Assembly: GCA_964601275.1 (NCBI GenBank)
Contig: CAZRMV010000001.1
Span: 205,290-269,289 of the forward strand
Direction: 5' to 3'
Origin: an uncultured bacterium
Lineage (GTDB): Bacteria; Krumholzibacteriota; Krumholzibacteriia; JAJRXK01
Length of the DNA: 64,000 nt
The notes under the pieces are model-generated. The model saw nothing but the letters and a program-made list of their open reading frames with translations, was not told the origin of the DNA and ran no database searches. Positions 1 through 64,000 of this stretch are shown one piece after another. The number at the start of each line of letters is the position of its first letter. Within the stretch, counting starts at the first letter, position 1. The position numbers and the translations under genes were made by a program.

Positions 1-1820
1 GACGCCTCTTCCGGGTGGCCGCCGATGCCCACATCCGCCGGGGAGGTACGGCGGCCCACGCCTATGCCTGGGAGAGCGTGGGCAGCCTGGCCGGGGGAGG
101 GGTGGCCACGTGGTTGCTTGTCCTGGGGTGGTCCAACCTCCAGGCCACGCTCTTGACCGCTGTTCTGGCCACGGCAACCGCTCTTCTGTCCACGACGACC
201 GCCCGGGGGCCGAAGGTGTTCCGGGGTGGGGCAGCACCGTCCGCGGTGATGCTGGCGGTCCTGCTGGCGGCCGGCGCGTTCTCATCCCGTCTCGACCAGT
301 GGCTGACCCGCCTGGACCATCCCGCGCTCCTCGCCACGCGGGACACCCCCTACGGGCGACTCACCCTCGACCGCCGGGGTGGACAGCTTGCGGTCTTCAT
401 GGACAACGCCCTGAGTTGGGAGAGCCAGGGAACCGCCACCGAGGAATTCGCCCTGCTCGCCGGTCTGCAGGTCGATGCGCCGCGCGACTTCCTGGTGCTC
501 GGCGGAGGCGCGGAGGGCCTGGTGGAGCAACTGCTCAAGTTCCGGCCCCGCCGCGTCGATCTCGTCGAGCTGGACGCGCGAGCCTTGCAACTTTTGCGGA
601 AGGTGCTTCCCGCTGAAGCGACCCTCGCCCTGGACGATCCGAGGGTGCGGGTGATCTTCGGCGATCCACGCCGGGAGATGGAAAGGCTCGGTCGCTACGA
701 TCTCATTCTCGTGGGAATGCCCCAGCCGGAAAGTGGACCGGCGAACCGCTTCTACACCAAGGAATTCCACCGGGAATGCCGCCGTCATCTCCGGGAGCGG
801 GGGGTCTTGGCCCTGCGCCTGGCCGCGGCCGAGAATCTCTGGACCCCCTTGCTGACCTGGCGCAACGCCAGCGTGGTGAAGGCGCTGAAGGAGGTCTTCC
901 CCGAGGTGACGGTGCTGCCCGGAACGGTCAGCGTGGTGCTCGCGGGCGCCATGCCCCTCCCCGGACCGGATCTCCTCGCCCGCCGCTTCCGCCGCGAAGG
1001 AATCACCGCGCGTCTCGTCGGGTCGCCCTACCTCCATTACCTCTACGAGAACGACCGCCGCCAAGCGATTGAAGGGCTTCTCGCCGAAAGTCCCGCTCCG
1101 GTCAATACCGACCGCCGCCCGATCGGCTACCTCTCTTCATTGATGCTGTGGCTGGCGCGGTTCGATCCTTCGATGGCCTTGCACCCGGTGCAGGGGGGGC
1201 GCGCGCAAGCCCTCCTGGTGGCGCTTGTGGGGGTGCTGATCGCCGCACCCCTTCTTCTGCTCGCCCGTTCCCCCCGCGCGCAGTTCCGGCGAATCGCGTT
1301 GGCCGCGACCGCCGGACTCCTGGCGATGGTGATGGAAGGACTGGTGATCCTGGCCTACCAGAGCGCGCGGGGAGTGCTCTTCCAGGACCTCGGTCTGCTG
1401 CTGGGTCTGTTCATGCTGGGACTGGCCGCCGGGGCGATGATGGGCGATGCCCGCGACGCCGGGTCGGACTTCGCAATCCGGGGGCGGCGGTTGCTGATGG
1501 GGGCTTCGGCCGTGGCTGCGATCACCGCGCTGTTGCTGCAGTTCAACCTGGCGGGTAGCCTGGTGCTGAGCGGCTTGCTCTTGATGGCGGCCGGATTCTC
1601 CACCGGGGCGCTTTTCGCCGTGGCCAGCGGCGCGGACCGCAGCGATATGGTATCGAGAGTGGGCTCGCTCTACGGCGCGGACCTGGCCGGGGGATGCGTC
1701 GGGGCGCTGGCGACCAGCCTGGTCCTGGCGCCCCTGCTGGGACTCCCGTTCACCGCCCTCCTGTTCGCCCTGCTCGGGCTGGGGCTGGCCATCTCGATGC
1801 GGTCGGGGCGACCCTCGTGA
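1..1820 (+). CDS. Polytopic membrane protein fused to a spermidine-synthase-like aminopropyltransferase domain; 5' end probably truncated by the window edge
   Basis: Frame is open to nt 3; the track start at 15 is GTG. Central region FLVLGGGAEGLVEQLL...VDLVELD...DLILVGMP...RFYTKEFH matches the SpeE/PABS Rossmann fold. Hydrophobic TM segments flank it on both sides. Confidence 0.6.
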   Translation, partial: RLFRVAADAHIRRGGTAAHAYAWESVGSLAGGGVATWLLVLGWSNLQATLLTAVLATATALLSTTTARGPKVFRGGAAPSAVMLAVLLAAGAFSSRLDQWLTRLDHPALLATRDTPYGRLTLDRRGGQLAVFMDNALSWESQGTATEEFALLAGLQVDAPRDFLVLGGGAEGLVEQLLKFRPRRVDLVELDARALQLLRKVLPAEATLALDDPRVRVIFGDPRREMERLGRYDLILVGMPQPESGPANRFYTKEFHRECRRHLRERGVLALRLAAAENLWTPLLTWRNASVVKALKEVFPEVTVLPGTVSVVLAGAMPLPGPDLLARRFRREGITARLVGSPYLHYLYENDRRQAIEGLLAESPAPVNTDRRPIGYLSSLMLWLARFDPSMALHPVQGGRAQALLVALVGVLIAAPLLLLARSPRAQFRRIALAATAGLLAMVMEGLVILAYQSARGVLFQDLGLLLGLFMLGLAAGAMMGDARDAGSDFAIRGRRLLMGASAVAAITALLLQFNLAGSLVLSGLLLMAAGFSTGALFAVASGADRSDMVSRVGSLYGADLAGGCVGALATSLVLAPLLGLPFTALLFALLGLGLAISMRSGRPS

Positions 1821-1872
1821 ACGCCGGGCGAAGGTGGTGGCGGTGGGGGATCGTGTGGGTGCAGGAACGTCT

Positions 1873-1886
1873 CCGGCACGTGCCGG
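1873..1886. terminator. Perfect 14-bp palindrome CCGGCACGTGCCGG in the 84-bp gap between two convergent genes; candidate bidirectional terminator hairpin
   Basis: Read directly from sequence; it lies between stop 1820 (+) and stop 1905 (-). No U-tract. Confidence 0.3.
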
Positions 1887-1904
1887 TGGAGATCGAGCGG
1901 CGGT

Positions 1905-4900
1905 TCAATCCGGGGGCGCGTGTCCCTCCCCCCACATCTTCTCGCCGGCCTCGACCCCGAACGGCAAGACGTTCTCCGTCGGCGGGAGCGGGCAGGTCGC
2001 ATACGGGGTGAACACGCAGGGTGGATCATAGGCCCGGTTGAAATCGACGACGACCGTTCCGTCCTCACGCGGGGGGGCGATCTCCAGGAAGCGGCCGCCT
2101 CCATAGGTCTCTTCGCCGTTGGTAGCGTCCCCGAAGATCAGGGAGAGCCCCTGGGCGGGATCGCCGGTGGGAAGCAGACGCACCGTGGTTCCCTCGTGTT
2201 CGAAGACGATCGCCCCGTGCACCGCTTCCTTCTCCACCTGGCCGAGCACGTTGGGAATCTCCAGCATACGCGGTGGGTCGAAGGGTTCCCACCTGGCGAT
2301 GATGCGCCAGGTGGGATCCGGCGGGAATCGCTCGATGTCGTGGAAGGCCGCCCGGACCGGGCTGTCGTTGTCCTTGGTCCGCACGAAGAACTTCGGTCCG
2401 CGCTCGATCAGGTAGAAGCTGAAGCTTCCCCGGCGCAGGATGGTGGGATTCCCCGAGCTGTCCGGCAGCATCTCCACCGCGTTCTCCAGGGGCTTGCCGT
2501 CCAGGAGAAGACCGGCTCCTGCGGCGGGGGTGAAGAGGAAGCCGTCGTCGCTCCAGCGCAGAACCCCGAGCCGTGCGGGCAGCTTCTCCTCGAGACGGAG
2601 ATCGCTTCCTTCGGCCGAGCCCATGGTGTTGCTTCCCTCGTGCAGGGGAAACAATCCCACCAGGGTCAACCAGCCGTCCGGGCGCTTGAGGCGCTCGATG
2701 CGCCGGCGGTGCCACGCATTGAGTTCCCCGCGCCAGGCCGTCTCCTCGGTTGCGGCCCGCAAGGCCTCGTCGCCGCCCGCCGACTCTCCCCGGGCATTCT
2801 CCGGCGGCAGGATCACCGCCGGCACCGCCTTCTCCTTCACCAGCTCGTTCAAGGCCCGCAGTTGGGTCGCGTACACCGCGTCCAGTTTGGACAGTTCCTT
2901 CTCGATGCGCTCCATCAGGTCGCGGCGGACACCCCGCATCTGCTCGGTGGGCTGGAAATCGCCGGTTGCGGCCGCCCCGGCCAGGGCGGCCAGCTTGTTG
3001 TTGAGCCGGATGGGGAAGTTGAGCGGGTCCTGCGGGCTCTTGTTGCGGGTCTGGTACAGGGCCTTCTCGATGGAGGTGAGGGTGTCGCTCAAAGCCTTCG
3101 CCGCGTCGATGATCTCCGGGTCGCCCTCCTGCTTCTTGAGCCGCGTCCGCAGGTCGTCGGCCTGCCGCCGTACTTCCCGCAAGCGCAGGATGGCCCGGTG
3201 GGTGCGGCTGAGGTCGTCACGTACTCCCAGCAGGAAGTCGAACTGCTCCTTCAACTGGGCGAGGGTCGAGCTGCTGCGCGGGTCGCCCCGGAGTTCGAAT
3301 TCCACTTCCATCGAATCGTCACCGGCCACCAGCCGCGCCCGGTACCGGCCCGGCAGCGCCCGGGGACCGCGGGTCATGCCACCCCACAGGATCATGCCCT
3401 CGACGGTCACCGCGTCCGGGTATCGCAGGTCCCAGCGCAATTGGGAAAGCGGCGGCTTCAGGGGCAGCCGGTCCTTCTTCTCCTTCGCCCGGGGGGTGAA
3501 GGTGCGGATGATCGTTCCGTCCTCTTCCAGGATGCGCAGGGCGTAGGCCGTCGAATCGGGTGTGTCGGGAAGGCGGTAGCGCAGGAGAACGCCTTCGGGA
3601 AGATCCTCGCCATGCCAACTGGAGATCGGCCAGCGGCCCCGCGAGCTGAGGCGGTCACCGGGCCGGGGGGTGAACAGCCAGGTGTCCGCCTTGGCCACTT
3701 CCTCGCTCCACTGCCGCAGGGGGGAGAGGTCGTCCAGCACCCAGAACGAGCGCCCCTGGGTGGCCACCACCAGGTCGTCGTTCTTCACCGCCAGGTCGGT
3801 GATGGGAACCACCGGCAGGTTGAGTTGCAGCGTCTGCCACGAACTCCCGTCGTCGAAGCTGAGGTATAGGCCGTTCTCGGTCCCGCAGTAGAGCAGCCCC
3901 TCCCGCTTGGGGTCGGCGCGGACCACGCGGGTGAAGTGGAAGGAATCGATTCCCTTGTCGATGCGCTTCCAGCTTCGGCCCCAATCCTTGCTGCGCAGGA
4001 GGTAGGGGTGGAAGTCGTCGCTCTTGTAGCGGGTGGCGGCGAGGTACACTCCCCCCTCGTGGAAGGGGTCGGCCTCGATGCAATTGATCTGGGCCCACTC
4101 GCCCAGCAGTTTGCGCGGCGGGGTCACATCCTCCCAGTGCCGGCCGCCGTCGCGGGTGAGGTGGACCCGTCCGTCGTCGCTTCCGCACCAGATCGTGCCG
4201 GGGAGGAAGGCGTCCTCGGCCATGGAGAAGATCGTCGCGTAGTACTCGACCCCGGTGTTGTCCTTGGTGATGGGTCCGCCCGAGGGCTCGAGGGTCTTGG
4301 GGTCGGCGCGGGTCAGATCGCCGGAGATCGGCTGCCAGCTCTGTCCTTCGTCACGGCTGGCGAAAAGGATGTTGCCGGCGGCGTAGAGCAATCCCGGCTC
4401 GTGACGGCTGAAGAGGATGGGAAAGTTCCACTGGAAGCGCGGGTTCATGTCCTTTGCGCCGTGGCCCAGCGGATCGTCCGGCCATACGTTCACCACCCGG
4501 GTCTGCCCGGTCCGGTGGTCGTAGCGAGTGAGCAGTCCCCCGTAGCTTCCCCCGTAGACGATCTCGTTGTCGCGGGGATCGGGTGCGAGCCATCCGCTCT
4601 CGCCCCCGGCGGTGGGCTCCCAGTCGAAGATGGTGATGGCCCCGGTGCCGGTGCGATGGAGGATGCGGACGGTCGAGTTGTCCTGCTGGGCGCCGTAGAT
4701 CCGGTAGGGGAAATGGTCGTCGGTGGTGACACGGTAGAACTGCGCGGTGGGTTGGTTGTAGTAGGTGGTCCAGTTCTTCCCGGCATCGTAACTGACCTGG
4801 GCGCCGCCGTCGTCGGCCACGATCATCCGCCGGGGATCTTCCGGGGCGATCCACAGGTCGTGATGGTCGCCGTGGGGGGTGCGGATGCGCTGGAAGCTCT

Positions 4901-5924
4901 TGCCCCCATCCTTCGAGCGCCACAGGCCCACGTTCACCACGTAGACCTTGTCCTCGTCCCCGGTATCGGCGTAGATCCTCGTGTAGTACCAGGCCCGCTG
5001 GCGCAGCTTGCGTTCACTGTTGATTCTCTTCCAGGTCTTGCCTCCATTCTCGCTGCGGAAGATACCCCCGTCCTCGGCCTCGATGATCGCCCACACCCGG
5101 TCGGGGTTCAGGGGGGAGACCGCGATGCCGCTGATGCCGAGGGTCCCGGTGGGGAGACCGTCGTTGCGGGTGATCTCCTCCCAGGTATCTCCCCCATCGC
5201 GCGACTTCCAGAGACTGCTGCCCTCCCCGCCGCTTTCCAGGCTCCAGGGAGTGCGCCGCACCCGCCAGAAACTGGCGTAGAGGATACGGGGATTGGTGGG
5301 ATCCATCACCAAGTCCACCGCGCCCACCTCGTCGTTGACGAAGAGGACACGCTCCCAGTTCTTTCCGCCATCGCGGCTGCGATAGATTCCCCTCTCTTCG
5401 TTGGGTCCGTAGAGATGCCCCAGGACCGCCGCGTAGACCAGGTCCGGATCGTGGGGGTGCACCCGGACCCGGGGAATGTGCCGCGAGTCGTCCAGTCCCA
5501 CGTGGGTCCAGTTGCGTCCCGCGTCGGTCGACTTCCACATGCCGCTTCCGTGGGAGACGTTGCCCCGGACGGTGACTTCGCCGCCGCCGGCGTACACCAC
5601 GTTGGGGTCGTCCGCGCAGACCGCGACCGCCCCGATCGATCCCCCGAAGAAGCCGTCGGAGACGGGTTTCCACGATTGCCCGCCATCCGTCGATTTCCAC
5701 ACCCCGCCTCCCGTTGCGCCGAAATACCAGGTCAAGGGGTCGTCCGGCACTCCACAGACCGCCGCGCTGCGACCGCCCCGGTACGGGCCGATACTGCGGA
5801 ATTCCAGGCCCTTCAGGGAATCTTCGTCGAAGGTCGAGGCGGCCCCGGCATTGTGGATCGAGGCGGTGGTGACGCTCCAGAGGGCGGTGAAGAGGATCAG
5901 CGAAGAAACGCGGCGGAGACTCAT
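1905..5924 (-). CDS. Secreted BNR/sortilin(VPS10)-type beta-propeller repeat protein fused to a C-terminal DUF1684 domain (1340 aa)
   Basis: The track ORF starts upstream in junk; the real start is ATG at 5924 (MSLRRVSSLILFTALWSV signal peptide, AGGAG 7 nt upstream). Repeated WKSTDGG.SW / YRSRDGGKNW / WKSRDGGDTW BNR-like motifs. The C-terminus ...GGGRFLEIAPPREDGTVVVDFNRAYDPPCVFTPYATCP is typical DUF1684. Confidence 0.75.
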   Translation of the reverse strand: MSLRRVSSLILFTALWSVTTASIHNAGAASTFDEDSLKGLEFRSIGPYRGGRSAAVCGVPDDPLTWYFGATGGGVWKSTDGGQSWKPVSDGFFGGSIGAVAVCADDPNVVYAGGGEVTVRGNVSHGSGMWKSTDAGRNWTHVGLDDSRHIPRVRVHPHDPDLVYAAVLGHLYGPNEERGIYRSRDGGKNWERVLFVNDEVGAVDLVMDPTNPRILYASFWRVRRTPWSLESGGEGSSLWKSRDGGDTWEEITRNDGLPTGTLGISGIAVSPLNPDRVWAIIEAEDGGIFRSENGGKTWKRINSERKLRQRAWYYTRIYADTGDEDKVYVVNVGLWRSKDGGKSFQRIRTPHGDHHDLWIAPEDPRRMIVADDGGAQVSYDAGKNWTTYYNQPTAQFYRVTTDDHFPYRIYGAQQDNSTVRILHRTGTGAITIFDWEPTAGGESGWLAPDPRDNEIVYGGSYGGLLTRYDHRTGQTRVVNVWPDDPLGHGAKDMNPRFQWNFPILFSRHEPGLLYAAGNILFASRDEGQSWQPISGDLTRADPKTLEPSGGPITKDNTGVEYYATIFSMAEDAFLPGTIWCGSDDGRVHLTRDGGRHWEDVTPPRKLLGEWAQINCIEADPFHEGGVYLAATRYKSDDFHPYLLRSKDWGRSWKRIDKGIDSFHFTRVVRADPKREGLLYCGTENGLYLSFDDGSSWQTLQLNLPVVPITDLAVKNDDLVVATQGRSFWVLDDLSPLRQWSEEVAKADTWLFTPRPGDRLSSRGRWPISSWHGEDLPEGVLLRYRLPDTPDSTAYALRILEEDGTIIRTFTPRAKEKKDRLPLKPPLSQLRWDLRYPDAVTVEGMILWGGMTRGPRALPGRYRARLVAGDDSMEVEFELRGDPRSSSTLAQLKEQFDFLLGVRDDLSRTHRAILRLREVRRQADDLRTRLKKQEGDPEIIDAAKALSDTLTSIEKALYQTRNKSPQDPLNFPIRLNNKLAALAGAAATGDFQPTEQMRGVRRDLMERIEKELSKLDAVYATQLRALNELVKEKAVPAVILPPENARGESAGGDEALRAATEETAWRGELNAWHRRRIERLKRPDGWLTLVGLFPLHEGSNTMGSAEGSDLRLEEKLPARLGVLRWSDDGFLFTPAAGAGLLLDGKPLENAVEMLPDSSGNPTILRRGSFSFYLIERGPKFFVRTKDNDSPVRAAFHDIERFPPDPTWRIIARWEPFDPPRMLEIPNVLGQVEKEAVHGAIVFEHEGTTVRLLPTGDPAQGLSLIFGDATNGEETYGGGRFLEIAPPREDGTVVVDFNRAYDPPCVFTPYATCPLPPTENVLPFGVEAGEKMWGEGHAPPD

Positions 5925-6316
5925 CGGCGACTCCTGGTCGAAGCAAGGAGAACGATGCCGCAACCACTGCATGAAGCGAAGAACGACGGTTGCGGCGGCA
6001 GGCCAATCCGGCGGGAGCTCCCGGTTGGAGTCTTCCCGGCACAGTCGGCAGTGTAACCTGTGGGGTGGGCCGCGTCGAGAACCGGTCGGATGCGGTGGGG
6101 CCCAAGGTTCCATTCGCACCGGGGGAGAGATTCTCCCGGGAACCCCGGTGGCGTGCTGGAGTTGAAAACAGTAGCCACGATCGCTCCCCATTTCCGGGAG
6201 GTCGGCCGGTGGAGACCGCGGATTCTACGGTCCGTCCGTGTGCGGTGGGCACCCCGCTGGACGCCTGGCGGCGCCATCGGGTGGATTACCGGCTTCCCGC
6301 GGTGGCGGCACTCGTG

Positions 6317-6895
6317 ATGGCGCTGGTCCTGTTCTCCCTCATGCCGCGCCTGTGGAATGTCTTCGGACGATCGCCCCTGGATGTCTCCCCTATCGGCGCG
6401 GTCTTCTCTCCCCTTCGTTTCGCCGAGGATGAAGGTCTGCGGATCCTCGATGTGAGGGTCCTTTCCCCGTCGGCCTCCTTGGATCATGGCGCCGCCGGCC
6501 AGGCCTTCGATTCCGGAATGGCCTTGTCGCGGGAAGGAAAGAGACCGGCCCCGGAGAGCGGCCGACCGGAATCCGGACGGAACGGACTCGTCTGGAATCC
6601 CGCCCGGAATCACCAGATCGCAAGGGAGCTTCTGGCACCGGTCCCGGAATCGGCTCCCGGGGTCACAGAACTCGCTCGGCCCCGACTCCTGCAGTTTCTC
6701 TCGATGGACGCCGTGGCATCCGTCTCCCTCGCCGACACCAGCCAGGTGACCCTCGGCCACCTCGGCTTCGTCGGTTTGCAGCGACAGATCTTCCTCGAGA
6801 ATGCCCCGCGATGGGCCTATGAAGCTGCCGCCGAACGATATCGCCGGGCCCTCGAGCAGATTGCGAAGGACAATCCACTGTGGGGCCCCCGATAG
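6317..6895 (+). CDS. Hypothetical protein with one N-terminal TM
   Basis: Internal ATG of the long 5990..6895 ORF, whose N-terminal 110 aa are R/P/G junk. GC3-rich codons; the C-terminus is protein-like (...ENAPRWAYEAAAERYRRALEQIAKDNPLWGPR). No recognisable family. Confidence 0.35.
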   Translation: MALVLFSLMPRLWNVFGRSPLDVSPIGAVFSPLRFAEDEGLRILDVRVLSPSASLDHGAAGQAFDSGMALSREGKRPAPESGRPESGRNGLVWNPARNHQIARELLAPVPESAPGVTELARPRLLQFLSMDAVASVSLADTSQVTLGHLGFVGLQRQIFLENAPRWAYEAAAERYRRALEQIAKDNPLWGPR

Positions 6896-6983
6896 CGGAT
6901 CCCTCCATCAAATGGGTGCCAAAGTAGAGGTTTCTTGCTACCCTTTCGCCGCCGGCACACCATCCATCAGGAGGATGTACTCA

Positions 6984-7508
6984 ATGAAGCGTGCTTTGAT
7001 GCTGTCCCTCGTTCTCGCCGCGCTGACGCTTTCGGCCTGTGGTGGGATGACGGTCAACACCGACTGGGACGACAGTGTTGATTTCTCCGCGTACAAGACC
7101 TTCGCCTGGATGTCGCCCCCCTCGGGGGAGACCCAGGTGAGCCAGTTGGTGATGAATCGCATCCGTGATGCCGTCATTGCCGAGATGAAGGCCAAGGGAT
7201 ACACCGAGGTAGAGGACAACCCCGATCTCTACGTGACCTCGGTGGTGATGGTCCAGGAGAAGGTGGACGTGTCATCGACTTCCTATGGGTACGGCTACGG
7301 TTACGGATACTGGGGCGGCTACGGTGCGCACAGTGTCGACGTGTACCGCTACCACCAGGGGACGGTTCTTCTCGATGTCGTCGACGCGAAGAAGAACCAG
7401 CTCGTCTGGCGCGGTTCGGGAAGCAAGGTCGTCGACCAGAACTCGGGACGGCCGGAGAAGATCCGCGCCGCGGTGCAGAAGATCCTCAGTCGGTTCCCGC
7501 CCAAGTGA
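6984..7508 (+). CDS. DUF4136-family lipoprotein with an internal Tyr-Gly repeat
   Basis: ATG 6984 with AGGAGG 10 nt upstream. MKRALMLSLVLAALTLSACGG lipobox. The middle contains YGYGYGYGYWGGYG. DUF4136-like YKTFAW / VVDAKKNQLVWRG motifs. Confidence 0.75.
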   Translation: MKRALMLSLVLAALTLSACGGMTVNTDWDDSVDFSAYKTFAWMSPPSGETQVSQLVMNRIRDAVIAEMKAKGYTEVEDNPDLYVTSVVMVQEKVDVSSTSYGYGYGYGYWGGYGAHSVDVYRYHQGTVLLDVVDAKKNQLVWRGSGSKVVDQNSGRPEKIRAAVQKILSRFPPK

Positions 7509-7557
7509 TCCCGCGGAGATTGCAGGCCCCATGATTTCGGGGTCCGGGTTTCGGCGT

Positions 7558-7590
7558 GGTCCTCACCTCCTGGGGACCGCGCCTTTTTCG
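7558..7590 (+). terminator. Hairpin GGTCC-N11-GGACC followed by GCGCCTTTTTCG; candidate intrinsic terminator for the DUF4136 gene
   Basis: Stem plus T5 tract read from sequence, in the convergent gap 7509..7642. Confidence 0.35.
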
Positions 7591-7642
7591 TCGCGGGGAT
7601 CCTCCATTCCGACTTGTCTTCCCCGCAACCGGGGTTTCCATC

Positions 7643-9082
7643 TCAGCCCGGCGGCGTGCGGATGACCAGCAGGCGCAGCTCGGTCATCTCCTCCATGGCG
7701 AAGCGCAACCCCTCCCGGCCCAGGCCCGAGTTCTTCACTCCTCCGTAGGGCATATGGTCGACCCGCCAACTGGGGATATCACCGATGATGACCCCGCCCA
7801 CTTCCAACTCGTCCCAGGCCTTCTGCGCCTTGTAGAGGTCGCAGGTGAAGATCCCCGCCTGCAGCCCGTAGCTCGAGTCGTTGACCTCGGCCAACGCCTC
7901 GTCGAAGTCGGTGAAGCGGGAGAGGATCGCAACCGGACCGAAGACTTCCCGGCGGTAGAGCCGATCCTCGCGACGCACGTTCTCCAGAAGCGTGGCCGGC
8001 AGCATCACTCCCTCGCGTCGGCCTCCACACAGTACCTTCGCTCCATGTCCGACCGCCTCGTCGATCCACTCCTGCACCCTCCGGGCTTCCTCCTCGCTGA
8101 TCATCGGCCCGATGAAGGTGGCCTCGTCCTTGGGATCGCCCATCACCAGGCTCTGCGCGCGTTCGACCAGCCGCCTCCTGAATTCGTCATGGATCGATGC
8201 ATGGAGGAGGATGCGCTGCACGCTGATGCAACTCTGGCCGGACTGGTAGAACGCCCCGATGATCACCCTCTCGAGGGCGTCATCCAGGTCGGCGTCCTCG
8301 TCGATGATGCAGGCTGCGTTGCCGCCCAGTTCGAGGACGACCTTCTTCTTTCCCGCCTTGGCCTTGAGGGCCCAGCCCGAGGCGGGTGATCCGGTGAAGC
8401 TGAGCAGTTTCAGCCGCTCGTCGGTGGTGAAGAGCTCGGCGCCCTCGCGGTCGCAGGGAAGGATGCTGAACGCGCCCTCGGGCAGGTCGCACTCGGCGAG
8501 GATCTCCCCGAGGATCAAGGCGCCCACCGGCGTGCGGCTGGAGGGCTTGAGCACGAAGGGACATCCCACCGCGAGGGCCGGCGCGATCTTGTGCGCCACC
8601 AGGTTCAAGGGGAAGTTGAAGGGAGCGATGAGGCTGACCGGTCCGATGGGGACGCGCTTGTACATGCCGCGGTAGCCCCGGGCGCGCGCGGAGATCTCCA
8701 GGTCCATGACCTCGCCGTTCAACCGTGGTGCCTCCTCCGCGGCGTAGCGGAAGGTGTCGATGAGGCGTTGGACTTCTCCCCGGCTGTCCCGGATGGGCTT
8801 GCCCGCCTCCACGCACAGGGCCATCGCCAATTCGTCGAAGCGCTCCTCGAAGCGCTTCACGCAGTGGTAGAGCACCTCCTGGCGCTGGTAGGCGGGCAGC
8901 TTCCGCATGGGGTCGGCGGCGGCGGCCGCCGCAGCGATCGCCTGGTCGATGGCCTCTTCGCTTGCCCGAGCGACGCGGGTCGCGATCTCTCCGGTGTACT
9001 TGTCACGGACCGGGAGGTCCTGGTTGGTGGCGACGGGTCGGTTGGCCAGGTAGTAGGGATAGCTCTCACGCACGGTGGTCAC
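7643..9082 (-). CDS. NAD(P)-dependent aldehyde dehydrogenase
   Basis: 479 aa. ALDH motifs VLELGGNAA, FYQSGQSC, GPVSLIAPFNFP. GTG start at 9082, or GTG three codons downstream with GGAG 9 nt upstream. Confidence 0.85.
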   Translation of the reverse strand: MTTVRESYPYYLANRPVATNQDLPVRDKYTGEIATRVARASEEAIDQAIAAAAAAADPMRKLPAYQRQEVLYHCVKRFEERFDELAMALCVEAGKPIRDSRGEVQRLIDTFRYAAEEAPRLNGEVMDLEISARARGYRGMYKRVPIGPVSLIAPFNFPLNLVAHKIAPALAVGCPFVLKPSSRTPVGALILGEILAECDLPEGAFSILPCDREGAELFTTDERLKLLSFTGSPASGWALKAKAGKKKVVLELGGNAACIIDEDADLDDALERVIIGAFYQSGQSCISVQRILLHASIHDEFRRRLVERAQSLVMGDPKDEATFIGPMISEEEARRVQEWIDEAVGHGAKVLCGGRREGVMLPATLLENVRREDRLYRREVFGPVAILSRFTDFDEALAEVNDSSYGLQAGIFTCDLYKAQKAWDELEVGGVIIGDIPSWRVDHMPYGGVKNSGLGREGLRFAMEEMTELRLLVIRTPPG

Positions 9083-10418
9083 CTCCGGACTGCACCAGTC
9101 GCACGACCGGCGCGATCAGCATGAGATTGCTCAGGAACCTTCCCCCCAGGTAAGCCAGGGCGGCCGCGGTGGCCCCGGGGAGGTCGGTGAAGGTGATGAC
9201 CGCCCACAAGACGCCGGCGATGCCGCCGAGTTCGAGGGCGGTGGCCCAGGTGATGGGATCGGTGCGGCGGCCGTACACCAGGATGGCTCGCTGCACCGCC
9301 AGCAACACCGAGAGGGCGGGCAGGATGGAGAGGATCCGGGTAGGGTCGAGGGCAAAGTGGGTGAGCCCCGGTTGCAGTCCGCTGAGAACCCCGAACCAGA
9401 TCCGGGAGAGAGGAGTGAAGGCGATGGCGGACATTCCCGCGCTGACGAGGACTCCCAGCCCGATGGCGAATCTCCGCAGGGGAACCAGGTTGTGCCAGCC
9501 TTCGCCCAAGAGGGCGATCATCGCGTCGTGATAGGCCAGAGCCGGCGACCGGAAGATGAAGGAGAGTGAGTTCACCACCGGGAGCACCGCGAGCGACTCG
9601 AGGCTGTGCGGCGCGTGTCCCATGAAGAAGGTGACCACCGGGTAGGCGGCCAGGCTGATGGTCGAGGTCATGGCCAATGGAGCGTAGAAGCGACCGATGC
9701 TGCGGTAGCTGAGAGTCCGCAGCGAGCTTTCCGGTTCGCGCAGATCGCGCAATGCGCTGCGGGCCATCCACCGGCTCGCCAACGCTTCCATGCAGACACC
9801 CGCGGCGAGGGCACCCGCTCCCACCCATGCTCCGGGAACCCTACCGCTGCGATAGAGCAAGAGGGCGGTCAGCGCCATCGTGGACAGCCGCACCACGGTT
9901 CCGTAGGCGACCCGCCGGGTCATGCCGCTGCGGATGAGCAGGCCCTGGTAGAGGCGCCGGTACCCGATGGCGCCCGGCCAGGGCAGAAGGATCCACAGGG
10001 CGACGCGGGTGAGATGCTCGACCTCCGGAGGCAGGTTCATCAAGTCCCGCGCCACCCAGTCGAAGAGTGGAGTGGCCAGGAGGATGAGCTGGAAGGCGGT
10101 GATGGCGAAGTTCAGGAGGTAGGTGAAGCGCCGAAGCCGGCGGAAGTTGGGCCCGTCTTCGGCCAGCGCGGTCGCCGCGCTCATGATCATGATCACCGGC
10201 GATTCGATGATGATGGCGAAGGCGAAGGCCACCCCGTGGGCCGCGAGATTGAACTTGGGATCGGCCAGGCGGGCGATGATCGCGGCCAGGAATGGCCCTT
10301 CGATCGCCATCATCAGCCAGGTGGCGGCCAGAGGAAGCCAGAACACCAGGATGCGGCGCTGGCTCACGGTTTCGGGGTGGGTGCGGTCTTCCATGCCGCA
10401 GGCATGATAGGCCCTCAC
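9066..10418 (-). CDS. MOP/MATE-superfamily polytopic membrane transporter (12 or more TM)
   Basis: 450 aa, almost entirely hydrophobic helices. Overlaps the ALDH start by 17 bp. Start is uncertain (GTG 10418 or ATG 10394). Confidence 0.6.
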   Translation of the reverse strand: MRAYHACGMEDRTHPETVSQRRILVFWLPLAATWLMMAIEGPFLAAIIARLADPKFNLAAHGVAFAFAIIIESPVIMIMSAATALAEDGPNFRRLRRFTYLLNFAITAFQLILLATPLFDWVARDLMNLPPEVEHLTRVALWILLPWPGAIGYRRLYQGLLIRSGMTRRVAYGTVVRLSTMALTALLLYRSGRVPGAWVGAGALAAGVCMEALASRWMARSALRDLREPESSLRTLSYRSIGRFYAPLAMTSTISLAAYPVVTFFMGHAPHSLESLAVLPVVNSLSFIFRSPALAYHDAMIALLGEGWHNLVPLRRFAIGLGVLVSAGMSAIAFTPLSRIWFGVLSGLQPGLTHFALDPTRILSILPALSVLLAVQRAILVYGRRTDPITWATALELGGIAGVLWAVITFTDLPGATAAALAYLGGRFLSNLMLIAPVVRLVQSGGDHRA

Positions 10419-10556
10419 CGGAAGAAGGCAACGATCAGCCTCGCCGAGCCGGCCGTCTCCCTTGCGAAGCCCTACGGGCTTTTCTAAGCTCCTGCGGCGA
10501 GCCCGGTTTCCACTGTCCCGCCCATCGGCGGTATTCCAGAGAAGAGGTGCTCGACC

Positions 10557-12467
10557 ATGGCCACATCCTCATCCAGCCGCGAGACCCACGAATTCCGGGC
10601 CGATCTGCGGCAACTGCTCGATCTCATCACCCATTCCCTGTACAGCAACCGGGAGATCTTCCTGCGCGAGCTCATCTCGAATGCAAGCGATGCCCTGGAC
10701 AAACTGCGTTTCGAGGCCCTGACCCGTCCCGAACTGCGCGAGGACAAGGAGGAACTGCGAATCCGTCTGTCCGTCGATCCGGACGCGGGAACCCTCACCG
10801 TGTCGGACAACGGGATCGGGATGAGCCGGGAGGGCATCGCCGACGATCTGGGGACGATCGCCCGCAGCGGCACGGCTGCCTTCCTCCAGGCCTTGAAGGA
10901 GGCCGATGAGACCCATCGTCCTGAACTCATCGGCCAGTTCGGGGTGGGGTTCTATTCGGCCTTCATGGTGGCCGAGGAGATCACCGTGGTGTCCCGACGC
11001 GCGGGGGAGAAATCGGCGGTGCAATGGATCAGCCGGGGAGAGGGTGAGTACACCCTGGAGGATGCCGAGAAGGAAACGGTGGGGACCGATGTCATCCTGA
11101 AGCTGCGCGAGGACGCCCGTGAATTCCTCGATCCCCATCGCCTGCGCGCGTTGGTGCGCAAGTACAGTGACTTCATCGAACACCCCATCGTCATGGAGGT
11201 CGAGAAGGAAGTCGACGGCGAAACGAAACGGGAAGACGAGGTTCTCAACCGCCGCAAGGCGATCTGGCTGCGATCGCCGGACGAGGTCTCCAAGGAGGAC
11301 TACGCGGAATTCTACAAACAAATTGCCCGGGATTTCCGCGATCCCCTTCAGACCATCCACTTCAGCGCGGAAGGGGTCATCGAGTTCAGGGCCTTGCTCT
11401 ACATCCCCGAAGCGCCCCCGTGGGAGCAGCTCTTCGGAGAGAGCAAGAACGGGCTCAATCTGTACATCCAGCGCGTCTTCATCATGGACGATTGCCAGGA
11501 CCTATTGCCCGAGTACCTGCGCTTCGTCCGCGGCGTCGTCGACAGTTCCGACCTGCCCCTGAACGTCTCCCGCGAGATGCTCCAGGAGAACGCCCTGGTG
11601 GCCAAGATCCGCAAGAATCTTACCGGCAAGGTGCTCAAGACCCTGGCCGAGATGAAGAAGAAGGACCGGCCGCGCTACGAGAAGTTCTTCCGGCGCATGG
11701 GTGCGATCCTGAAGGAGGGCGTCACCCGCGACTTCGAGCGCCGCGACGAACTGGCCGACCTTCTCCTGATGGAGAGTACCGCCACCAAGCCCGGCGAGTA
11801 CACCACCCTGCAGGACTACGTCTCCCGGATGTCCGAGACGCAGGAAGCCATCTGGTACCTCATCGGGGAAGACCGCGCCGCCATCGAGCGCGCGCCGTTT
11901 TTGGAGTCCTTCCGCTCGAAGGGCCAGGAAGTCCTGCTCCTCACCGACCCCATCGACGAGTTCCTCGTGCACTCGCTCGCCACCTACCAGGGCAAGCCCC
12001 TTCGGGCGGTGGACCGCGGGAGCATCGAGGAGGAGGAGATCCCCGAGATCATCCGGGACAGCTACCGCCCGTTGTTGGTCCACCTGAAGGAGTTGCTGGA
12101 CGAGGTCTCCGAGGTCCGCCTGGGTTCCCGCCTGCGGGAGAGCGCCTCGTGCCTGGTCACCCCTGAAGGAGCGCTGGGGTCGCACATGGAGCGCCTGCTG
12201 GAGCGTCTGGGCCGCGACGATGAGATTCCCGAGACCAAGCGGATCCTCGAGCTGAATCCCGAGCATCCATTGGTGCAATCGCTGCGGACCCTCTTCGAGC
12301 GCGATCCCCGCGATCCGCGGGTGGCGAGCTTCGCGCGCCTGCTGCATGACGAAGCGGTGTTGACCCAGGGCTCCAGGCCGAAGGACCCGGCCGAGTTCAC
12401 CCGGCGGATCAACGAACTGGTGCTCGCCGCGATCTCGGGGGAGGAGAAGCAGGAGAGCGAGGCCTGA
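10557..12467 (+). CDS. htpG: Molecular chaperone HtpG (Hsp90)
   Basis: N-terminus LLDLITHSLYSNREIFLRELISNASDALDKLRF, GIGMS, and full-length colinearity with HtpG. GAGGTG 7 nt upstream of ATG. Confidence 0.95.
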   Translation: MATSSSSRETHEFRADLRQLLDLITHSLYSNREIFLRELISNASDALDKLRFEALTRPELREDKEELRIRLSVDPDAGTLTVSDNGIGMSREGIADDLGTIARSGTAAFLQALKEADETHRPELIGQFGVGFYSAFMVAEEITVVSRRAGEKSAVQWISRGEGEYTLEDAEKETVGTDVILKLREDAREFLDPHRLRALVRKYSDFIEHPIVMEVEKEVDGETKREDEVLNRRKAIWLRSPDEVSKEDYAEFYKQIARDFRDPLQTIHFSAEGVIEFRALLYIPEAPPWEQLFGESKNGLNLYIQRVFIMDDCQDLLPEYLRFVRGVVDSSDLPLNVSREMLQENALVAKIRKNLTGKVLKTLAEMKKKDRPRYEKFFRRMGAILKEGVTRDFERRDELADLLLMESTATKPGEYTTLQDYVSRMSETQEAIWYLIGEDRAAIERAPFLESFRSKGQEVLLLTDPIDEFLVHSLATYQGKPLRAVDRGSIEEEEIPEIIRDSYRPLLVHLKELLDEVSEVRLGSRLRESASCLVTPEGALGSHMERLLERLGRDDEIPETKRILELNPEHPLVQSLRTLFERDPRDPRVASFARLLHDEAVLTQGSRPKDPAEFTRRINELVLAAISGEEKQESEA

Positions 12468-14663
12468 TCAGGGCGCGATGAGGATCGTCGAGCGGGTCCG
12501 CCGAACCCCTTCCGCATCGGCCACCAGCCAATAGACCCCGGAAGCCACCCGTTGCCCCCGATCGTCCCGCCCGTCCCAGTGGAGGAAATGGGAACCGGCG
12601 GGATAGAGGGCCGGCGGGTCGCTGCGGACCACCCGGCCCCGCGCGTCGAACCATCGCAATCGCACGGTCATCTCGTGGGAAAGATCGAGGATCATCCGAA
12701 CCTCTCCCGGCGCGGAGCGCGCGGGCCGTAGGTGGAAGGTGCTGGCACCTGGAGCCGGCGCATCGACCGCGATGGACGTGATCTCGAACCAGCGGTTCGT
12801 CTCCTGGCTCCATGAACTGTCCCCGTCGGCTTCCTGGGCTCCGACCTTCCACCAATAGCGCTGACCCGGAGTCAGATCGTCCACCACCAGGAAGGTGTCG
12901 GCCCCGGTGGCGAAACTCGCCGGACTGGTGAACTGGGCGTCGGCGGAGAGCTCCACGGTGTAGCTGATCTGCTCCTGGTCGGGGTCGAAGGCGCCTTGCC
13001 ACAAAAAGCGCAGGCCCGACGAGCCGATCAGCCGGCCCTGTTCCGGGTACAGGGGAATGGGTGGAGTCGGCGGGTCGTCCACCGCGTTCTCCCATGCCCG
13101 GGCATTGCCCAGCAGGATCTTCCTCGCGGCGAGGCTGTCGGCCGCGCTGGAATAGAAGCGATAGCGCAAGCTGTTGCGCCAGACCTCGCGCAGCCCGTCG
13201 GCGTGGACGCGCGCCCGGTCCAGGGGAACGACCGCCGGCGTGGCGGTATCGACCCAGATGGGCGAGCTGATCAGGTAGAGGCTGTCCGACGGGGCGAACC
13301 AGGTGCCCCCGACGGCCACCGCTTCCACCAGCAGGGCTTCCGTTCGGGGCAGGTCGATGGGGCCGTCGTAGAAGAACTCGTGCTGCTGGCCCGCGGGCAC
13401 CGGCAGGTCTTCACGCCGTCCACCAGAACCGAGGAGGGTGACCCGCGTCAGGGGAGTCCAACTCACCAGGTGCAACTGCAGACGAGCCGACCCGCCCGTC
13501 GGTTGCAGGGTTTCGCCCAGACGGGCTCCATCGAGACGGCAGTCGAGCAACAGGGGGCCGCTGGTGGCGTAGCAGTGCTTGGCCCGGACCGCGTCGCGCC
13601 ACTGCACATCGAGCTTGGGGCGGGTGGGGGCCGCCGGCCGCTCGATCCAGGCGTAGGTGCGCAGCGATCCCAGCGGTCGGAGATCGTGCCGGTTCATGAC
13701 CCCGTCGGTTTCCCCCACGCTGGCCCACCGGGCTCCGATGGCCAGACCATCCAGCAGGGGCTGGGGATTCCAGCGCCGATCCCACCGATTGCTGCCGCTT
13801 CCGGTAGCGACCGCGTGCAGGGTTCCGGATCGGGCGAGCGAGGGAAGTTCCCGGGCGATCCCGGTTTCCGGCCAGCTCCTGGCCGCGGCGATCACGCCTC
13901 CCGGATCGGGATGGGCCTGGTAGACCAAGGGAGGTCGAGCATCCTGCAGGATCTTCTGCAACATGGGCCAGGCGGGAAAACCCAGTCCGTTGGCCCAGGG
14001 ATTCCCGTCGACCGTGACCAGGGTCTTGGCCCCGAGGATCACCAGGTGTCCCCACCAGCCGCTGCGGAACTCCTCCCCCCACACGACCAGCACGTCCTTC
14101 TGCGGCATGTCGACCACCCCGCTCGGCGTGTCGGCCCGGTTCTCCAGAAGGTACACGAGGTCGAGATCCTCGGCCCTCCCGGCCCGTGCGGCCACACTCG
14201 TGAGCAGAGGATAGCGGTCGGGGAGTCCCCGTTCTCCCTGGTGGGTCAGGTGGACGTGGGGATCGGCGCCGATCCAACCCCAGTCGCGGGGAACGATCCA
14301 TCTCTCCACGTACACCGTGGTCTCATCGCCGGCGTCGGAGACGCTGACCGGGTACTCCCCGGGGATGATCGTAGGACCGCCGGCGACGCGGAGGGTGTAG
14401 TTGCCGGGAGGCAGCTCGAGATCGACCTGGTCTTCGGCGTAGAAATAGGGGTGGAAGGCGTCGTCCCGGTGCGTGCGCAGGGTGGAATCGGGTTGGGAGA
14501 ACAGGTATCCCTGGTCAGAGAGGACCATGAGTCGGGCGGCGGCGGGGGCGCCGGTCTGTCCGTCACGGAGAAAGACCCTCAGGGGCGCCGCCCCGGCCGG
14601 GATCGGCAGCACCGCGGCAAGCAGGAGGAGCCCGCGGAGGAGTGGATGTCGCTTCGGTTGCAT
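12468..14663 (-). CDS. Secreted PHP-domain (CehA/McbA-like) metallohydrolase with an FN3-like region and a C-terminal T9SS type-A / FlgD-Ig-like sorting domain
   Basis: Signal peptide MQPKRHPLLRGLLLLAAVLPIPAGAA. WGWIGADPHVHLTH PHP-like metal site. C-terminus ...HFLHWDGRDDRGQRVASGVYWLVADAEGVRRTRSTILIAP. Confidence 0.75.
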   Translation of the reverse strand: MQPKRHPLLRGLLLLAAVLPIPAGAAPLRVFLRDGQTGAPAAARLMVLSDQGYLFSQPDSTLRTHRDDAFHPYFYAEDQVDLELPPGNYTLRVAGGPTIIPGEYPVSVSDAGDETTVYVERWIVPRDWGWIGADPHVHLTHQGERGLPDRYPLLTSVAARAGRAEDLDLVYLLENRADTPSGVVDMPQKDVLVVWGEEFRSGWWGHLVILGAKTLVTVDGNPWANGLGFPAWPMLQKILQDARPPLVYQAHPDPGGVIAAARSWPETGIARELPSLARSGTLHAVATGSGSNRWDRRWNPQPLLDGLAIGARWASVGETDGVMNRHDLRPLGSLRTYAWIERPAAPTRPKLDVQWRDAVRAKHCYATSGPLLLDCRLDGARLGETLQPTGGSARLQLHLVSWTPLTRVTLLGSGGRREDLPVPAGQQHEFFYDGPIDLPRTEALLVEAVAVGGTWFAPSDSLYLISSPIWVDTATPAVVPLDRARVHADGLREVWRNSLRYRFYSSAADSLAARKILLGNARAWENAVDDPPTPPIPLYPEQGRLIGSSGLRFLWQGAFDPDQEQISYTVELSADAQFTSPASFATGADTFLVVDDLTPGQRYWWKVGAQEADGDSSWSQETNRWFEITSIAVDAPAPGASTFHLRPARSAPGEVRMILDLSHEMTVRLRWFDARGRVVRSDPPALYPAGSHFLHWDGRDDRGQRVASGVYWLVADAEGVRRTRSTILIAP

Positions 14664-14699
14664 GGCGTTCGCTGGAGCTCGTCATGACTATGCCACAGA

Positions 14700-17588
14700 T
14701 CAGGGGCCGGAATCCACCGCAGCCGGCTCCGCAAGCGACGCGATCACCGCCCGTCGCAAGGCGTCCAGGCGCTCTGTGTCCATTGTCCCGTATCGTACCA
14801 GGCGGGAGACCTCCCGCGATCCGTGCCACCACCGCTTCGGGGGCCGGCTGAACCAGTCCTGCAGCACCGGGAGGAACTGGGCCCGACGCAGTCCCTTGCG
14901 CTCGACCCAGATCTCGAGCCATTCGGTCAACTGCTGGGCGTCCCGGAGCGCCTTCACCCGCAGATCGGCCGCGACCCGGGGGCGCTCGCCCAGGGACTTG
15001 TGGGAAAAAGAAGCGCCGTTCCAGGTCGCCAGCAGCGCGGTCCCCGGGGCGTTCGGGGGATCGTATCCGGTCCAGGCATCGCGGGGGGCCAGGGTCTGCC
15101 ACACCAGCACGCCCTGCGCACCATCCATCCACGCGCCCAGCACCCAGGCCGCAGTCTCGGCCGGGGGAGCGTTCTCATTTCCCGCGGCCGAATACACCTG
15201 CCACCGCAGGTGGAGGTCGCGCACCAGGGTGCGGCACCGACGCGCTTGCGCGGCGTCGAGGGGTCCCCCGGTGTAGACGATGCGGGCCGCTGAGCCCAGT
15301 GCGCCGCGCAACCACTCCGGACGCGAGATGTCCGCCCGGGTCCACCACCGCGAGGCGGCGGAAGGAGGGAGGTTGTCCCGGAAGAACTCGAGGTAGAAGC
15401 GCAGCGCGGCCCAGTCGGGCCAGTAGAGGGGTTCGTCGAGGTTCCACCAGGTGGAATGGCCGTAGTCGACGCGGTCCTTCATCTTCGCGTTGAGGAAGAA
15501 ATGCAGTTCGGTGTGCGTCCACCCCTTCGCTCGGAAATGGTCGAGGAAGGCGATCTCCGCGTGCTTCAGGCGTTCGCGGTAGATCGGCGCCAGGGCATCT
15601 TCGATCGGGGGAGCGGTCGCGTGGTGCTCCCACATGAGGGAGAAGGGATCGCCACGGCCGGGCCAGGGACCGCGGTAGTGGTAGTTCTGCGGAGTGAGAG
15701 GGGTGGGCCAATCTTCGCGCAAGGGAAGGTAGAGGACCTCCAGGGGATGCGGGTCCCCGGGGAAGGCCGATCCGTCGAGCAACGGCCCCAGGAGGCGGTC
15801 GTAGTCGGACCAGTCGAGGGAAAACGACGCGGCGGACTTCGTTCCGGCCGGTCCCGGATTCTCCACGACGCGGGGTGCGGCCACCCAGGGAGTGAAGACG
15901 CAGCGATTGCTCCGGGCCACCCGGAACTGTTCGATGGCTTCCTTCCTCAGGTGATAGGCGTTGAGTTCGATGCGAAAACCCGGCCGGGCGGGAAGGATGA
16001 ACGGCTGTACTTCGACGAGGACCGGCAGCAGATGGCGGCCGCCCGGTTGCAATTCGACGATCAATTCTCCCCGATAGCGGCCGGGTGGTGTGTCGCGGCC
16101 GATCGCGAGCTCGGCCAGGAACGCGCGGTTGGCGACCTCGGGCAGACGCGGCTCCTCACTCCTCCAGGTCAGGGTGCTTCCCTCCGGGATGGGCACGAGG
16201 TACGAAGGCTGCCACGATCCCCGATCGCGTCGGAAATACCACGCGCGGAACAACGACCACCGGGAGCTTTCCAGGGTATCCCCTCGGGCGGAAACGAGGA
16301 TTCCTCCCCGGATCCGCAGAGAGGCGGGAAGCGAATGCGCGGTCGACCCCTCGCGTCCCTGGGCCTGGACGATCAGCTGGAAGGAGACCGTCTCTCCGCG
16401 CGCTCCCACCAGGTGGACCCGGCGCCCATCCCAGACCCCGTTGCCGTCCCAGGGATTGAGACCGTTTTCCCCGGAGGTGTCGAGGCGTTCGGTGGTGACC
16501 GGGTCGAGTTGGGCCAGGGCGGGCAGTGCCCACAGGCGGGGAGGGTGACGGTGGACGAACTCGGAAGCCCGCAACGGCGGGGCCTTCAGCGGTACGGCTG
16601 GCCTCAGCGCCGGCGAGGCCGTGAACTCCACTTCGGTGGGTGGGGAGACTTCACCGTGCGGCCCCAGCGCTTCGATTCTCAAGTGGTGGGTCTTCGAAGG
16701 CGCGAGTCCCTCGAGATGGAACTCGGTGGTTCCCAGGTCGGCAGGCCAAGGGAGTTTCCAGGACGGCAAGGGCTTTCCGTCGACCCACGCGCGCCAGGCG
16801 AAGCAGGTGGAATCGGGGGCGATGCGCACCACCACGTCGCCATGGGTGAGGGTCGCGCGATCCTGGCTCGGCCGGATCGAGACCCGGGGCGCCCGCCGCG
16901 CGGACGAACTCGTCCTATCTCCCACCGTCAGTTCGAGCCAAGGCTTGTTCGACCAGCTGTTGCGGCTGTAGAAGTAGTAGTTCCGGTTGGCGGGCGACCC
17001 TCCCTCCATCAACGCCACCCCGTCGCTACGCCCGCAGAGGATGGCCTGGAGGATGACTGGAGGGAGCTCGATCGAAATCCAGTCGTCCCCGTCGTCGCGC
17101 ACCGGGGCGGTGGAGACCAGGCTGTTGCCTTCGCCCATGATCACATCGCAGAAGGCCGATCCCGGCCAGGCCCAGGGGCGGCGCACGGAGGCATCGGCCC
17201 AGAGCCAGCAGGCCCCATCCCTTCCCGAATAGGCGCGCGTCGCCTGCCCTTCCTTCCACGGGGAACCCACCGTCGAGACCCTCAGCCAGCGGGGAGCGGG
17301 AGGATGCCGCAGGCGGAGATGCAATCGCGCGGCGAGAAGCTCGCGGCCGCGAAACGGCGACAGGTCGAAGCGGAGGGCTGCCATCTCTTCCACCGACTTC
17401 AACTTGAAGACCGGGCTGCCTCCCGCGCTGGCCTCGCGCTCTCTGGGGGTGGCGTTGGAGATCCAGACATCGGCGGTGGCCGGCAGGCGGAAGGTCCTGG
17501 ACGACTCTCCTGCCGAAGACCGCGGGGCGGCAGACCCGCTCGTGCCGGCGGCGAGGATCAACAGGAAGGCGAGAAGGCGCTGGTTCAT
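14700..17588 (-). CDS. Large secreted hypothetical protein (962 aa), possibly a glycoside-hydrolase-like DUF; co-directional with the PHP hydrolase gene 36 bp downstream
   Basis: Real start ATG 17588 (MNQRLLAFLLILAAGTSGSA signal peptide); the track ORF is over-extended. No confident family. The C-terminal half (WWNLDEPLYWPDW..., HFFLNAKMKDR...) is weakly reminiscent of DUF4091 / GH123-like proteins. Confidence 0.7.
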   Translation of the reverse strand: MNQRLLAFLLILAAGTSGSAAPRSSAGESSRTFRLPATADVWISNATPREREASAGGSPVFKLKSVEEMAALRFDLSPFRGRELLAARLHLRLRHPPAPRWLRVSTVGSPWKEGQATRAYSGRDGACWLWADASVRRPWAWPGSAFCDVIMGEGNSLVSTAPVRDDGDDWISIELPPVILQAILCGRSDGVALMEGGSPANRNYYFYSRNSWSNKPWLELTVGDRTSSSARRAPRVSIRPSQDRATLTHGDVVVRIAPDSTCFAWRAWVDGKPLPSWKLPWPADLGTTEFHLEGLAPSKTHHLRIEALGPHGEVSPPTEVEFTASPALRPAVPLKAPPLRASEFVHRHPPRLWALPALAQLDPVTTERLDTSGENGLNPWDGNGVWDGRRVHLVGARGETVSFQLIVQAQGREGSTAHSLPASLRIRGGILVSARGDTLESSRWSLFRAWYFRRDRGSWQPSYLVPIPEGSTLTWRSEEPRLPEVANRAFLAELAIGRDTPPGRYRGELIVELQPGGRHLLPVLVEVQPFILPARPGFRIELNAYHLRKEAIEQFRVARSNRCVFTPWVAAPRVVENPGPAGTKSAASFSLDWSDYDRLLGPLLDGSAFPGDPHPLEVLYLPLREDWPTPLTPQNYHYRGPWPGRGDPFSLMWEHHATAPPIEDALAPIYRERLKHAEIAFLDHFRAKGWTHTELHFFLNAKMKDRVDYGHSTWWNLDEPLYWPDWAALRFYLEFFRDNLPPSAASRWWTRADISRPEWLRGALGSAARIVYTGGPLDAAQARRCRTLVRDLHLRWQVYSAAGNENAPPAETAAWVLGAWMDGAQGVLVWQTLAPRDAWTGYDPPNAPGTALLATWNGASFSHKSLGERPRVAADLRVKALRDAQQLTEWLEIWVERKGLRRAQFLPVLQDWFSRPPKRWWHGSREVSRLVRYGTMDTERLDALRRAVIASLAEPAAVDSGP

Positions 17589-17860
17589 GCTGGACCAGTA
17601 GGCGGAAGGTTGGCCCCGGGACGGCGGTGGACCCGCCGTCCTGGTCATTGCACCACCTCGCGGCAGCCAACGCAAGGAGCGCTTCAGCCATCCCGCCGAG
17701 CTTCCGGCGGACGTCCCGAGGCTCCTCCTTGCCATATCGCGGGATCGAGGCCACGATGGGGTCCATCGTCTCCACCGCGCCCGGCCTTCTGGACAAGGTG
17801 CCGGTACCCGACGGGAGCGGAGTGTTCTGGACTTCTGACTTCCACGCCGTGAGGCCCTCG

Positions 17861-18730
17861 ATGCGTTGCCGGATCTTTCGCCTGAGTCGTCCACCCCATG
17901 AACTGATCCTGGAAACGGGGGGGCGGTACCTGGGCCTGAGCCGTTTTCTCGCCGCGGCCGGTCGGCCGGACGATCTTCTCGCCCTCTGCCGTGAAGGCTT
18001 CTTTCGTCCCGAGGCGTTGCGGCGATGCCTGGAAGAGGAAGCCTGGGAGGAAGTCGGCGCCCCCGACGAGACGGCGGGTGAGATCGACACGCCTCTGGCC
18101 CGCTCGCAGGTGGGCAAGATCCTCGCCCTGGGAAAGAACTTTTCCGCCCATGCGGCGGAATTCGGGGAGGAGGTTCCGGCCGAACCGCTGTTCTTCAACA
18201 AGCTGCCGGAACTGCTCACGCCCACCGGGGCAACGGTCACCGTTCCCGCCTGGTATGATGGACGGGTCGATCACGAGGCGGAAGTCGCGGTCGTGATCGG
18301 CAGCACCGGCCGCGATCTTCGACCGGAAGAGGCCATGGACCGGGTGGCCGGTTATGCCGTGGCCAACGACCTCACCGCGCGCACCCTCCAGAAGAATGAT
18401 CGAGCGAAAGGATTCCCCTGGTTCCGCGGGAAGAACCTGGATGGCTTCTGTCCGCTCGGACCTTGCTTCGTCCCGAAGGAACAACTCGAGGTCCACGATC
18501 TGAGGGTGCAGGCCCGGGTGAACGGCGCCCTGCGGCAGGACGCCACCACCGCCGACTGGGTGGTGGACATTCCCCACGCCCTGGCCTACCTGTCCCGTCA
18601 CCTGACCCTGCGGCCGGGCGACCTCGTGCTCATGGGCACACCAGAAGGTGTTGGCCCTCTTCAGGACGGCGACGAGGTGGTGTGCGAGGTCGAAGGAATC
18701 GGCGCGTTGCGCACCCGCATCGTTCGCTGA
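17861..18730 (+). CDS. Fumarylacetoacetate hydrolase (FAH) family protein
   Basis: ILALGKNFSAHAAEFG...DHEAEVAVVIG...ANDLTAR...LMGTPEGVG is FAH-fold. Start is ambiguous between ATG 17861 (MRCRIFRL) and ATG 17756. Confidence 0.8.
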   Translation: MRCRIFRLSRPPHELILETGGRYLGLSRFLAAAGRPDDLLALCREGFFRPEALRRCLEEEAWEEVGAPDETAGEIDTPLARSQVGKILALGKNFSAHAAEFGEEVPAEPLFFNKLPELLTPTGATVTVPAWYDGRVDHEAEVAVVIGSTGRDLRPEEAMDRVAGYAVANDLTARTLQKNDRAKGFPWFRGKNLDGFCPLGPCFVPKEQLEVHDLRVQARVNGALRQDATTADWVVDIPHALAYLSRHLTLRPGDLVLMGTPEGVGPLQDGDEVVCEVEGIGALRTRIVR

Positions 18731-18766
18731 CCGGCAAGGGAGCTGCGGGACGTCGCGCGCGATCGG

Positions 18767-19777
18767 TCACCAGCCGTAGATCTTCTCCACCTCGGTGATG
18801 CGTTTTCGAACCTCCCGCTTCAATTCCTCCGGGCGGAGAACCCGGGCCAGCGCGCCGAACCGCAGGACCCAGCTCACCGTCTCGGGCATCGACACCGCGG
18901 AGAAGTCGAGCCGGATCGAACCGTCCTTGCGGCGCCGTACTTTCTGCGTAGGGCTCCAGGTGCGCTCGGCGGCGTAGTCGGCGGCCCAGCCCTTCAGTTC
19001 GACCGACACCTCGAAGGACTTGCCCTGGATGAGCCCGAAATGGCGGTTGAGGCTCTTCTCGAAGTCGTAGTTCTCCGGCCGGCGGAAGGGGGTGTCGGTC
19101 AGCGCGGCGCGGCGAAAACGCTGCAGGGCCAGCAGGGGATCGTAGCCGGGATTCTTGAACGGGCGACCGGGCATCTTGGCGTAGCGCGCGTGGACGTAGA
19201 TGGTCTCGTTCCAGGCGAAGATCTTCAGGGGCTTGATACGGAAGGTCTTGGCCCGGGCGTCCGCCGGGCGCCGGTAGCTCACCTCGCAGACCCGCTTGCG
19301 CTTCATGCCTTCGGTCAGCGTGTGGAGGATCTCCTGTTGTGGAGAGTAGTCGATGATCCCGGCACGGAAGATCCCGAAGTGTTGCGTGTCCACTTCTGCT
19401 TCTTCCCCCAACAGTTGGGAACTCTTCTCCACCGCACGGTTCAATTCGGCGAAGTGCCGGCGCCCGAGAAGGTGTTCGGTGAACGCCCGGCACATGAGAA
19501 GCGTCTCGAGTTCTTCACGGGAGAGCATGGCCGCCGAATGAGGCGTCACGGCGCGGCGGATCCGGTAGAAGCTCCGGTTGCCGCGCTTCTCGTGTTCGAT
19601 CTTCGCGCGGTAACTGCAGGTGATATCGTCGATCAGGCGGAGGACGGTCTGTTTCGAACATCCGAGTTCTCGACTCAGTTGGGTCAGCGAACACCATTCC
19701 CCGGTGAACACCAATCGGGCGAAGAGAGAGACGAGTTTTCCACCGTAACTGAGGTCGGGGGAGATCTTGCTGGGCAT
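18767..19777 (-). CDS. HTH + WYL-domain transcriptional regulator (YafY/WYL family), 336 aa
   Basis: N-terminal HTH (LTQLSRELGCSKQTVLRLIDDI), then WYL and WCX-like regions (...RIKPLKIFAWNETIYVHARY...). Start ATG 19777; the track ORF is over-extended by 215 aa. Confidence 0.8.
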   Translation of the reverse strand: MPSKISPDLSYGGKLVSLFARLVFTGEWCSLTQLSRELGCSKQTVLRLIDDITCSYRAKIEHEKRGNRSFYRIRRAVTPHSAAMLSREELETLLMCRAFTEHLLGRRHFAELNRAVEKSSQLLGEEAEVDTQHFGIFRAGIIDYSPQQEILHTLTEGMKRKRVCEVSYRRPADARAKTFRIKPLKIFAWNETIYVHARYAKMPGRPFKNPGYDPLLALQRFRRAALTDTPFRRPENYDFEKSLNRHFGLIQGKSFEVSVELKGWAADYAAERTWSPTQKVRRRKDGSIRLDFSAVSMPETVSWVLRFGALARVLRPEELKREVRKRITEVEKIYGW

Positions 19778-19955
19778 GGCGGACTCGTGGGTTGGAGGAG
19801 ATGGTTGCCGCCGGAGGCTCCCGGGGGTGGTGTCGCGGGACCGGCCGGGGGTCGACTGTAGATTCCGCGGGTGCCCGATGAGTATGACCGATGGTGTGGT
19901 GCCGGTGGAAGGGGCAAGAAGGTGGTTTCCCGGCCCCGGGGTGGAATCGACCGGA

Positions 19956-19976
19956 TCGTTCCGCGATGTGGAACGA
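19956..19976. promoter_or_regulatory. Inverted repeat TCGTTCC-N7-GGAACGA upstream of the WYL regulator gene; candidate autoregulatory operator
   Basis: Read from sequence in the 374-bp non-coding region upstream (minus-strand sense) of ATG 19777. Confidence 0.25.
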
Positions 19977-20151
19977 CCGTGGTCCATGGTGGTCCCGCCG
20001 GCCACCAACTGGTCCATTGAGGAGGCCGGCCGAAACCTCGGGATCTCCTCCCGGCGCATGGGAGCCAGGGGCCGCCCTGTACCGCATGACCCAATGGCGC
20101 GGCGGCTTCGCGCCGGGAGATCCCGGGGTGGACGATCGAGACCTCGCCGGC

Positions 20152-21627
20152 CTACCCGCCGGAACCAGGTGATCGGCCGCAGACGCTCTCGATCCAGTCG
20201 CCGATGGTCTGCAAGGCCTTCGGCGCGATGGTCTCCTCGATCCGGGAATACTCGCTGGGGCTGCCCGTGGTGCAGGTCTGGAACAGATGATTCAACCCGG
20301 GCAGTTCGATGACCCGGAAGTGCTGGTTGCCTCCAGCCTTCAAGGCCTTCTCGATGGCCGCGAGGTTCTCCTTGGCCGGAACCTGGAGGTCCTTCTCGCC
20401 ACCGAGGGCGAGTACGGGACACCGCACCTTCTCGAGGGTGGGGCGCGGATCGTAGCTGAGGAAGAAGCGGAACCAGGGAGAGAGAAGGCTGTGGATCTGG
20501 GCATCGAGGTTCGCCTCGGGGTCATTCAGTCGCCCGCGTTCCTCCTCGTTCAGCGCGTCCAGGGTCTCCTTCAAGATGGAGCGGAGTTTCCGGGCGGCGG
20601 CGGTGCTGTCCGGGGTCGATTCGATCACCTCGAAGAGACGCTCCTGCAGTTTCCGGTTCCGGGCGATCTCCTCTTCGGAGGTGCTGTCCGCCCGGGCGAT
20701 GATCGCGCTCTGCAGCAGGATGATGTCCTTGCCGGGAAGGCCGGGACCGGCCATCAACACGATGAAGGCCACATCCCTCGAGCGCACCGCTGCCATCGGG
20801 GCGATGAGACCGCCCTCGCTGTGGCCGATGAGCCCGATGCACGCCGTGTCGATCTCCGGGCGCTGTTCCAGGTAGTCCACGCCGGCCAGCACGTCTCCGG
20901 CGAAATCCTCGGTGGTCGAAGCCGCGGTGCTTCCCGTCGAGCCGCCCACCCCACGATCGTCCACCCGCAGGACCGCGATGCCCCGGCGGGTGAGGTCATC
21001 GGCCAGGATCCAGAAGGGCCGGTGACCGAAGACCTCCTCGTCCCGGTTTTCCGCCCCTGATCCGGAGATCAAGAGCACCGCGGGAAAGGGTCCACTCCCC
21101 TTGGGCAGGGTCAGGGTTCCGGCCAGGGTCACCCCACCGGCGGCGTTCTCGTAGCGCACCTCCTCTTCGAGATAAGGGTAGGGTTTCTTCGGCTCCTGGG
21201 GACGCCGGAGGGTGATCTTCTCCTTGGATCTCCGGAGAACCAGGGGCAGGGACAGCCCGGCCTGGCTCCAGCTGCCCTCGATCGAGGCGCGGTCTTCGCC
21301 CACCACCCCGACGAAGCCGCCACGGACCACCGCCACGTCCAGCCGCAGGGAATCTCCGGTGAGGGTCACCGCGTTGACCGGGATTCCCGTGGCACCCTGG
21401 TCCGGGCTGTCCAGGGTGGCGCCCAGGGTGCCGTCCTCCTTCGGTGTGAGATGGAGGACCAGGCGCAGCTCGGCTCCGGAAAAGGAGAGTGTTCCCTGCC
21501 AATCCCCGGCGAGATCGGCGGCGGAGATCGGGACATCCTCGGCGTGGAGCGCCGATCCGAACAAGAGCAGTATCGATGACAGCAGGATGGAAAGGAACCG
21601 TCGGAGATCGCGTAGGTTTCTGTTCAT
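20152..21627 (-). CDS. Secreted alpha/beta-hydrolase (dienelactone hydrolase/peptidase-like)
   Basis: Signal peptide. GHSEGG nucleophile elbow (IGLIGHSEGGLIAP). Strong RBS GAGGAGGAGG. Confidence 0.8.
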   Translation of the reverse strand: MNRNLRDLRRFLSILLSSILLLFGSALHAEDVPISAADLAGDWQGTLSFSGAELRLVLHLTPKEDGTLGATLDSPDQGATGIPVNAVTLTGDSLRLDVAVVRGGFVGVVGEDRASIEGSWSQAGLSLPLVLRRSKEKITLRRPQEPKKPYPYLEEEVRYENAAGGVTLAGTLTLPKGSGPFPAVLLISGSGAENRDEEVFGHRPFWILADDLTRRGIAVLRVDDRGVGGSTGSTAASTTEDFAGDVLAGVDYLEQRPEIDTACIGLIGHSEGGLIAPMAAVRSRDVAFIVLMAGPGLPGKDIILLQSAIIARADSTSEEEIARNRKLQERLFEVIESTPDSTAAARKLRSILKETLDALNEEERGRLNDPEANLDAQIHSLLSPWFRFFLSYDPRPTLEKVRCPVLALGGEKDLQVPAKENLAAIEKALKAGGNQHFRVIELPGLNHLFQTCTTGSPSEYSRIEETIAPKALQTIGDWIESVCGRSPGSGG

Positions 21628-21701
21628 GGCCTCCTCCTCGTTCCGGGTCCTGGTTCCGAGGCGTCACGAGGCGCCGGAAGATTCCTTCCGGACGGAGCCG
21701 T

Positions 21702-22226
21702 CTATCGCGAAACACCCAGCCCGAGCAACCCGATGACTCCGTGTCCGACATCTTCGCCGCGGGTGGAGACATTGAACTCGGCGCCCAGGCCCACGGAGAG
21801 TTCCCAGCGCCAGGCTCCGCCGCCGGTTTGCCACCGATAGCCGCCGGTCGCGGTCGGCTGGAACACGGTGACCTCGGTGGTACCGCTCCGCTGGGGGTCT
21901 TCCCAGTCGATGGACAGGAACCAGAGGTCGGCTCGAAGTCCTACGATCCAAGCCTTCTCGCGCATTCCCAGCCGATGGATCCATCCTCCGCCGAAGCCGA
22001 ATCCGTTGCCCTGCTCGTTGTCGTGCTCGCCCCAATCATGGCGGTCGGTGAAATTCATGCCGGCGCAAAGGAGAACGATATCGGGTTCCGACAACGGGAC
22101 GTCCACGCGGACGGCTGGAATCAGACCCGCCGGGTAGGCTCGCAGATCGACCCCCCAGCGGACGCTTTCCGCACGGACGGCCTGGACCCCGGTCGAGGCC
22201 AAGAGGAACAGGACGACGCCCCGCAT
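21702..22226 (-). CDS. Hypothetical secreted protein (possible small beta-barrel)
   Basis: ATG 22226 gives the signal peptide MRGVVLFLLASTGVQAVRA. Alternating-hydrophobic, W/G-rich C-terminal half. Confidence 0.5.
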   Translation of the reverse strand: MRGVVLFLLASTGVQAVRAESVRWGVDLRAYPAGLIPAVRVDVPLSEPDIVLLCAGMNFTDRHDWGEHDNEQGNGFGFGGGWIHRLGMREKAWIVGLRADLWFLSIDWEDPQRSGTTEVTVFQPTATGGYRWQTGGGAWRWELSVGLGAEFNVSTRGEDVGHGVIGLLGLGVSR

Positions 22227-22403
22227 CCAGATGAGTCTTCTCGTTCGGCCGGCGGGTTGCCTGGTGACGCATCGTTCCATGGAGGAACCCTATCACCCGG
22301 CAAGAGAATGCACCAGCACGCCGAGAAGGTCCTCCGATGGCGGCCGACCCGATGTTTCCGGTCGGCCGCAGGGTGATACGGAACGGGTGGAGCGAAGGGC
22401 CGT

Positions 22404-22889
22404 CTAGGGAGCGGCCAGGGAAAGGAGGAGATCGCGGAGCTGGGCGGCGGGCCCGGTGGTGCAGCCGGTGATCTTGGCGATGAACTCATCGCCTCCCTGG
22501 CGCAACCCCAGTTCCTCGACCGGCTCCTGGCTTCCCGCACATCCGGCATTGCCCCGCTTGAAGATCTCCACCATCGCCGGATCCAGGGCGAGGGTTTGCA
22601 CCTGCGCGACGGTGGCGGCGTCGAGGGTGTCGATGGAAGTGATGACCGAGGGATCCCCCAGGGGATTCACCCGCCGCTCTCCGCTCCACAGCACCTGGAC
22701 GAAGCCGAGGCAATCGGCGCCGCCAGGACAGGTGATCGGACGCTGGAACAAGGTGACCCCGGGATCGGTGAGGTTGAGCCCGGGGTCCTGGGGCGGGGGA
22801 GGCGGCGGATTGGTGGTGTTGTCACCGGAACAGGCGGCCAACAGGAAAAGGACCAGAAGGAATACTCTCCGCGACACGGTCCTGGACAT
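22404..22889 (-). CDS. Hypothetical lipoprotein
   Basis: MSRTVSRRVFLLVLFLLAAC lipobox, then a poly-Pro linker. Four Cys residues. Confidence 0.6.
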   Translation of the reverse strand: MSRTVSRRVFLLVLFLLAACSGDNTTNPPPPPPQDPGLNLTDPGVTLFQRPITCPGGADCLGFVQVLWSGERRVNPLGDPSVITSIDTLDAATVAQVQTLALDPAMVEIFKRGNAGCAGSQEPVEELGLRQGGDEFIAKITGCTTGPAAQLRDLLLSLAAP

Positions 22890-22995
22890 CAGGTCCCTCT
22901 TGTTCCGGTGAGACGGAACCATACACTCCTGTGGCGATGACTTGCCGGCTCCTGATGAGTATAGGCGATTTCGACGCGAAGGGACAGGGCAGGCC

Positions 22996-23508
22996 TCAGA
23001 CCGCGAATTCCTTGAAGATCTTGGCCAGGGCGTTGCACACCGGGCAGCGATCGGGGACCTCGTCGCCGACCACCGTGTACCCGCAGATGGGACATACGAA
23101 GACCTTCACCTCGGAGATGTCCTCCCCCGCGTCGACGGCCTTCTTGGCCGCCGCGTAGAGCTGGCTGTGGATCTTCTCCGCTTCCAGCGCGTAGTCCATG
23201 CTCTGGACCGCCTTCTTCTCCCCCTGCATCTCGGCCACGGCCTTGTAGGCCGGGTACATTTCATCGATCTCGAAGTCTTCGCCCTTCTTCGATTCCACCA
23301 GGTTGTCCGAAGTCGAATGGATGCCGTCGAGGGCCTTGAGGTGGTTGGTGGCGTGGACACGTTCGGCGTAGGCGATGGCTCGGTACAGGTTGGCGATGCG
23401 GACCTTGCCTTCCTTCTCGGCCGCGTCGGCGAATGCGAGGTATTTCATGTGGGCCTGGCTCTCGCCGGCAAAGGCCGCTTTGAGGAATTCTTCGGTCATC
23501 GGGTGCAT
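22996..23508 (-). CDS. Rubrerythrin
   Basis: Ferritin-like diiron motifs (E...EAQAHMKY / ...ERVHATNH) plus a C-terminal rubredoxin-like CPICG...CPVC. Start ATG 23508 with AAGGAAAGGA upstream. Confidence 0.9.
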   Translation of the reverse strand: MHPMTEEFLKAAFAGESQAHMKYLAFADAAEKEGKVRIANLYRAIAYAERVHATNHLKALDGIHSTSDNLVESKKGEDFEIDEMYPAYKAVAEMQGEKKAVQSMDYALEAEKIHSQLYAAAKKAVDAGEDISEVKVFVCPICGYTVVGDEVPDRCPVCNALAKIFKEFAV

Positions 23509-23542
23509 GATCGATCCTTTCCTTTGAGGGGATGCTCCCGCC

Positions 23543-25111
23543 TCAAGCGGGATGGGATGCTCGATCCTCGAGTGAAGGCAACCTGTCCTTCGCCCACCGG
23601 AGGAAGGCGCCTTCTTCCACCTTTCGTGCAATGGCCTCGATGTCCGGGGCGAAGTACCGGTCCTTCTCGTAGAAGTCCACGTGATCGCGGATGACCGAAT
23701 GCACCTCGCGCAGTCGGGGGGAGGTCCGATGGGGGCGGTGGAAATCGATGCCCTGGCTGGCCGCCAACAGTTCGATCGCCACCACCGACGCGGCATTGGA
23801 CGCCATGCGCAGGAGGCGGCGCGCTCCGTGGGTCGCCATGCTCACGTGATCTTCCTGGTTGGCCGAGGTGGGCAGGCTGTCCACCGAAGCCGGGTGGGCG
23901 AGCTGGCGGTTCTCGCTGACCAGGGCGGCGGCGGTGACGTGCGCGATCATGAAGCCCGAGTTCACCCCGCTGTCTTCCACCAGGAAGGCGGGGAGGCCGC
24001 TCATCTTGGGATCGGTCAGAAGGGCGATGCGCCGCTCGCTGATCGAGGCCATCTCCACCAGGGGCAAGGCCAAAAGGTCGGCGGCGAAGGCGACCGGTTC
24101 GGCGTGGAAGTTCCCGCCGCTGAGGACGTCGCCGGTCTCGGGGAAGACCAGGGGGTTGTCGGTGACCGCGTTGGCCTCGATCGCCAGGCGCGACGCCGCG
24201 AAGCGGATGGCGTCGAGGCACGCGCCCATCACCTGGGGTTGGCAGCGCAGGCTGTAGGGATCCTGAACCCGGTCGCAGTCGCGGTGGCTGGCCACGATCT
24301 CCGAGCCCTCCAGCAGTTCCAGGATCCAGGCGGCGATCGTCCGTTGCCCGTCCTGGCCTCTCAGATCGTGGATGCGCGGGTCGAAGGGGACGAGGCTGGC
24401 CTGGGCCGCGTCGATGCTCAGCGCGCCGGCGACGACGGCGGCCGCCAGGACGTTCTCCGCCGCGAAGAGACCGCGCAGGGCGAGGGCGGTGGAGACCTGG
24501 GTGCCGTTGATCAGGGCCAGGCCTTCCTTGGGGGCCAGCTCCATCACCGTCAGGCCGGCCTCGGCCAGACCCTCGGCCGCCGGGAGCACGCGATCGCCCC
24601 GGCGCAACCGGCCTTCGCCCAACAGCGTCGCAGCGAGGTGGGCCAGAGGCGCCAGGTCGCCGGACGCTCCGACCGAGCCCTGGGACGGCACCACCGGAAG
24701 CCAACCGGAATCCAGCAGACGGATCAGGGCCTGGACGACCTCGCGCCGCACCCCGCTGTGCCCACGGGCCAGGCTCGCGATCTTCAGGGCCAGGATGAGG
24801 CGCACCGTCGCCTCGTCGAGGGCCTCCCCCACTCCACAACTGTGCGAGAGCAGGAGGTTGCGCTGGAGGAGAGAGAGCTGATCGGAGGAGATCCGGGTCT
24901 GGGCCAGCAGGCCGAAACCGGTGTTCACCCCGTAGGCGGTGCGGTTTCCCTCGATGATGTCGTCGACCACCGCCCGTCCCCGGTCGATCCGTTCCCAGGC
25001 CCCGGCATCCAGCTCCACCTCGAGGGGGGTCTCGACGATCCGGCGCCACTGGTTCAGGCTCATCCGGCCGGGAACCAGCACAAGGCGTGCTGGGGAGGGG
25101 TTCGGGTTCAT
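23543..25111 (-). CDS. hutH: Histidine ammonia-lyase (HAL/PAL family, MIO-forming ASG motif)
   Basis: 522 aa. [13 protein letters not shown] ... [18 protein letters not shown]. Its start overlaps the stop of the upstream aminotransferase gene (ATGA). Confidence 0.85.
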
Positions 25112-26484
25112 GCGGTCTCCACCGGTCCGGTGGTGGTGTGGGGATGGCCCCGGTCGCGGAGGGGGGAGTCCCCACGGAGGGCCCGGTGGTCCTCGTAGCG
25201 GGTGAAGAGTTCGGCCAGGAGACGCGGGACCAGTTTCATCCGTTCGGGGGGCTCCACGTACGCGATGCGCAACTGGGTGCGGCCGGGATTGCCCTGGCCG
25301 GGCACAACGTTGTAGAAGCCGGCCATCGGTGCGGTCAAGAGGGTCATTCTCCTTCCCTCGATCTCGACCGCGCCTTCACTCGCGCACCACAGCACGAAAT
25401 CCATGGCGTCGAATCCCGCCGCGGCGATCCGCCGCAAGTCGACCACCGAGTAGAGCGCGGCGTCGGGACGCGAGACGATGACCCCGGGCAAGAGTTCCTT
25501 CAGCTGCCCGGTGAAGGCGCTCAGCATCCCGCGGTAATAGCCGCGCTGGTGCTCGAACCACTCGTGGAGCTCTCGCTGGCTCTGGTGGGCGAGCGAAGCG
25601 AAGATCCACTGGCCGATGTGGTTCGGACAGAGGTTGGCGGTGTTCTCCGCCACCGCCCTCCGGTGGAACTCCTCGTTGTCGGTGATGAGCGCTCCGATGC
25701 GCAGGCCACAGGCGTTCCAGACCTTGCTCGCACTCTCGATGCTGATCCGCCGGCCGGACAATCCGGGAACGTCCTCGTCATCGAGTTTCCAGATGCTGAC
25801 GCTTTCATCGCCCCGGTAGAAGAGTTCGCGGTAGGCTTCGTCGCTGATGAGCCACATGTCGTGCTGCACGCACAACCGGGCCAGCTCGACCAGTTGATCC
25901 CGGCGGTAGAGCTGGCCGGTCGGGTTGTCGTAGGGGATGACCACCAGGCCGCCGGGTTTCTCCCGCACGATGATTTCCTCGATCTCATCCAGTGGAGGAA
26001 GCTGGAAGCTTCCGTCGTCGTCCAGATGGCGGCTGACGGAGACCGTGCGCCGCCCCAGCCGCTGGGCGAAGGCAGTGTAGTTGGTGTAGGCGGCGTCGAT
26101 GAGCAACAGGGGGCGTTCTCCGCTTCCCGCCGGGCCGCACACGCCCAGGATCACCAGTTCCATGGCCTGGCTTCCCCCGTCGGTGATCTGCGAATGCAGT
26201 CCGGAGGTGGGGCAGCCGCTGGCGGAGAGGATGTTCAGGAACGCGGCATTGGTCTCTTCCAGTCCCATCGTCGGGGTGTAGCGCACCACCCCGTCCTTGA
26301 AGGGACTGCGCTCTTCGCCGAGACCCATCATGCGATCCCGCAGGGAGTCGTGCATCGGCAACGACACGTTGCCGATGGCGACGTTCACCGCCTGGCAATC
26401 GTCCTGGCGTTGCGCGAAGCGGATGCTGGCCACCCGGATGGCCGAGGGTTGGCGCTTCTGGAAGTGTTCGGAGAGCGAGGGCAT
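25108..26484 (-). CDS. PLP-dependent class I/II aminotransferase
   Basis: [23 protein letters not shown] (PLP lysine), 458 aa. Confidence 0.8.
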
Positions 26485-26514
26485 GGACAGCTCCAGCGGT
26501 GAAGAGGGGGTCTC

Positions 26515-27066
26515 CTAGAAGGGGAAGCCGATGGAGGCGGTGGCGGTCAGGAAGCTGATGTCGGAGATGTCCTGCATGAAGTCGTAGTTCGCGCGGCCTT
26601 CGATGGTGAAGTGCAGTGCGGGACCCCCGAAGTCGAAGCCGAGACCCAGTCCGGTGGCGATGCCGTTCTTCGCCGATCGGGCGGGAGGGCTGTAGTTCGC
26701 GTAGCCCGCCTGGACGGTGATGAACAAGGGGGCGAATCGGGCGTAGGCCTTCACCCCGAGGGTAGCCTCGAAGTACGAACTGCTGTCATCATTCATGAGC
26801 CTCTTCACTTCATCCTTCACCACCAGGGGGGCGTAGGCGGCCCGGATGTAGAAGCCCACCAGCGAGGTCTGACCCAGGGCGTTGACTTCCTGGATATCGA
26901 AGGTGGCGCCGAGGTAGGCGGAGGTATCGATCATATCGCCCATGGTGCCCAGGGGGAAGAGACCGCCGCCTTCCAAAGACAGCCGGGTCTGGGCGGAGGC
27001 AGCCGGCACCCACGCCGTCAAGAGGAGTGTGGCGAGGAGGAAGTACGACATGCGACGCGAATCCAT
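26515..27066 (-). CDS. Small outer-membrane beta-barrel (OmpA-like/porin-family) protein
   Basis: Signal peptide MDSRRMSYFLLATLLLTAWVPAASAQ. Alternating beta-strand pattern and a C-terminal aromatic residue (...SIGFPF). Confidence 0.6.
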   Translation of the reverse strand: MDSRRMSYFLLATLLLTAWVPAASAQTRLSLEGGGLFPLGTMGDMIDTSAYLGATFDIQEVNALGQTSLVGFYIRAAYAPLVVKDEVKRLMNDDSSSYFEATLGVKAYARFAPLFITVQAGYANYSPPARSAKNGIATGLGLGFDFGGPALHFTIEGRANYDFMQDISDISFLTATASIGFPF

Positions 27067-27214
27067 GGTTCTCTCCCGGGTCGGGGCCTGAAGGGACGCG
27101 GGCAAGGATACGCTGCACGCGCACAGCCCTCAAGCCCTCGATGGAGCGCCTGTCCCGGACGACGGACGCATTCCCCCGAGGATCTCCGCTGTCGATGTCG
27201 GACCGCCAGATGGT

Positions 27215-29458
27215 TCAATTCTGGATCGTCAATCCCCAGCGATCCCGAAGGATCCACACCAGGGCCGCCTGGGTTTCCTTGAACCCGAAGGCCAGGGGGT
27301 GGAAGCCCCAGAGGAAATCCTCGCTTCCCCGGCGGGGCTTGGTGGAAGACCAGGTCGTGATGGCCAGCCCGACGGGAACCCGGTCGAGAACGCTGCGCTG
27401 GTAGCCCACCGGCGGGCATTCCTGGACCGGATCCTCGATGATGGGCATCCCCGTCCGGGGATCGATCTCATCCCGGGCGGCCCGCAGTTCGAACATCGTC
27501 CTCTGGCACGGTCTCAGGGAGATGGTCACCGGGCGGCAGCTCAGGTTCCGGTTGTAGAACTCCTCGAAGTCGAACTTGTACAGGGGGTTGTTGTCGAGTC
27601 GGAGGTTGGATGGCGGAAGGTCCTCGAGCACCCCCGAGGCGCTGGGATACGCGCGGTAGAAACCCTCGGGAACCACGGCGGTCATGAGGCGATCGCAGCG
27701 CGAGGTTCTCGTCGGCAGGTTCTCTTCGCACGCAAGCGAACCGCGTGGAGGACGGATGATATCCATCACTTCCAGGCACCAGGTGTTCAACGGCCAGTCG
27801 AGATAGGACACGTCGTTCTGGGAATAGACCACCGGGTACTGGGTTCCTCGCTGGCCGATGGCCCCATTCATGGCGAAGGGGCCGGTCATCAACACGTTGC
27901 CCACCTTCTTCATGTAGTACTGCATCCAATTGAACGTGGGCCCATCCAGGGGGAAGATCTTCTCCCGTAGCGCCGAATCGCCCCCTCCCTTGGTGAACCA
28001 TATGACGTTCTTGTAGAGGGCGATCGTCTCGAAAGTGCAGCGCCCAGGTTCCGTGTTGACCTTCAGGATGTCGACCTTGGGGTTCCAGTCCAACACGCGC
28101 CCTTCCAGGAGCGCGGACCAGGTCGACAACCATTGTCGTTGCTGGCCGAGCTCGTTCGATGTGTTCTGCCAACCCCAATCGTCGATCAAGAGCAGATCTC
28201 TCTGTTGCTGGGGGCGGGGAATCGGGATGACCTGGAGGTTGTAGGTTCCCCGGGTGATCGCCCCGGAATTGTCCCTGACCTGAACGACGAAGACATGGTC
28301 GCCACTGTGGAAGGTGTGCTCCCCCGCGCTGCGCCACTGGAGCCCCCAACCTACGGACCAACCTGGATCCTCCTCGTCATTGACGTCCTGCACGTCCCAA
28401 CCGTAGCGGTAGGCGTCGATGACGCCTCCGTAGGCCGAGGCGTCACCCGACCATTGGAAATCGACGGGTTGCTCCGCGATGATCGTCTCCGAGATCAGCG
28501 CGTTCCGGCTGACGAAATTCCGCTGACCGAGATACCGCTCCTTGACGGTGAGGGAGGGGAACTTGTTGCCGGTCGTTCGCAGGTGCCGGACATTGACGTT
28601 CCAGTCGAAGGTGGGGGTCACCGCCCCGGCTCGGTCCATCGCCTGCACGACGAAGAGAAGGCGCTGGTCCAGGTCGACCAGGGGCAAGGTGACCGTTCTG
28701 CCGCTGTCCTCGGGCGCGTCGTAGGCGATCCAGGGACCCCATGCCTCCTCGGGAAGCTGCGCGACGGGATTCAGGCTCGTGTAGGAGGATTGGGTGAGAC
28801 ACTCGCCCTCTCCGAGCTCGATCAGTTCGTCGAGGGGAGGGGGAAGCTCGGCCAGGTTCAGGAGGACGTAGCGCACCGCCGCGGGTTGCCCCAGGGGATC
28901 GTCGGGATCGGTGACGCTCCAGCCGAAGGTGAGGGCCCGGGTGGAGGACAGGCAACTGGTCGTGCTGGAGCGGGTGGGATAGTCGATGAGAACCTTGGGA
29001 GCGATCGTCGTGGCGGTGAAGCTCTCGTGGGCCGGGGTCGGATCGACCGCGCCCTGGTCATCGACCGACCGGATGAAGAAGGTATGGGTCTGCCACCAGC
29101 GATAGGTGAAGTCGGACTGGTTCGGATCCCGGACGTCATCGGGGAAGGAATCGAGATCGGCACTCACGATGAAGGTCGAGTCATTGACTGCGATCGGGTT
29201 CCACGGCAACCCCAGCGTGTCCTCGCGGTCGACGATGCCGTCCGGCCCGTTGTCGCTGATGCGCCACTCGAAGGCCACCACCGTTCCGTCGGGATCGACG
29301 CCCTCCCAGAAGAAGGTCACCTGGAACGAGGTGGCGTCCAAGTTGGGGGGCGCGATCGAGATGGAGGTGTCCGGGGGCAGGTTCGGGCGGGTTTCTCCCT
29401 CGATTCCACCGTCCAGCCCACAGCCCCCCAGCACCAGGAAGGCGGACAGGGCGATCAT
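27215..29458 (-). CDS. Large hypothetical lipoprotein (747 aa)
   Basis: ATG 29458 gives MIALSAFLVLGGCGLDG lipobox. No recognisable catalytic family. Trp- and acidic-residue-rich, beta-rich. Confidence 0.65.
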   Translation of the reverse strand: MIALSAFLVLGGCGLDGGIEGETRPNLPPDTSISIAPPNLDATSFQVTFFWEGVDPDGTVVAFEWRISDNGPDGIVDREDTLGLPWNPIAVNDSTFIVSADLDSFPDDVRDPNQSDFTYRWWQTHTFFIRSVDDQGAVDPTPAHESFTATTIAPKVLIDYPTRSSTTSCLSSTRALTFGWSVTDPDDPLGQPAAVRYVLLNLAELPPPLDELIELGEGECLTQSSYTSLNPVAQLPEEAWGPWIAYDAPEDSGRTVTLPLVDLDQRLLFVVQAMDRAGAVTPTFDWNVNVRHLRTTGNKFPSLTVKERYLGQRNFVSRNALISETIIAEQPVDFQWSGDASAYGGVIDAYRYGWDVQDVNDEEDPGWSVGWGLQWRSAGEHTFHSGDHVFVVQVRDNSGAITRGTYNLQVIPIPRPQQQRDLLLIDDWGWQNTSNELGQQRQWLSTWSALLEGRVLDWNPKVDILKVNTEPGRCTFETIALYKNVIWFTKGGGDSALREKIFPLDGPTFNWMQYYMKKVGNVLMTGPFAMNGAIGQRGTQYPVVYSQNDVSYLDWPLNTWCLEVMDIIRPPRGSLACEENLPTRTSRCDRLMTAVVPEGFYRAYPSASGVLEDLPPSNLRLDNNPLYKFDFEEFYNRNLSCRPVTISLRPCQRTMFELRAARDEIDPRTGMPIIEDPVQECPPVGYQRSVLDRVPVGLAITTWSSTKPRRGSEDFLWGFHPLAFGFKETQAALVWILRDRWGLTIQN

Positions 29459-29670
29459 CCGGCCCAGGTGGCTGCTGCAAGGAAGGGTCTCCGGGAAACC
29501 CGGGCCAGGGGTTACCGTAGGAGGAAACGGGTCGTGGCGGGCAAACAATGGTCTTTTCTGCCGTGCTGAAGAGGTCATGGATCCCGCGGGCAAGAATACG
29601 CATCTTCATGACCACAGATCCAGACATTCAGTGGAGATTCCGGCGTCTTTCGGACGATTGGATGGGGCGA

Positions 29671-32412
29671 ATGTTTCGAAGGATGCTCTCTGACTTCCAC
29701 GGTGGGGCGTCGCGACCCCTGCTCGGGTTGGCGGCCCTGTTCCTCCCGGCGATGCTGGGTGCCGCCCCGGCGGCCGCGTTGCCGCCCGGCGGAGACCCGC
29801 AGCTCGCGCCCCAGTGGGACAAGGACGCGCAGGGGATCTTCGTCCTGGACGGGTCGGTCGTGCACAACATCGGCGAGTTGCAACTGAATATCACCAACTG
29901 GGGACTCATCGGAAGCCTGCCCGGAACCCGCACCACCTACAGTGAAGCGCCCTCGGCCATGTGGCCGGCCGGGAGCGGAGTGGACTACCTCTACGGCGCC
30001 GGTCTGTGGGTGGGAGCGGTGGTCAACGGAACTCCTCTCGTCAGCACGGGCTACCCCCAGACCGAGCTTTTGCCTTCGAATCGCGCACGCGACACCATCT
30101 ATCGGATGGTGGAGGGCGAGCCGCACGGTCTCCGGTATCCCAACGGGGATGGCGATGATGACGGCGACGGAGAGATCGACGAGGACCCCAAGGACGGCGA
30201 GGACAACGACCGCGACGGTCAGGTCGACGAGGACTATGCCGCCATCGGCGACCAGCACTTCCGCTGCGTGATGCGGGACGATACTCCCTTGTCCGTGGCG
30301 AAGTATCCCGACCACGACCCGATGGGGCTGAAGATCATCCAGGAGACCCATCAGTGGACCCGCAATGAACTGGAAGACGCCGTGATCCTCGACTACACCA
30401 TCCAGAACGCGGGTCCGAGGACTCTCGAGGACGTGTGGGTGGGCCTCTATGTCGACGCCGACATCGGGCCCCGTGAAGGACGTGACGCGACCAGCTTCGA
30501 CGACATGATCGGCTTCCTGCCCCGCTACGAGGAGGACGGGAGCCTGAGAATCGTGCCCACCGAACACAACGGCAATGCGTGGTTCAACATGGCCTACATG
30601 TATGACTGCGATGGTGACGACCACTTGTCCGACGGCTACATCGGGATTCTCTTCATCAGCTTCGACCGGGACACCCGGCTCCAGGGAAAGGGATCTCCGA
30701 CCACGACCTGGATCTCGAACTTCCAATGGTTCGCCGGCATCCGTTCCTTCGATGAGGGAGGAGAACCGACCAACGACACCGAGCGATATACCGCCCTGAG
30801 CCGCGGAACCATCCAGGCGGTGCCGCAATCGGAAGACTGCAAGATGGCGAACGACTACCGCTTCCTGGTGAGTGCTCCGGTGGGCTGGCTTCCCCCCGGG
30901 GGGGAACTGAGGGCGCAGATGGCCATCGTGATGGGTTCGAGCCTGGAGGACCTGCAGCGCAACGCCGCGGAGGTGATGGTCGCCTACTTCGGGCAATGGT
31001 TCGATCGGGACAAGGATCCCTCCACGGGGATCCGCGGCCGCGAGCGCTACGCCTGCGAGACCGACGCGGGGGATCCGCCTCCTCCTCCCGCGGCGAACCC
31101 CCTGTTCCGGCGTTCGGTGGACTGCCCCAACCCGGACTTCTGGTTCCAGCCCAACATCAAGCAATCGATGCTGAACTACGAGGGATGCATCTGGATCAAC
31201 GGCGACTGCGAATTCGAGGAGATGCGGGGTCCGGGCCTGGACTGTTGGAGCACCCGCCTCGATTCGGATCGGTACATCGGGTGCACCGGCGTCTTCGGCC
31301 GGGAGTACGATGTCCTGTGGTACGTCGGTTCGCGGCCTCCCCCTCCGCCGAAGCTCCGGGTCTGGCCGGCTCACGATCGCGTCCACATCTTCTGGGACAA
31401 TTCGAGCGAGCATTCGTTGGACACGGAGTTCCAACGACCGCAATTCGAAGGCTATCGCGTGTGGCGCGCCTCGGGGTGGGAGCGTCCGGCGGGAAGTTCG
31501 GTCCAGACCGGACCGAACTCACAGCTGTGGGCGGCCATTGGGGAGTTCGACATGGTGGATTCCTTCCAGGTCAAGAGAGAGCTTCCTGGAGGCCAGGTCC
31601 ATATCGAATGGCGGCCCCTGGGACGCAACACCGGCCTTTCCTCCATCGCCTACACCCCGATCGTGCTCCGACCCGATTCCTGGGAAGCCGCCTACCACCG
31701 GGATCTGCGCGTTCTCCTCGACCAGATCTTCCTCGAGCAACCCTGGGTGGGACCCCAGACCCCGATCCGCTATTCCGACGCCGGGGGAGTCACCGAACTC
31801 GGTCGCATCTACCCCCAATTGCGGTGGTGGGAAGCCAGTTACGCCCAGATCGACACCCTGCAGGCCCACCACTTCGGGACGAAGTGGTACGAGTTCATCG
31901 ATCGGGGGGTGAAGGACGGTTTCCATTATTTCCACGCGGTGAGCACGACCTCGCGAATGTTGGCCAGAAGGGGCGGCAAGGTCGTGGTGGTGGGAATGGG
32001 GCAGGAGGGGGTTCCGCAGAACAACTTCGAGCCGACGATGCCGGTGTCGACCGCGCAGACGCTCGAGGAGCGGCGGGACAAGAGGCCCCAGATCTACGTG
32101 GTCCCCAACCCGGCGACCCGCGCCCGGCTGGAGGAGTTCTCCAGCCTGCATCCGAACGCCGAGGATCCCACCGGTCTCCACGTCGAGTTCAAGAATCTTC
32201 CCCGGGCACGGATCGTGGTGAACATCTACACGCTCGCGGGCGACCTGGTGATCTCCATCCCGCACGACGGCACCGGCGGCGATGGCTCGGTGATCTGGAA
32301 CCTCGTCAGCCGCAACGGTCAGCAGGTGGTCAGCGGCATCTATCTCTACTCGGTGGAGTCCTCCGATCCCGCCTTCCGTACCTTCGTGGGGAGATTCGTG
32401 CTGGTGCGGTAG
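29671..32412 (+). CDS. Large secreted hypothetical protein with acidic thrombospondin-type-3-like Ca-binding repeats and a C-terminal T9SS/FlgD-Ig-like sorting domain
   Basis: Signal peptide from ATG 29671 (MFRRMLSDFHGGASRPLLGLAALFLPAMLGAAPAAA). NGDGDDDGDGEIDEDPKDGEDNDRDGQVDED. C-terminus ...SVIWNLVSRNGQQVVSGIYLYSVESSDPAFRTFVGRFVLVR. Confidence 0.7.
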   Translation: MFRRMLSDFHGGASRPLLGLAALFLPAMLGAAPAAALPPGGDPQLAPQWDKDAQGIFVLDGSVVHNIGELQLNITNWGLIGSLPGTRTTYSEAPSAMWPAGSGVDYLYGAGLWVGAVVNGTPLVSTGYPQTELLPSNRARDTIYRMVEGEPHGLRYPNGDGDDDGDGEIDEDPKDGEDNDRDGQVDEDYAAIGDQHFRCVMRDDTPLSVAKYPDHDPMGLKIIQETHQWTRNELEDAVILDYTIQNAGPRTLEDVWVGLYVDADIGPREGRDATSFDDMIGFLPRYEEDGSLRIVPTEHNGNAWFNMAYMYDCDGDDHLSDGYIGILFISFDRDTRLQGKGSPTTTWISNFQWFAGIRSFDEGGEPTNDTERYTALSRGTIQAVPQSEDCKMANDYRFLVSAPVGWLPPGGELRAQMAIVMGSSLEDLQRNAAEVMVAYFGQWFDRDKDPSTGIRGRERYACETDAGDPPPPPAANPLFRRSVDCPNPDFWFQPNIKQSMLNYEGCIWINGDCEFEEMRGPGLDCWSTRLDSDRYIGCTGVFGREYDVLWYVGSRPPPPPKLRVWPAHDRVHIFWDNSSEHSLDTEFQRPQFEGYRVWRASGWERPAGSSVQTGPNSQLWAAIGEFDMVDSFQVKRELPGGQVHIEWRPLGRNTGLSSIAYTPIVLRPDSWEAAYHRDLRVLLDQIFLEQPWVGPQTPIRYSDAGGVTELGRIYPQLRWWEASYAQIDTLQAHHFGTKWYEFIDRGVKDGFHYFHAVSTTSRMLARRGGKVVVVGMGQEGVPQNNFEPTMPVSTAQTLEERRDKRPQIYVVPNPATRARLEEFSSLHPNAEDPTGLHVEFKNLPRARIVVNIYTLAGDLVISIPHDGTGGDGSVIWNLVSRNGQQVVSGIYLYSVESSDPAFRTFVGRFVLVR

Positions 32413-32442
32413 CCCCGCCGGAGGACACGCCAAGGAACCTGC

Positions 32443-33822
32443 TCATCTTTCGGCGGGAAGTGGAACCTTGTGAGGAGGGATCAACGGCTCGAGCCTTTGC
32501 AAGCACCAGGCGGCGGTCCCCGGGCGCTCGAAGAAGGCCGGCTCCTCGAAGGCGGCATGGATCATCGCCCGCCGGAACCCGACCGGGGGCAAGGCATTCC
32601 AGGAGGCGATTTCCTCGGCGGAGCCCTCCCGATCGAGCACCGCGCGGTAGAGCATGGGAACGTAATCGGTCCAGCCACCGGAGTCTTCGGCGGACCGCTT
32701 CCGGCCCTCGAACCACGTGGCCGCCAGGTCCTGCCCTCGACGCGTGCACGCGGCCTCGTCGGGAGCCAGGCCGTCCCGTGCTCTGCGGGCGAATTCGAAC
32801 TGCGCCGCCACCCGGGCGTACCACTTCAACTGCCATGTGCGGGCGAAGCGGTCCAGCTCGGCTGGCGGTGCCCGACCTTCGAGGATCGCCGCGAAGAGCG
32901 CCCGCGCGTAGTCGGGGACGCTTCCTCCCGCCTCCCGGTAGAAATCGTCGGTGACGCATCCAGCCTCCAGCCGCGCCTGCTCGGCGTAGACCTCGTCGAG
33001 GTACTCGTGGAGCACGTAGCCGGGGCCGGCCCGCAGGTGCGCGGTGAGGTCTTCGGGCAGGAGCTGGGTGGCGACGGTGGCGAGGATTCCCATGCTCAAG
33101 GCCACCGCGGGCAGACTGGGATGGCGCTGGTACACGAGAGCCCACACCAGCATTGCCACGAAGGTCGTGATCATCAACGGGAGATTCGGCCAGTGGACCA
33201 GGGCGAAGAGCCCGGCGGGAACCAGCACCAGGGCGGCAGACGATGCGCCCAGGCGTCGCAGACGGCTCTGCGAGAAGACCAGCACCAGGGCCAGCTGGAC
33301 GAAAGCATAGAGGGGATATCGCAGCAGCGACTTCGCGAAGCGGGCACCGGAGACGGGAACGGGATCAAGGCGGAAGAGAATCAGCACCGGGACCATCAGG
33401 AGCAGGGTGGGAATCGACAACGACCTCGCCGCCTCGCAGAACGCGTGCATCGAACCCCACAGAGCCCGCCAGCCGGGGTCGCGCCGCAAGAGGAAGGCCA
33501 CCGTCGCGATCACGCCCCCGGCGACCGCCAGGTGGTTCGGCTGCCTCGGGCCCGAGGGGAACCAGGTCCAGACCAGGAGGAAGAGCAGCGGGAAGATCGA
33601 CAACTCCCAAGCCGCCTGTCGGGCGGTGGGGTCGGAGGGAAATCGACGGCCCCGGCGCCGGAGGAGGAACCCCGCGGTGACCAGCGAGATCACCAGGAGA
33701 GCGATCCACAGTGGGGGGGAGAGCGGCAGGGGCGCGGCGTGGTGCAGTCCGACCCGACGGTAGCGCAGACCTGCCGCCCCCAGGATGGCGATCCAGCTTG
33801 CAAGCAGCGGCAGCCAGGCCAT
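32443..33822 (-). CDS. Polytopic membrane protein with a soluble C-terminal domain, hypothetical
   Basis: ATG 33822 (MAWLPLLASWIAILGAAG). At least 8 hydrophobic helices, then a ~170-aa hydrophilic tail. Confidence 0.6.
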   Translation of the reverse strand: MAWLPLLASWIAILGAAGLRYRRVGLHHAAPLPLSPPLWIALLVISLVTAGFLLRRRGRRFPSDPTARQAAWELSIFPLLFLLVWTWFPSGPRQPNHLAVAGGVIATVAFLLRRDPGWRALWGSMHAFCEAARSLSIPTLLLMVPVLILFRLDPVPVSGARFAKSLLRYPLYAFVQLALVLVFSQSRLRRLGASSAALVLVPAGLFALVHWPNLPLMITTFVAMLVWALVYQRHPSLPAVALSMGILATVATQLLPEDLTAHLRAGPGYVLHEYLDEVYAEQARLEAGCVTDDFYREAGGSVPDYARALFAAILEGRAPPAELDRFARTWQLKWYARVAAQFEFARRARDGLAPDEAACTRRGQDLAATWFEGRKRSAEDSGGWTDYVPMLYRAVLDREGSAEEIASWNALPPVGFRRAMIHAAFEEPAFFERPGTAAWCLQRLEPLIPPHKVPLPAER

Positions 33823-34373
33823 GGTTCTCGGTCCGTCGTCGCGCGTGGGAGCCCGAAGGGGAAGAAGGGGCTCGGAAGGGCCCCGGTTGGACGAAGAAGG
33901 CCCCGGCATCGGTGACCGGGGCCTTCCGGGTTCGATGTGGTGGCGATGGGGTCCCCTTTCCCGGGGGTTCCCCGTGGGCACATCGTGCGGTGGAAGGTCC
34001 CCTAAGGGGTCGCCACCTCCATCAAGCCACAAAAGTCGTTACAGCCCACTGGATCACCTCCTTCGCGACGGTTCTCGATCGGCGGGCCCCTTCCCGCCCG
34101 GTCCCGGGGCCGCCGTCTGCCCGCTGGGGACCGCCGCGCTGAAGGCGCGGGCTCCGGACCGGATCTTCCTCCACCGGCCCGCTTCCTGTCAAGGGAGCCC
34201 TCGGCGAGGGTGCGGGCCAGATCGATCATTGCGCGAGGCCTGGAATCGGGTACTTTTTGTCCTGTTCCGGGCGTGAGCGGACCCCGTGTCCCTTCGAGTG
34301 GGCCCCAAGTCCCTTCCCCCGCCACTGGCCTTCCCCCAGGAGCCCGCCCTGCGGGCGTCGCATCGGAGATCCC

Positions 34374-35831
<1,458 letters not shown>

Positions 35832-35890
35832 GGAGTGGGTCCTCCTCTCTCCCCAGCTGCGCTTGGTTCTCGTTCGATCGGGTGTCGGAA

Positions 35891-37048
35891 TCACCGCAGT
35901 GGTTTGACTTGGTCCACGAGATCTTGAAGGGCCACGGCGCGGATTCGCGGCGCCATCGGGTAGGATTGCGAACCGGCGTGGATCACCGTGACCGATGAGA
36001 GCTTCAGATCTTCGATGGCTGTCCTCATCGAGCGAGTGACCCTTGGCTCCGACGATCTCTTGAACTCGAAGCCCAGTCGCTCTCGCCCTCGAAAGACGAT
36101 GAGATCGATCTCCGCGCCTCCGTGCGTTCCCCAGAAGAAGCATTCGTCCGGGCGTGCGCCGAGCCGTTGAACGATCTGATCGAGGGCAAAACCCTCCCAG
36201 GATGCTCCGACCTTGGGGTGTCCCTCCAGATCGTGGCGGGTTCGCAGGCCGAGGAGAGTGTGGAGAAGTCCGGAATCGGCTACGTAGACTTTTGGGGACT
36301 TGATCTGACGCTTCTTGAGGTTCGCGTGCCACGGCTGCAATTGCCGCACCACGAGTGCGTGGGTGAGGAGATCGAGATATCGACGGACGGTATGGTCGGA
36401 GACTCCGAAAGAACGGGAGAATTCCGACGCGTTCCAGATTTGTGCGTGGTAATGCGCCAGCATCGTCCAGAAGCGCCGTAAAGCCCGGGCCTCGATATGG
36501 ATGCCGAGTTGGGGAAGATCCTGCTCCAAGAAGGTTCGCACGAAACTGAGACGCCATTTCTCGCTCTGGTCGAGCGTCCGAGCGAGATAGGCCCGGGGAA
36601 ATCCACCTCTCAGCCACAGGGCTTCCCAGCTCGTGGAGCCGACTTCATCCAGCGCGAGGCCGGGAAGTTGGTGATAGTGGATGCGTCCAGCCAGAGATTC
36701 CGAACCCTGCCTCAGGAGCTGGGGAGATGCACTCCCCAGGATGAGGAAACGGGCCGGTAGAGGCCGCCGGTCGACCAGAACCCGAAGAATCGGGAACAAT
36801 TCAGGGAGCCTTTGGATCTCATCGATGACCACCAGTCCCCGTAGATCCTTCAGAGCGAGCATGGGATCGTGCAGCCTGGCCAGATCCTCTGGATTCTCGA
36901 GGTCGAAGAAGGTGGTTCTGCGACGGCCAGCGGCGAATTGCCGGGCCAGCGTCGTCTTGCCCACCTGCCTTGCTCCCACGATTCCCGTCACGGGGAATTG
37001 GGAGATCAGACGCTTGAGCTGTTGCAGATGCCGACTTCTCTGGATCAT
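35891..37048 (-). CDS. AAA+ ATPase with C-terminal DUF4143 domain
   Basis: Walker A GARQVGKTT, Walker B LVVIDEIQ, and a C-terminal DUF4143-like region. Start ATG 37048 with GAAGG SD. Confidence 0.8.
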   Translation of the reverse strand: MIQRSRHLQQLKRLISQFPVTGIVGARQVGKTTLARQFAAGRRRTTFFDLENPEDLARLHDPMLALKDLRGLVVIDEIQRLPELFPILRVLVDRRPLPARFLILGSASPQLLRQGSESLAGRIHYHQLPGLALDEVGSTSWEALWLRGGFPRAYLARTLDQSEKWRLSFVRTFLEQDLPQLGIHIEARALRRFWTMLAHYHAQIWNASEFSRSFGVSDHTVRRYLDLLTHALVVRQLQPWHANLKKRQIKSPKVYVADSGLLHTLLGLRTRHDLEGHPKVGASWEGFALDQIVQRLGARPDECFFWGTHGGAEIDLIVFRGRERLGFEFKRSSEPRVTRSMRTAIEDLKLSSVTVIHAGSQSYPMAPRIRAVALQDLVDQVKPLR

Positions 37049-37070
37049 GATCGCCTTCAATATACCGTGA

Positions 37071-37099
37071 AATATCGAAGTACACCATCGGTATTTCAA
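37071..37099 (-). promoter_or_regulatory. Sigma70-like promoter (TTGAAA-17 nt-GATATT) in an AT-rich island with an ATACCG...CGGTAT inverted repeat, upstream of the AAA+ ATPase gene
   Basis: Hexamers and spacing read from the minus strand; a local AT-rich patch in an otherwise ~70% GC context. Confidence 0.35.
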
Positions 37100-37228
37100 G
37101 GTTCCCAAGAGCACGATCCATGCCCGCTGAACCGGCTTGGTGGGAGGCGGGACGTGGATTGGTCCTTCCGGGTCCGACACGAATCAGGGTGGTCAGGGTG
37201 TCCCGCCCGCCGGCGCTTCCTTTCTCCA

Positions 37229-37981
37229 TCAGGACTGCCGGAGCGAGAAGCGTCTCATCTCGTTGCGGTCGACACTTTCCAGGCGCAGGTAGTACAGCCC
37301 GTTGGGCAGCTCCTCGCCTTCTTTGTCGCGCGCGTTCCATCGCACTTCGTGCCGGCCGGCATGCAAGACCTTGCCCGGCCGCAGGGGCAGGTCGTCGTCC
37401 TTGGGCTCGAGCAGCTTCAAGACGAATTCATGCACGCCGGGATCCATCGTGGCGTGCAGGAGTTCGCCGCGGAACTTCTTCTGATCGTCGTAGATGCTCA
37501 CGATCACCGATTGGGTACGGGGCAGGACGAAGCGGAACACGATCCGCTTCTTCTGGATCTCGGGGAAGCGGTAGAGAGGAGCGGTTCCGTCGACCGCGCT
37601 GGCAACTCCGCCCTTGAAGAAGACCCAGGTCGTGTCGGCACGGCTGGTCCAGCTCCACTCCTCGTCGAAGTATCCGCCGATCTTCTCCCGGTGGTCGGGT
37701 TCGCCTTTCAGCAGCAGTACCTGTTCGGTGGTCAAGCCCGGCTGCAGGCGGCCCCGGTAGATGGCGTCGAACTGCGCCTGGGGCAGCGAGCCGTGCGTCT
37801 TCAGGTACGACATGCGGGCCTGGCGATGGGGGCCCTCGGGCATGTTCTCCAGCGGGGGCAGCGAGGAGGCGCAGGCGCCGAGGAACAAGGCCAGGACGAG
37901 GGCGGCCGCCCCTCCCGCGGGAGAGGCCCCGCACTGCGAACGAGCCATGCTCTTCCAGAAGTGGAGACCCGTGGTCATCAT
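37229..37981 (-). CDS. Lipoprotein with a degenerate FlgD-Ig/T9SS-CTD-like C-terminus
   Basis: MMTTGLHFWKSMARSQCGASPAGGAAALVLALFLGAC lipobox (alternative start ATG 37948). C-terminus HEVRWNARDKEGEELPNGLYYLRLESVD. The long track ORF upstream of this start is junk. Confidence 0.6.
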   Translation of the reverse strand: MMTTGLHFWKSMARSQCGASPAGGAAALVLALFLGACASSLPPLENMPEGPHRQARMSYLKTHGSLPQAQFDAIYRGRLQPGLTTEQVLLLKGEPDHREKIGGYFDEEWSWTSRADTTWVFFKGGVASAVDGTAPLYRFPEIQKKRIVFRFVLPRTQSVIVSIYDDQKKFRGELLHATMDPGVHEFVLKLLEPKDDDLPLRPGKVLHAGRHEVRWNARDKEGEELPNGLYYLRLESVDRNEMRRFSLRQS

Positions 37982-38121
37982 GGTCGATCTCCTGGACCGA
38001 GGACAAACGGAAACGGCTGGTGTCACCATCACCCCAAGCGACCCGCGCGTCAAGCGGCCCGGCCGTCCACCAGACGTGGCCTCGGGGGTGCGCGTTCCCA
38101 CCGCCGCTTTCCGGTGTGTCC

Positions 38122-38985
38122 TCAACCGGGGGCGTCTTCCGGCGCGCGCGCTTCCTGGAACACCTTCCGGTCTTCCCACCGCACCGCGGTCAGCTCGCCC
38201 CCCCATACGCAGCCGCTGTCCAGGCACCAGGCGTCTTCGCGCAGCATCAATCCCAGCATGGCCCAGTGCCCGAAGATCACCTTCGTCCCCCGCCATCTCC
38301 GGCCGGGAGCGTCGAACCAGGGCACCGCGCCCGCGGGAATCTCGTCCTCCCCCTTGACGAAACCCTCCACCATCTCTCCGCGCCGATCGACCAGCCGCAG
38401 CAAGGTCGCGGCATGGAGGAAGAGCGTTTCCTCGGCCGGGACACCGTCCGTTCCCTGCCGTCCCTCCGCCCGGCTCGAGCGCCCGGGGCGGGCTCCCTCC
38501 GGCGCCGCGGGGTGGCCCCGGCGCCACGAGGCCTCCAGGAGCGGCCCGGCCGCCGCGCCCTGCAGGCGTTCGCTGCACCGGCCGGCCAGGATCCGCGCCT
38601 CCTCCAGGGTCCACCGGGGCAAGAGACCCGCGTGGACCAGGGCGGATCCGTCCTTTACCAGCAACAAGGGCTGCCGGCGGAGCCACGCGACCCGTTCGGC
38701 CGCTTCGGGAGCGTCGAGCAGCCGACCGAGGGCGTCCGGCCGGCCGAAGCCCTCCACCCCGAGAGCCATCGCCAGCAGGTGCATCTCGTGGTTGCCCAGC
38801 ACGAAGTGGACGCAATCCTGGTGGTCGAAGGCCCAATTGAGGACGTGCCGGGAATGGGGGCCCCGGTGGATGAGGTCGCCGGTCAGCCACAGGCGGTCCC
38901 GTCCGGGACGGAACCGGATGCGCCCGAGAAGCCCCTGGAGGGTGTACCAGCAGCCGTGGATGTCGCCGATCGCGTAGGTGGCCAT
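38122..38985 (-). CDS. apaH: Bis(5'-nucleosyl)-tetraphosphatase, symmetrical (diadenosine tetraphosphatase)
   Basis: MATYAIGDIHGC...GDLIHRGP...GNHE metallophosphatase motifs. Confidence 0.85.
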   Translation of the reverse strand: MATYAIGDIHGCWYTLQGLLGRIRFRPGRDRLWLTGDLIHRGPHSRHVLNWAFDHQDCVHFVLGNHEMHLLAMALGVEGFGRPDALGRLLDAPEAAERVAWLRRQPLLLVKDGSALVHAGLLPRWTLEEARILAGRCSERLQGAAAGPLLEASWRRGHPAAPEGARPGRSSRAEGRQGTDGVPAEETLFLHAATLLRLVDRRGEMVEGFVKGEDEIPAGAVPWFDAPGRRWRGTKVIFGHWAMLGLMLREDAWCLDSGCVWGGELTAVRWEDRKVFQEARAPEDAPG

Positions 38986-39187
38986 GAGGCCGCAGCTTGG
39001 GGGGAGAGAAGCGCCCATGCAAGGGCGGAGGAAGATCCTCTTGGGTTTTCCCGGAGTTCCACTAGGATTCACGGGGAGTCGAAGGCTTCATCGTCGGCCG
39101 GCGGGGAGAGCCAACCCGCCGGGGCTTCGGTCACCATCGCGGGATTCCCGCCCGAGAGGAACCCCCGTGATCTCCAGGAGGCAGTCC

Positions 39188-39874
39188 ATGCGTCGCGTCG
39201 TCGTTTTCATCGCGCTGACCACCCTGATCGCCGGCCTCGTCGCGTTGGCCGGTTGCGATCAGAACACCAAGGATCCCAACGCCGGCAAGACCACCCAGAC
39301 GGCAAAGAAACTGGCTCCGGTGACCGGCACCGAACAGTTGCCTGAAGGGCACCCCCCGATCGAGGGTATGACTCCTTCCGCCGAGGGAACCACATCGCCC
39401 ACGGTCATCGGCGGGGTTGCCTACACCGTTCCCGCCGAGTGGATCGACGCCGGACCCGCGGGAATGCGGGCGGCCCAGTTCCAGTTGCCGCCGCAGGGCA
39501 GCGATCCCGCCGCCGCCGAGGTGACGGTGTTCTACTTCGGTCCGAGCAATGGCGGCGGCGTCGAGGCCAACATCGATCGGTGGATCGGCCAGATGAGCCA
39601 GCCGGACGGCAGCAGCTCGGCCGAGCACGCCCATCGGGAGGACCTCGAGGTGGACGGAATGCCGGTGCACATCGTCAGCGTCGACGGCACCTTCAATGCC
39701 GGGAGCATGGGCGGCTCCACCGGCGGACCGAAGAAGGGCTACCGGATGGTGGGGGCCATCGTGGAAGGTCCCCAGGGCAGCATCTTCTTCAAGCTCGTCG
39801 GTCCCAAGGAGACCGCGACCGCCATGGAAGCGGGGTTGCGCGACCTGGTGAAGAGCTTCAAGAAGGCGGGCTGA
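39188..39874 (+). CDS. Hypothetical lipoprotein
   Basis: AGGAGG 7 nt upstream of ATG 39188. MRRVVVFIALTTLIAGLVALAGC lipobox. Confidence 0.7.
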   Translation: MRRVVVFIALTTLIAGLVALAGCDQNTKDPNAGKTTQTAKKLAPVTGTEQLPEGHPPIEGMTPSAEGTTSPTVIGGVAYTVPAEWIDAGPAGMRAAQFQLPPQGSDPAAAEVTVFYFGPSNGGGVEANIDRWIGQMSQPDGSSSAEHAHREDLEVDGMPVHIVSVDGTFNAGSMGGSTGGPKKGYRMVGAIVEGPQGSIFFKLVGPKETATAMEAGLRDLVKSFKKAG

Positions 39875-39950
39875 TCGCCGACCCGCGGGGAATCTCCTTG
39901 CCATCACCGAGACGCTTCCCGCGCCGGTCAGTGGATCCAAGGAAGCCGTA

Positions 39951-42407
39951 TCAGCGGACCACCACCAGGCGCCGGGTGTCGCGGTCGCCCGCGGCCACCA
40001 GCTTGGCCAGGTACACGCCGGAGGCGACGCTACGCCCGGACCCATCCCGGCCGTCCCAGTGCACGGTATGGCTTCCCGCCTCCATCGGGCCGCTCACCAG
40101 GCGGCGCACCAACCGTCCCGCGACATCGTAGATCGCGACGCTCACCTCGCCCCGCCGGGACAGGTGGTAGACCAGGCTGGTGCGCCCCACGGTGGGATTG
40201 GGGTAGGAGCTCTCGAACCAGGCCCGGCTGGAACCCGATTTCGGCTGCACTTGAGGAGTGGGCGTTCCGTCGGGAACCTTCTCCAGGGCCACCAGCGACA
40301 TCGCCGGCAGATCCAGCGCGACGCTCTGGGAGAAGATATCGTAGGCGATGGCCTCGGCGTTGAAGTAGGGAGGCATTCCCTGCCCCGAGCCTTCGTAGCG
40401 GGCGTCCTGGGAATGGATGGCCACGCGCCAGGTCCCGGCCAGGGGAAGCCCTATCCGGTAGCTGCCGTAGTCGGTGTTGGAGAAGTTGGCGACGCACACC
40501 ACCACGTTTCCATTGAGGTCGTAGCGCTGGAAGGCGATGACGTTGCCGCTCTCGTTCATGTGGAAGACCTGGTGGGGCGCCCCGGCCCGCAGCGCGGGAT
40601 TGGTCTTCCGCAGGGCGATGAGATCCTGGTAGTAGCGGTAGATGCCGGCATAGGTGGTCTTCTTGCTCCAGTCGATGCGGTCGGCGAAGTTCGGGCCCCA
40701 GCCGATGCTCTCCAGCCACTCGGTTCCCTGCAGGATGGCGGGAATCCCCGGGGCCAGGAAGACGAGCCCCTCACCCAGCTTGGTCCTTCCCTTGGCGTAC
40801 TGGTCATCGTGGGGGAAGGTGGTGTCGACGATCGTCACGAACCGCTGACCGCCGCTCTCGACCCAGGCTTCGTCGTGCAGCTCGAGATAGTTGAGCACCC
40901 AGCGGCCGCTGAGATAGCTGCCGCCGCCGTTGATGATGTTGCGGATGACATACATCTGCGGATCACCCAGGGCCGCGGTGATGAGCTGCTGGCGCAGGTT
41001 GTCGGTGAAGTAGTCATAGTACTGGGCGTCGAAACCCGCCCCCCCCGACGATGTCGGGGTGGTGACGGCGGCATCGTCGGGAAGCTGCTCGGCGATCACC
41101 ACCTTGTCGACGAAACGTCGATCGACCATGTCGTTGAGCTCTTTCATGAGCAGCCATCCCGAAGCGCCCTGGACTCCATTCTTCATGAAGTCGGCCCCAT
41201 CCATCCGGAAACCGTCCACGTGGTATTCCTCCAACCACATGAGGGCCGAGTCGAGGAAATAGTCGCGCACCTGGGGATTGTCGAAATCGGCCTGGCTGCC
41301 CCAGGGGGTATCGACCGCCGGAGTGTCGAAGTAGATCTGCGAACCGTCGTAGTTCCAAAGGTAGTTGTCGGTGGCGGAGAAGTGGTTCCATACGAGGTCC
41401 ACCAGGACGGCGATTCCGTTCTGGTGGAAGGCGTCCACCATCTGCTTGAACTGGTCCGGGGTGCCGTACTTCCACTCGGGAGCGTACTGGCTGATCGGAT
41501 TGTACCCGGCCGAGATATCTCCGGCGAACTCGGTGATGGGATTGAGCATCACCGTGTTCACGCCCAGTTCGGCCAGAAGGGACGCGCGGGCCGCGATATC
41601 GACGTAGCGGGCGGGAAACGGCGTGGTTCCCACCGGATCATTGCGGCCGGCCCAGGTTCCCACATGCAGTTGGTAGATGACCATCTCCTCCAGGGGGGGA
41701 GTGGCGAAATCCTGGACCACCCAGGAGTAACCCTGGGGATCCTCGACGAAGGAATTGAGATTGTTGCTGGGGTCGAGTCCCCGCGCCCTCGCGTCGGCGT
41801 TCCACACCGAATTGTTGAAGTAGTACTTGTACTGCTGGCGCGAAGAGACCGAGGGAACCAGGGCGATGAAATAGGGGTCGACCCTCTGCATGAGATTGGC
41901 CAGGCCCCAGGAATTGAAGTCTCCGCGCACATAGCAGGTGCTGCGCGTCGGCGACCACACCTTGAACACCGCGCCTCCTCCGCTGGTGAGCGTCGCTCCC
42001 AAGGGCGCATGGGAGAGATGCACGTAGTCCATCAGCCAGCGATTGGTCGGAGGGAGGTCACTGACCCCGTCGGGACCGATGTAGTCGGTATCCGCTCCGT
42101 CGGTCACCTCGATGAGGTAGTAGAGGGTATCGGCGGTGGTCGCCGGTACGGTGGCTTCCCACTGGTCGTAGGGACCGCGGGTTCCCACCACGGCGGCGTC
42201 CACCCACTGCACCGTTCCGTCATCGACCTGGACGCGGGCCACGGTCAGATCGTTCTGGTAGGACTGGAAGCGAACGGTGAAGCTTTCGCCGGCCACGGGA
42301 CAACGGGGTTGCCGGTCGAGCTCGGCCTCGTGGGACAGGCCATTCCATTCGACGTTGCCGTCGGCGGTGGCCAGAACGGTCAGCAGGAGCCAGGGAAGGA
42401 GGTTCAT
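39951..42407 (-). CDS. Secreted 1,4-alpha-glucan branching-enzyme-like GH13 protein (CBM48 + GH13 catalytic core) with a C-terminal T9SS type-A sorting domain
   Basis: Signal peptide MNLLPWLLLTVLATADG (ATG 42407). VWSPTRSTCYVRGDFNSW (CBM48-like), IYQLHVGTW, DGFRMDGADFM, LELHDE GlgB-like motifs. C-terminus ...GSHTVHWDGRDGSGRSVASGVYLAKLVAAGDRDTRRLVVVR. Confidence 0.85.
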   Translation of the reverse strand: MNLLPWLLLTVLATADGNVEWNGLSHEAELDRQPRCPVAGESFTVRFQSYQNDLTVARVQVDDGTVQWVDAAVVGTRGPYDQWEATVPATTADTLYYLIEVTDGADTDYIGPDGVSDLPPTNRWLMDYVHLSHAPLGATLTSGGGAVFKVWSPTRSTCYVRGDFNSWGLANLMQRVDPYFIALVPSVSSRQQYKYYFNNSVWNADARARGLDPSNNLNSFVEDPQGYSWVVQDFATPPLEEMVIYQLHVGTWAGRNDPVGTTPFPARYVDIAARASLLAELGVNTVMLNPITEFAGDISAGYNPISQYAPEWKYGTPDQFKQMVDAFHQNGIAVLVDLVWNHFSATDNYLWNYDGSQIYFDTPAVDTPWGSQADFDNPQVRDYFLDSALMWLEEYHVDGFRMDGADFMKNGVQGASGWLLMKELNDMVDRRFVDKVVIAEQLPDDAAVTTPTSSGGAGFDAQYYDYFTDNLRQQLITAALGDPQMYVIRNIINGGGSYLSGRWVLNYLELHDEAWVESGGQRFVTIVDTTFPHDDQYAKGRTKLGEGLVFLAPGIPAILQGTEWLESIGWGPNFADRIDWSKKTTYAGIYRYYQDLIALRKTNPALRAGAPHQVFHMNESGNVIAFQRYDLNGNVVVCVANFSNTDYGSYRIGLPLAGTWRVAIHSQDARYEGSGQGMPPYFNAEAIAYDIFSQSVALDLPAMSLVALEKVPDGTPTPQVQPKSGSSRAWFESSYPNPTVGRTSLVYHLSRRGEVSVAIYDVAGRLVRRLVSGPMEAGSHTVHWDGRDGSGRSVASGVYLAKLVAAGDRDTRRLVVVR

Positions 42408-42604
42408 CACTACTCCGGGAGCCAAAGGATGCGCTGCGTCGGCTCGCCGGCCGAAGAACGCAGGAGGGGAGCCGCAGTGGATTCGCGCCGGGTCGGCCGT
42501 CGTCTCTTCCGATCGAGGGCAGACCGCGCTCCACAAAGTATACTGGAAATGCGGGATTCCGGTATGGACCGGATCGGGTGGATCGGAGAAAGACCGGTCC
42601 CGCC

Positions 42605-43717
42605 TCAGGAGGCCTGGAAGAGAAGGCGCTTGCCGTCGCGGGGATCGAAGAAATGGGCCCGGGACAGGCGCAGACGCAGGTCGACCTCCTGGTCGACGGC
42701 AACCGGGACATCGGGCGTGATGCGGCTGATGAAGGTCTCCTCGCCCAGGCGCCAGTAGAGCAGGGTCTCGCTGCCCAAGGGTTCGATCACGTCGATGGTC
42801 GAGCGTAGGCGGGCGCCGAAGGTTCCCTCGCGGTCCGCGGTGGCGAGAGGGATGTCCTCCGGCCGCAACCCGAGGACCAGCTTCTTTCCCATCCACTCGT
42901 CCCATGCCGGGGGGATGGTTCCCTCCAGGGGCAGGCGCCGTCCGGCCAGCTCGAGGAAGCCGCCTTCCTCGCCGTGGAGCGAGACGGTCCAGAAGTTCAT
43001 GCGCGGAGTGCCCACGAAGCCGGCCACGAAACGATTCGCCGGCCGCTCGTAGAGTTCCATCGGGGTGGCGATCTGCTGGATCTCTCCCTTCTCGATGACC
43101 GCGATGCGCGTGCCCATGGTCATGGCCTCCACCTGGTCGTGGGTCACGTAGATCATGGTCGCGCCCAGGCGGTGATGCAGGCGGGAGATCTCAGTCCGCA
43201 TGTCCGTCCGCATATCCGGGTCGAGATTGCTCAGCGGCTCATCGAAGAGGAACACCCGGGGCTGGCGGACAATGGCCCGTCCCACCGCCACCCGCTGCCG
43301 CTGCCCACCGCTCAGTTGACCCGGCTTGCGATCAAGCATTTCCGTGATGCCCAGGATCCCAGCTGCGGCGCGCACGCGTTCGTCGATCTCCTTCCGCGGA
43401 GTCTTCCGGATGCGCAGGCTGAGCGACATGTTCTCGTACACACTCATGTGCGGGTAGAGGGCGTAGTTCTGGAACACCATGGCGATGTCGCGCTGGCGCG
43501 GCGGGACATCGTTGACCACCTCGCCGTCGATGCGGATCTCTCCCTCGCTGACCTCTTCCAGTCCGGCAACCATCCTCAACAGGGTGGATTTGCCGCAGCC
43601 GGAGGGGCCGACCAGCACCATGAACTCGCGGTCGGCGACGGCGAAGGTGGCGTCACGCACCGCGGTGACACCTCCTTCGTAGACCTTGCTGACGTGATCG
43701 AGGGTGACCTGGGCCAT
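42605..43717 (-). CDS. Sugar ABC transporter ATP-binding protein (MalK/UgpC/MsmX type, with C-terminal TOBE-like domain)
   Basis: GPSGCGKST, LSGGQRQRVAVGRAI, LFDEPLSNLD. Start ATG 43717 (MAQVTLDHVSKVY) with GGGAG SD. No permease or SBP gene adjacent. Confidence 0.9.
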   Translation of the reverse strand: MAQVTLDHVSKVYEGGVTAVRDATFAVADREFMVLVGPSGCGKSTLLRMVAGLEEVSEGEIRIDGEVVNDVPPRQRDIAMVFQNYALYPHMSVYENMSLSLRIRKTPRKEIDERVRAAAGILGITEMLDRKPGQLSGGQRQRVAVGRAIVRQPRVFLFDEPLSNLDPDMRTDMRTEISRLHHRLGATMIYVTHDQVEAMTMGTRIAVIEKGEIQQIATPMELYERPANRFVAGFVGTPRMNFWTVSLHGEEGGFLELAGRRLPLEGTIPPAWDEWMGKKLVLGLRPEDIPLATADREGTFGARLRSTIDVIEPLGSETLLYWRLGEETFISRITPDVPVAVDQEVDLRLRLSRAHFFDPRDGKRLLFQAS

Positions 43718-43831
43718 CGAGGGCTCCCTGGCTGGAAGTGGGGACGGCGCGCCGCCGCAGTCTATCACGGCCCGGCGGCGGACCGTCAACGGGAGAGGTC
43801 GAATCGGTCGACGGGAGAAGACGGCGGCGGG

Positions 43832-46800
43832 TCACCGGACCATGGTGAGCTTCCTGGTCTCCACCCGATCGCCCGCTCGCAAGCGCGCGAAGTACACCCC
43901 GCTGGCCAGGGGGCGGCCTCTGCCGTCGCGGCCATTCCAGACCACCTGGTGTTCCCCGGCCGCTTGGTTCGCGTCCAGCAGGTGCACCACCACCCGCCCC
44001 GCGGGGTCGAGGATGCTCAGGGACACCGTGCCGGCGTCGGGCACGCGATAGTCCAGGACGACCCGGGGGTTGAAGGGGTTGGGATGGGCCCGCAAGAGAA
44101 GCGGCCCCCGGCGGATCGCCGGGCTTGCCGTGGCGGTGGTTCCAACGATGCGCACGATCCGGGGAGGGGCGTTGCTGCCGGGGTTGGTGATGCTCTCCGC
44201 GCCGCCGGGATCGAGGATGTAGAGCGAGCCGTCGCTGCCGAAGGCGAGGACATCGCTGCCGTAGAGGTTCTCGAATCCCTCGGCGAAGACCGAGACGCTT
44301 CCGTCCGGCTGCACCACGAGGATGCGTTCGTTCACGGCGTCGGCCAGGTAGGCCACCCCTTCACCGAATGCCCCCCGTGGGGCGAAGGCCACGTCGATGG
44401 CCCCGGAGACCAGCGGATCATCCACCCAGATCGAGACCTTGCCCGCCGCGTCCACCCGGAAGACGCGCCCCGTGGAGCCTCCCTGGAGATCGGGATCGCA
44501 GACGATGAGCTGCCCGGCCCACGGATGACCGGCCGGGGCCGGCGCCATTCCCCGCGGGTTGGTCATGCCGGTTGCCCACAGACTGCCGCTGCCGTCGCCT
44601 GCGATGCGATAGATTCCCCCGCCCTCCGGAGACGAGAGGTAGGCCCAGCCGGCCAGCGCGCCGGTTCCCGTGACCACGGCCTCGCAATGGGTGGGGGAGG
44701 GGAAGAGAACCGACCACACCCCATCGCCGTCCCGCCGCAGCAGGTTCAAGGGCGTCGAGACGAAGAGGTCTCCTCCGAGCTTTCCAGTGGTGTCCTGGTC
44801 GATCGAAAGCACCACGTCGAGGAACTCGGGTCGGACCGCACCACTGGACACCCGCTGGTTCGCGTCGACCTCGAGGATCCTCCGGCGGGTCACGTCCCCC
44901 ACGAGGAGGCGGTCCATGCGGGGGGAGGGTCCCCAGGGGTCGGCGGGAAGGATCTCGACTCCCAGGGGATGATGCAGGTTGAAGGGGGCGCGGACCCGGA
45001 CCGCGAAACCCGGCGGAAGGGTGAGCCCGGCGTTTCCCAGGGCGGAGTGGAACACGCTCTTGAAGGGCACCGGGGTGGCGCTTCCATCCTGCGCGGGGAG
45101 TCCGGCGTCGACGGTCAGTTGCCAGGTGCCGCCGTCAGGCCAGGGGGTGGTGAGGGTGAGCACCGCGGTGTCGCCGTTGCGCCAGCTCAGGTGGAAGGGA
45201 ACGGGAGGGGTGAAGGAGAACCACGCCGAAGAGGAGGCCAGCATCGGCCGGTCGAAGTGGACCTCGATGGGCTGGTTGGGATCCTGGATCCACCCGTCGT
45301 GGTGGGGGTCCACGTTGACGACCCGGGGCGTCGTCGCCGCCGGGTCGAGGGTGAAGAGGTACGCGGAGCGGCTGGGCAACCGAAGGGTGATCTGTCCCCC
45401 CGCCTGCACGGTCACACTTTGCCGGGTTTGCAGTCGGTCATACACCACGGCTCCAACGGGCCAGCGGGCTGTGACAGTGACGGTGGTGTCCTGCCACGAG
45501 GTGTTCATGGCCACCAGGACGTCCCAGGTGAAGTGCTGCGGATGGGTGCGCAGGTACACCAGGGTTCCCGCGTCGTCCGCGTCGGCGGAGAGCACCTGGA
45601 GACCTCCCCGGCGCAGGGCCGCGAGCTCGTGCCGGAGATCCTGCAAGCGTCGGATGAGCGCGTAGAGCGGGGTGGCCATGTTGAAGCCGTCCCCCTGGCT
45701 GGGGCCGAAATCCCACTGGCCGTCCCAGAGATCCTCGCGGTTCCAGGGATCGCCGCCCCCGTCATATTCCTGTTCGGTGCCGTAGTAGACAATGGGCATC
45801 CCCGGCCAGGTCAATAGCCAGGTCAAGGCCTGACGCAAGAGGGTGTCGTCCTGTCTCGCCAAGCCCTGCGCGGCCAGGCGGCCCATGTCGTGGTTGTCGA
45901 AGAAGTTGCCGAGTTGCCACCGGACGCTCGGATCGTAGGAATTCGAATCGCCCATGACCCAGGACAGAATGGCGGGCGCTCCCTGGCCCGAAAACACCCA
46001 CCGGGCGGCGAAGGCCATGGGAAACCAGGTCACCGAGTTCAACGCGTAGGCGCCGCCGCCCTGGGTTCCGGTGTAGATTCCCACCTTGGCCGGGTCTCCG
46101 TCGAAGACTTCGCCCATCAGCAGGAAGTTGTCCTTTCCTTCGGCCGCGGCCGCCGCGCGGATCCGGGGTGCGAAGTCCTGCCAGAAGTCGAGTTCGACGT
46201 GCTTGACCGTATCGATGCGGAAACCGTCACAATCGGTTTGCCGGATCAACTGCGAATAGGCGTCGACCAGGATGTCGCGCACCGCGGGAAGCTCGGTTTT
46301 CAGGTCGTCGAGACCGAAGAGTTCACCGCGGATCTGCTCGGGGTCGGTGAAGTCCTGGATCTCGCCGAAGGAGTGATACCAGGAGAGATCGTCGAATGGG
46401 GGAGGATATCGGTCGCCGTTGTTCCACCAGCCGAGCTGGTAACTCCCCGAGGGATCGTAGGCCGGATAGGCGGGATCCGTTGATCCGATGAGATCGCCCA
46501 TGTGGTTGGCGACCACGTCCAGGATGACGTAGAGCCCCCGGGCATGGGCCGCCTGGACGAAGGTCTGCAACGCGGAGAGTCCTCCCATCTGGGGCGAGAT
46601 CGTGAACAGGTCGCGCGCCGCGTAGCCGTGGTATTCACCGTGCGTGTTGAGAACCACCGGGGAGATCCAGACCGCATCCACCCCCAGGCCTTCGATGTAA
46701 TCCAGCTTCTCCTGCAGGCCCTGGAAGTCGCCCCCGTGCGTACGGCTTCCATCGGCCGGATCGTAGCTGCCTCCCAGATTGTCATTCGATGGATCCCCGT

Positions 46801-46933
46801 TGCGGAAACGGTCGGTCACGATCTGGTAGATGGTGATGTCGCGCCAGGAGGCGGGTGAGGGAGTTCCGGCGAGGGCGGGCGATGTCCAGGTGAGGATCGC
46901 GCCCAGCGCGAGTGCGGTGTGCCGGAGGGTCAT
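43832..46933 (-). CDS. Secreted alpha-amylase-family (GH13) enzyme with a long beta-propeller-like extension and a C-terminal T9SS type-A sorting domain (1033 aa)
   Basis: Signal peptide MTLRHTALALGAILTWTSPALAG. GH13 motifs DVVANHMG, GFRIDTVKHV, EVFDGD, FFDNHD. C-terminus ...NPFNPRVVLDYRVPDAGTVSLSILDPAGRVVVHLLDANQAAGEHQVVWNGRDGRGRPLASGVYFARLRAGDRVETRKLTMVR. Confidence 0.85.
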   Translation of the reverse strand: MTLRHTALALGAILTWTSPALAGTPSPASWRDITIYQIVTDRFRNGDPSNDNLGGSYDPADGSRTHGGDFQGLQEKLDYIEGLGVDAVWISPVVLNTHGEYHGYAARDLFTISPQMGGLSALQTFVQAAHARGLYVILDVVANHMGDLIGSTDPAYPAYDPSGSYQLGWWNNGDRYPPPFDDLSWYHSFGEIQDFTDPEQIRGELFGLDDLKTELPAVRDILVDAYSQLIRQTDCDGFRIDTVKHVELDFWQDFAPRIRAAAAAEGKDNFLLMGEVFDGDPAKVGIYTGTQGGGAYALNSVTWFPMAFAARWVFSGQGAPAILSWVMGDSNSYDPSVRWQLGNFFDNHDMGRLAAQGLARQDDTLLRQALTWLLTWPGMPIVYYGTEQEYDGGGDPWNREDLWDGQWDFGPSQGDGFNMATPLYALIRRLQDLRHELAALRRGGLQVLSADADDAGTLVYLRTHPQHFTWDVLVAMNTSWQDTTVTVTARWPVGAVVYDRLQTRQSVTVQAGGQITLRLPSRSAYLFTLDPAATTPRVVNVDPHHDGWIQDPNQPIEVHFDRPMLASSSAWFSFTPPVPFHLSWRNGDTAVLTLTTPWPDGGTWQLTVDAGLPAQDGSATPVPFKSVFHSALGNAGLTLPPGFAVRVRAPFNLHHPLGVEILPADPWGPSPRMDRLLVGDVTRRRILEVDANQRVSSGAVRPEFLDVVLSIDQDTTGKLGGDLFVSTPLNLLRRDGDGVWSVLFPSPTHCEAVVTGTGALAGWAYLSSPEGGGIYRIAGDGSGSLWATGMTNPRGMAPAPAGHPWAGQLIVCDPDLQGGSTGRVFRVDAAGKVSIWVDDPLVSGAIDVAFAPRGAFGEGVAYLADAVNERILVVQPDGSVSVFAEGFENLYGSDVLAFGSDGSLYILDPGGAESITNPGSNAPPRIVRIVGTTATASPAIRRGPLLLRAHPNPFNPRVVLDYRVPDAGTVSLSILDPAGRVVVHLLDANQAAGEHQVVWNGRDGRGRPLASGVYFARLRAGDRVETRKLTMVR

Positions 46934-47137
46934 CGGTCGAAACCTCGAGGGGAAAGACCTCGACTCCCGCCGGATCTTCCGACTCGAAGGATCGTGCGTT
47001 GCGGTCGAGGAGTGGTCGAGACCACGAGAGTCTAGCACAACCGCGTGGATCCGGCGTTTCTGATTGTCGTTCGCATGGGATCAGGCTAGCCTTGGCGGCA
47101 TGTCGTGTCTGCGCGAAGACGGTCGGGAGGTCCGTGG

Positions 47138-48889
47138 ATGAGATCCTCGAGACCCATCGGCCTGGCCCTGTCGATGATCGCCCTGGGCTGGGCTGTCTTC
47201 GGTTCCATCGGGACCGCCCGTGGCGCGGGCGAGGACGGGTCCAGCCGGGTCCGGCTCTCCCAACCGGTGGTGGGGGAACCGGGCCGCACGCTCATCCGGG
47301 AAGACACCAACGGCTCGGAAGGCGTCGACGCGCTCCGAAACCGCATCGATCGGGATCTCGAGGCGCTGGACCGCTACGAGAAGCGTCTTGCCCACGCCAG
47401 CCGGGAGGACAGCCTCGTCCTGCGGCGCCAGATCGCGCATCGGCAGGTCTCGGCCCTTCGCGCGCTCCATCGCCTCGCTGGCATGCTGATGGAGATGGAG
47501 AAGGAAGGCGAACAGCCGAAGTTGCGCAGGGATGTGGAGACGAGATTCGCCACGGTGACCCCGCTGTTGCAACCCTATGTCGATGCCCTTCGCGAGGAGA
47601 TCGACGAACTGCGCGCGCGACGGTGGGAAACCCCGGTAGGGCGTCGCCTCGACCTGGAGAACCACATTGCCAAGCAAACCGGGTTCCTGGACGAGGTCTA
47701 CCGGATCTATCTCGATCACCTCGCGAAGGAAGAATTGCTCGGCTTGGGCGATTCCACTGAAGTGGCCCGGCTCAAGCGTTCCCTGATGGATCGGGCGGAC
47801 GAACTCTCCGGGAGGTTGGACTATGCTCTCGAGCGCGCGAATGAACTGAAGAATCAGTACAAGACCGATTCGTCGAACCAAGACCTTCCCATCCTGATCA
47901 GCGCGGTGAAGATCACCGTGGAGACGAATGTGTCGAGCCTGCAGGCCAGCGTCGACCTGATGGACAAGCTCGACCTGCCCACCAGCACCTACCGCGCGCA
48001 ACTCGTCGCGGCGACCCGGGACATCAGTTCGGGGATCTTCGATGTCAACGTCGTGAGCAGTCTCCTCGGCCAGGCCATGGATTCCCTGGGCGCCTGGTTC
48101 CGAAGGAACGGCCCCCGCCTGCTCATCAAGGTCCTGCTCTTCGCGCTCATCCTCTTCGCGTTCAGGACCCTGGCGAAACTCGTCCGGAGGGCTCTCGATC
48201 ACGCGCTCGGTTCGGCGAAGGTCAAGACCACCCAACTGCTGCGGCGGATGATCGTCAACACGACCTACAACCTGATCATGTTCATGGGGCTCCTGATCGG
48301 CCTCGCCCAGTTCGGGATCAGTATCGGGCCACTCATGGCCGGCCTGGGAGTCGCCGGGTTCATCATCGGTTTCGCCCTGCAGGACACGCTGGCGAATTTC
48401 GCTTCGGGGATGATGATCCTGTTCTACCGGCCCTATGACGTGGGGGACGTGGTGGAGATCGGCGGAGTGTTCGGAAAGGTCGACAAGATGAGCCTCGTTT
48501 CGACCAACATCCTCACTCTCGACCACCAGACCATGGTGGTTCCCAACAACAAGATCTGGGGCGACGTCATCAAGAACGTCACCGATCAGAGGATCCGGAG
48601 GGTCGACCTGGTCTTCGGCATCTCCTACAGCGACGATGTCGAGAAGGCGGAGAGGGTGCTGATGGAGATCCTCCAGGACAGTGAGAAGATCCTGGACAAC
48701 CCGGCCCCGGTGGTCCGGCTGCACGAGTTGGCCGACTCCTCGGTGAACTTCGTCGTGCGTCCGTGGGCGAAGACCGAGGACTACTGGGAGGTGTACTGGG
48801 ACGTCACCCGGAAGGTGAAGATGCGCTTCGACGAGGAGGGGATCTCCATCCCGTTCCCGCAGCGGGATGTGCATCTGCGGAAGGATTGA
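47138..48889 (+). CDS. Mechanosensitive ion channel (MscS family) with a large N-terminal periplasmic coiled-coil domain
   Basis: GGGAGG 7 nt upstream of ATG 47138. MscS core ...GFALQDTLANFASGMMILFYRPYDVGDVVEIGGVFGKVDKMSLVSTNILTLDHQTMVVPNNKI. Confidence 0.85.
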   Translation: MRSSRPIGLALSMIALGWAVFGSIGTARGAGEDGSSRVRLSQPVVGEPGRTLIREDTNGSEGVDALRNRIDRDLEALDRYEKRLAHASREDSLVLRRQIAHRQVSALRALHRLAGMLMEMEKEGEQPKLRRDVETRFATVTPLLQPYVDALREEIDELRARRWETPVGRRLDLENHIAKQTGFLDEVYRIYLDHLAKEELLGLGDSTEVARLKRSLMDRADELSGRLDYALERANELKNQYKTDSSNQDLPILISAVKITVETNVSSLQASVDLMDKLDLPTSTYRAQLVAATRDISSGIFDVNVVSSLLGQAMDSLGAWFRRNGPRLLIKVLLFALILFAFRTLAKLVRRALDHALGSAKVKTTQLLRRMIVNTTYNLIMFMGLLIGLAQFGISIGPLMAGLGVAGFIIGFALQDTLANFASGMMILFYRPYDVGDVVEIGGVFGKVDKMSLVSTNILTLDHQTMVVPNNKIWGDVIKNVTDQRIRRVDLVFGISYSDDVEKAERVLMEILQDSEKILDNPAPVVRLHELADSSVNFVVRPWAKTEDYWEVYWDVTRKVKMRFDEEGISIPFPQRDVHLRKD

Positions 48890-48967
48890 GAGCCCTTGGA
48901 ATCAGGGGCCGGAAAGTGGTAGTCTGGAAACGGTTGGGCCATCAAGCCTTGGCCGGGAGGTACCCGG

Positions 48968-50044
48968 ATGATTCCTGCGCGCTGCCTCGCCAGAAGGGTC
49001 GAGTCTCCTCGACGGGCCACCGTTTTCTCACTTGTCTTCTTCCTTCTGAGCTTGGTTCGACCCGTCTTCGTCGCCGCTCAGCAACCGACCATCGGGGTCT
49101 ATCTCGATGAGGGGGCAACCGTCAACTGGGGGACGGTAGCGACAGGTTCGCAGCTCGATTTCTACGTGGTTGCCTTCGATCCTCCATCCACCCTTTTGCA
49201 CTATGGCTTTTCAATCTCGACTTCCATCGCATCCGACCTCATTCTGATCCTGGGTCAGGATTCTCCCTACCTTTCCCGAGCGATGACTCGCGATCTCCAT
49301 TTCGATGTCATCCTCCCTGCGTGCGCTACGGTCGGTCGGAAAGTGCTGTTGGGTCATGTGAAGGTTTTCTTTTCCTCCGCCTCCCAGGACATGTACTTCT
49401 GCCTGGTTCCGTTGGAGGGAGATTCCGCCCCGCGCTGGATGGATTGCAGCGACACGAGCGTCGATCTGCTTCCCGCCACCAACAATTCCGGCGGAACCCT
49501 CCCCGAAGCTTGCGTGGTTCTCAATCCCAGCTTTCTACCTCCTTCTCCCCAAGTCTTTCCTCTCCGCCTGAACCCGAAAGATGCCTTCCCGGTCCTCAGT
49601 TCTGACTTTTCGATGGAGATTGGATCGGGCAGTTCCGTTCTGGTCTCGACCGACCCACTTTCCAGCAAGGCCAACCATGACATCAGCATGGTCACCATGC
49701 ACCTCGCATGGGATCGATCGCAGTATCCCTTTCGAGGTGTCCGCCAGGGACCGGCCGGTCTCGATTGGGACCTGAACTGGCAAGTGGATTCCACGGGGGT
49801 GACGGTGACGATCGAGGCGGCAACGGATTTCATTCCCCATTGGAATGACCCTCTCATCTACCTCGATCTCCGTAGCTGGAAGACGTCGATGAGGACACCA
49901 GTGACCATCGATGCAAGCTACGCGGAGTATGCGGATGGCACGGAATGTCCATCGTCGGGAGGAACGGGGATCCTGACGCCCATCGTCGCCGATCCCACCG
50001 ATCTCATGAGTTGGGGCGCGATGAAAGCGCAATACGGAGAGTAG
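48968..50044 (+). CDS. Hypothetical secreted protein in a locally low-GC segment
   Basis: GGGAGG SD and a signal peptide. Visibly T/A-rich codons (ttt, att, tct) compared with neighbours. No recognisable family. Confidence 0.6.
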   Translation: MIPARCLARRVESPRRATVFSLVFFLLSLVRPVFVAAQQPTIGVYLDEGATVNWGTVATGSQLDFYVVAFDPPSTLLHYGFSISTSIASDLILILGQDSPYLSRAMTRDLHFDVILPACATVGRKVLLGHVKVFFSSASQDMYFCLVPLEGDSAPRWMDCSDTSVDLLPATNNSGGTLPEACVVLNPSFLPPSPQVFPLRLNPKDAFPVLSSDFSMEIGSGSSVLVSTDPLSSKANHDISMVTMHLAWDRSQYPFRGVRQGPAGLDWDLNWQVDSTGVTVTIEAATDFIPHWNDPLIYLDLRSWKTSMRTPVTIDASYAEYADGTECPSSGGTGILTPIVADPTDLMSWGAMKAQYGE

Positions 50045-50165
50045 GGGATCTCTTTCAAGAGTGCCAGCCCGTCCCCTTCTCCCCTTCTCCTCTTGTCCCT
50101 GGTAAAGCGTCCTGTCCTATGCTACGCACTACTGGAGATCCCCTTCATGCCCGCGGAGGCGACGC

Positions 50166-50573
50166 ATGGACACCATCCAGATTGCAGGTACGCAGTACGA
50201 ATACGCTACGCGTTGGCAGCGATGGCTGGGTCAGTTCCTCGACAGCCTGATCTACGGGGTCATCGCGATCATTCCTATGATGATCCTCGACATCATCCTG
50301 CCCGAAGAGTACGCGGTGGTCCTGGGCATCCTTCCCGCCCTCTGGTATCTCCTGTTCCAGGACGGCATGCCCGAGGGCCAGAGCCTGGGCAAGAAGGGGG
50401 TCGATACCAGGGTTCTCGACGCCAAGACGGGCCGGCCGTGCACCTACGGGCAGTCGTTCATCCGCAACATCTCCCTCATCGTGCTGAACTGGATCGACTG
50501 GATCTTCATCTTCGGAGAGAAGCACCAGCGCCTCGGGGACAAGTTGGCAGGCACCGTGGTGGTCAAGCTCTGA
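50166..50573 (+). CDS. RDD-family membrane protein
   Basis: GGAGG SD. WQRWLGQFLDSLIYGVIAI ... KHQRLGDKLAGTVVVK is typical RDD topology. Confidence 0.7.
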   Translation: MDTIQIAGTQYEYATRWQRWLGQFLDSLIYGVIAIIPMMILDIILPEEYAVVLGILPALWYLLFQDGMPEGQSLGKKGVDTRVLDAKTGRPCTYGQSFIRNISLIVLNWIDWIFIFGEKHQRLGDKLAGTVVVKL

Positions 50574-50694
50574 ATCCTCTTTGGTCGGTGGCCGGTGGGA
50601 GTCTCGGACGCTGTGGGCCGCTTCGGGGTGAGTTCCTCGATCCGGCGGGTCGGCGTGCGTCCAACCCGATCCGAGCCTTGCGAAGGTGGCTTTC

Positions 50695-51741
50695 ATGAAC
50701 CGAACCACTCGAGCCATCCGCATCGAGAAACTGGGACCTCCCGAGGTCCTGGTCGAACGCGAGGTCCCCTTGCCCGATCCCGGGCCGGGCCAGTTGCACC
50801 TGCGGGTCGAAGCGGCCGGGGTGAACTTCGCCGACCTGATCATGCGCCTGGGCATGTACCGTACGGTTCCTCCCCGGCCCTTCGCCCCGGGCTTCGAGGT
50901 GGCCGGCATCGTCGAGCGCTGCGGACCGGGCACCGAGGAGCGATGGAAGCCGGGGACGAAGGTGGTGGCCCTCATGCGCTACGGCGGCTATTCGCGCGAT
51001 GTGATCGTCGAGGCCGCCAACACCTTCGCCCGGCCTTCCGGGTGGGATGCGACCACCGCCGCAGCGGTTCCCGTGGTGTTCCTCACCGCCTGGGCCGCGC
51101 TCTTCGAGGGCGCCAACGCCCGGAAGGGCCAGACCGCGCTGGTGACCAACGCGGGCGGAGGTGTCGGCACCGCTGCGGTGCAACTGGCGGTGGGTGAGGG
51201 GCTGCGCGTGTACGGAACGGCCGGTACCGAGGTCAAGCGTGCGTTCGTGGTGAAGGAGCTGGGGGCGGCGGACTGTTTCGATTCGCGAGGGGACTGGTAC
51301 ACCCCGTTGAAGAAGACCGTCGGCGAACGCGGACTGGACATCGCGCTCGACTCGATGGGGGGACCGGACACCCGCAAGTGCGTCTCCCTGCTGGCTCCTC
51401 TGGGGCACTTGTCCTTCTACGGCATGAGCAACGCGATCACCCGGCGCTGGTGGCACTGGCCCAAGGCGGCCTGGACCTGGCTGCGGATGCCGCGCTTCCA
51501 TCCCATGTCGCTCATGGAACCGTGCATCGGGATCTCCGGGGTGCATCTGTTGCACCTGGCCTCCCGGGAGGACCGTCTGCGGGAGGCCTTCCGCCAGATC
51601 CTCGCGCGCTTCGCCAAGGGAACGCTGCGCGCGGTCGTCGATTCCACCTATCCCTTGACCGCGGCCGGGGCGGCGGCGGCCCACCGTCGCCTGCACAACC
51701 GGGAGAACCTGGGCAAGGTGGTCCTGGTCCGGGAAGACTGA
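50695..51741 (+). CDS. Zinc-type/MDR-superfamily NADPH:quinone oxidoreductase
   Basis: AAGVNFADL, PGFEVAGIV, VTNAGGGVGTAAVQLA Rossmann motif. Confidence 0.85.
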   Translation: MNRTTRAIRIEKLGPPEVLVEREVPLPDPGPGQLHLRVEAAGVNFADLIMRLGMYRTVPPRPFAPGFEVAGIVERCGPGTEERWKPGTKVVALMRYGGYSRDVIVEAANTFARPSGWDATTAAAVPVVFLTAWAALFEGANARKGQTALVTNAGGGVGTAAVQLAVGEGLRVYGTAGTEVKRAFVVKELGAADCFDSRGDWYTPLKKTVGERGLDIALDSMGGPDTRKCVSLLAPLGHLSFYGMSNAITRRWWHWPKAAWTWLRMPRFHPMSLMEPCIGISGVHLLHLASREDRLREAFRQILARFAKGTLRAVVDSTYPLTAAGAAAAHRRLHNRENLGKVVLVRED

Positions 51742-51788
51742 TTCCAGCCCGGATTGACAGGGCACTCCGGCTCGCCGATGATGAAGCC

Positions 51789-53930
51789 ATGAACCGTGTC
51801 CTGCATCGCCGCCGGGCGGAGATCCTCCTCTTCTTCGCGTTCCTGGGGGGGATTCTCCTTCTTGCCACCGGATCCCGTGCCCGGCTCGACACCCCGCACT
51901 CCCCGGTTCCCCGGTCACCTTCGTCGGACGGATCCGCGGCCCCAGGACACACGAGGGGAAATCCCCCCCCACAAGACCCCTGGGAGATCGACATCACCCC
52001 CGGTCTCTCGCGCGAGGTCATCTTCACCAACAAGAAGGCCACCCACTACGCCTGCGACACCTCCGCCCGGGAGATGCGCGCCTACGCCGGCCTGTACACC
52101 AGCATGCACGAGAGCCTGGATGATTTCGTGTGGGCGATCGACGGCCGGGTCCTGGAGCCGGCCGAAGCACTGCGGGTTCGGGTGTGGCCCTGGCTCCTGC
52201 GGCGGGAATACGAGGGGGAATGGGCCGAGGAGGTCTTCCTGCCCCTGGACGAGCCGGTGCTGTTGGTGCGGCTGGAAGGTCCCGGCGGCAAGCGGTGGAT
52301 GTTCACCCCGCGGGTCGATCTGCGCTTCATCTGGGAGACGCCGACTCCCGCCTACGAGACTCGGGAGCTCGACGGTGTACTGTGTATCCGGAGGAAGGGA
52401 TGGCAACCGGGCGCCGGCGCCTACGCCTGGCTCGCGGTCGCGACGAATCCTCCCGGCAGTTTCTTCGGGAACCCGAAGCAGTGGACCTTCACCCACCCCC
52501 GGGATGCCGCGCGCCGCGCAATGGGGCGGACCCACCCCTTCGACCCGGGGGAGATCGCGGGAAAGTGGCCCAAGGACCGAAACGCGGTCGACGTGGCGGT
52601 CGCCCAGGGGGCCTCGGCCGAGGACGCGGCGGAGCTGGCCCGTCGAGCGCTCCAGGAACGAAGAGCCTGGCTGAAGCAGCGGCGCGCCCACGTGGAAGGG
52701 CTTCTGCGGGCCGCCTCGGTGGACCTGGGACGGGAGGAGTGGAACCGCGCCTATCGCTGGGCCCGCGCGAGCATGGACGAGCTGATCATGGACGCGCGGG
52801 GCGAGGGCATCTACGCCGGCTTCCACTGGTTTCCCAACTACTGGGGACGTGACACCTTCATCTGCCTGCCCGGCGCGGCGCTCGACCTCGGCCGGCTCGA
52901 CGCCGCGCGGAGCATCCTGCGCTCCTTCCTGCGCTTCCAACGCACCGACCGCAACGATCCCTTCCTGGGCCGTCTTCCGAACATCGTCAACCCCGGTGCG
53001 TTGCAGTACCAGGGGGTGGACGGCACCTGGTGGCAGGTGCGCGCCAGCTACCGCTACATCCGGGCTCGGCGGGCCCGGGGCGACGCCGATGAAGAGTACG
53101 AACGCGAGTTCGCCGCCGCGCTCTCCTTGATGATCGACGGAGCCGAGCGCAAGGCGGTCGACGAGTACGGCCTGCTGTGCCACGGGGATGGGGAGACCTG
53201 GATGGACGCGGGAGGCTCGGCGCATCCTTTTTCCCCCCGGGGAAACCGGGCGGTGGAAGTCCAGGCGCTTTACTACAACGCCCTGCGGGTGGCCCAGTGG
53301 CTGGCCGGCGAGCAGGGCCGCAGCGAGGAGGCCACCGGGTACGCGACCCTGGCCAGCCGCACCGCCGGCAACTTCCGTGCCCTGTTCTGGAGTTCCCGAC
53401 GGCAGCAGCTCGCCGACCATCTCAACCCCGATGGCAGCGGCGATTTCCAGATCCGCCCCAACACCATCCTGGCGGTCTTCGCCGTGGAGGACGAATGGCC
53501 TCCGCTGCTCACCCGCGGTCAGCTGGAAAGCGTGGTGAACCGCGCCTGGGAGAGGCTGGTGTTGCCCTACGGGGTGACCAGTCTCGACCCCCACGACCCG
53601 CAGTTCAAACCGCGGCACCTCGATCTCGACCACTACCCCTTCGACGCCGCCTACCACAACGGGGACGTGTGGTACTGGCTGAGCGGACCGATGATCCACG
53701 CCCTGTGCAAGGTCGGGCGGGTCGATGATGCCTTGACCCTCGTGCAGCCCCTGGTGGACGAGATGCTCTACCACGGGGCGGTCGGCGCGATCCGGGAGAT
53801 CCGCGACGGCGGGGACACCGGCACGACCGAGGAGTTCGGGGGTGCGACCTTCCAGGCGTGGTCGATGGCCGAGTTCCTCCGGGCCGTCCACGAGGATCTC
53901 GCCCCGGCCCTGGGCTGGCCGGTGCGCTGA
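51789..53930 (+). CDS. Amylo-alpha-1,6-glucosidase (glycogen-debranching-enzyme C-terminal-domain family) with an N-terminal TM anchor
   Basis: First in-frame ATG after the previous gene's stop. N-terminal hydrophobic AEILLFFAFLGGILLLA. (alpha/alpha)6-barrel GDE-type motifs (GFHWFPNYWGRDTFI, WMDAGG, NGDVWYW). Confidence 0.8.
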   Translation: MNRVLHRRRAEILLFFAFLGGILLLATGSRARLDTPHSPVPRSPSSDGSAAPGHTRGNPPPQDPWEIDITPGLSREVIFTNKKATHYACDTSAREMRAYAGLYTSMHESLDDFVWAIDGRVLEPAEALRVRVWPWLLRREYEGEWAEEVFLPLDEPVLLVRLEGPGGKRWMFTPRVDLRFIWETPTPAYETRELDGVLCIRRKGWQPGAGAYAWLAVATNPPGSFFGNPKQWTFTHPRDAARRAMGRTHPFDPGEIAGKWPKDRNAVDVAVAQGASAEDAAELARRALQERRAWLKQRRAHVEGLLRAASVDLGREEWNRAYRWARASMDELIMDARGEGIYAGFHWFPNYWGRDTFICLPGAALDLGRLDAARSILRSFLRFQRTDRNDPFLGRLPNIVNPGALQYQGVDGTWWQVRASYRYIRARRARGDADEEYEREFAAALSLMIDGAERKAVDEYGLLCHGDGETWMDAGGSAHPFSPRGNRAVEVQALYYNALRVAQWLAGEQGRSEEATGYATLASRTAGNFRALFWSSRRQQLADHLNPDGSGDFQIRPNTILAVFAVEDEWPPLLTRGQLESVVNRAWERLVLPYGVTSLDPHDPQFKPRHLDLDHYPFDAAYHNGDVWYWLSGPMIHALCKVGRVDDALTLVQPLVDEMLYHGAVGAIREIRDGGDTGTTEEFGGATFQAWSMAEFLRAVHEDLAPALGWPVR

Positions 53931-54168
53931 CCATTGCCCCGCCCGTACGCGGGCATCACGCCGACGCGCAGCTTGGTCGCCACGCCGGGAACTGCCGGGC
54001 CCATCTCGCCGGCGGAGGCCCCGCGGTCGCGAGGGGCTTCCCGTACGGCCTCCGCTTTCCCCCGGGCGGAGTCGATGGTAGGCTGTTCCCACTTCCCGAA
54101 GAGTCCGGCTGCGGCTTTCCTTCCCCAGGAGCCCTGCCGGGACGACCTTTCCAACCAGGAGATCATCC

Positions 54169-57100
54169 ATGATGCCCCCCCGTATGAATCGACCGGCCCT
54201 GGCCGCCATCCTCCTGCTGGGCCTCGCACTGCTCTGCGCGTCGACCTGCTGGGCTACTCCGGTGACCTTCCGTTTCGAGAGTTCCGCCCAGCGGGTGTTC
54301 CTGGCGGGTGAGTTCAACAACTGGTCGGACAGTGCACAACCGATGACCCAGGGAGAGGACGGCATCTGGAGTGTCACCCTCGACCTCGCGCCGGGAGACT
54401 ACCAGTACAAGTACGTGGCCGACGGTACCTGGATCACCGACCCCCACAGCGTCGACACCACCGACGACGGGTTCGGCGGGAAGAACAGCATCGTCCACGT
54501 GGGCAAGGACGCCATGACCGTCGGGGTGGGCGCTGCGGCGGGAACGGCCGGCGCGAAAGCCGCCGCCGAGGGGGCGGAAGCCGTGGGTGGCGGAAAGAAT
54601 GCCCAGGGGAACGCCGGGGTCCAGGCCAAGGCCGGCCAGCGCCTGGTGCATTTTGGGATCTCCGCCCCCGGTGCAGGCAGCGTCTACCTGGCCGGTGAAT
54701 TCAACGGCTGGAACGCCAGCGGCGAGAAAATGGAGGACCCCGACGGGGACGGGGTGTTCGAAGTGACCCTTCCGTTGAAGCCGGGGCGCTACCAGTACAA
54801 GTACGTGATCGACGGCACCTGGAAGGAGGATCCGGCCAGCGCCGAGTACGCCGATGACGGTTTCGGAGGCAAGAACAGCGTGGTCGCCGTCGTGGCGGGC
54901 GACGGCGTGCAGGAGGCCGCCGCCGGTAGCGGCGGGGCGGGGCCTGGGGGCGGAGCACAGGGAGCGGCCGGCACCGAGGGGGCGTCTGGAGCTTCGGGAA
55001 CCACTGGAGGGGAGGCGGTGCACGGCACCTTCAGTGTCACCTTCAGCTACCAGCCGGTGATCTCCGGGGTGGGCTCGGTGATGCTCGCGGGGACCTTCAA
55101 CGACTGGAACGTGGGCGCCACTCCCATGACCGACCCCGATGGGGATGGGACCTACACCGCCACCCTGCTGTTGCCGGCGGGCGAATACCAGTACAAGTTC
55201 GTGGTCGACGGCAACTGGATCACCGACGAGAAGGCCACCGCCTTCGCCGATGATGGCTTCGGGGGCAAGAACAGTGTCATCACCGTCGATGCCAGCTACG
55301 AGAAGATGGACCTGGAGGTCGGCGACGGCAGAATCTACCTGAAGGGACTGGAGGTCGTTCTCGACTATCCCACCGTCAACGCGGTCGACGAAGGGCAGCT
55401 CCTGCTACGGGCGAAGGCCTACCGCGACGATATCCAGGAACTGCGGCTGCACTACCGGGTGGGCGATGGAGAGCCCCAGACGGTGCCGATGCTGGCGGCG
55501 GAGAAGGATCCGGTCTTCGTGACCTACCGCCGGCCGCTCGAGTTCACCGGCGACGGTGATCTGCGCTTCACCTTCGAGTACCGCGACGCAAACACGCATC
55601 GCTTTGCCACCGCGTCGGGAGACTTCACGGAGACCCTTCCTCCGACCGACCAGTGGGTCCTCTACAACGAGAAGATCCTTCCTCCGTTCCGCATTCCGAT
55701 GTGGGCCCAGCAGGGCATCTACTACCAGATCTTCCCCGATCGTTTCCTCAACGGTGACCAGAGCAACGACCAGGACTTCCAGGAGCCCTACTACCAGGGC
55801 CGCAACGAACTGCCCGCGTCGGGCAAGACCAATGGCGAGTATTTCCATTTTGTCGAGGACTGGGACGATGTTTCCGGTCTGGTGAAGAGCCCCTATCGCA
55901 CCGACGGCAAGCCCGACTACTTCAGTTTCTACGGTGGGGATATCGAGGGCGTGCGCCAGAAGATCCCCTACCTGAGGGATCTGGGGATCACCATCATCTA
56001 CTTCAACCCGGTCACCGATGCTCGAAGCAACCATCGCTACGACCCCTGTGACTATCTCAAGCTCGACCCGCACCTGGGCACCGAGGACCAGTTCAAGGCC
56101 TTCACCGAAGAGTGCGCGGAGAACGGCATCCGGGTGATCATCGATATGGCCTTCAACCATACCGGCGACTGTCATTTCGCGTTCCAGGACGCGCTGAAGA
56201 AGTGGAAGGAGAGCAAGTACTTCAACTGGTACGAGTGGAAGAAGCGTCCACCCAGCTATCCCCTGCCGCCGGGCGAGAAAGCCATCGACTACTACGACTG
56301 CTGGTGGGGCTTCGGGTTGCACCCGAATCTCAACTACGACCTCAGCCGGCCCAATGCCCAGGAGAACGGGATCAAGGACACCAAGGATGCCGATCCGAAC
56401 TGGGACGTGGTCAACTACGTCCTGAAGGTTCCGGCGTACTGGATGGGAGAGTTGGGGGTTTCCGGTTTCCGCCTGGATGTTCCCAATGAAGTGCCGTTCT
56501 GGTTCTGGAGACTCTTCCGGGAGAAATGCCGCGAGGTGAAGCCCGACCACGTGCTCATCGGCGAGATCTGGGGCGATGCCCGCCAGTGGATCGGACCGGA
56601 GGTCTTCGATGCGGTGATGAACTACCGTTATTTCAAGGATCCGGTGGTGAAGTGGATCGGTCAGAAGAAGGGCAACAGCGCCACCTTCGACCAGGAACTC
56701 GCCGGAGGACGCACCCGGTACCCCCTGCAGGCAGTGCGGGCCCAGATGAATCTCATCGACAGCCACGACACCCGCCGCTTCTTGAGGGTCGCCGGGGAAG
56801 ACGCCCGCCGGCTGCGGCTGGCCGCGACCTTTGCCATGACCTACGTGGGAGCCCCCCATATCTACTACGGCGATGAACTGGCCCTGACCGGAGGCAAGGA
56901 CCCGGATTGCCGCCGAACGATGCCCTGGTCGACGATGGACGCGCCGGCCCGCCAGGAGACCTTGCGGCATTACCAGGAGTTGACCCGCCTGCGCCGCGAG
57001 CACGACGCGCTCAGCCTGGGTGATTTCATTCCCGTGCTCACCCAGGGGCAGGTGTACGCCTATCTGCGGGTCGAGGGCGATGACAAGGTGCTGGTGGTGT

Positions 57101-57273
57101 TGAACAACGGGGAGGCTCCGGCCTCGGTGGTGGTTCCGGTGGGCAACGCCCGGATTCCCGACGGAACCTCGATCGAATTCCTCCTTGGAGAGGGCGAGGC
57201 GACCACGGTGACCCGAGGGGCGGTGAAGCTGCAGGTGCCCGGGGTGGACGCGGTGATCGTCGCCTTGCGGTGA
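54169..57273 (+). CDS. Secreted GH13 alpha-glucanase (neopullulanase/cyclomaltodextrinase-like catalytic domain) preceded by three tandem CBM48/AMPK-beta-type glycogen-binding modules
   Basis: AGGAG SD. Signal peptide MMPPRMNRPALAAILLLGLALLCASTCWA. Three repeats of F...AGEFN.W.....PMT...DG.....L.L.PG.YQYKYV.DG.W..DP......DDGFGGKNS. GH13 motifs IDMAFNHTGD, GFRLDVPNEV, GEIWGD, IDSHDTRR. Confidence 0.9.
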   Translation: MMPPRMNRPALAAILLLGLALLCASTCWATPVTFRFESSAQRVFLAGEFNNWSDSAQPMTQGEDGIWSVTLDLAPGDYQYKYVADGTWITDPHSVDTTDDGFGGKNSIVHVGKDAMTVGVGAAAGTAGAKAAAEGAEAVGGGKNAQGNAGVQAKAGQRLVHFGISAPGAGSVYLAGEFNGWNASGEKMEDPDGDGVFEVTLPLKPGRYQYKYVIDGTWKEDPASAEYADDGFGGKNSVVAVVAGDGVQEAAAGSGGAGPGGGAQGAAGTEGASGASGTTGGEAVHGTFSVTFSYQPVISGVGSVMLAGTFNDWNVGATPMTDPDGDGTYTATLLLPAGEYQYKFVVDGNWITDEKATAFADDGFGGKNSVITVDASYEKMDLEVGDGRIYLKGLEVVLDYPTVNAVDEGQLLLRAKAYRDDIQELRLHYRVGDGEPQTVPMLAAEKDPVFVTYRRPLEFTGDGDLRFTFEYRDANTHRFATASGDFTETLPPTDQWVLYNEKILPPFRIPMWAQQGIYYQIFPDRFLNGDQSNDQDFQEPYYQGRNELPASGKTNGEYFHFVEDWDDVSGLVKSPYRTDGKPDYFSFYGGDIEGVRQKIPYLRDLGITIIYFNPVTDARSNHRYDPCDYLKLDPHLGTEDQFKAFTEECAENGIRVIIDMAFNHTGDCHFAFQDALKKWKESKYFNWYEWKKRPPSYPLPPGEKAIDYYDCWWGFGLHPNLNYDLSRPNAQENGIKDTKDADPNWDVVNYVLKVPAYWMGELGVSGFRLDVPNEVPFWFWRLFREKCREVKPDHVLIGEIWGDARQWIGPEVFDAVMNYRYFKDPVVKWIGQKKGNSATFDQELAGGRTRYPLQAVRAQMNLIDSHDTRRFLRVAGEDARRLRLAATFAMTYVGAPHIYYGDELALTGGKDPDCRRTMPWSTMDAPARQETLRHYQELTRLRREHDALSLGDFIPVLTQGQVYAYLRVEGDDKVLVVLNNGEAPASVVVPVGNARIPDGTSIEFLLGEGEATTVTRGAVKLQVPGVDAVIVALR
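54259..55287 (+). repeat. Three tandem ~85-aa CBM48-like domain repeats (nt 54259-54498, 54637-54891, 55027-55287) separated by Gly/Ala-rich linkers
   Basis: Protein-level repeat with conserved LAGEFN.W / PG.YQYK(Y/F)V.DG.W / DDGFGGKNS blocks, seen directly in the translation. Confidence 0.7.
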
Positions 57274-57522
57274 TTGTCGCCTTGCGGTGATCGTCACCTT
57301 GCGGTGACCGTCCTCCACGATCCCGGGCCCGGAATCCCCGGGAGACTTGACCCTTGCCCGGCATCTCCCGTAGGGTAGTGGCCGCCCGCTGGGGATGGCG
57401 GGCGGCCCAGCTCAGCATTCATCTTCCGGCGCGTGTTCTCTTCCCCCGCGCGTTCCGGCCACCAGGGCTCCCCCGGGAGCGTGCCCGGCCGCGACCGAAG
57501 CGCGGCTGTCGAAGGGGCTCCG

Positions 57523-60500
57523 ATGCGCGTCGTTCCCTCCCGTCGCACCCTGGACGTGCTTCTTTCTCCACCGCCTCCCTCCGGCGCGCTACGTATCGCT
57601 CTCGTTGGCACCCTGGGGTGGCTTCTCGCCCTGGGCATGGCTCCCACTCCGGCCGCCATGGCCACCACCTGGAACACGCCCATCGTCGATGGCCCCATCC
57701 ACGACCTCCCCGATTCCAATGACTGGCAGCCGGACGAGCTCTTCTTCGAGGACCCGGCGGGAGACAGCAACTGGGGACCCTTCAACGACTTGCAGGGACT
57801 GTGGGTCACCTGGGACGAGAACGGTCTGTATGTCGGGGTGAGCGGGCAGCTCTGGGACACCGCCGGTCCGGGCACCGGGGGCAACTCGGTCAACGTCTAC
57901 CTCGATGTCGATTTCGGGCGGGGCACCGGGATCTCCAACATGGACGCGATCGACCCGAACGCCTTGGGCGCGGTCACCCGCAATCTCTGGAGGCCGCTCC
58001 AGGTCGGCGGCGGCTTCGGCGCCGATTTCGGGTTCACCTCGTGGGCGGGCACCTACGATCGGGGGATCCTCGATCTCTTCGATCCGCTTCTGCCGGTGAA
58101 TCTCATCACCGACGAGAGCCGGCAGGTCGGGGTGAATCAGCCCTGTCTCGACCCGACCGGCCCCTGCCAGGGTTTCGACAAGCAGGGAAACTTCTCCTTT
58201 GAATTCTTCATCCCCTGGCACGATCTCTACGCCCGGCTCTATCCGAACCTGACCACGACCGTCCCTCCCGGGGCGGCGATCGCCCTGGTGGTGAACATCG
58301 TCGGCGGCGGTGATTCGATGTCGGAGGAGTCGATTCCCTCGCAATCGACCTTCCGGGTGATCGACCGGCCGGTCACCCTGGTGGTCGACGCCGATGCCGA
58401 CGGGGTGCCCGACCGGGACTGGCCTCCCTCGGGCAGTATCTCGGGAACCGTGAACTTGAGCGATCCGGCGGACACCACCACCGTGGTCGACGTAGTGGCC
58501 TGGCTGCCCGACGGAACCGAAGCCGCGCGCGACCAGACGCCCCCGGGAGGGGGCGCCTACCAGCTGACCCGCCTGGGCGCCGGGGATTATACCGTCGGTA
58601 TCGAGAGCATCTTCTACGTGGCCAATCCGCAGACCGTGCAAGTGGGAGAGAACCAGGATGTCACCGGAATCGACTTCGACGCCTTGCGGGTGCGCAGCGG
58701 GATCGATCTGCGGCTGCGCTACCTGGACGGTCCGGAGAGCAGCTCACGCAGCCTCGATCTGGCGTTCCGGCTGAGCGGGCGCACCGATCTGGGATCGGAT
58801 TTCTCGGTCGATTTCATCATTGGACCGCAGGATTCCCTGGTGGTGGGTCTGCGCCCGGTCCCCGCCGGCGACTATCACCTGAGCGTGGTGCCCCAGTGGC
58901 CCACGTCGCAACCGGTACCCGATCCGCAACGCTCCGGATATACCCGCATCGAACGGGATCTGCGGGTCCCCGACAACGATGGCATCGTCGATCTGGGCAC
59001 CTTGGACCTGAAGGTGGTGCGGCCCACCCAGGTGGCGTTCTTCGCTCCCGACGAGACGGGCGACGGAGAGCGGATCACCGCGGATTTCACTACGGTGAGT
59101 CTCCCCTCGGAGAACTTCTACGCCTACCTGGTGGTGGAGGCCGGGTTCGTCGACGACGAGGGAAACGAAGCGATCTACGGCCTGCCGGGGCTGCAGATCA
59201 CCACCACCACCATGGATCCGGCGTTTGCGACCCAGGGAGTGGTCGAACTGTGGTCGGCGGCGGACACCACCCGCAGCGCCCAGCCGCTGGCCGATCCCTC
59301 GGTGTGGCTACCCCCTTCGGGCGAGCCACCGGTGGGGAGGGCCCGTTTCCTGTTGACCGACGACGCCCAGGAGGTCGTTCGTCTCTTCGCCGCGGGCAGC
59401 GGGATGGACGGCGTCCTCGAGGTGGGGGTCCAGCCCATCGAGCCGGCCGAGATCGCCCTGTCCGCCCAGGGCGATGCGATGGTGGCCGGGGCACAGATCC
59501 CGCTGCAGGGGCGGCTGCTGGACGTGGCCGGCAACCCGGTGTTCCTCAACGAGTTCCTGGTCTTCTTCGATATCACCCCGAATGTTCCGGGGGTGGGTCC
59601 CAGTCTCGCCGTCACCGCGAGCGACGGTTCGTTCGGCACCGATGGCGACGTGGCCTTCACCACCACGGTGAGCGGCGACTACACCGTGCAAGCCAAAGGC
59701 ACCACCGACTCGGGGAAGGATATCGTCTCGCCCCAGCTCGCCTTCCATGTGGCCCCGGATCTCCCCTACCAGCTGGAACTGGTCGCCGAGTTGAAGAAGG
59801 TGGACGGCAGCCCGGTGGGGCTGAGCTATCGCGTCCGGCAGACCGACCGGTTCGAGAATTCCTCGCCGGCCACCGGGGTCACGGTGCAGATCCAGGCCGG
59901 TCCGCCGGAGATCGTGGCCTCGGCTCCGGCCAGCGTCGTCCTGGACGACGCGGACGCGACCGGGACCTTCGATGTGCAACTCGTTCCGGGAAGAACCGGG
60001 GTGGTCGAGTGCACCGTGACCGTGCCGGGTCTCGCCCGGCAAAGCACCACCCTGCGCACCCCGGTGCTTTTCGGCCTGGTGGCCACCGACGAGGTGGCGC
60101 CCGAGAGCGACACGAACCACAACGCGAATCCGGACATCGATCTGACCGCGTTGTACGCGTTCAGCCAGAACGACACCCTCGTGGTGAAGCTTCCATTTCG
60201 CAGCAACTTCAACGGCGCCCACATGGCGCTCCTGTTGGAATCGACGGGAACCCCCGAGGGAGCGGTCGGCGACTATTTCGGCTTTCCCATCTTCTACCTG
60301 CACGACCTGTTGCCCGATTTCGTCTTCACCTACAAGTACGCCGCCGACGATTACGCCGACCTGCGGCGGCCGCCTCCGGGGGGCGATCCCAGCCAATGGC
60401 AGTGGTACGATATGCAGGCTGCCGCCTGGGTCAGCGAATTCAATGACAATGTGAACGCCAAGGCGCAGGGTTGGGTGTCCAAGGACGAGAGCGCGGTCAC

Positions 60501-63258
60501 CTTCCGCATTCCCTTGACGGTGCTCGGTGGGGGTTTCACCGCGGGTCGCGATACCCTCCGGGCGCAGGTGTACGTGATGCAGGAAGACGGGGGCGAGAAG
60601 AGGCCGGCCCTCGATTCGGTGCCCCACGACGCCACCGTGGACATGGTGCCCCCTCCCGGGGCGGGAGAATGGTGGGAAAATCTTCCGCCGCGCGTCGACC
60701 TGAAGAACTGGGCCGTCTTCGTGCCCGAGGTCTTGCCCGGGCTGTTGAGCCTGGAAGATGTCGCGTTCGATCCTCCCGAGGTCACCCAGGGGGAGACCAC
60801 TCTCTTGACCGCGCGTCCGGTGATCGATGTCCAGGCGGTCCCCGATCCCATCTTCCAGGTCTTTGCCGATTTCTCCCGCTTCGGAGGCGACGCGCTCACT
60901 CCCATGGACGACGAGGGCCGAAACGGCGATCTCGTGGCGGGAGACGGCATCTACAGCGTCGAATTGACCATCGATCCTTCCGAACTCGAAGGGGACGCCG
61001 CCATTCTCGTCCAGGCCACCGAACTCAATTCGGGGGAAAGGGCCTCGGCCACCGCCGACCTGGCGATCACCGGGCAGCCCCAACTGCAACCCATCTTGAG
61101 CTTCGACGACCCCGCGGGGGACGATCACGGCCCCAATCATCCAGGGGAGAAATTCCTCTACTACACCTATCCCACCAACGGCGTCTTCTTCCCCGGTGTG
61201 TTCGACCTGTTGGGCATGCAGGTCTTCGATGCGGGCGAGAAGCTGGTGTTCCGGGTCGATGTGGGCGAAGTCACCGACCCCGCCCAACCCGACGCGGCCA
61301 ACTGGAATGCGCCGTTCCCGACCGACCAGTTGTGTCCCGAGGGTTCCCGCATCGACCTGAACCTGCAGAACGTGGTGGTTCTCATCGACAACATTCCCGG
61401 GAAGGGTTCGATCAAGCTGCCCGACAACCGTTGGGCCGATGTCGCCCGGCAGGACGCCTGGGATTACGCGGTGATCGCCGACGGCTGGTGGAAGGGGATG
61501 GTGCGCAGCAACGGATCGTCGTCTTCGGGAAGTTGGGACATCTTCCGCAACGACGAGGACTATTTCTTCTGTGTCAACGCCATCGACAACACCATCGACA
61601 TGTTCGTGGACAAGAAGGTCCTCGAAGTGGGAGGGCTGAGCGGAGCGGAACTGCAAGAGGTGATCGACCAATGGGACTTCATCGTCCTGATGAGCGGGCA
61701 CGATGGCGATTCCAACGACAACAACTGGGGAGGGATCCGTTGGGTCAACGAGGGCCGGCCGCAGTGGCAGTTCGGCGGGGGCAAGAACGGAGAGTCGGGC
61801 CGGGAGCGTGACGCCAACATCATCGACATCATGACCCACGCGGGGCTCGACCCCACCGGGAAGCCGAAGCCGCCCGGCCGGCCCCAGGAGGAGCAACTCG
61901 ACTTCACCACCCCGGAAGCCGAGCGCCGCTTCTCCGACCCCAAGATCCTGGTATCGGTCGAGTTGGAGGCCGAGGAGCTCATCGACAACGTCCCCCCCCA
62001 GATCACCTTCCTGAACGATCCCGATCGCGCCCTGCGGCAGTGGGCCATCCTCAAGGGAGCGCCGGTCTCTCCCATCGTGCGGATCGAGGACGACAACGAC
62101 GTGGTCTCGGCGAAGATGCGCTGGCGCGGAGTAGGAGAACCCCGGAGCGCGGCCCGCGAAGCGCCGCTCGGCCTCTTGCGCAGCGATCTGGACAGCGATG
62201 GGGTCACCTTCATCGGCGACGTGCCTTTCGAGCAGTTCAGCGACCCTTCGGTGACGAACCTGGTATCCCGGTTGAAGCCGGATGGCACCATCGAGAAGGT
62301 GCGGTACATGATCCTCTCGTTCGAGGCGGTCGACCGGGTTGGGAACGCCACCCCCCAAAGCAGCACCGAATACCTGCTCGAGGTTCCCGAACAGCCGGTC
62401 GAGGAAGTGATCCAGTCGGTGCTTCCCGATTCCCTGGAGGAAGGCGGCACCGATCCGGTGCAATTCGACCTGCCCGAGGGAAGCCGCCTTCGCCTGCCGC
62501 GTGGGTTCGTCGATGATCTCTTCGCGCGCGATGACAGCTCACGGGTGGAATTGCGGTACCGCGCGTTCGCCCTGGAGGATCTCGACCTGGCTCCGCACGG
62601 CGGAAGCAACCCGAGCGTCCTGCTTCCGGAGAACCGCTATCTGCAGGCGGCCCGGTCGTTCCAGCTCTTCTGGGTCCATGGAGACAGCACGGTCGAGGAG
62701 ATCCAACAGCTTCCCGAATCGGCCGAGTTCTCCATCCACTTCCCCCATTTCCTGATCGAAGGGGAAAGCCCGCCCAATCTCCAGTACTTCCACTACAGCG
62801 AAGCGTCGAAACGCTGGGTCCTGGTGGGAGGCCATAGCGAGGTCGAGGGCAGCACCTTGACCGCCGAGGTGGTGGAGACCGGTCTGTATGGGGTCTTCAC
62901 CAAGGGATCGAAGCTCAAGGACGAGACCCTGGTCACCGGTCTGCAGTTGTCGCCGAATCCGTTCTCGCCCAACGGGGATGGAGTGCACGATTTCCTGAAC
63001 ATCAGCTATGTGATTCCCGACCAGATCAACCAGGTCGTGGTCGAGATCTACGACCTGCGGGGTGAGAAGGTTCGCACCCTCCAGCTCTTCGAGGGAATCG
63101 GAGATGTGACGAACCGTACCACCGGCCTGGTGTGGGACGGACGCGATGAGCGGGGCAACTATGTTCCCATGGGTATCTACGTCTGCCGGGTCGAGGTGGA
63201 GGGGAAGTTCCTAAAGCGCTGGGAACGGGCGACCGCGGCGGTGGTGGTGGTACGATGA
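57523..63258 (+). CDS. Giant secreted multidomain protein (1911 aa) with a C-terminal T9SS/FlgD-Ig-like sorting domain; function unknown, possibly a cell-surface carbohydrate-binding or adhesin scaffold
   Basis: ATG 57523 (GAAGGGG SD). Signal peptide MRVVPSRRTLDVLLSPPPPSGALRIALVGTLGWLLALGMAPTPAAMA. A related D-P-A-G-D...GP... module appears twice, near residue 100 and near residue 1230. C-terminus ...NPFSPNGDGVHDFLNISY...GLVWDGRDERGNYVPMGIYVCRVEVEGKFLKRWERATAAVVVVR. Confidence 0.8.
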   Translation: MRVVPSRRTLDVLLSPPPPSGALRIALVGTLGWLLALGMAPTPAAMATTWNTPIVDGPIHDLPDSNDWQPDELFFEDPAGDSNWGPFNDLQGLWVTWDENGLYVGVSGQLWDTAGPGTGGNSVNVYLDVDFGRGTGISNMDAIDPNALGAVTRNLWRPLQVGGGFGADFGFTSWAGTYDRGILDLFDPLLPVNLITDESRQVGVNQPCLDPTGPCQGFDKQGNFSFEFFIPWHDLYARLYPNLTTTVPPGAAIALVVNIVGGGDSMSEESIPSQSTFRVIDRPVTLVVDADADGVPDRDWPPSGSISGTVNLSDPADTTTVVDVVAWLPDGTEAARDQTPPGGGAYQLTRLGAGDYTVGIESIFYVANPQTVQVGENQDVTGIDFDALRVRSGIDLRLRYLDGPESSSRSLDLAFRLSGRTDLGSDFSVDFIIGPQDSLVVGLRPVPAGDYHLSVVPQWPTSQPVPDPQRSGYTRIERDLRVPDNDGIVDLGTLDLKVVRPTQVAFFAPDETGDGERITADFTTVSLPSENFYAYLVVEAGFVDDEGNEAIYGLPGLQITTTTMDPAFATQGVVELWSAADTTRSAQPLADPSVWLPPSGEPPVGRARFLLTDDAQEVVRLFAAGSGMDGVLEVGVQPIEPAEIALSAQGDAMVAGAQIPLQGRLLDVAGNPVFLNEFLVFFDITPNVPGVGPSLAVTASDGSFGTDGDVAFTTTVSGDYTVQAKGTTDSGKDIVSPQLAFHVAPDLPYQLELVAELKKVDGSPVGLSYRVRQTDRFENSSPATGVTVQIQAGPPEIVASAPASVVLDDADATGTFDVQLVPGRTGVVECTVTVPGLARQSTTLRTPVLFGLVATDEVAPESDTNHNANPDIDLTALYAFSQNDTLVVKLPFRSNFNGAHMALLLESTGTPEGAVGDYFGFPIFYLHDLLPDFVFTYKYAADDYADLRRPPPGGDPSQWQWYDMQAAAWVSEFNDNVNAKAQGWVSKDESAVTFRIPLTVLGGGFTAGRDTLRAQVYVMQEDGGEKRPALDSVPHDATVDMVPPPGAGEWWENLPPRVDLKNWAVFVPEVLPGLLSLEDVAFDPPEVTQGETTLLTARPVIDVQAVPDPIFQVFADFSRFGGDALTPMDDEGRNGDLVAGDGIYSVELTIDPSELEGDAAILVQATELNSGERASATADLAITGQPQLQPILSFDDPAGDDHGPNHPGEKFLYYTYPTNGVFFPGVFDLLGMQVFDAGEKLVFRVDVGEVTDPAQPDAANWNAPFPTDQLCPEGSRIDLNLQNVVVLIDNIPGKGSIKLPDNRWADVARQDAWDYAVIADGWWKGMVRSNGSSSSGSWDIFRNDEDYFFCVNAIDNTIDMFVDKKVLEVGGLSGAELQEVIDQWDFIVLMSGHDGDSNDNNWGGIRWVNEGRPQWQFGGGKNGESGRERDANIIDIMTHAGLDPTGKPKPPGRPQEEQLDFTTPEAERRFSDPKILVSVELEAEELIDNVPPQITFLNDPDRALRQWAILKGAPVSPIVRIEDDNDVVSAKMRWRGVGEPRSAAREAPLGLLRSDLDSDGVTFIGDVPFEQFSDPSVTNLVSRLKPDGTIEKVRYMILSFEAVDRVGNATPQSSTEYLLEVPEQPVEEVIQSVLPDSLEEGGTDPVQFDLPEGSRLRLPRGFVDDLFARDDSSRVELRYRAFALEDLDLAPHGGSNPSVLLPENRYLQAARSFQLFWVHGDSTVEEIQQLPESAEFSIHFPHFLIEGESPPNLQYFHYSEASKRWVLVGGHSEVEGSTLTAEVVETGLYGVFTKGSKLKDETLVTGLQLSPNPFSPNGDGVHDFLNISYVIPDQINQVVVEIYDLRGEKVRTLQLFEGIGDVTNRTTGLVWDGRDERGNYVPMGIYVCRVEVEGKFLKRWERATAAVVVVR

Positions 63259-64000
63259 GGAAACGAGCTTCGATCCTCTGCGTTCTCACCGCACTCTCGC
63301 TGTTGCCGGCGACAAGCGCATGGGCCGAATTCATCGACCAGGAGGTGGGCGCGCGCGGCCAGTCGATGGGCGGCGCCTACGTGGCCATGAGCGGTGATCC
63401 TTCGAGCCTGTTCTGGAATCCGGCCGCCATCGTCAATCGCGAGCATTCGGTGCTGGTGGAAGGGATGCGTACTTCCCTGTACGACGGGGTGGAAGGCTTG
63501 AGCGAGGACTTCATCGGGGCTTCCATGCAGTTCGCCGGACGGTTCGCGGTGGGCCTGGGATGGACCCGCACCGGATTGGAACAGCTGTACCACGAGGACG
63601 TTCTCAGCGGTGGAGTGGCCATGTCCACGGGGGAAGGTCGATTCTCGATCGGCGCCTCAGCGCTCTTCTTCGGGGCCTCCGCTCCCGGTTACGTCGACCT
63701 CAACGACCCCAACTACGCCGGCGATCAGTGGGCGGGGTCCTTCAGCCTGGGGCTGCTCTACCGGCCGAGCGGGAAGCTGAGCTTCGGCGCCAGCTTCGAG
63801 AACCTGCTGCGGCCGACCATCCAACTGGTGTCCACCAGCACCGACGTGAAGGAGATCGGCGGACGCCGCCGCTTCGGGATGGCCTACCGGCTGGAAGACG
63901 TGATCTGGCTCACCGTGGAAGTCCGCCATCATGATATTCCCGAGTATGTCGACGGAAACTGGACCGCCCACTTCGGCGGAGAAGCGTGGTTCCAGAAGGT
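63255..64000 (+). CDS. PorV/FadL-like outer-membrane beta-barrel protein, 3' partial (runs off the window); translationally coupled to the giant protein gene
   Basis: Not in the ORF track because it is incomplete. ATG 63255 overlaps TGA 63256-58 (ATGA). Signal peptide MRKRASILCVLTALSLLPATSAWA. N-terminal motif GARGQSMGGAYVAMSGDPSSLFWNPAAI resembles the PorV/FadL N-terminus (GMGD.GVA..D....WNPA). Confidence 0.6.
   Translation, partial: MRKRASILCVLTALSLLPATSAWAEFIDQEVGARGQSMGGAYVAMSGDPSSLFWNPAAIVNREHSVLVEGMRTSLYDGVEGLSEDFIGASMQFAGRFAVGLGWTRTGLEQLYHEDVLSGGVAMSTGEGRFSIGASALFFGASAPGYVDLNDPNYAGDQWAGSFSLGLLYRPSGKLSFGASFENLLRPTIQLVSTSTDVKEIGGRRRFGMAYRLEDVIWLTVEVRHHDIPEYVDGNWTAHFGGEAWFQK

Follow-up and report, generated by a model that had tools for sequence, protein, structure and literature searches.

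Two overlapping genes at the end of the stretch of DNA analysed here (64,000 nucleotides from an uncultured bacterium, hereafter the window) probably encode a cognate pair belonging to type IX (T9SS-like) sorting, in which a giant cargo protein would be carried and anchored by the outer-membrane barrel encoded immediately downstream, and which heads an alpha-glucan utilisation locus.

Results

The giant open reading frame ends at 63258 and has two possible starts, a GTG at 57433 and an ATG at 57523, the latter giving 1,911 residues (Table 1). The ATG appears to be the sensible start because it yields a signal peptide (...LLALGMAPTPAAMA/TTWNTP) and because the L006 orthologue likewise has one, followed by TYNRPTIDG. 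The public gene call begins at 57658 (1,866 residues), by which the signal peptide would be lost, and it is for this reason that exact-sequence look-ups of the protein from 57523 and from 57433 found no public match. The overlap of the stop codon with a downstream ATG, reported in a preliminary description of this DNA, is confirmed: positions 63250-63259 read gtacgATGAg, with the TGA at 63256-58 overlapping the ATG at 63255-57, and the same 4-nt overlap is present in the gene calls of two relatives of about 55% identity (L088 and L089; giant gene end 10004, barrel gene start 10001). Giant orthologues in the relative loci are about 32-33% identical and occupy the equivalent position; in the more distant ones the gap to the barrel gene is roughly -9 to +56 nt, an estimate extrapolated from tblastn matches.

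Table 1. Features of the giant-barrel locus and its upstream neighbours (window coordinates).
Feature	Position	Strand	Basis
GH13 (GlgB/TreZ-like), type A T9SS sorting domain, no adjacent barrel gene	39951..42905	-	TIGR04183; Pfam FlgD_ig, Por_Secre_tail
MalK-type ABC transporter ATPase	42605..43789	-	Pfam ABC_tran, OB_MalK, TOBE_2
GH13 enzyme, FlgD_ig-type tail, no adjacent barrel gene	43832..47038	-	Pfam
GDE_C amylo-alpha-1,6-glucosidase-type enzyme, 713 aa in public gene calls	51789..53930	+	Pfam GDE_C, E 5e-68; L001 gene call
GH13 alpha-amylase/pullulanase-like enzyme with CBM48 and X25 modules, directly upstream of giant gene	54169..57273	+	Pfam
Giant surface protein gene	57523..63258	+	ORF and translation; Pfam Glucodextran_C, CHU_C, FlgD_ig; orthologues in same position in relative loci
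Predicted Sec signal peptide, residues 1-47, ...PAAMA/TT	57523..57663	+	Inferred by reading the sequence; L006 orthologue comparable
N-terminal divergent Glucodextran_C/DOMON-like module, residues 48-300, contains EDPAGDSNWGP	57664..58422	+	HHalign against residues 1185-1445
Weak Big_1 (bacterial Ig-like) match, residues 771-844	59833..60054	+	Pfam E 0.0026, below threshold
Well-conserved middle domain, residues 868-1095	60124..60807	+	Six-sequence orthologue alignment, up to 52% identity
Glucodextran_C domain, residues 1191-1441, begins DDPAGDDHGPNHPG	61093..61845	+	Pfam PF09985, 102.4 bits, E 3.5e-29
C-terminal beta-sandwich tail, CHU_C/FlgD_ig type, residues 1811-1911, NPFSPNGDG...IYDLRG...WDGRDERG...VVVVR	62953..63255	+	Pfam
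ATGA start/stop overlap, giant gene/barrel gene	63255..63258	+	Sequence; overlap also in L088 and L089 gene calls
PorV-like outer-membrane barrel gene, 5' 248 codons of 296 aa	63255..64000 (window end cuts gene)	+	Complete in L003:10001-10891

The duplicated DPAGD...GP module noticed earlier in the giant protein is real. Its second copy is the Pfam Glucodextran_C domain, far above the threshold of 22 bits; the divergent first copy was detected only by HHalign of orthologue profiles, in which residues 48-300 match residues 1185-1445 with a probability of 98.5% (E 3.4e-15, 183 columns). Among the matches listed, a relative of 81% identity is named 'glucodextranase DOMON-like domain-containing protein' by NCBI, and at the level of annotation the two modules may be taken to bind glucan. 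The giant protein contains no recognised catalytic domain and found no matches among PDB sequences. The wider region around the Big_1 match may be read as Ig-like spacers; the orthologues show weak or faint matches to Big_1 and Invasin_D3. The middle domain, among the best-conserved blocks of the protein, has no Pfam match and is related by HHalign to neither Glucodextran_C copy, while the central segment used as a homologue query found at least four proteins.

T9SS C-terminal domains of type B are modelled by Pfam CHU_C (PF13585) and NCBIfam TIGR04131, those of type A by TIGR04183/PF18962. The giant protein had been proposed as cargo with such a domain, and its tail does pass the Pfam threshold for the type B signal: the last 120 residues (1792-1911) score 39.3 bits on CHU_C and 33.5 bits on FlgD_ig (cut-off 27 each), and the full-length protein 32.1 and 31.1 bits. 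It stays below both NCBIfam cut-offs, with 19.1 bits on TIGR04131 (cut-off 35) and 13.3 bits on TIGR04183 (cut-off 23). The tail is kept in all giant orthologues. The two GH13 tails in the window that lack an adjoining barrel gene both match FlgD_ig and neither matches CHU_C; that of the GlgB/TreZ-like enzyme scores 41.8 bits on TIGR04183, against the cut-off of 23.

The frame of the downstream gene reads MRKRASILCVLTALSLLPATSAWA/EF...GGAYVAMSGDPSSLFWNPAAI and leaves the window after 248 codons. Extension through identical public contigs (L001, L003) gives the full gene, which encodes 296 residues ending ...TVNLSF. Its product had been called PorV/FadL-like. The PorV/PorQ part of this stands in so far as the NCBIfam family model NF033709 aligns over its whole length (profile positions 4-326 of 326, 63.5 bits, E 2.5e-17), but the protein misses the cut-off of that model (90), that of the PorP/SprF model (TIGR03519; 13.9 bits, cut-off 90.55) and the gathering threshold of the FadL/TodX family (Pfam Toluene_X, PF03349; 19.4 bits against 29.7, residues 28-63 only). 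On the narrower models it scores 24.1 bits for PorV (NF033710, cut-off 250), 15.0 bits for PorQ (NF033711, cut-off 220) and 46.4 bits for PorV2 (NF052325, cut-off 325); the latter two matches and the best stretch of the first are confined to the N-terminal motif region. The weak Pfam matches of 38 family members are mixed, to Toluene_X (23), TraF_2 (19), PorP_SprF (PF11751; 19, best E 3.9e-6), PorV (13) and UPF0164 (13). A profile of 38 homologues searched against all PDB sequences gave a single significant match, PorV of Flavobacterium johnsoniae (E 1e-4), with FadL, TodX and TbuX absent even at E <= 1. The structure prediction proposed for the barrel gave an AlphaFold2 model (pLDDT 86, pTM 0.80) that has the 14-strand FadL fold with an N-terminal hatch, and the closest solved structure is PorV. 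The protein stops at its last strand, its mature sequence holds no cysteine, and the Cys-X-Cys C-tail of SprF is absent.

The pair is the head of a conserved module, the rest of which consists of an ABC importer, a lipoprotein with CBM48 and two more proteins of the outer membrane. The order giant gene, barrel gene, p507, p767, p263 and sugar ABC importer recurs, complete or to the contig end, in 11 relative loci with 33-55% barrel identity (L006 and L007, whose calls are identical, L008-L013, L029, L088 and L089), and the giant-barrel adjacency is strictly kept across all of them. Of these, p507 is a barrel of about 24 strands, p767 a CBM48-fused outer-membrane protein and p263 a lipoprotein with two CBM48 domains and a lipobox cysteine; a substrate-binding protein and two permeases come after p263. 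The C-termini of p507 and p767 carry conserved aromatic residues, and no homology between the two is detectable (HHalign probability 12.7%). By fold, p507 is most like the 24-strand usher pores FimD and PapC; its profile found no matches among PDB sequences, and its homologues were found only in orthologous starch loci, not beside other tail-barrel pairs. The preliminary description had missed this module beyond the pair. The glucan-degrading context that it did report is real, with three GH13 genes, one GDE_C gene and one MalK-type ATPase gene in the window, and the position of the GH13 gene directly upstream of the giant gene is also kept in L088 and L089.

Pairs of this type are found well beyond the relatives. 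Using an HMM of the giant tails and counting same-strand ORFs that end -30 to +400 nt upstream, we found a tail-bearing ORF directly upstream of a distant barrel relative in 34 of 69 loci; elsewhere there were only 22 tail-bearing ORFs in about 1.1 Mb. CHU_C is matched by 33 of 42 barrel-adjacent tails. The cargo proteins of the 34 loci are unrelated to one another, and the pairs were seen in metagenome-assembled genomes (MAGs) labelled, with taxon labels that can be wrong, as Eisenbacteria, Elusimicrobiota, FCPU426, Poribacteria, Coatesbacteria, Aerophobetes, Calditrichaceae, Cloacimonadota and Ignavibacteria. Since the pairing of a tail gene with a barrel gene recurs across so many phyla, the claim that the locus represents a new arrangement was overstated. 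Paralogous barrels in the relative genomes score 104-195 bits on the PorV/PorQ family model, and these genomes hold further pairs whose barrels exceed its cut-off (L046, 159 bits; L075, 195 bits). These genomes also hold weak PorZ-like C-terminal matches next to PorQ-like barrels.

An NCBIfam scan of all larger ORFs found none of the T9SS core genes (SprA/Sov, PorK/L/M/N, PorU) in the window, nor were any found in the scanned relative loci. The neighbourhoods of PorV paralogues in Eisenbacteria MAGs, scanned in the same database, likewise contained no core gene, only further tail-barrel pairs. In the accessible literature we found no paper joining Eisenbacteria or Krumholzibacteria with the T9SS, and in the accessible text of the Elusimicrobia paper examined the term 'type IX secretion' appears only in the reference list.

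Discussion

Cargo of type B needs cognate PorP/SprF-like barrels, which also anchor it and are often genetically linked to it (PMC12618676; PMC9143113; PMC10994853), and in SprB/SprF-type pairs the barrel is both required for secretion and the surface anchor (PMC12618676; PMC9143113). The analogy with SprB and SprF drawn earlier fits these published pairs because the giant tail passes CHU_C and the adjacency of the two genes is strictly conserved; a gene adjoining its cognate type B tail cargo is a PorP/SprF-like trait, and the barrel gene displays it both in the ATGA overlap and in the 11 relative loci. On the cargo and carrier reading, the giant protein would cross the inner membrane by the Sec route, and its CHU_C/FlgD_ig-type beta-sandwich would be recognised, together with the 296-residue PorV-like barrel, at an outer-membrane translocon presumably of the SprA type. 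The cargo would leave the translocon bound to the barrel through its tail and would then be held by it on the outside of the cell, much as SprB is on SprF and PorZ on PorQ. There the two Glucodextran_C/DOMON-like modules, raised on Ig-like spacers, may capture starch, glycogen or pullulan, which would be cut by surface GH13 enzymes bearing type A tails. The co-transcribed p507, p767 and p263 would then carry oligosaccharides across the outer membrane for import by a MalEFGK-type ABC system.

Several observations count against this reading. The barrel falls below every curated family cut-off and the tail below both NCBIfam cut-offs, and no T9SS core gene was found in the window or the scanned relative loci. 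Compared with the F. johnsoniae PorV sequence in the PDB file (402 residues), the barrel is also short by about 100 residues, and in PorV it is the extracellular loops that reach into the SprA pore (PMC10994853). The giant protein shows no recognised catalytic domain, and its binding of glucan is suggested at the level of annotation. Finally, it has no SprF-like Cys-X-Cys tail, though this motif is needed for attachment to the gliding track and not for carriage (PMC12635249).

The wide occurrence of the pairs invites a bolder idea, which we regard as unlikely: that tail cargo plus cognate PorV-like barrel is an ancient display module of many phyla, working without or predating the canonical T9SS of Bacteroidota, and that in an Eisenbacteria/Krumholzibacteria-like lineage it was built into an undescribed starch outer-membrane machine made of the plugless p507 barrel, the CBM48-fused outer-membrane protein and the CBM48 lipoprotein. 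A related proposal, to our minds decidedly unlikely, is that display is a two-part affair independent of the T9SS, in which the tail would bind the barrel that is its partner while export would proceed without a SprA translocon, possibly through p507. It would account for the lack of core genes in the sequences examined, for the pairs in MAGs labelled Elusimicrobiota, FCPU426, Poribacteria, Coatesbacteria and others, phyla for which the accessible part of the literature yielded no description of a T9SS, and for the resemblance of p507 to usher pores. However, the restriction of p507 to starch loci fits glucan uptake better than secretion, and the above-cut-off type A sorting domains and PorV/PorQ-family barrels of these genomes argue for a T9SS-like machine; moreover, taxon labels of MAGs can mislead, and the absence of core genes is an observation on the sequences examined.

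Little credence attaches to the idea that the barrel is a FadL/TodX-type channel for a hydrophobic or amphipathic compound or for oligosaccharides, and a mere operon neighbour on which no tail docks. The Toluene_X match covers about 35 N-terminal residues where the PorV/PorQ model aligns in full, the PDB profile search recovered PorV and none of the channels, and mutually unrelated cargo beside barrel relatives in about half of the distant loci is not something that a starch-locus substrate channel predicts. The operon, besides, already has two larger barrels as candidates for such a channel. There is a still slimmer chance that the barrel is the general PorV shuttle of the organism for all type A tail cargo, encoded here by accident. 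PorV is indeed its top match in both structure and PDB sequence, and genes for several enzymes with type A tails lie close by, yet its scores lie below the PorV equivalog and PorV/PorQ family cut-offs, while paralogous barrels in related genomes reach 159-195 bits. Among about 19,000 superfamily matches, its own small clade accounts for 68 representatives at E <= 1e-30. The barrel gene is tied to the giant gene wherever the surroundings were read, with the 4-nt overlap here and in L088 and L089, and the giant tail is of the CHU_C type, unlike the type A tails of its neighbours. That the barrel is a BamG-like accessory which assembles the large barrels of the operon, rather than an anchor for the giant protein, is highly improbable, as no NCBIfam BamG match was found at E <= 0.1 and its adjacency to tail-bearing ORFs in loci without p507 and p767 would be left unexplained.

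Cognate cargo and carrier pairs are a subject of current interest in type IX secretion, although work on them has, to our knowledge, been confined to Bacteroidota and has dealt mainly with adhesins. If the cargo and carrier-anchor reading is right, the principle extends to a new lineage, a candidate phylum, and to a new job. The locus is a clean, conserved example of a carrier-like barrel closer to PorV/PorQ than to PorP/SprF, paired with a putative scaffold for polysaccharide capture in an alpha-glucan uptake operon without SusC/SusD, and it offers a natural test of what determines the specificity of tail for carrier. It is also a possible model of how uncultured relatives of the FCB superphylum acquire starch, and the wide occurrence of tail-then-barrel pairs is a lead on the reach of T9SS-type sorting, or of a simpler ancestor, beyond Bacteroidota.

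Among known systems, SprB/SprF of F. johnsoniae and PG1035/PorP of Porphyromonas gingivalis show the same layout, with a very large CHU_C-type surface protein encoded directly upstream of a barrel of about 300 residues. The pair described here differs from SprB/SprF in that the barrel is closer to PorV/PorQ and has no periplasmic Cys-X-Cys tail, the giant tail does not reach the TIGR04131 cut-off, the cargo belongs to a glucan locus and is not a gliding adhesin, and the lineage, a candidate phylum, lies outside Bacteroidota. PorV itself (PDB 6H3I chain F and 8GL6 chain F), the type A shuttle, shares with the barrel the 14-strand FadL fold, the hatch, the GxGGA...D...WNPA motif and the C-terminal strands; however, the two are only about 20% identical, and PorV is shared between cargoes whereas this barrel is dedicated by gene order to one. 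In the PorQ-PorZ and PorV-PorU complexes of P. gingivalis the tail of a tail-bearing protein is retained and the protein remains attached to a barrel of the PorV/PorQ family, although these are components of the machine (sortase, A-LPS delivery) and the giant protein is a putative substrate-binding surface protein; we know of no translational coupling of their genes in P. gingivalis. Compared with FadL, TodX and TbuX, the barrel has a Toluene_X match that is below threshold and limited to the N-terminus, and its genomic partner is tail-bearing cargo instead of hydrocarbon or fatty-acid catabolism. The Sus locus of Bacteroides (SusCDEFG) unites starch binding and GH13 amylase activity at the cell surface with transport across the outer membrane and with the import and degradation steps that follow. 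The present locus would combine the same functions, with p263 as the CBM-bearing analogue of the SusE/F lipoproteins, but in place of a SusC/SusD pair it has the PorV-like barrel, a barrel of about 24 strands without a plug and an outer-membrane protein fused to CBM48. Attachment to the surface would be by T9SS-type tails, and import across the inner membrane by a MalEFGK-type ABC system.

Results

The long open reading frame that ends at position 63258 of the window (G+C 65.8%) could start at GTG 57433 or ATG 57523, and from the latter it encodes the giant protein of 1,911 aa. ATG 57523 yields a plausible Sec signal (...LLALGMAPTPAAMA, followed by TTWNTP) and agrees with orthologous giant proteins in which TYNRPTIDG comes after a signal peptide. 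In public gene calls (Logan, JGI) the gene starts at ATG 57658, which is 45 codons too short and loses the signal peptide. Positions 63250-63259 read gtacgATGAg, and the giant gene's TGA (63256-58) therefore overlaps the ATG (63255-57) of a second signal-peptide gene, as the preliminary description had stated. This second frame begins with MRKRASILCVLTALSLLPATSAWA, then EF and GARGQSMGGAYVAMSGDPSSLFWNPAAI, and is cut by the window end after 248 codons. The extension of the contig envisaged there was carried out using public contigs identical to the window, including a 535-kb JGI contig, and gave a product of 296 aa ending in ...TVNLSF. These contigs were reached by exact look-up of the upstream GH13 protein; exact look-ups of the giant protein returned no match. 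The JGI identifiers of the source MAG are 3300023503 and, for the contig, Ga0256915_100001.

This 296-aa product, referred to here as the barrel, had been described as PorV/FadL-like. It aligns end to end with the NCBIfam PorV/PorQ family (positions 4-326 of 326, 63.5 bits, E 2.5e-17) without reaching the cut-off of 90, and lies far under the cut-offs of the PorV, PorQ, PorV2 and PorP/SprF models. The Pfam FadL family (Toluene_X) matches residues 28-63 only (19.4 bits), and 38 members of the barrel family give a mixture of weak Pfam matches (Toluene_X 23, TraF_2 19, PorP_SprF 19, PorV 13 and UPF0164 13). Searched against all PDB sequences, the family profile has one significant match, F. johnsoniae PorV (E 1e-4), and FadL-family chains are absent from that search even at E <= 1. 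An AlphaFold2 model built from a 38-sequence alignment (pLDDT 86, pTM 0.80) is a 14-strand barrel with an N-terminal hatch of ~35 residues, for which Foldseek ranks PorV first (6h3i_F and 8gl6_F, E 3.7e-12, TMq 0.72) with TbuX, TodX and FadL behind; FadL-type channels are structurally nearly as close as PorV. Taken together, the family alignment, the profile match and the model identify a FadL-fold protein that is nearest to PorV. With scores under the PorV/PorQ, PorP/SprF and FadL thresholds, the barrel is formally a member of none of the three. It forms its own clade between the named families; an exhaustive profile search returned ~18,900 representatives at E <= 1e-3 and only 68 at E <= 1e-30.

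The C-terminus of the giant protein matches both CHU_C, the type B T9SS signal in Pfam (32.1 bits), and FlgD_ig (31.1 bits), each above its 27-bit threshold in the full protein, and CHU_C rises to 39.3 bits when the last 120 residues are scanned alone. The same tail is under the NCBIfam cut-offs for type B (TIGR04131, 19.1) and type A (TIGR04183, 13.3). Further upstream, Pfam places Glucodextran_C at residues 1191-1441 (E 3.5e-29), and alignment of orthologue profiles relates residues 48-300 to residues 1185-1445 (HHalign 98.5% probability, E 3.4e-15). The protein therefore carries two Glucodextran_C (DOMON-like) modules, which confirms and names the duplicated DPAGD...GP module noticed earlier. 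Weak Ig-like signals (Big_1, Invasin_D3) lie between the two copies, and residues 868-1095 form a well-conserved middle domain with no family or PDB match. No catalytic domain was found in the giant protein, and an 81%-identical fragment from a Krumholzibacteria-labelled MAG is named "glucodextranase DOMON-like domain-containing protein" by NCBI.

The order giant protein, barrel, p507, p767, p263 and ABC importer recurs, as far as each contig extends, in the orthologous loci L006 and L007 (whose gene calls are identical), L008-L013, L029, L088 and L089 (the last from GCA_041493075.1). Identity there is 33-55% for the barrel and ~32-33% for the giant protein, the 4-nt overlap is retained in the two ~55% relatives, and every orthologous giant protein has the same tail. 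Those relatives that are named are MAGs carrying the label Candidatus Eisenbacteria or Effluviviaceae; in NCBI taxonomy, Eisenbacteria and Krumholzibacteriota are both candidate phyla separate from Bacteroidota. At L006, a 42%-identity locus, the enzyme set differs while the outer-membrane module stays fixed (see table).

Coordinates of features in the window, its identical contig and related loci
Feature	Location	Characteristics
1,428-aa ORF	window 1905-6191 (-)	five separate stretches match NCBIfam 'F510_1955 family glycosylhydrolase'; weaker match to photosystem II assembly factor Ycf48; unrelated to giant/barrel pair
792-aa ORF	window 27215-29593 (-)	coding-like GC3; no Pfam or NCBIfam match
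954-aa ORF	window 29548-32412 (+)	coding-like GC3; no Pfam or NCBIfam match
Two GH13 enzymes	window (-)	FlgD_ig tails, one also matching Por_Secre_tail
MalK ATPase	window (-)	
GDE_C enzyme; GH13 enzyme	window, upstream of giant gene (+)	GH13 enzyme with CBM48 and X25 modules
Giant protein	window 57523-63258	
Barrel	L003:10001-10891	
p507	L003:10906-12429	beyond window end, 15 nt 3' of barrel gene; signal peptide
p767	L003:12450-14753	signal peptide; N-terminal CBM48/AMPK glycogen-binding module; ~650 further residues; conserved terminal Phe
p263	L003:14766-15557	lipoprotein; lipobox Cys; two CBM48 modules; sugar-binding protein and two permeases next
Enzyme set of L006	L006:18629-20879	after ABC genes: stand-alone 256-aa Glucodextran_C protein and GH57 with CBM48; no GH13 there
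Tail ORF, then barrel	L017:3117-9701, 10001-10816	
Tail ORF, then barrel	L066:2314-9942, 10001-10843	
Tail ORF, then barrel	L059, L067, L081	with L017 and L066, examples from the distant loci L015-L086
Four consecutive ORFs, Eisenbacteria MAG	L075:4843-12571	TonB-dependent-receptor-like protein; 826 aa with weak PorZ-like C-terminal match; PorQ/PorV-family barrel (195 bits); GWxTD-domain protein
Conserved Eisenbacteria trio	L030:6872-13419, L034:3-6394, L043:6760-13338	~1,020-aa tail protein; ~310-aa barrel; ~830-aa protein with weak ComEA-like N-terminus

On L003, a public contig identical to the window that continues beyond its end, five tightly packed same-strand genes encode the barrel, p507 (507 aa), p767 (767 aa), p263 (263 aa) and a sugar-binding protein accompanied by two permeases. 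p507 has no Pfam, NCBIfam or PDB sequence match, and in its AlphaFold2 model (pLDDT 81.7) ~24 strands form a barrel that lacks a separate plug domain; the closest folds belong to large barrels of a generic kind (the ushers FimD and PapC, and TonB-dependent transporter barrels; TMq 0.45-0.53). Outer-membrane proteins typically end in an aromatic residue, and conserved aromatic residues terminate both p507 and p767; the latter probably combines an outer-membrane barrel with a starch-binding module. Homologues of p507 turned up in the orthologous starch loci alone, with none beside other tail-barrel pairs, which favours a part in glucan uptake over one in secretion.

To assess how general the pairing is, an HMM made from the orthologous giant tails was run on the C-terminal ends of 3,370 ORFs, read in six frames from 80 loci of GTDB genomes in which barrel relatives occur at 23-43% identity. 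A pair was counted where the gap from the end of a tail ORF to the barrel gene following it on the same strand was between -30 and +400 nt; the count covered the 69 non-orthologous loci whose upstream sequence was 400 nt or longer. In 34 of these 69, a tail-bearing ORF lies directly upstream of the barrel gene, and only 22 such ORFs occur elsewhere in ~1.1 Mb. The arrangement had been put forward as new, but it is widespread among barrel relatives and hence not unique. The barrel-adjacent tails (n=42) match CHU_C (33), FlgD_ig (34) and Por_Secre_tail (14). Pair-carrying MAGs are labelled Eisenbacteria, Elusimicrobiota, FCPU426, Calditrichaceae, Cloacimonadota, Ignavibacteria, Cytophagia/Bacteroidetes, Coatesbacteria, Poribacteria, Aerophobetes, Myxococcales and "Thermotogae" (labels as given). 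Other Eisenbacteria loci have pairs in which the barrel scores above the PorV/PorQ cut-off, and one such barrel (159 bits) sits after an M6-like metalloprotease whose tail is of type A. The barrel of the L030 trio, the only trio scanned, scores 85 bits, just under that cut-off. At L075 the 826-aa protein and the adjoining barrel may be an attachment-complex-like pair. Within the window, one of the two minus-strand GH13 tails scores 41.8 bits with TIGR04183; neither matches CHU_C or has an adjoining barrel gene.

Discussion

In Bacteroidota, PorV carries type A tails, while type B tails emerge from the SprA translocon attached to their cognate PorP/SprF-like barrels. These barrels, often encoded in genetic linkage with the cargo genes, keep the cargo anchored at the surface (PMC10994853, PMC12618676, PMC9143113). 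The anatomy described here fits the type B scheme and we therefore read the giant protein and the barrel as a cognate pair of cargo and carrier-anchor, which we consider, with some reservation, the best explanation of the data. The giant protein would then be an alpha-glucan-capturing scaffold, exported as cargo of the barrel and working alongside surface GH13 enzymes, and the outer-membrane set of p507, p767 and p263 with a MalEFGK-type importer would complete the glucan pathway. We infer that the tail binds the barrel, that a translocon of the SprA type is used, that glucan is bound and that the channels act as proposed. No T9SS core genes were detected in the window or the scanned relative loci, and in the literature searched no account of T9SS turned up for Eisenbacteria or Krumholzibacteria, nor for Elusimicrobiota, FCPU426, Poribacteria or Coatesbacteria. 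For Elusimicrobia, four papers contain both terms, one of them in its reference list alone.

The earlier observation of the pair is confirmed, and its interpretation is partly supported. What is new is the barrel clade itself, the use of a PorV-like barrel clade for a polysaccharide-capture scaffold, and a starch-uptake operon without SusC/D that is headed by the giant/barrel pair; the reach of tail-barrel pairs across many phyla is a new lead. Compared with known systems, p263 resembles the starch-binding lipoproteins SusE/F, in a locus without SusC/D. The barrel is ~100 residues shorter than F. johnsoniae PorV (402 residues) and, unlike SprF, has no Cys-X-Cys tail, a gliding feature that is dispensable for carriage. 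The Bacteroidota type B scheme is matched by the Sec signal, the CHU_C-type tail, the gene overlap with a PorV-like barrel of 14 strands and the strict co-conservation of the two.
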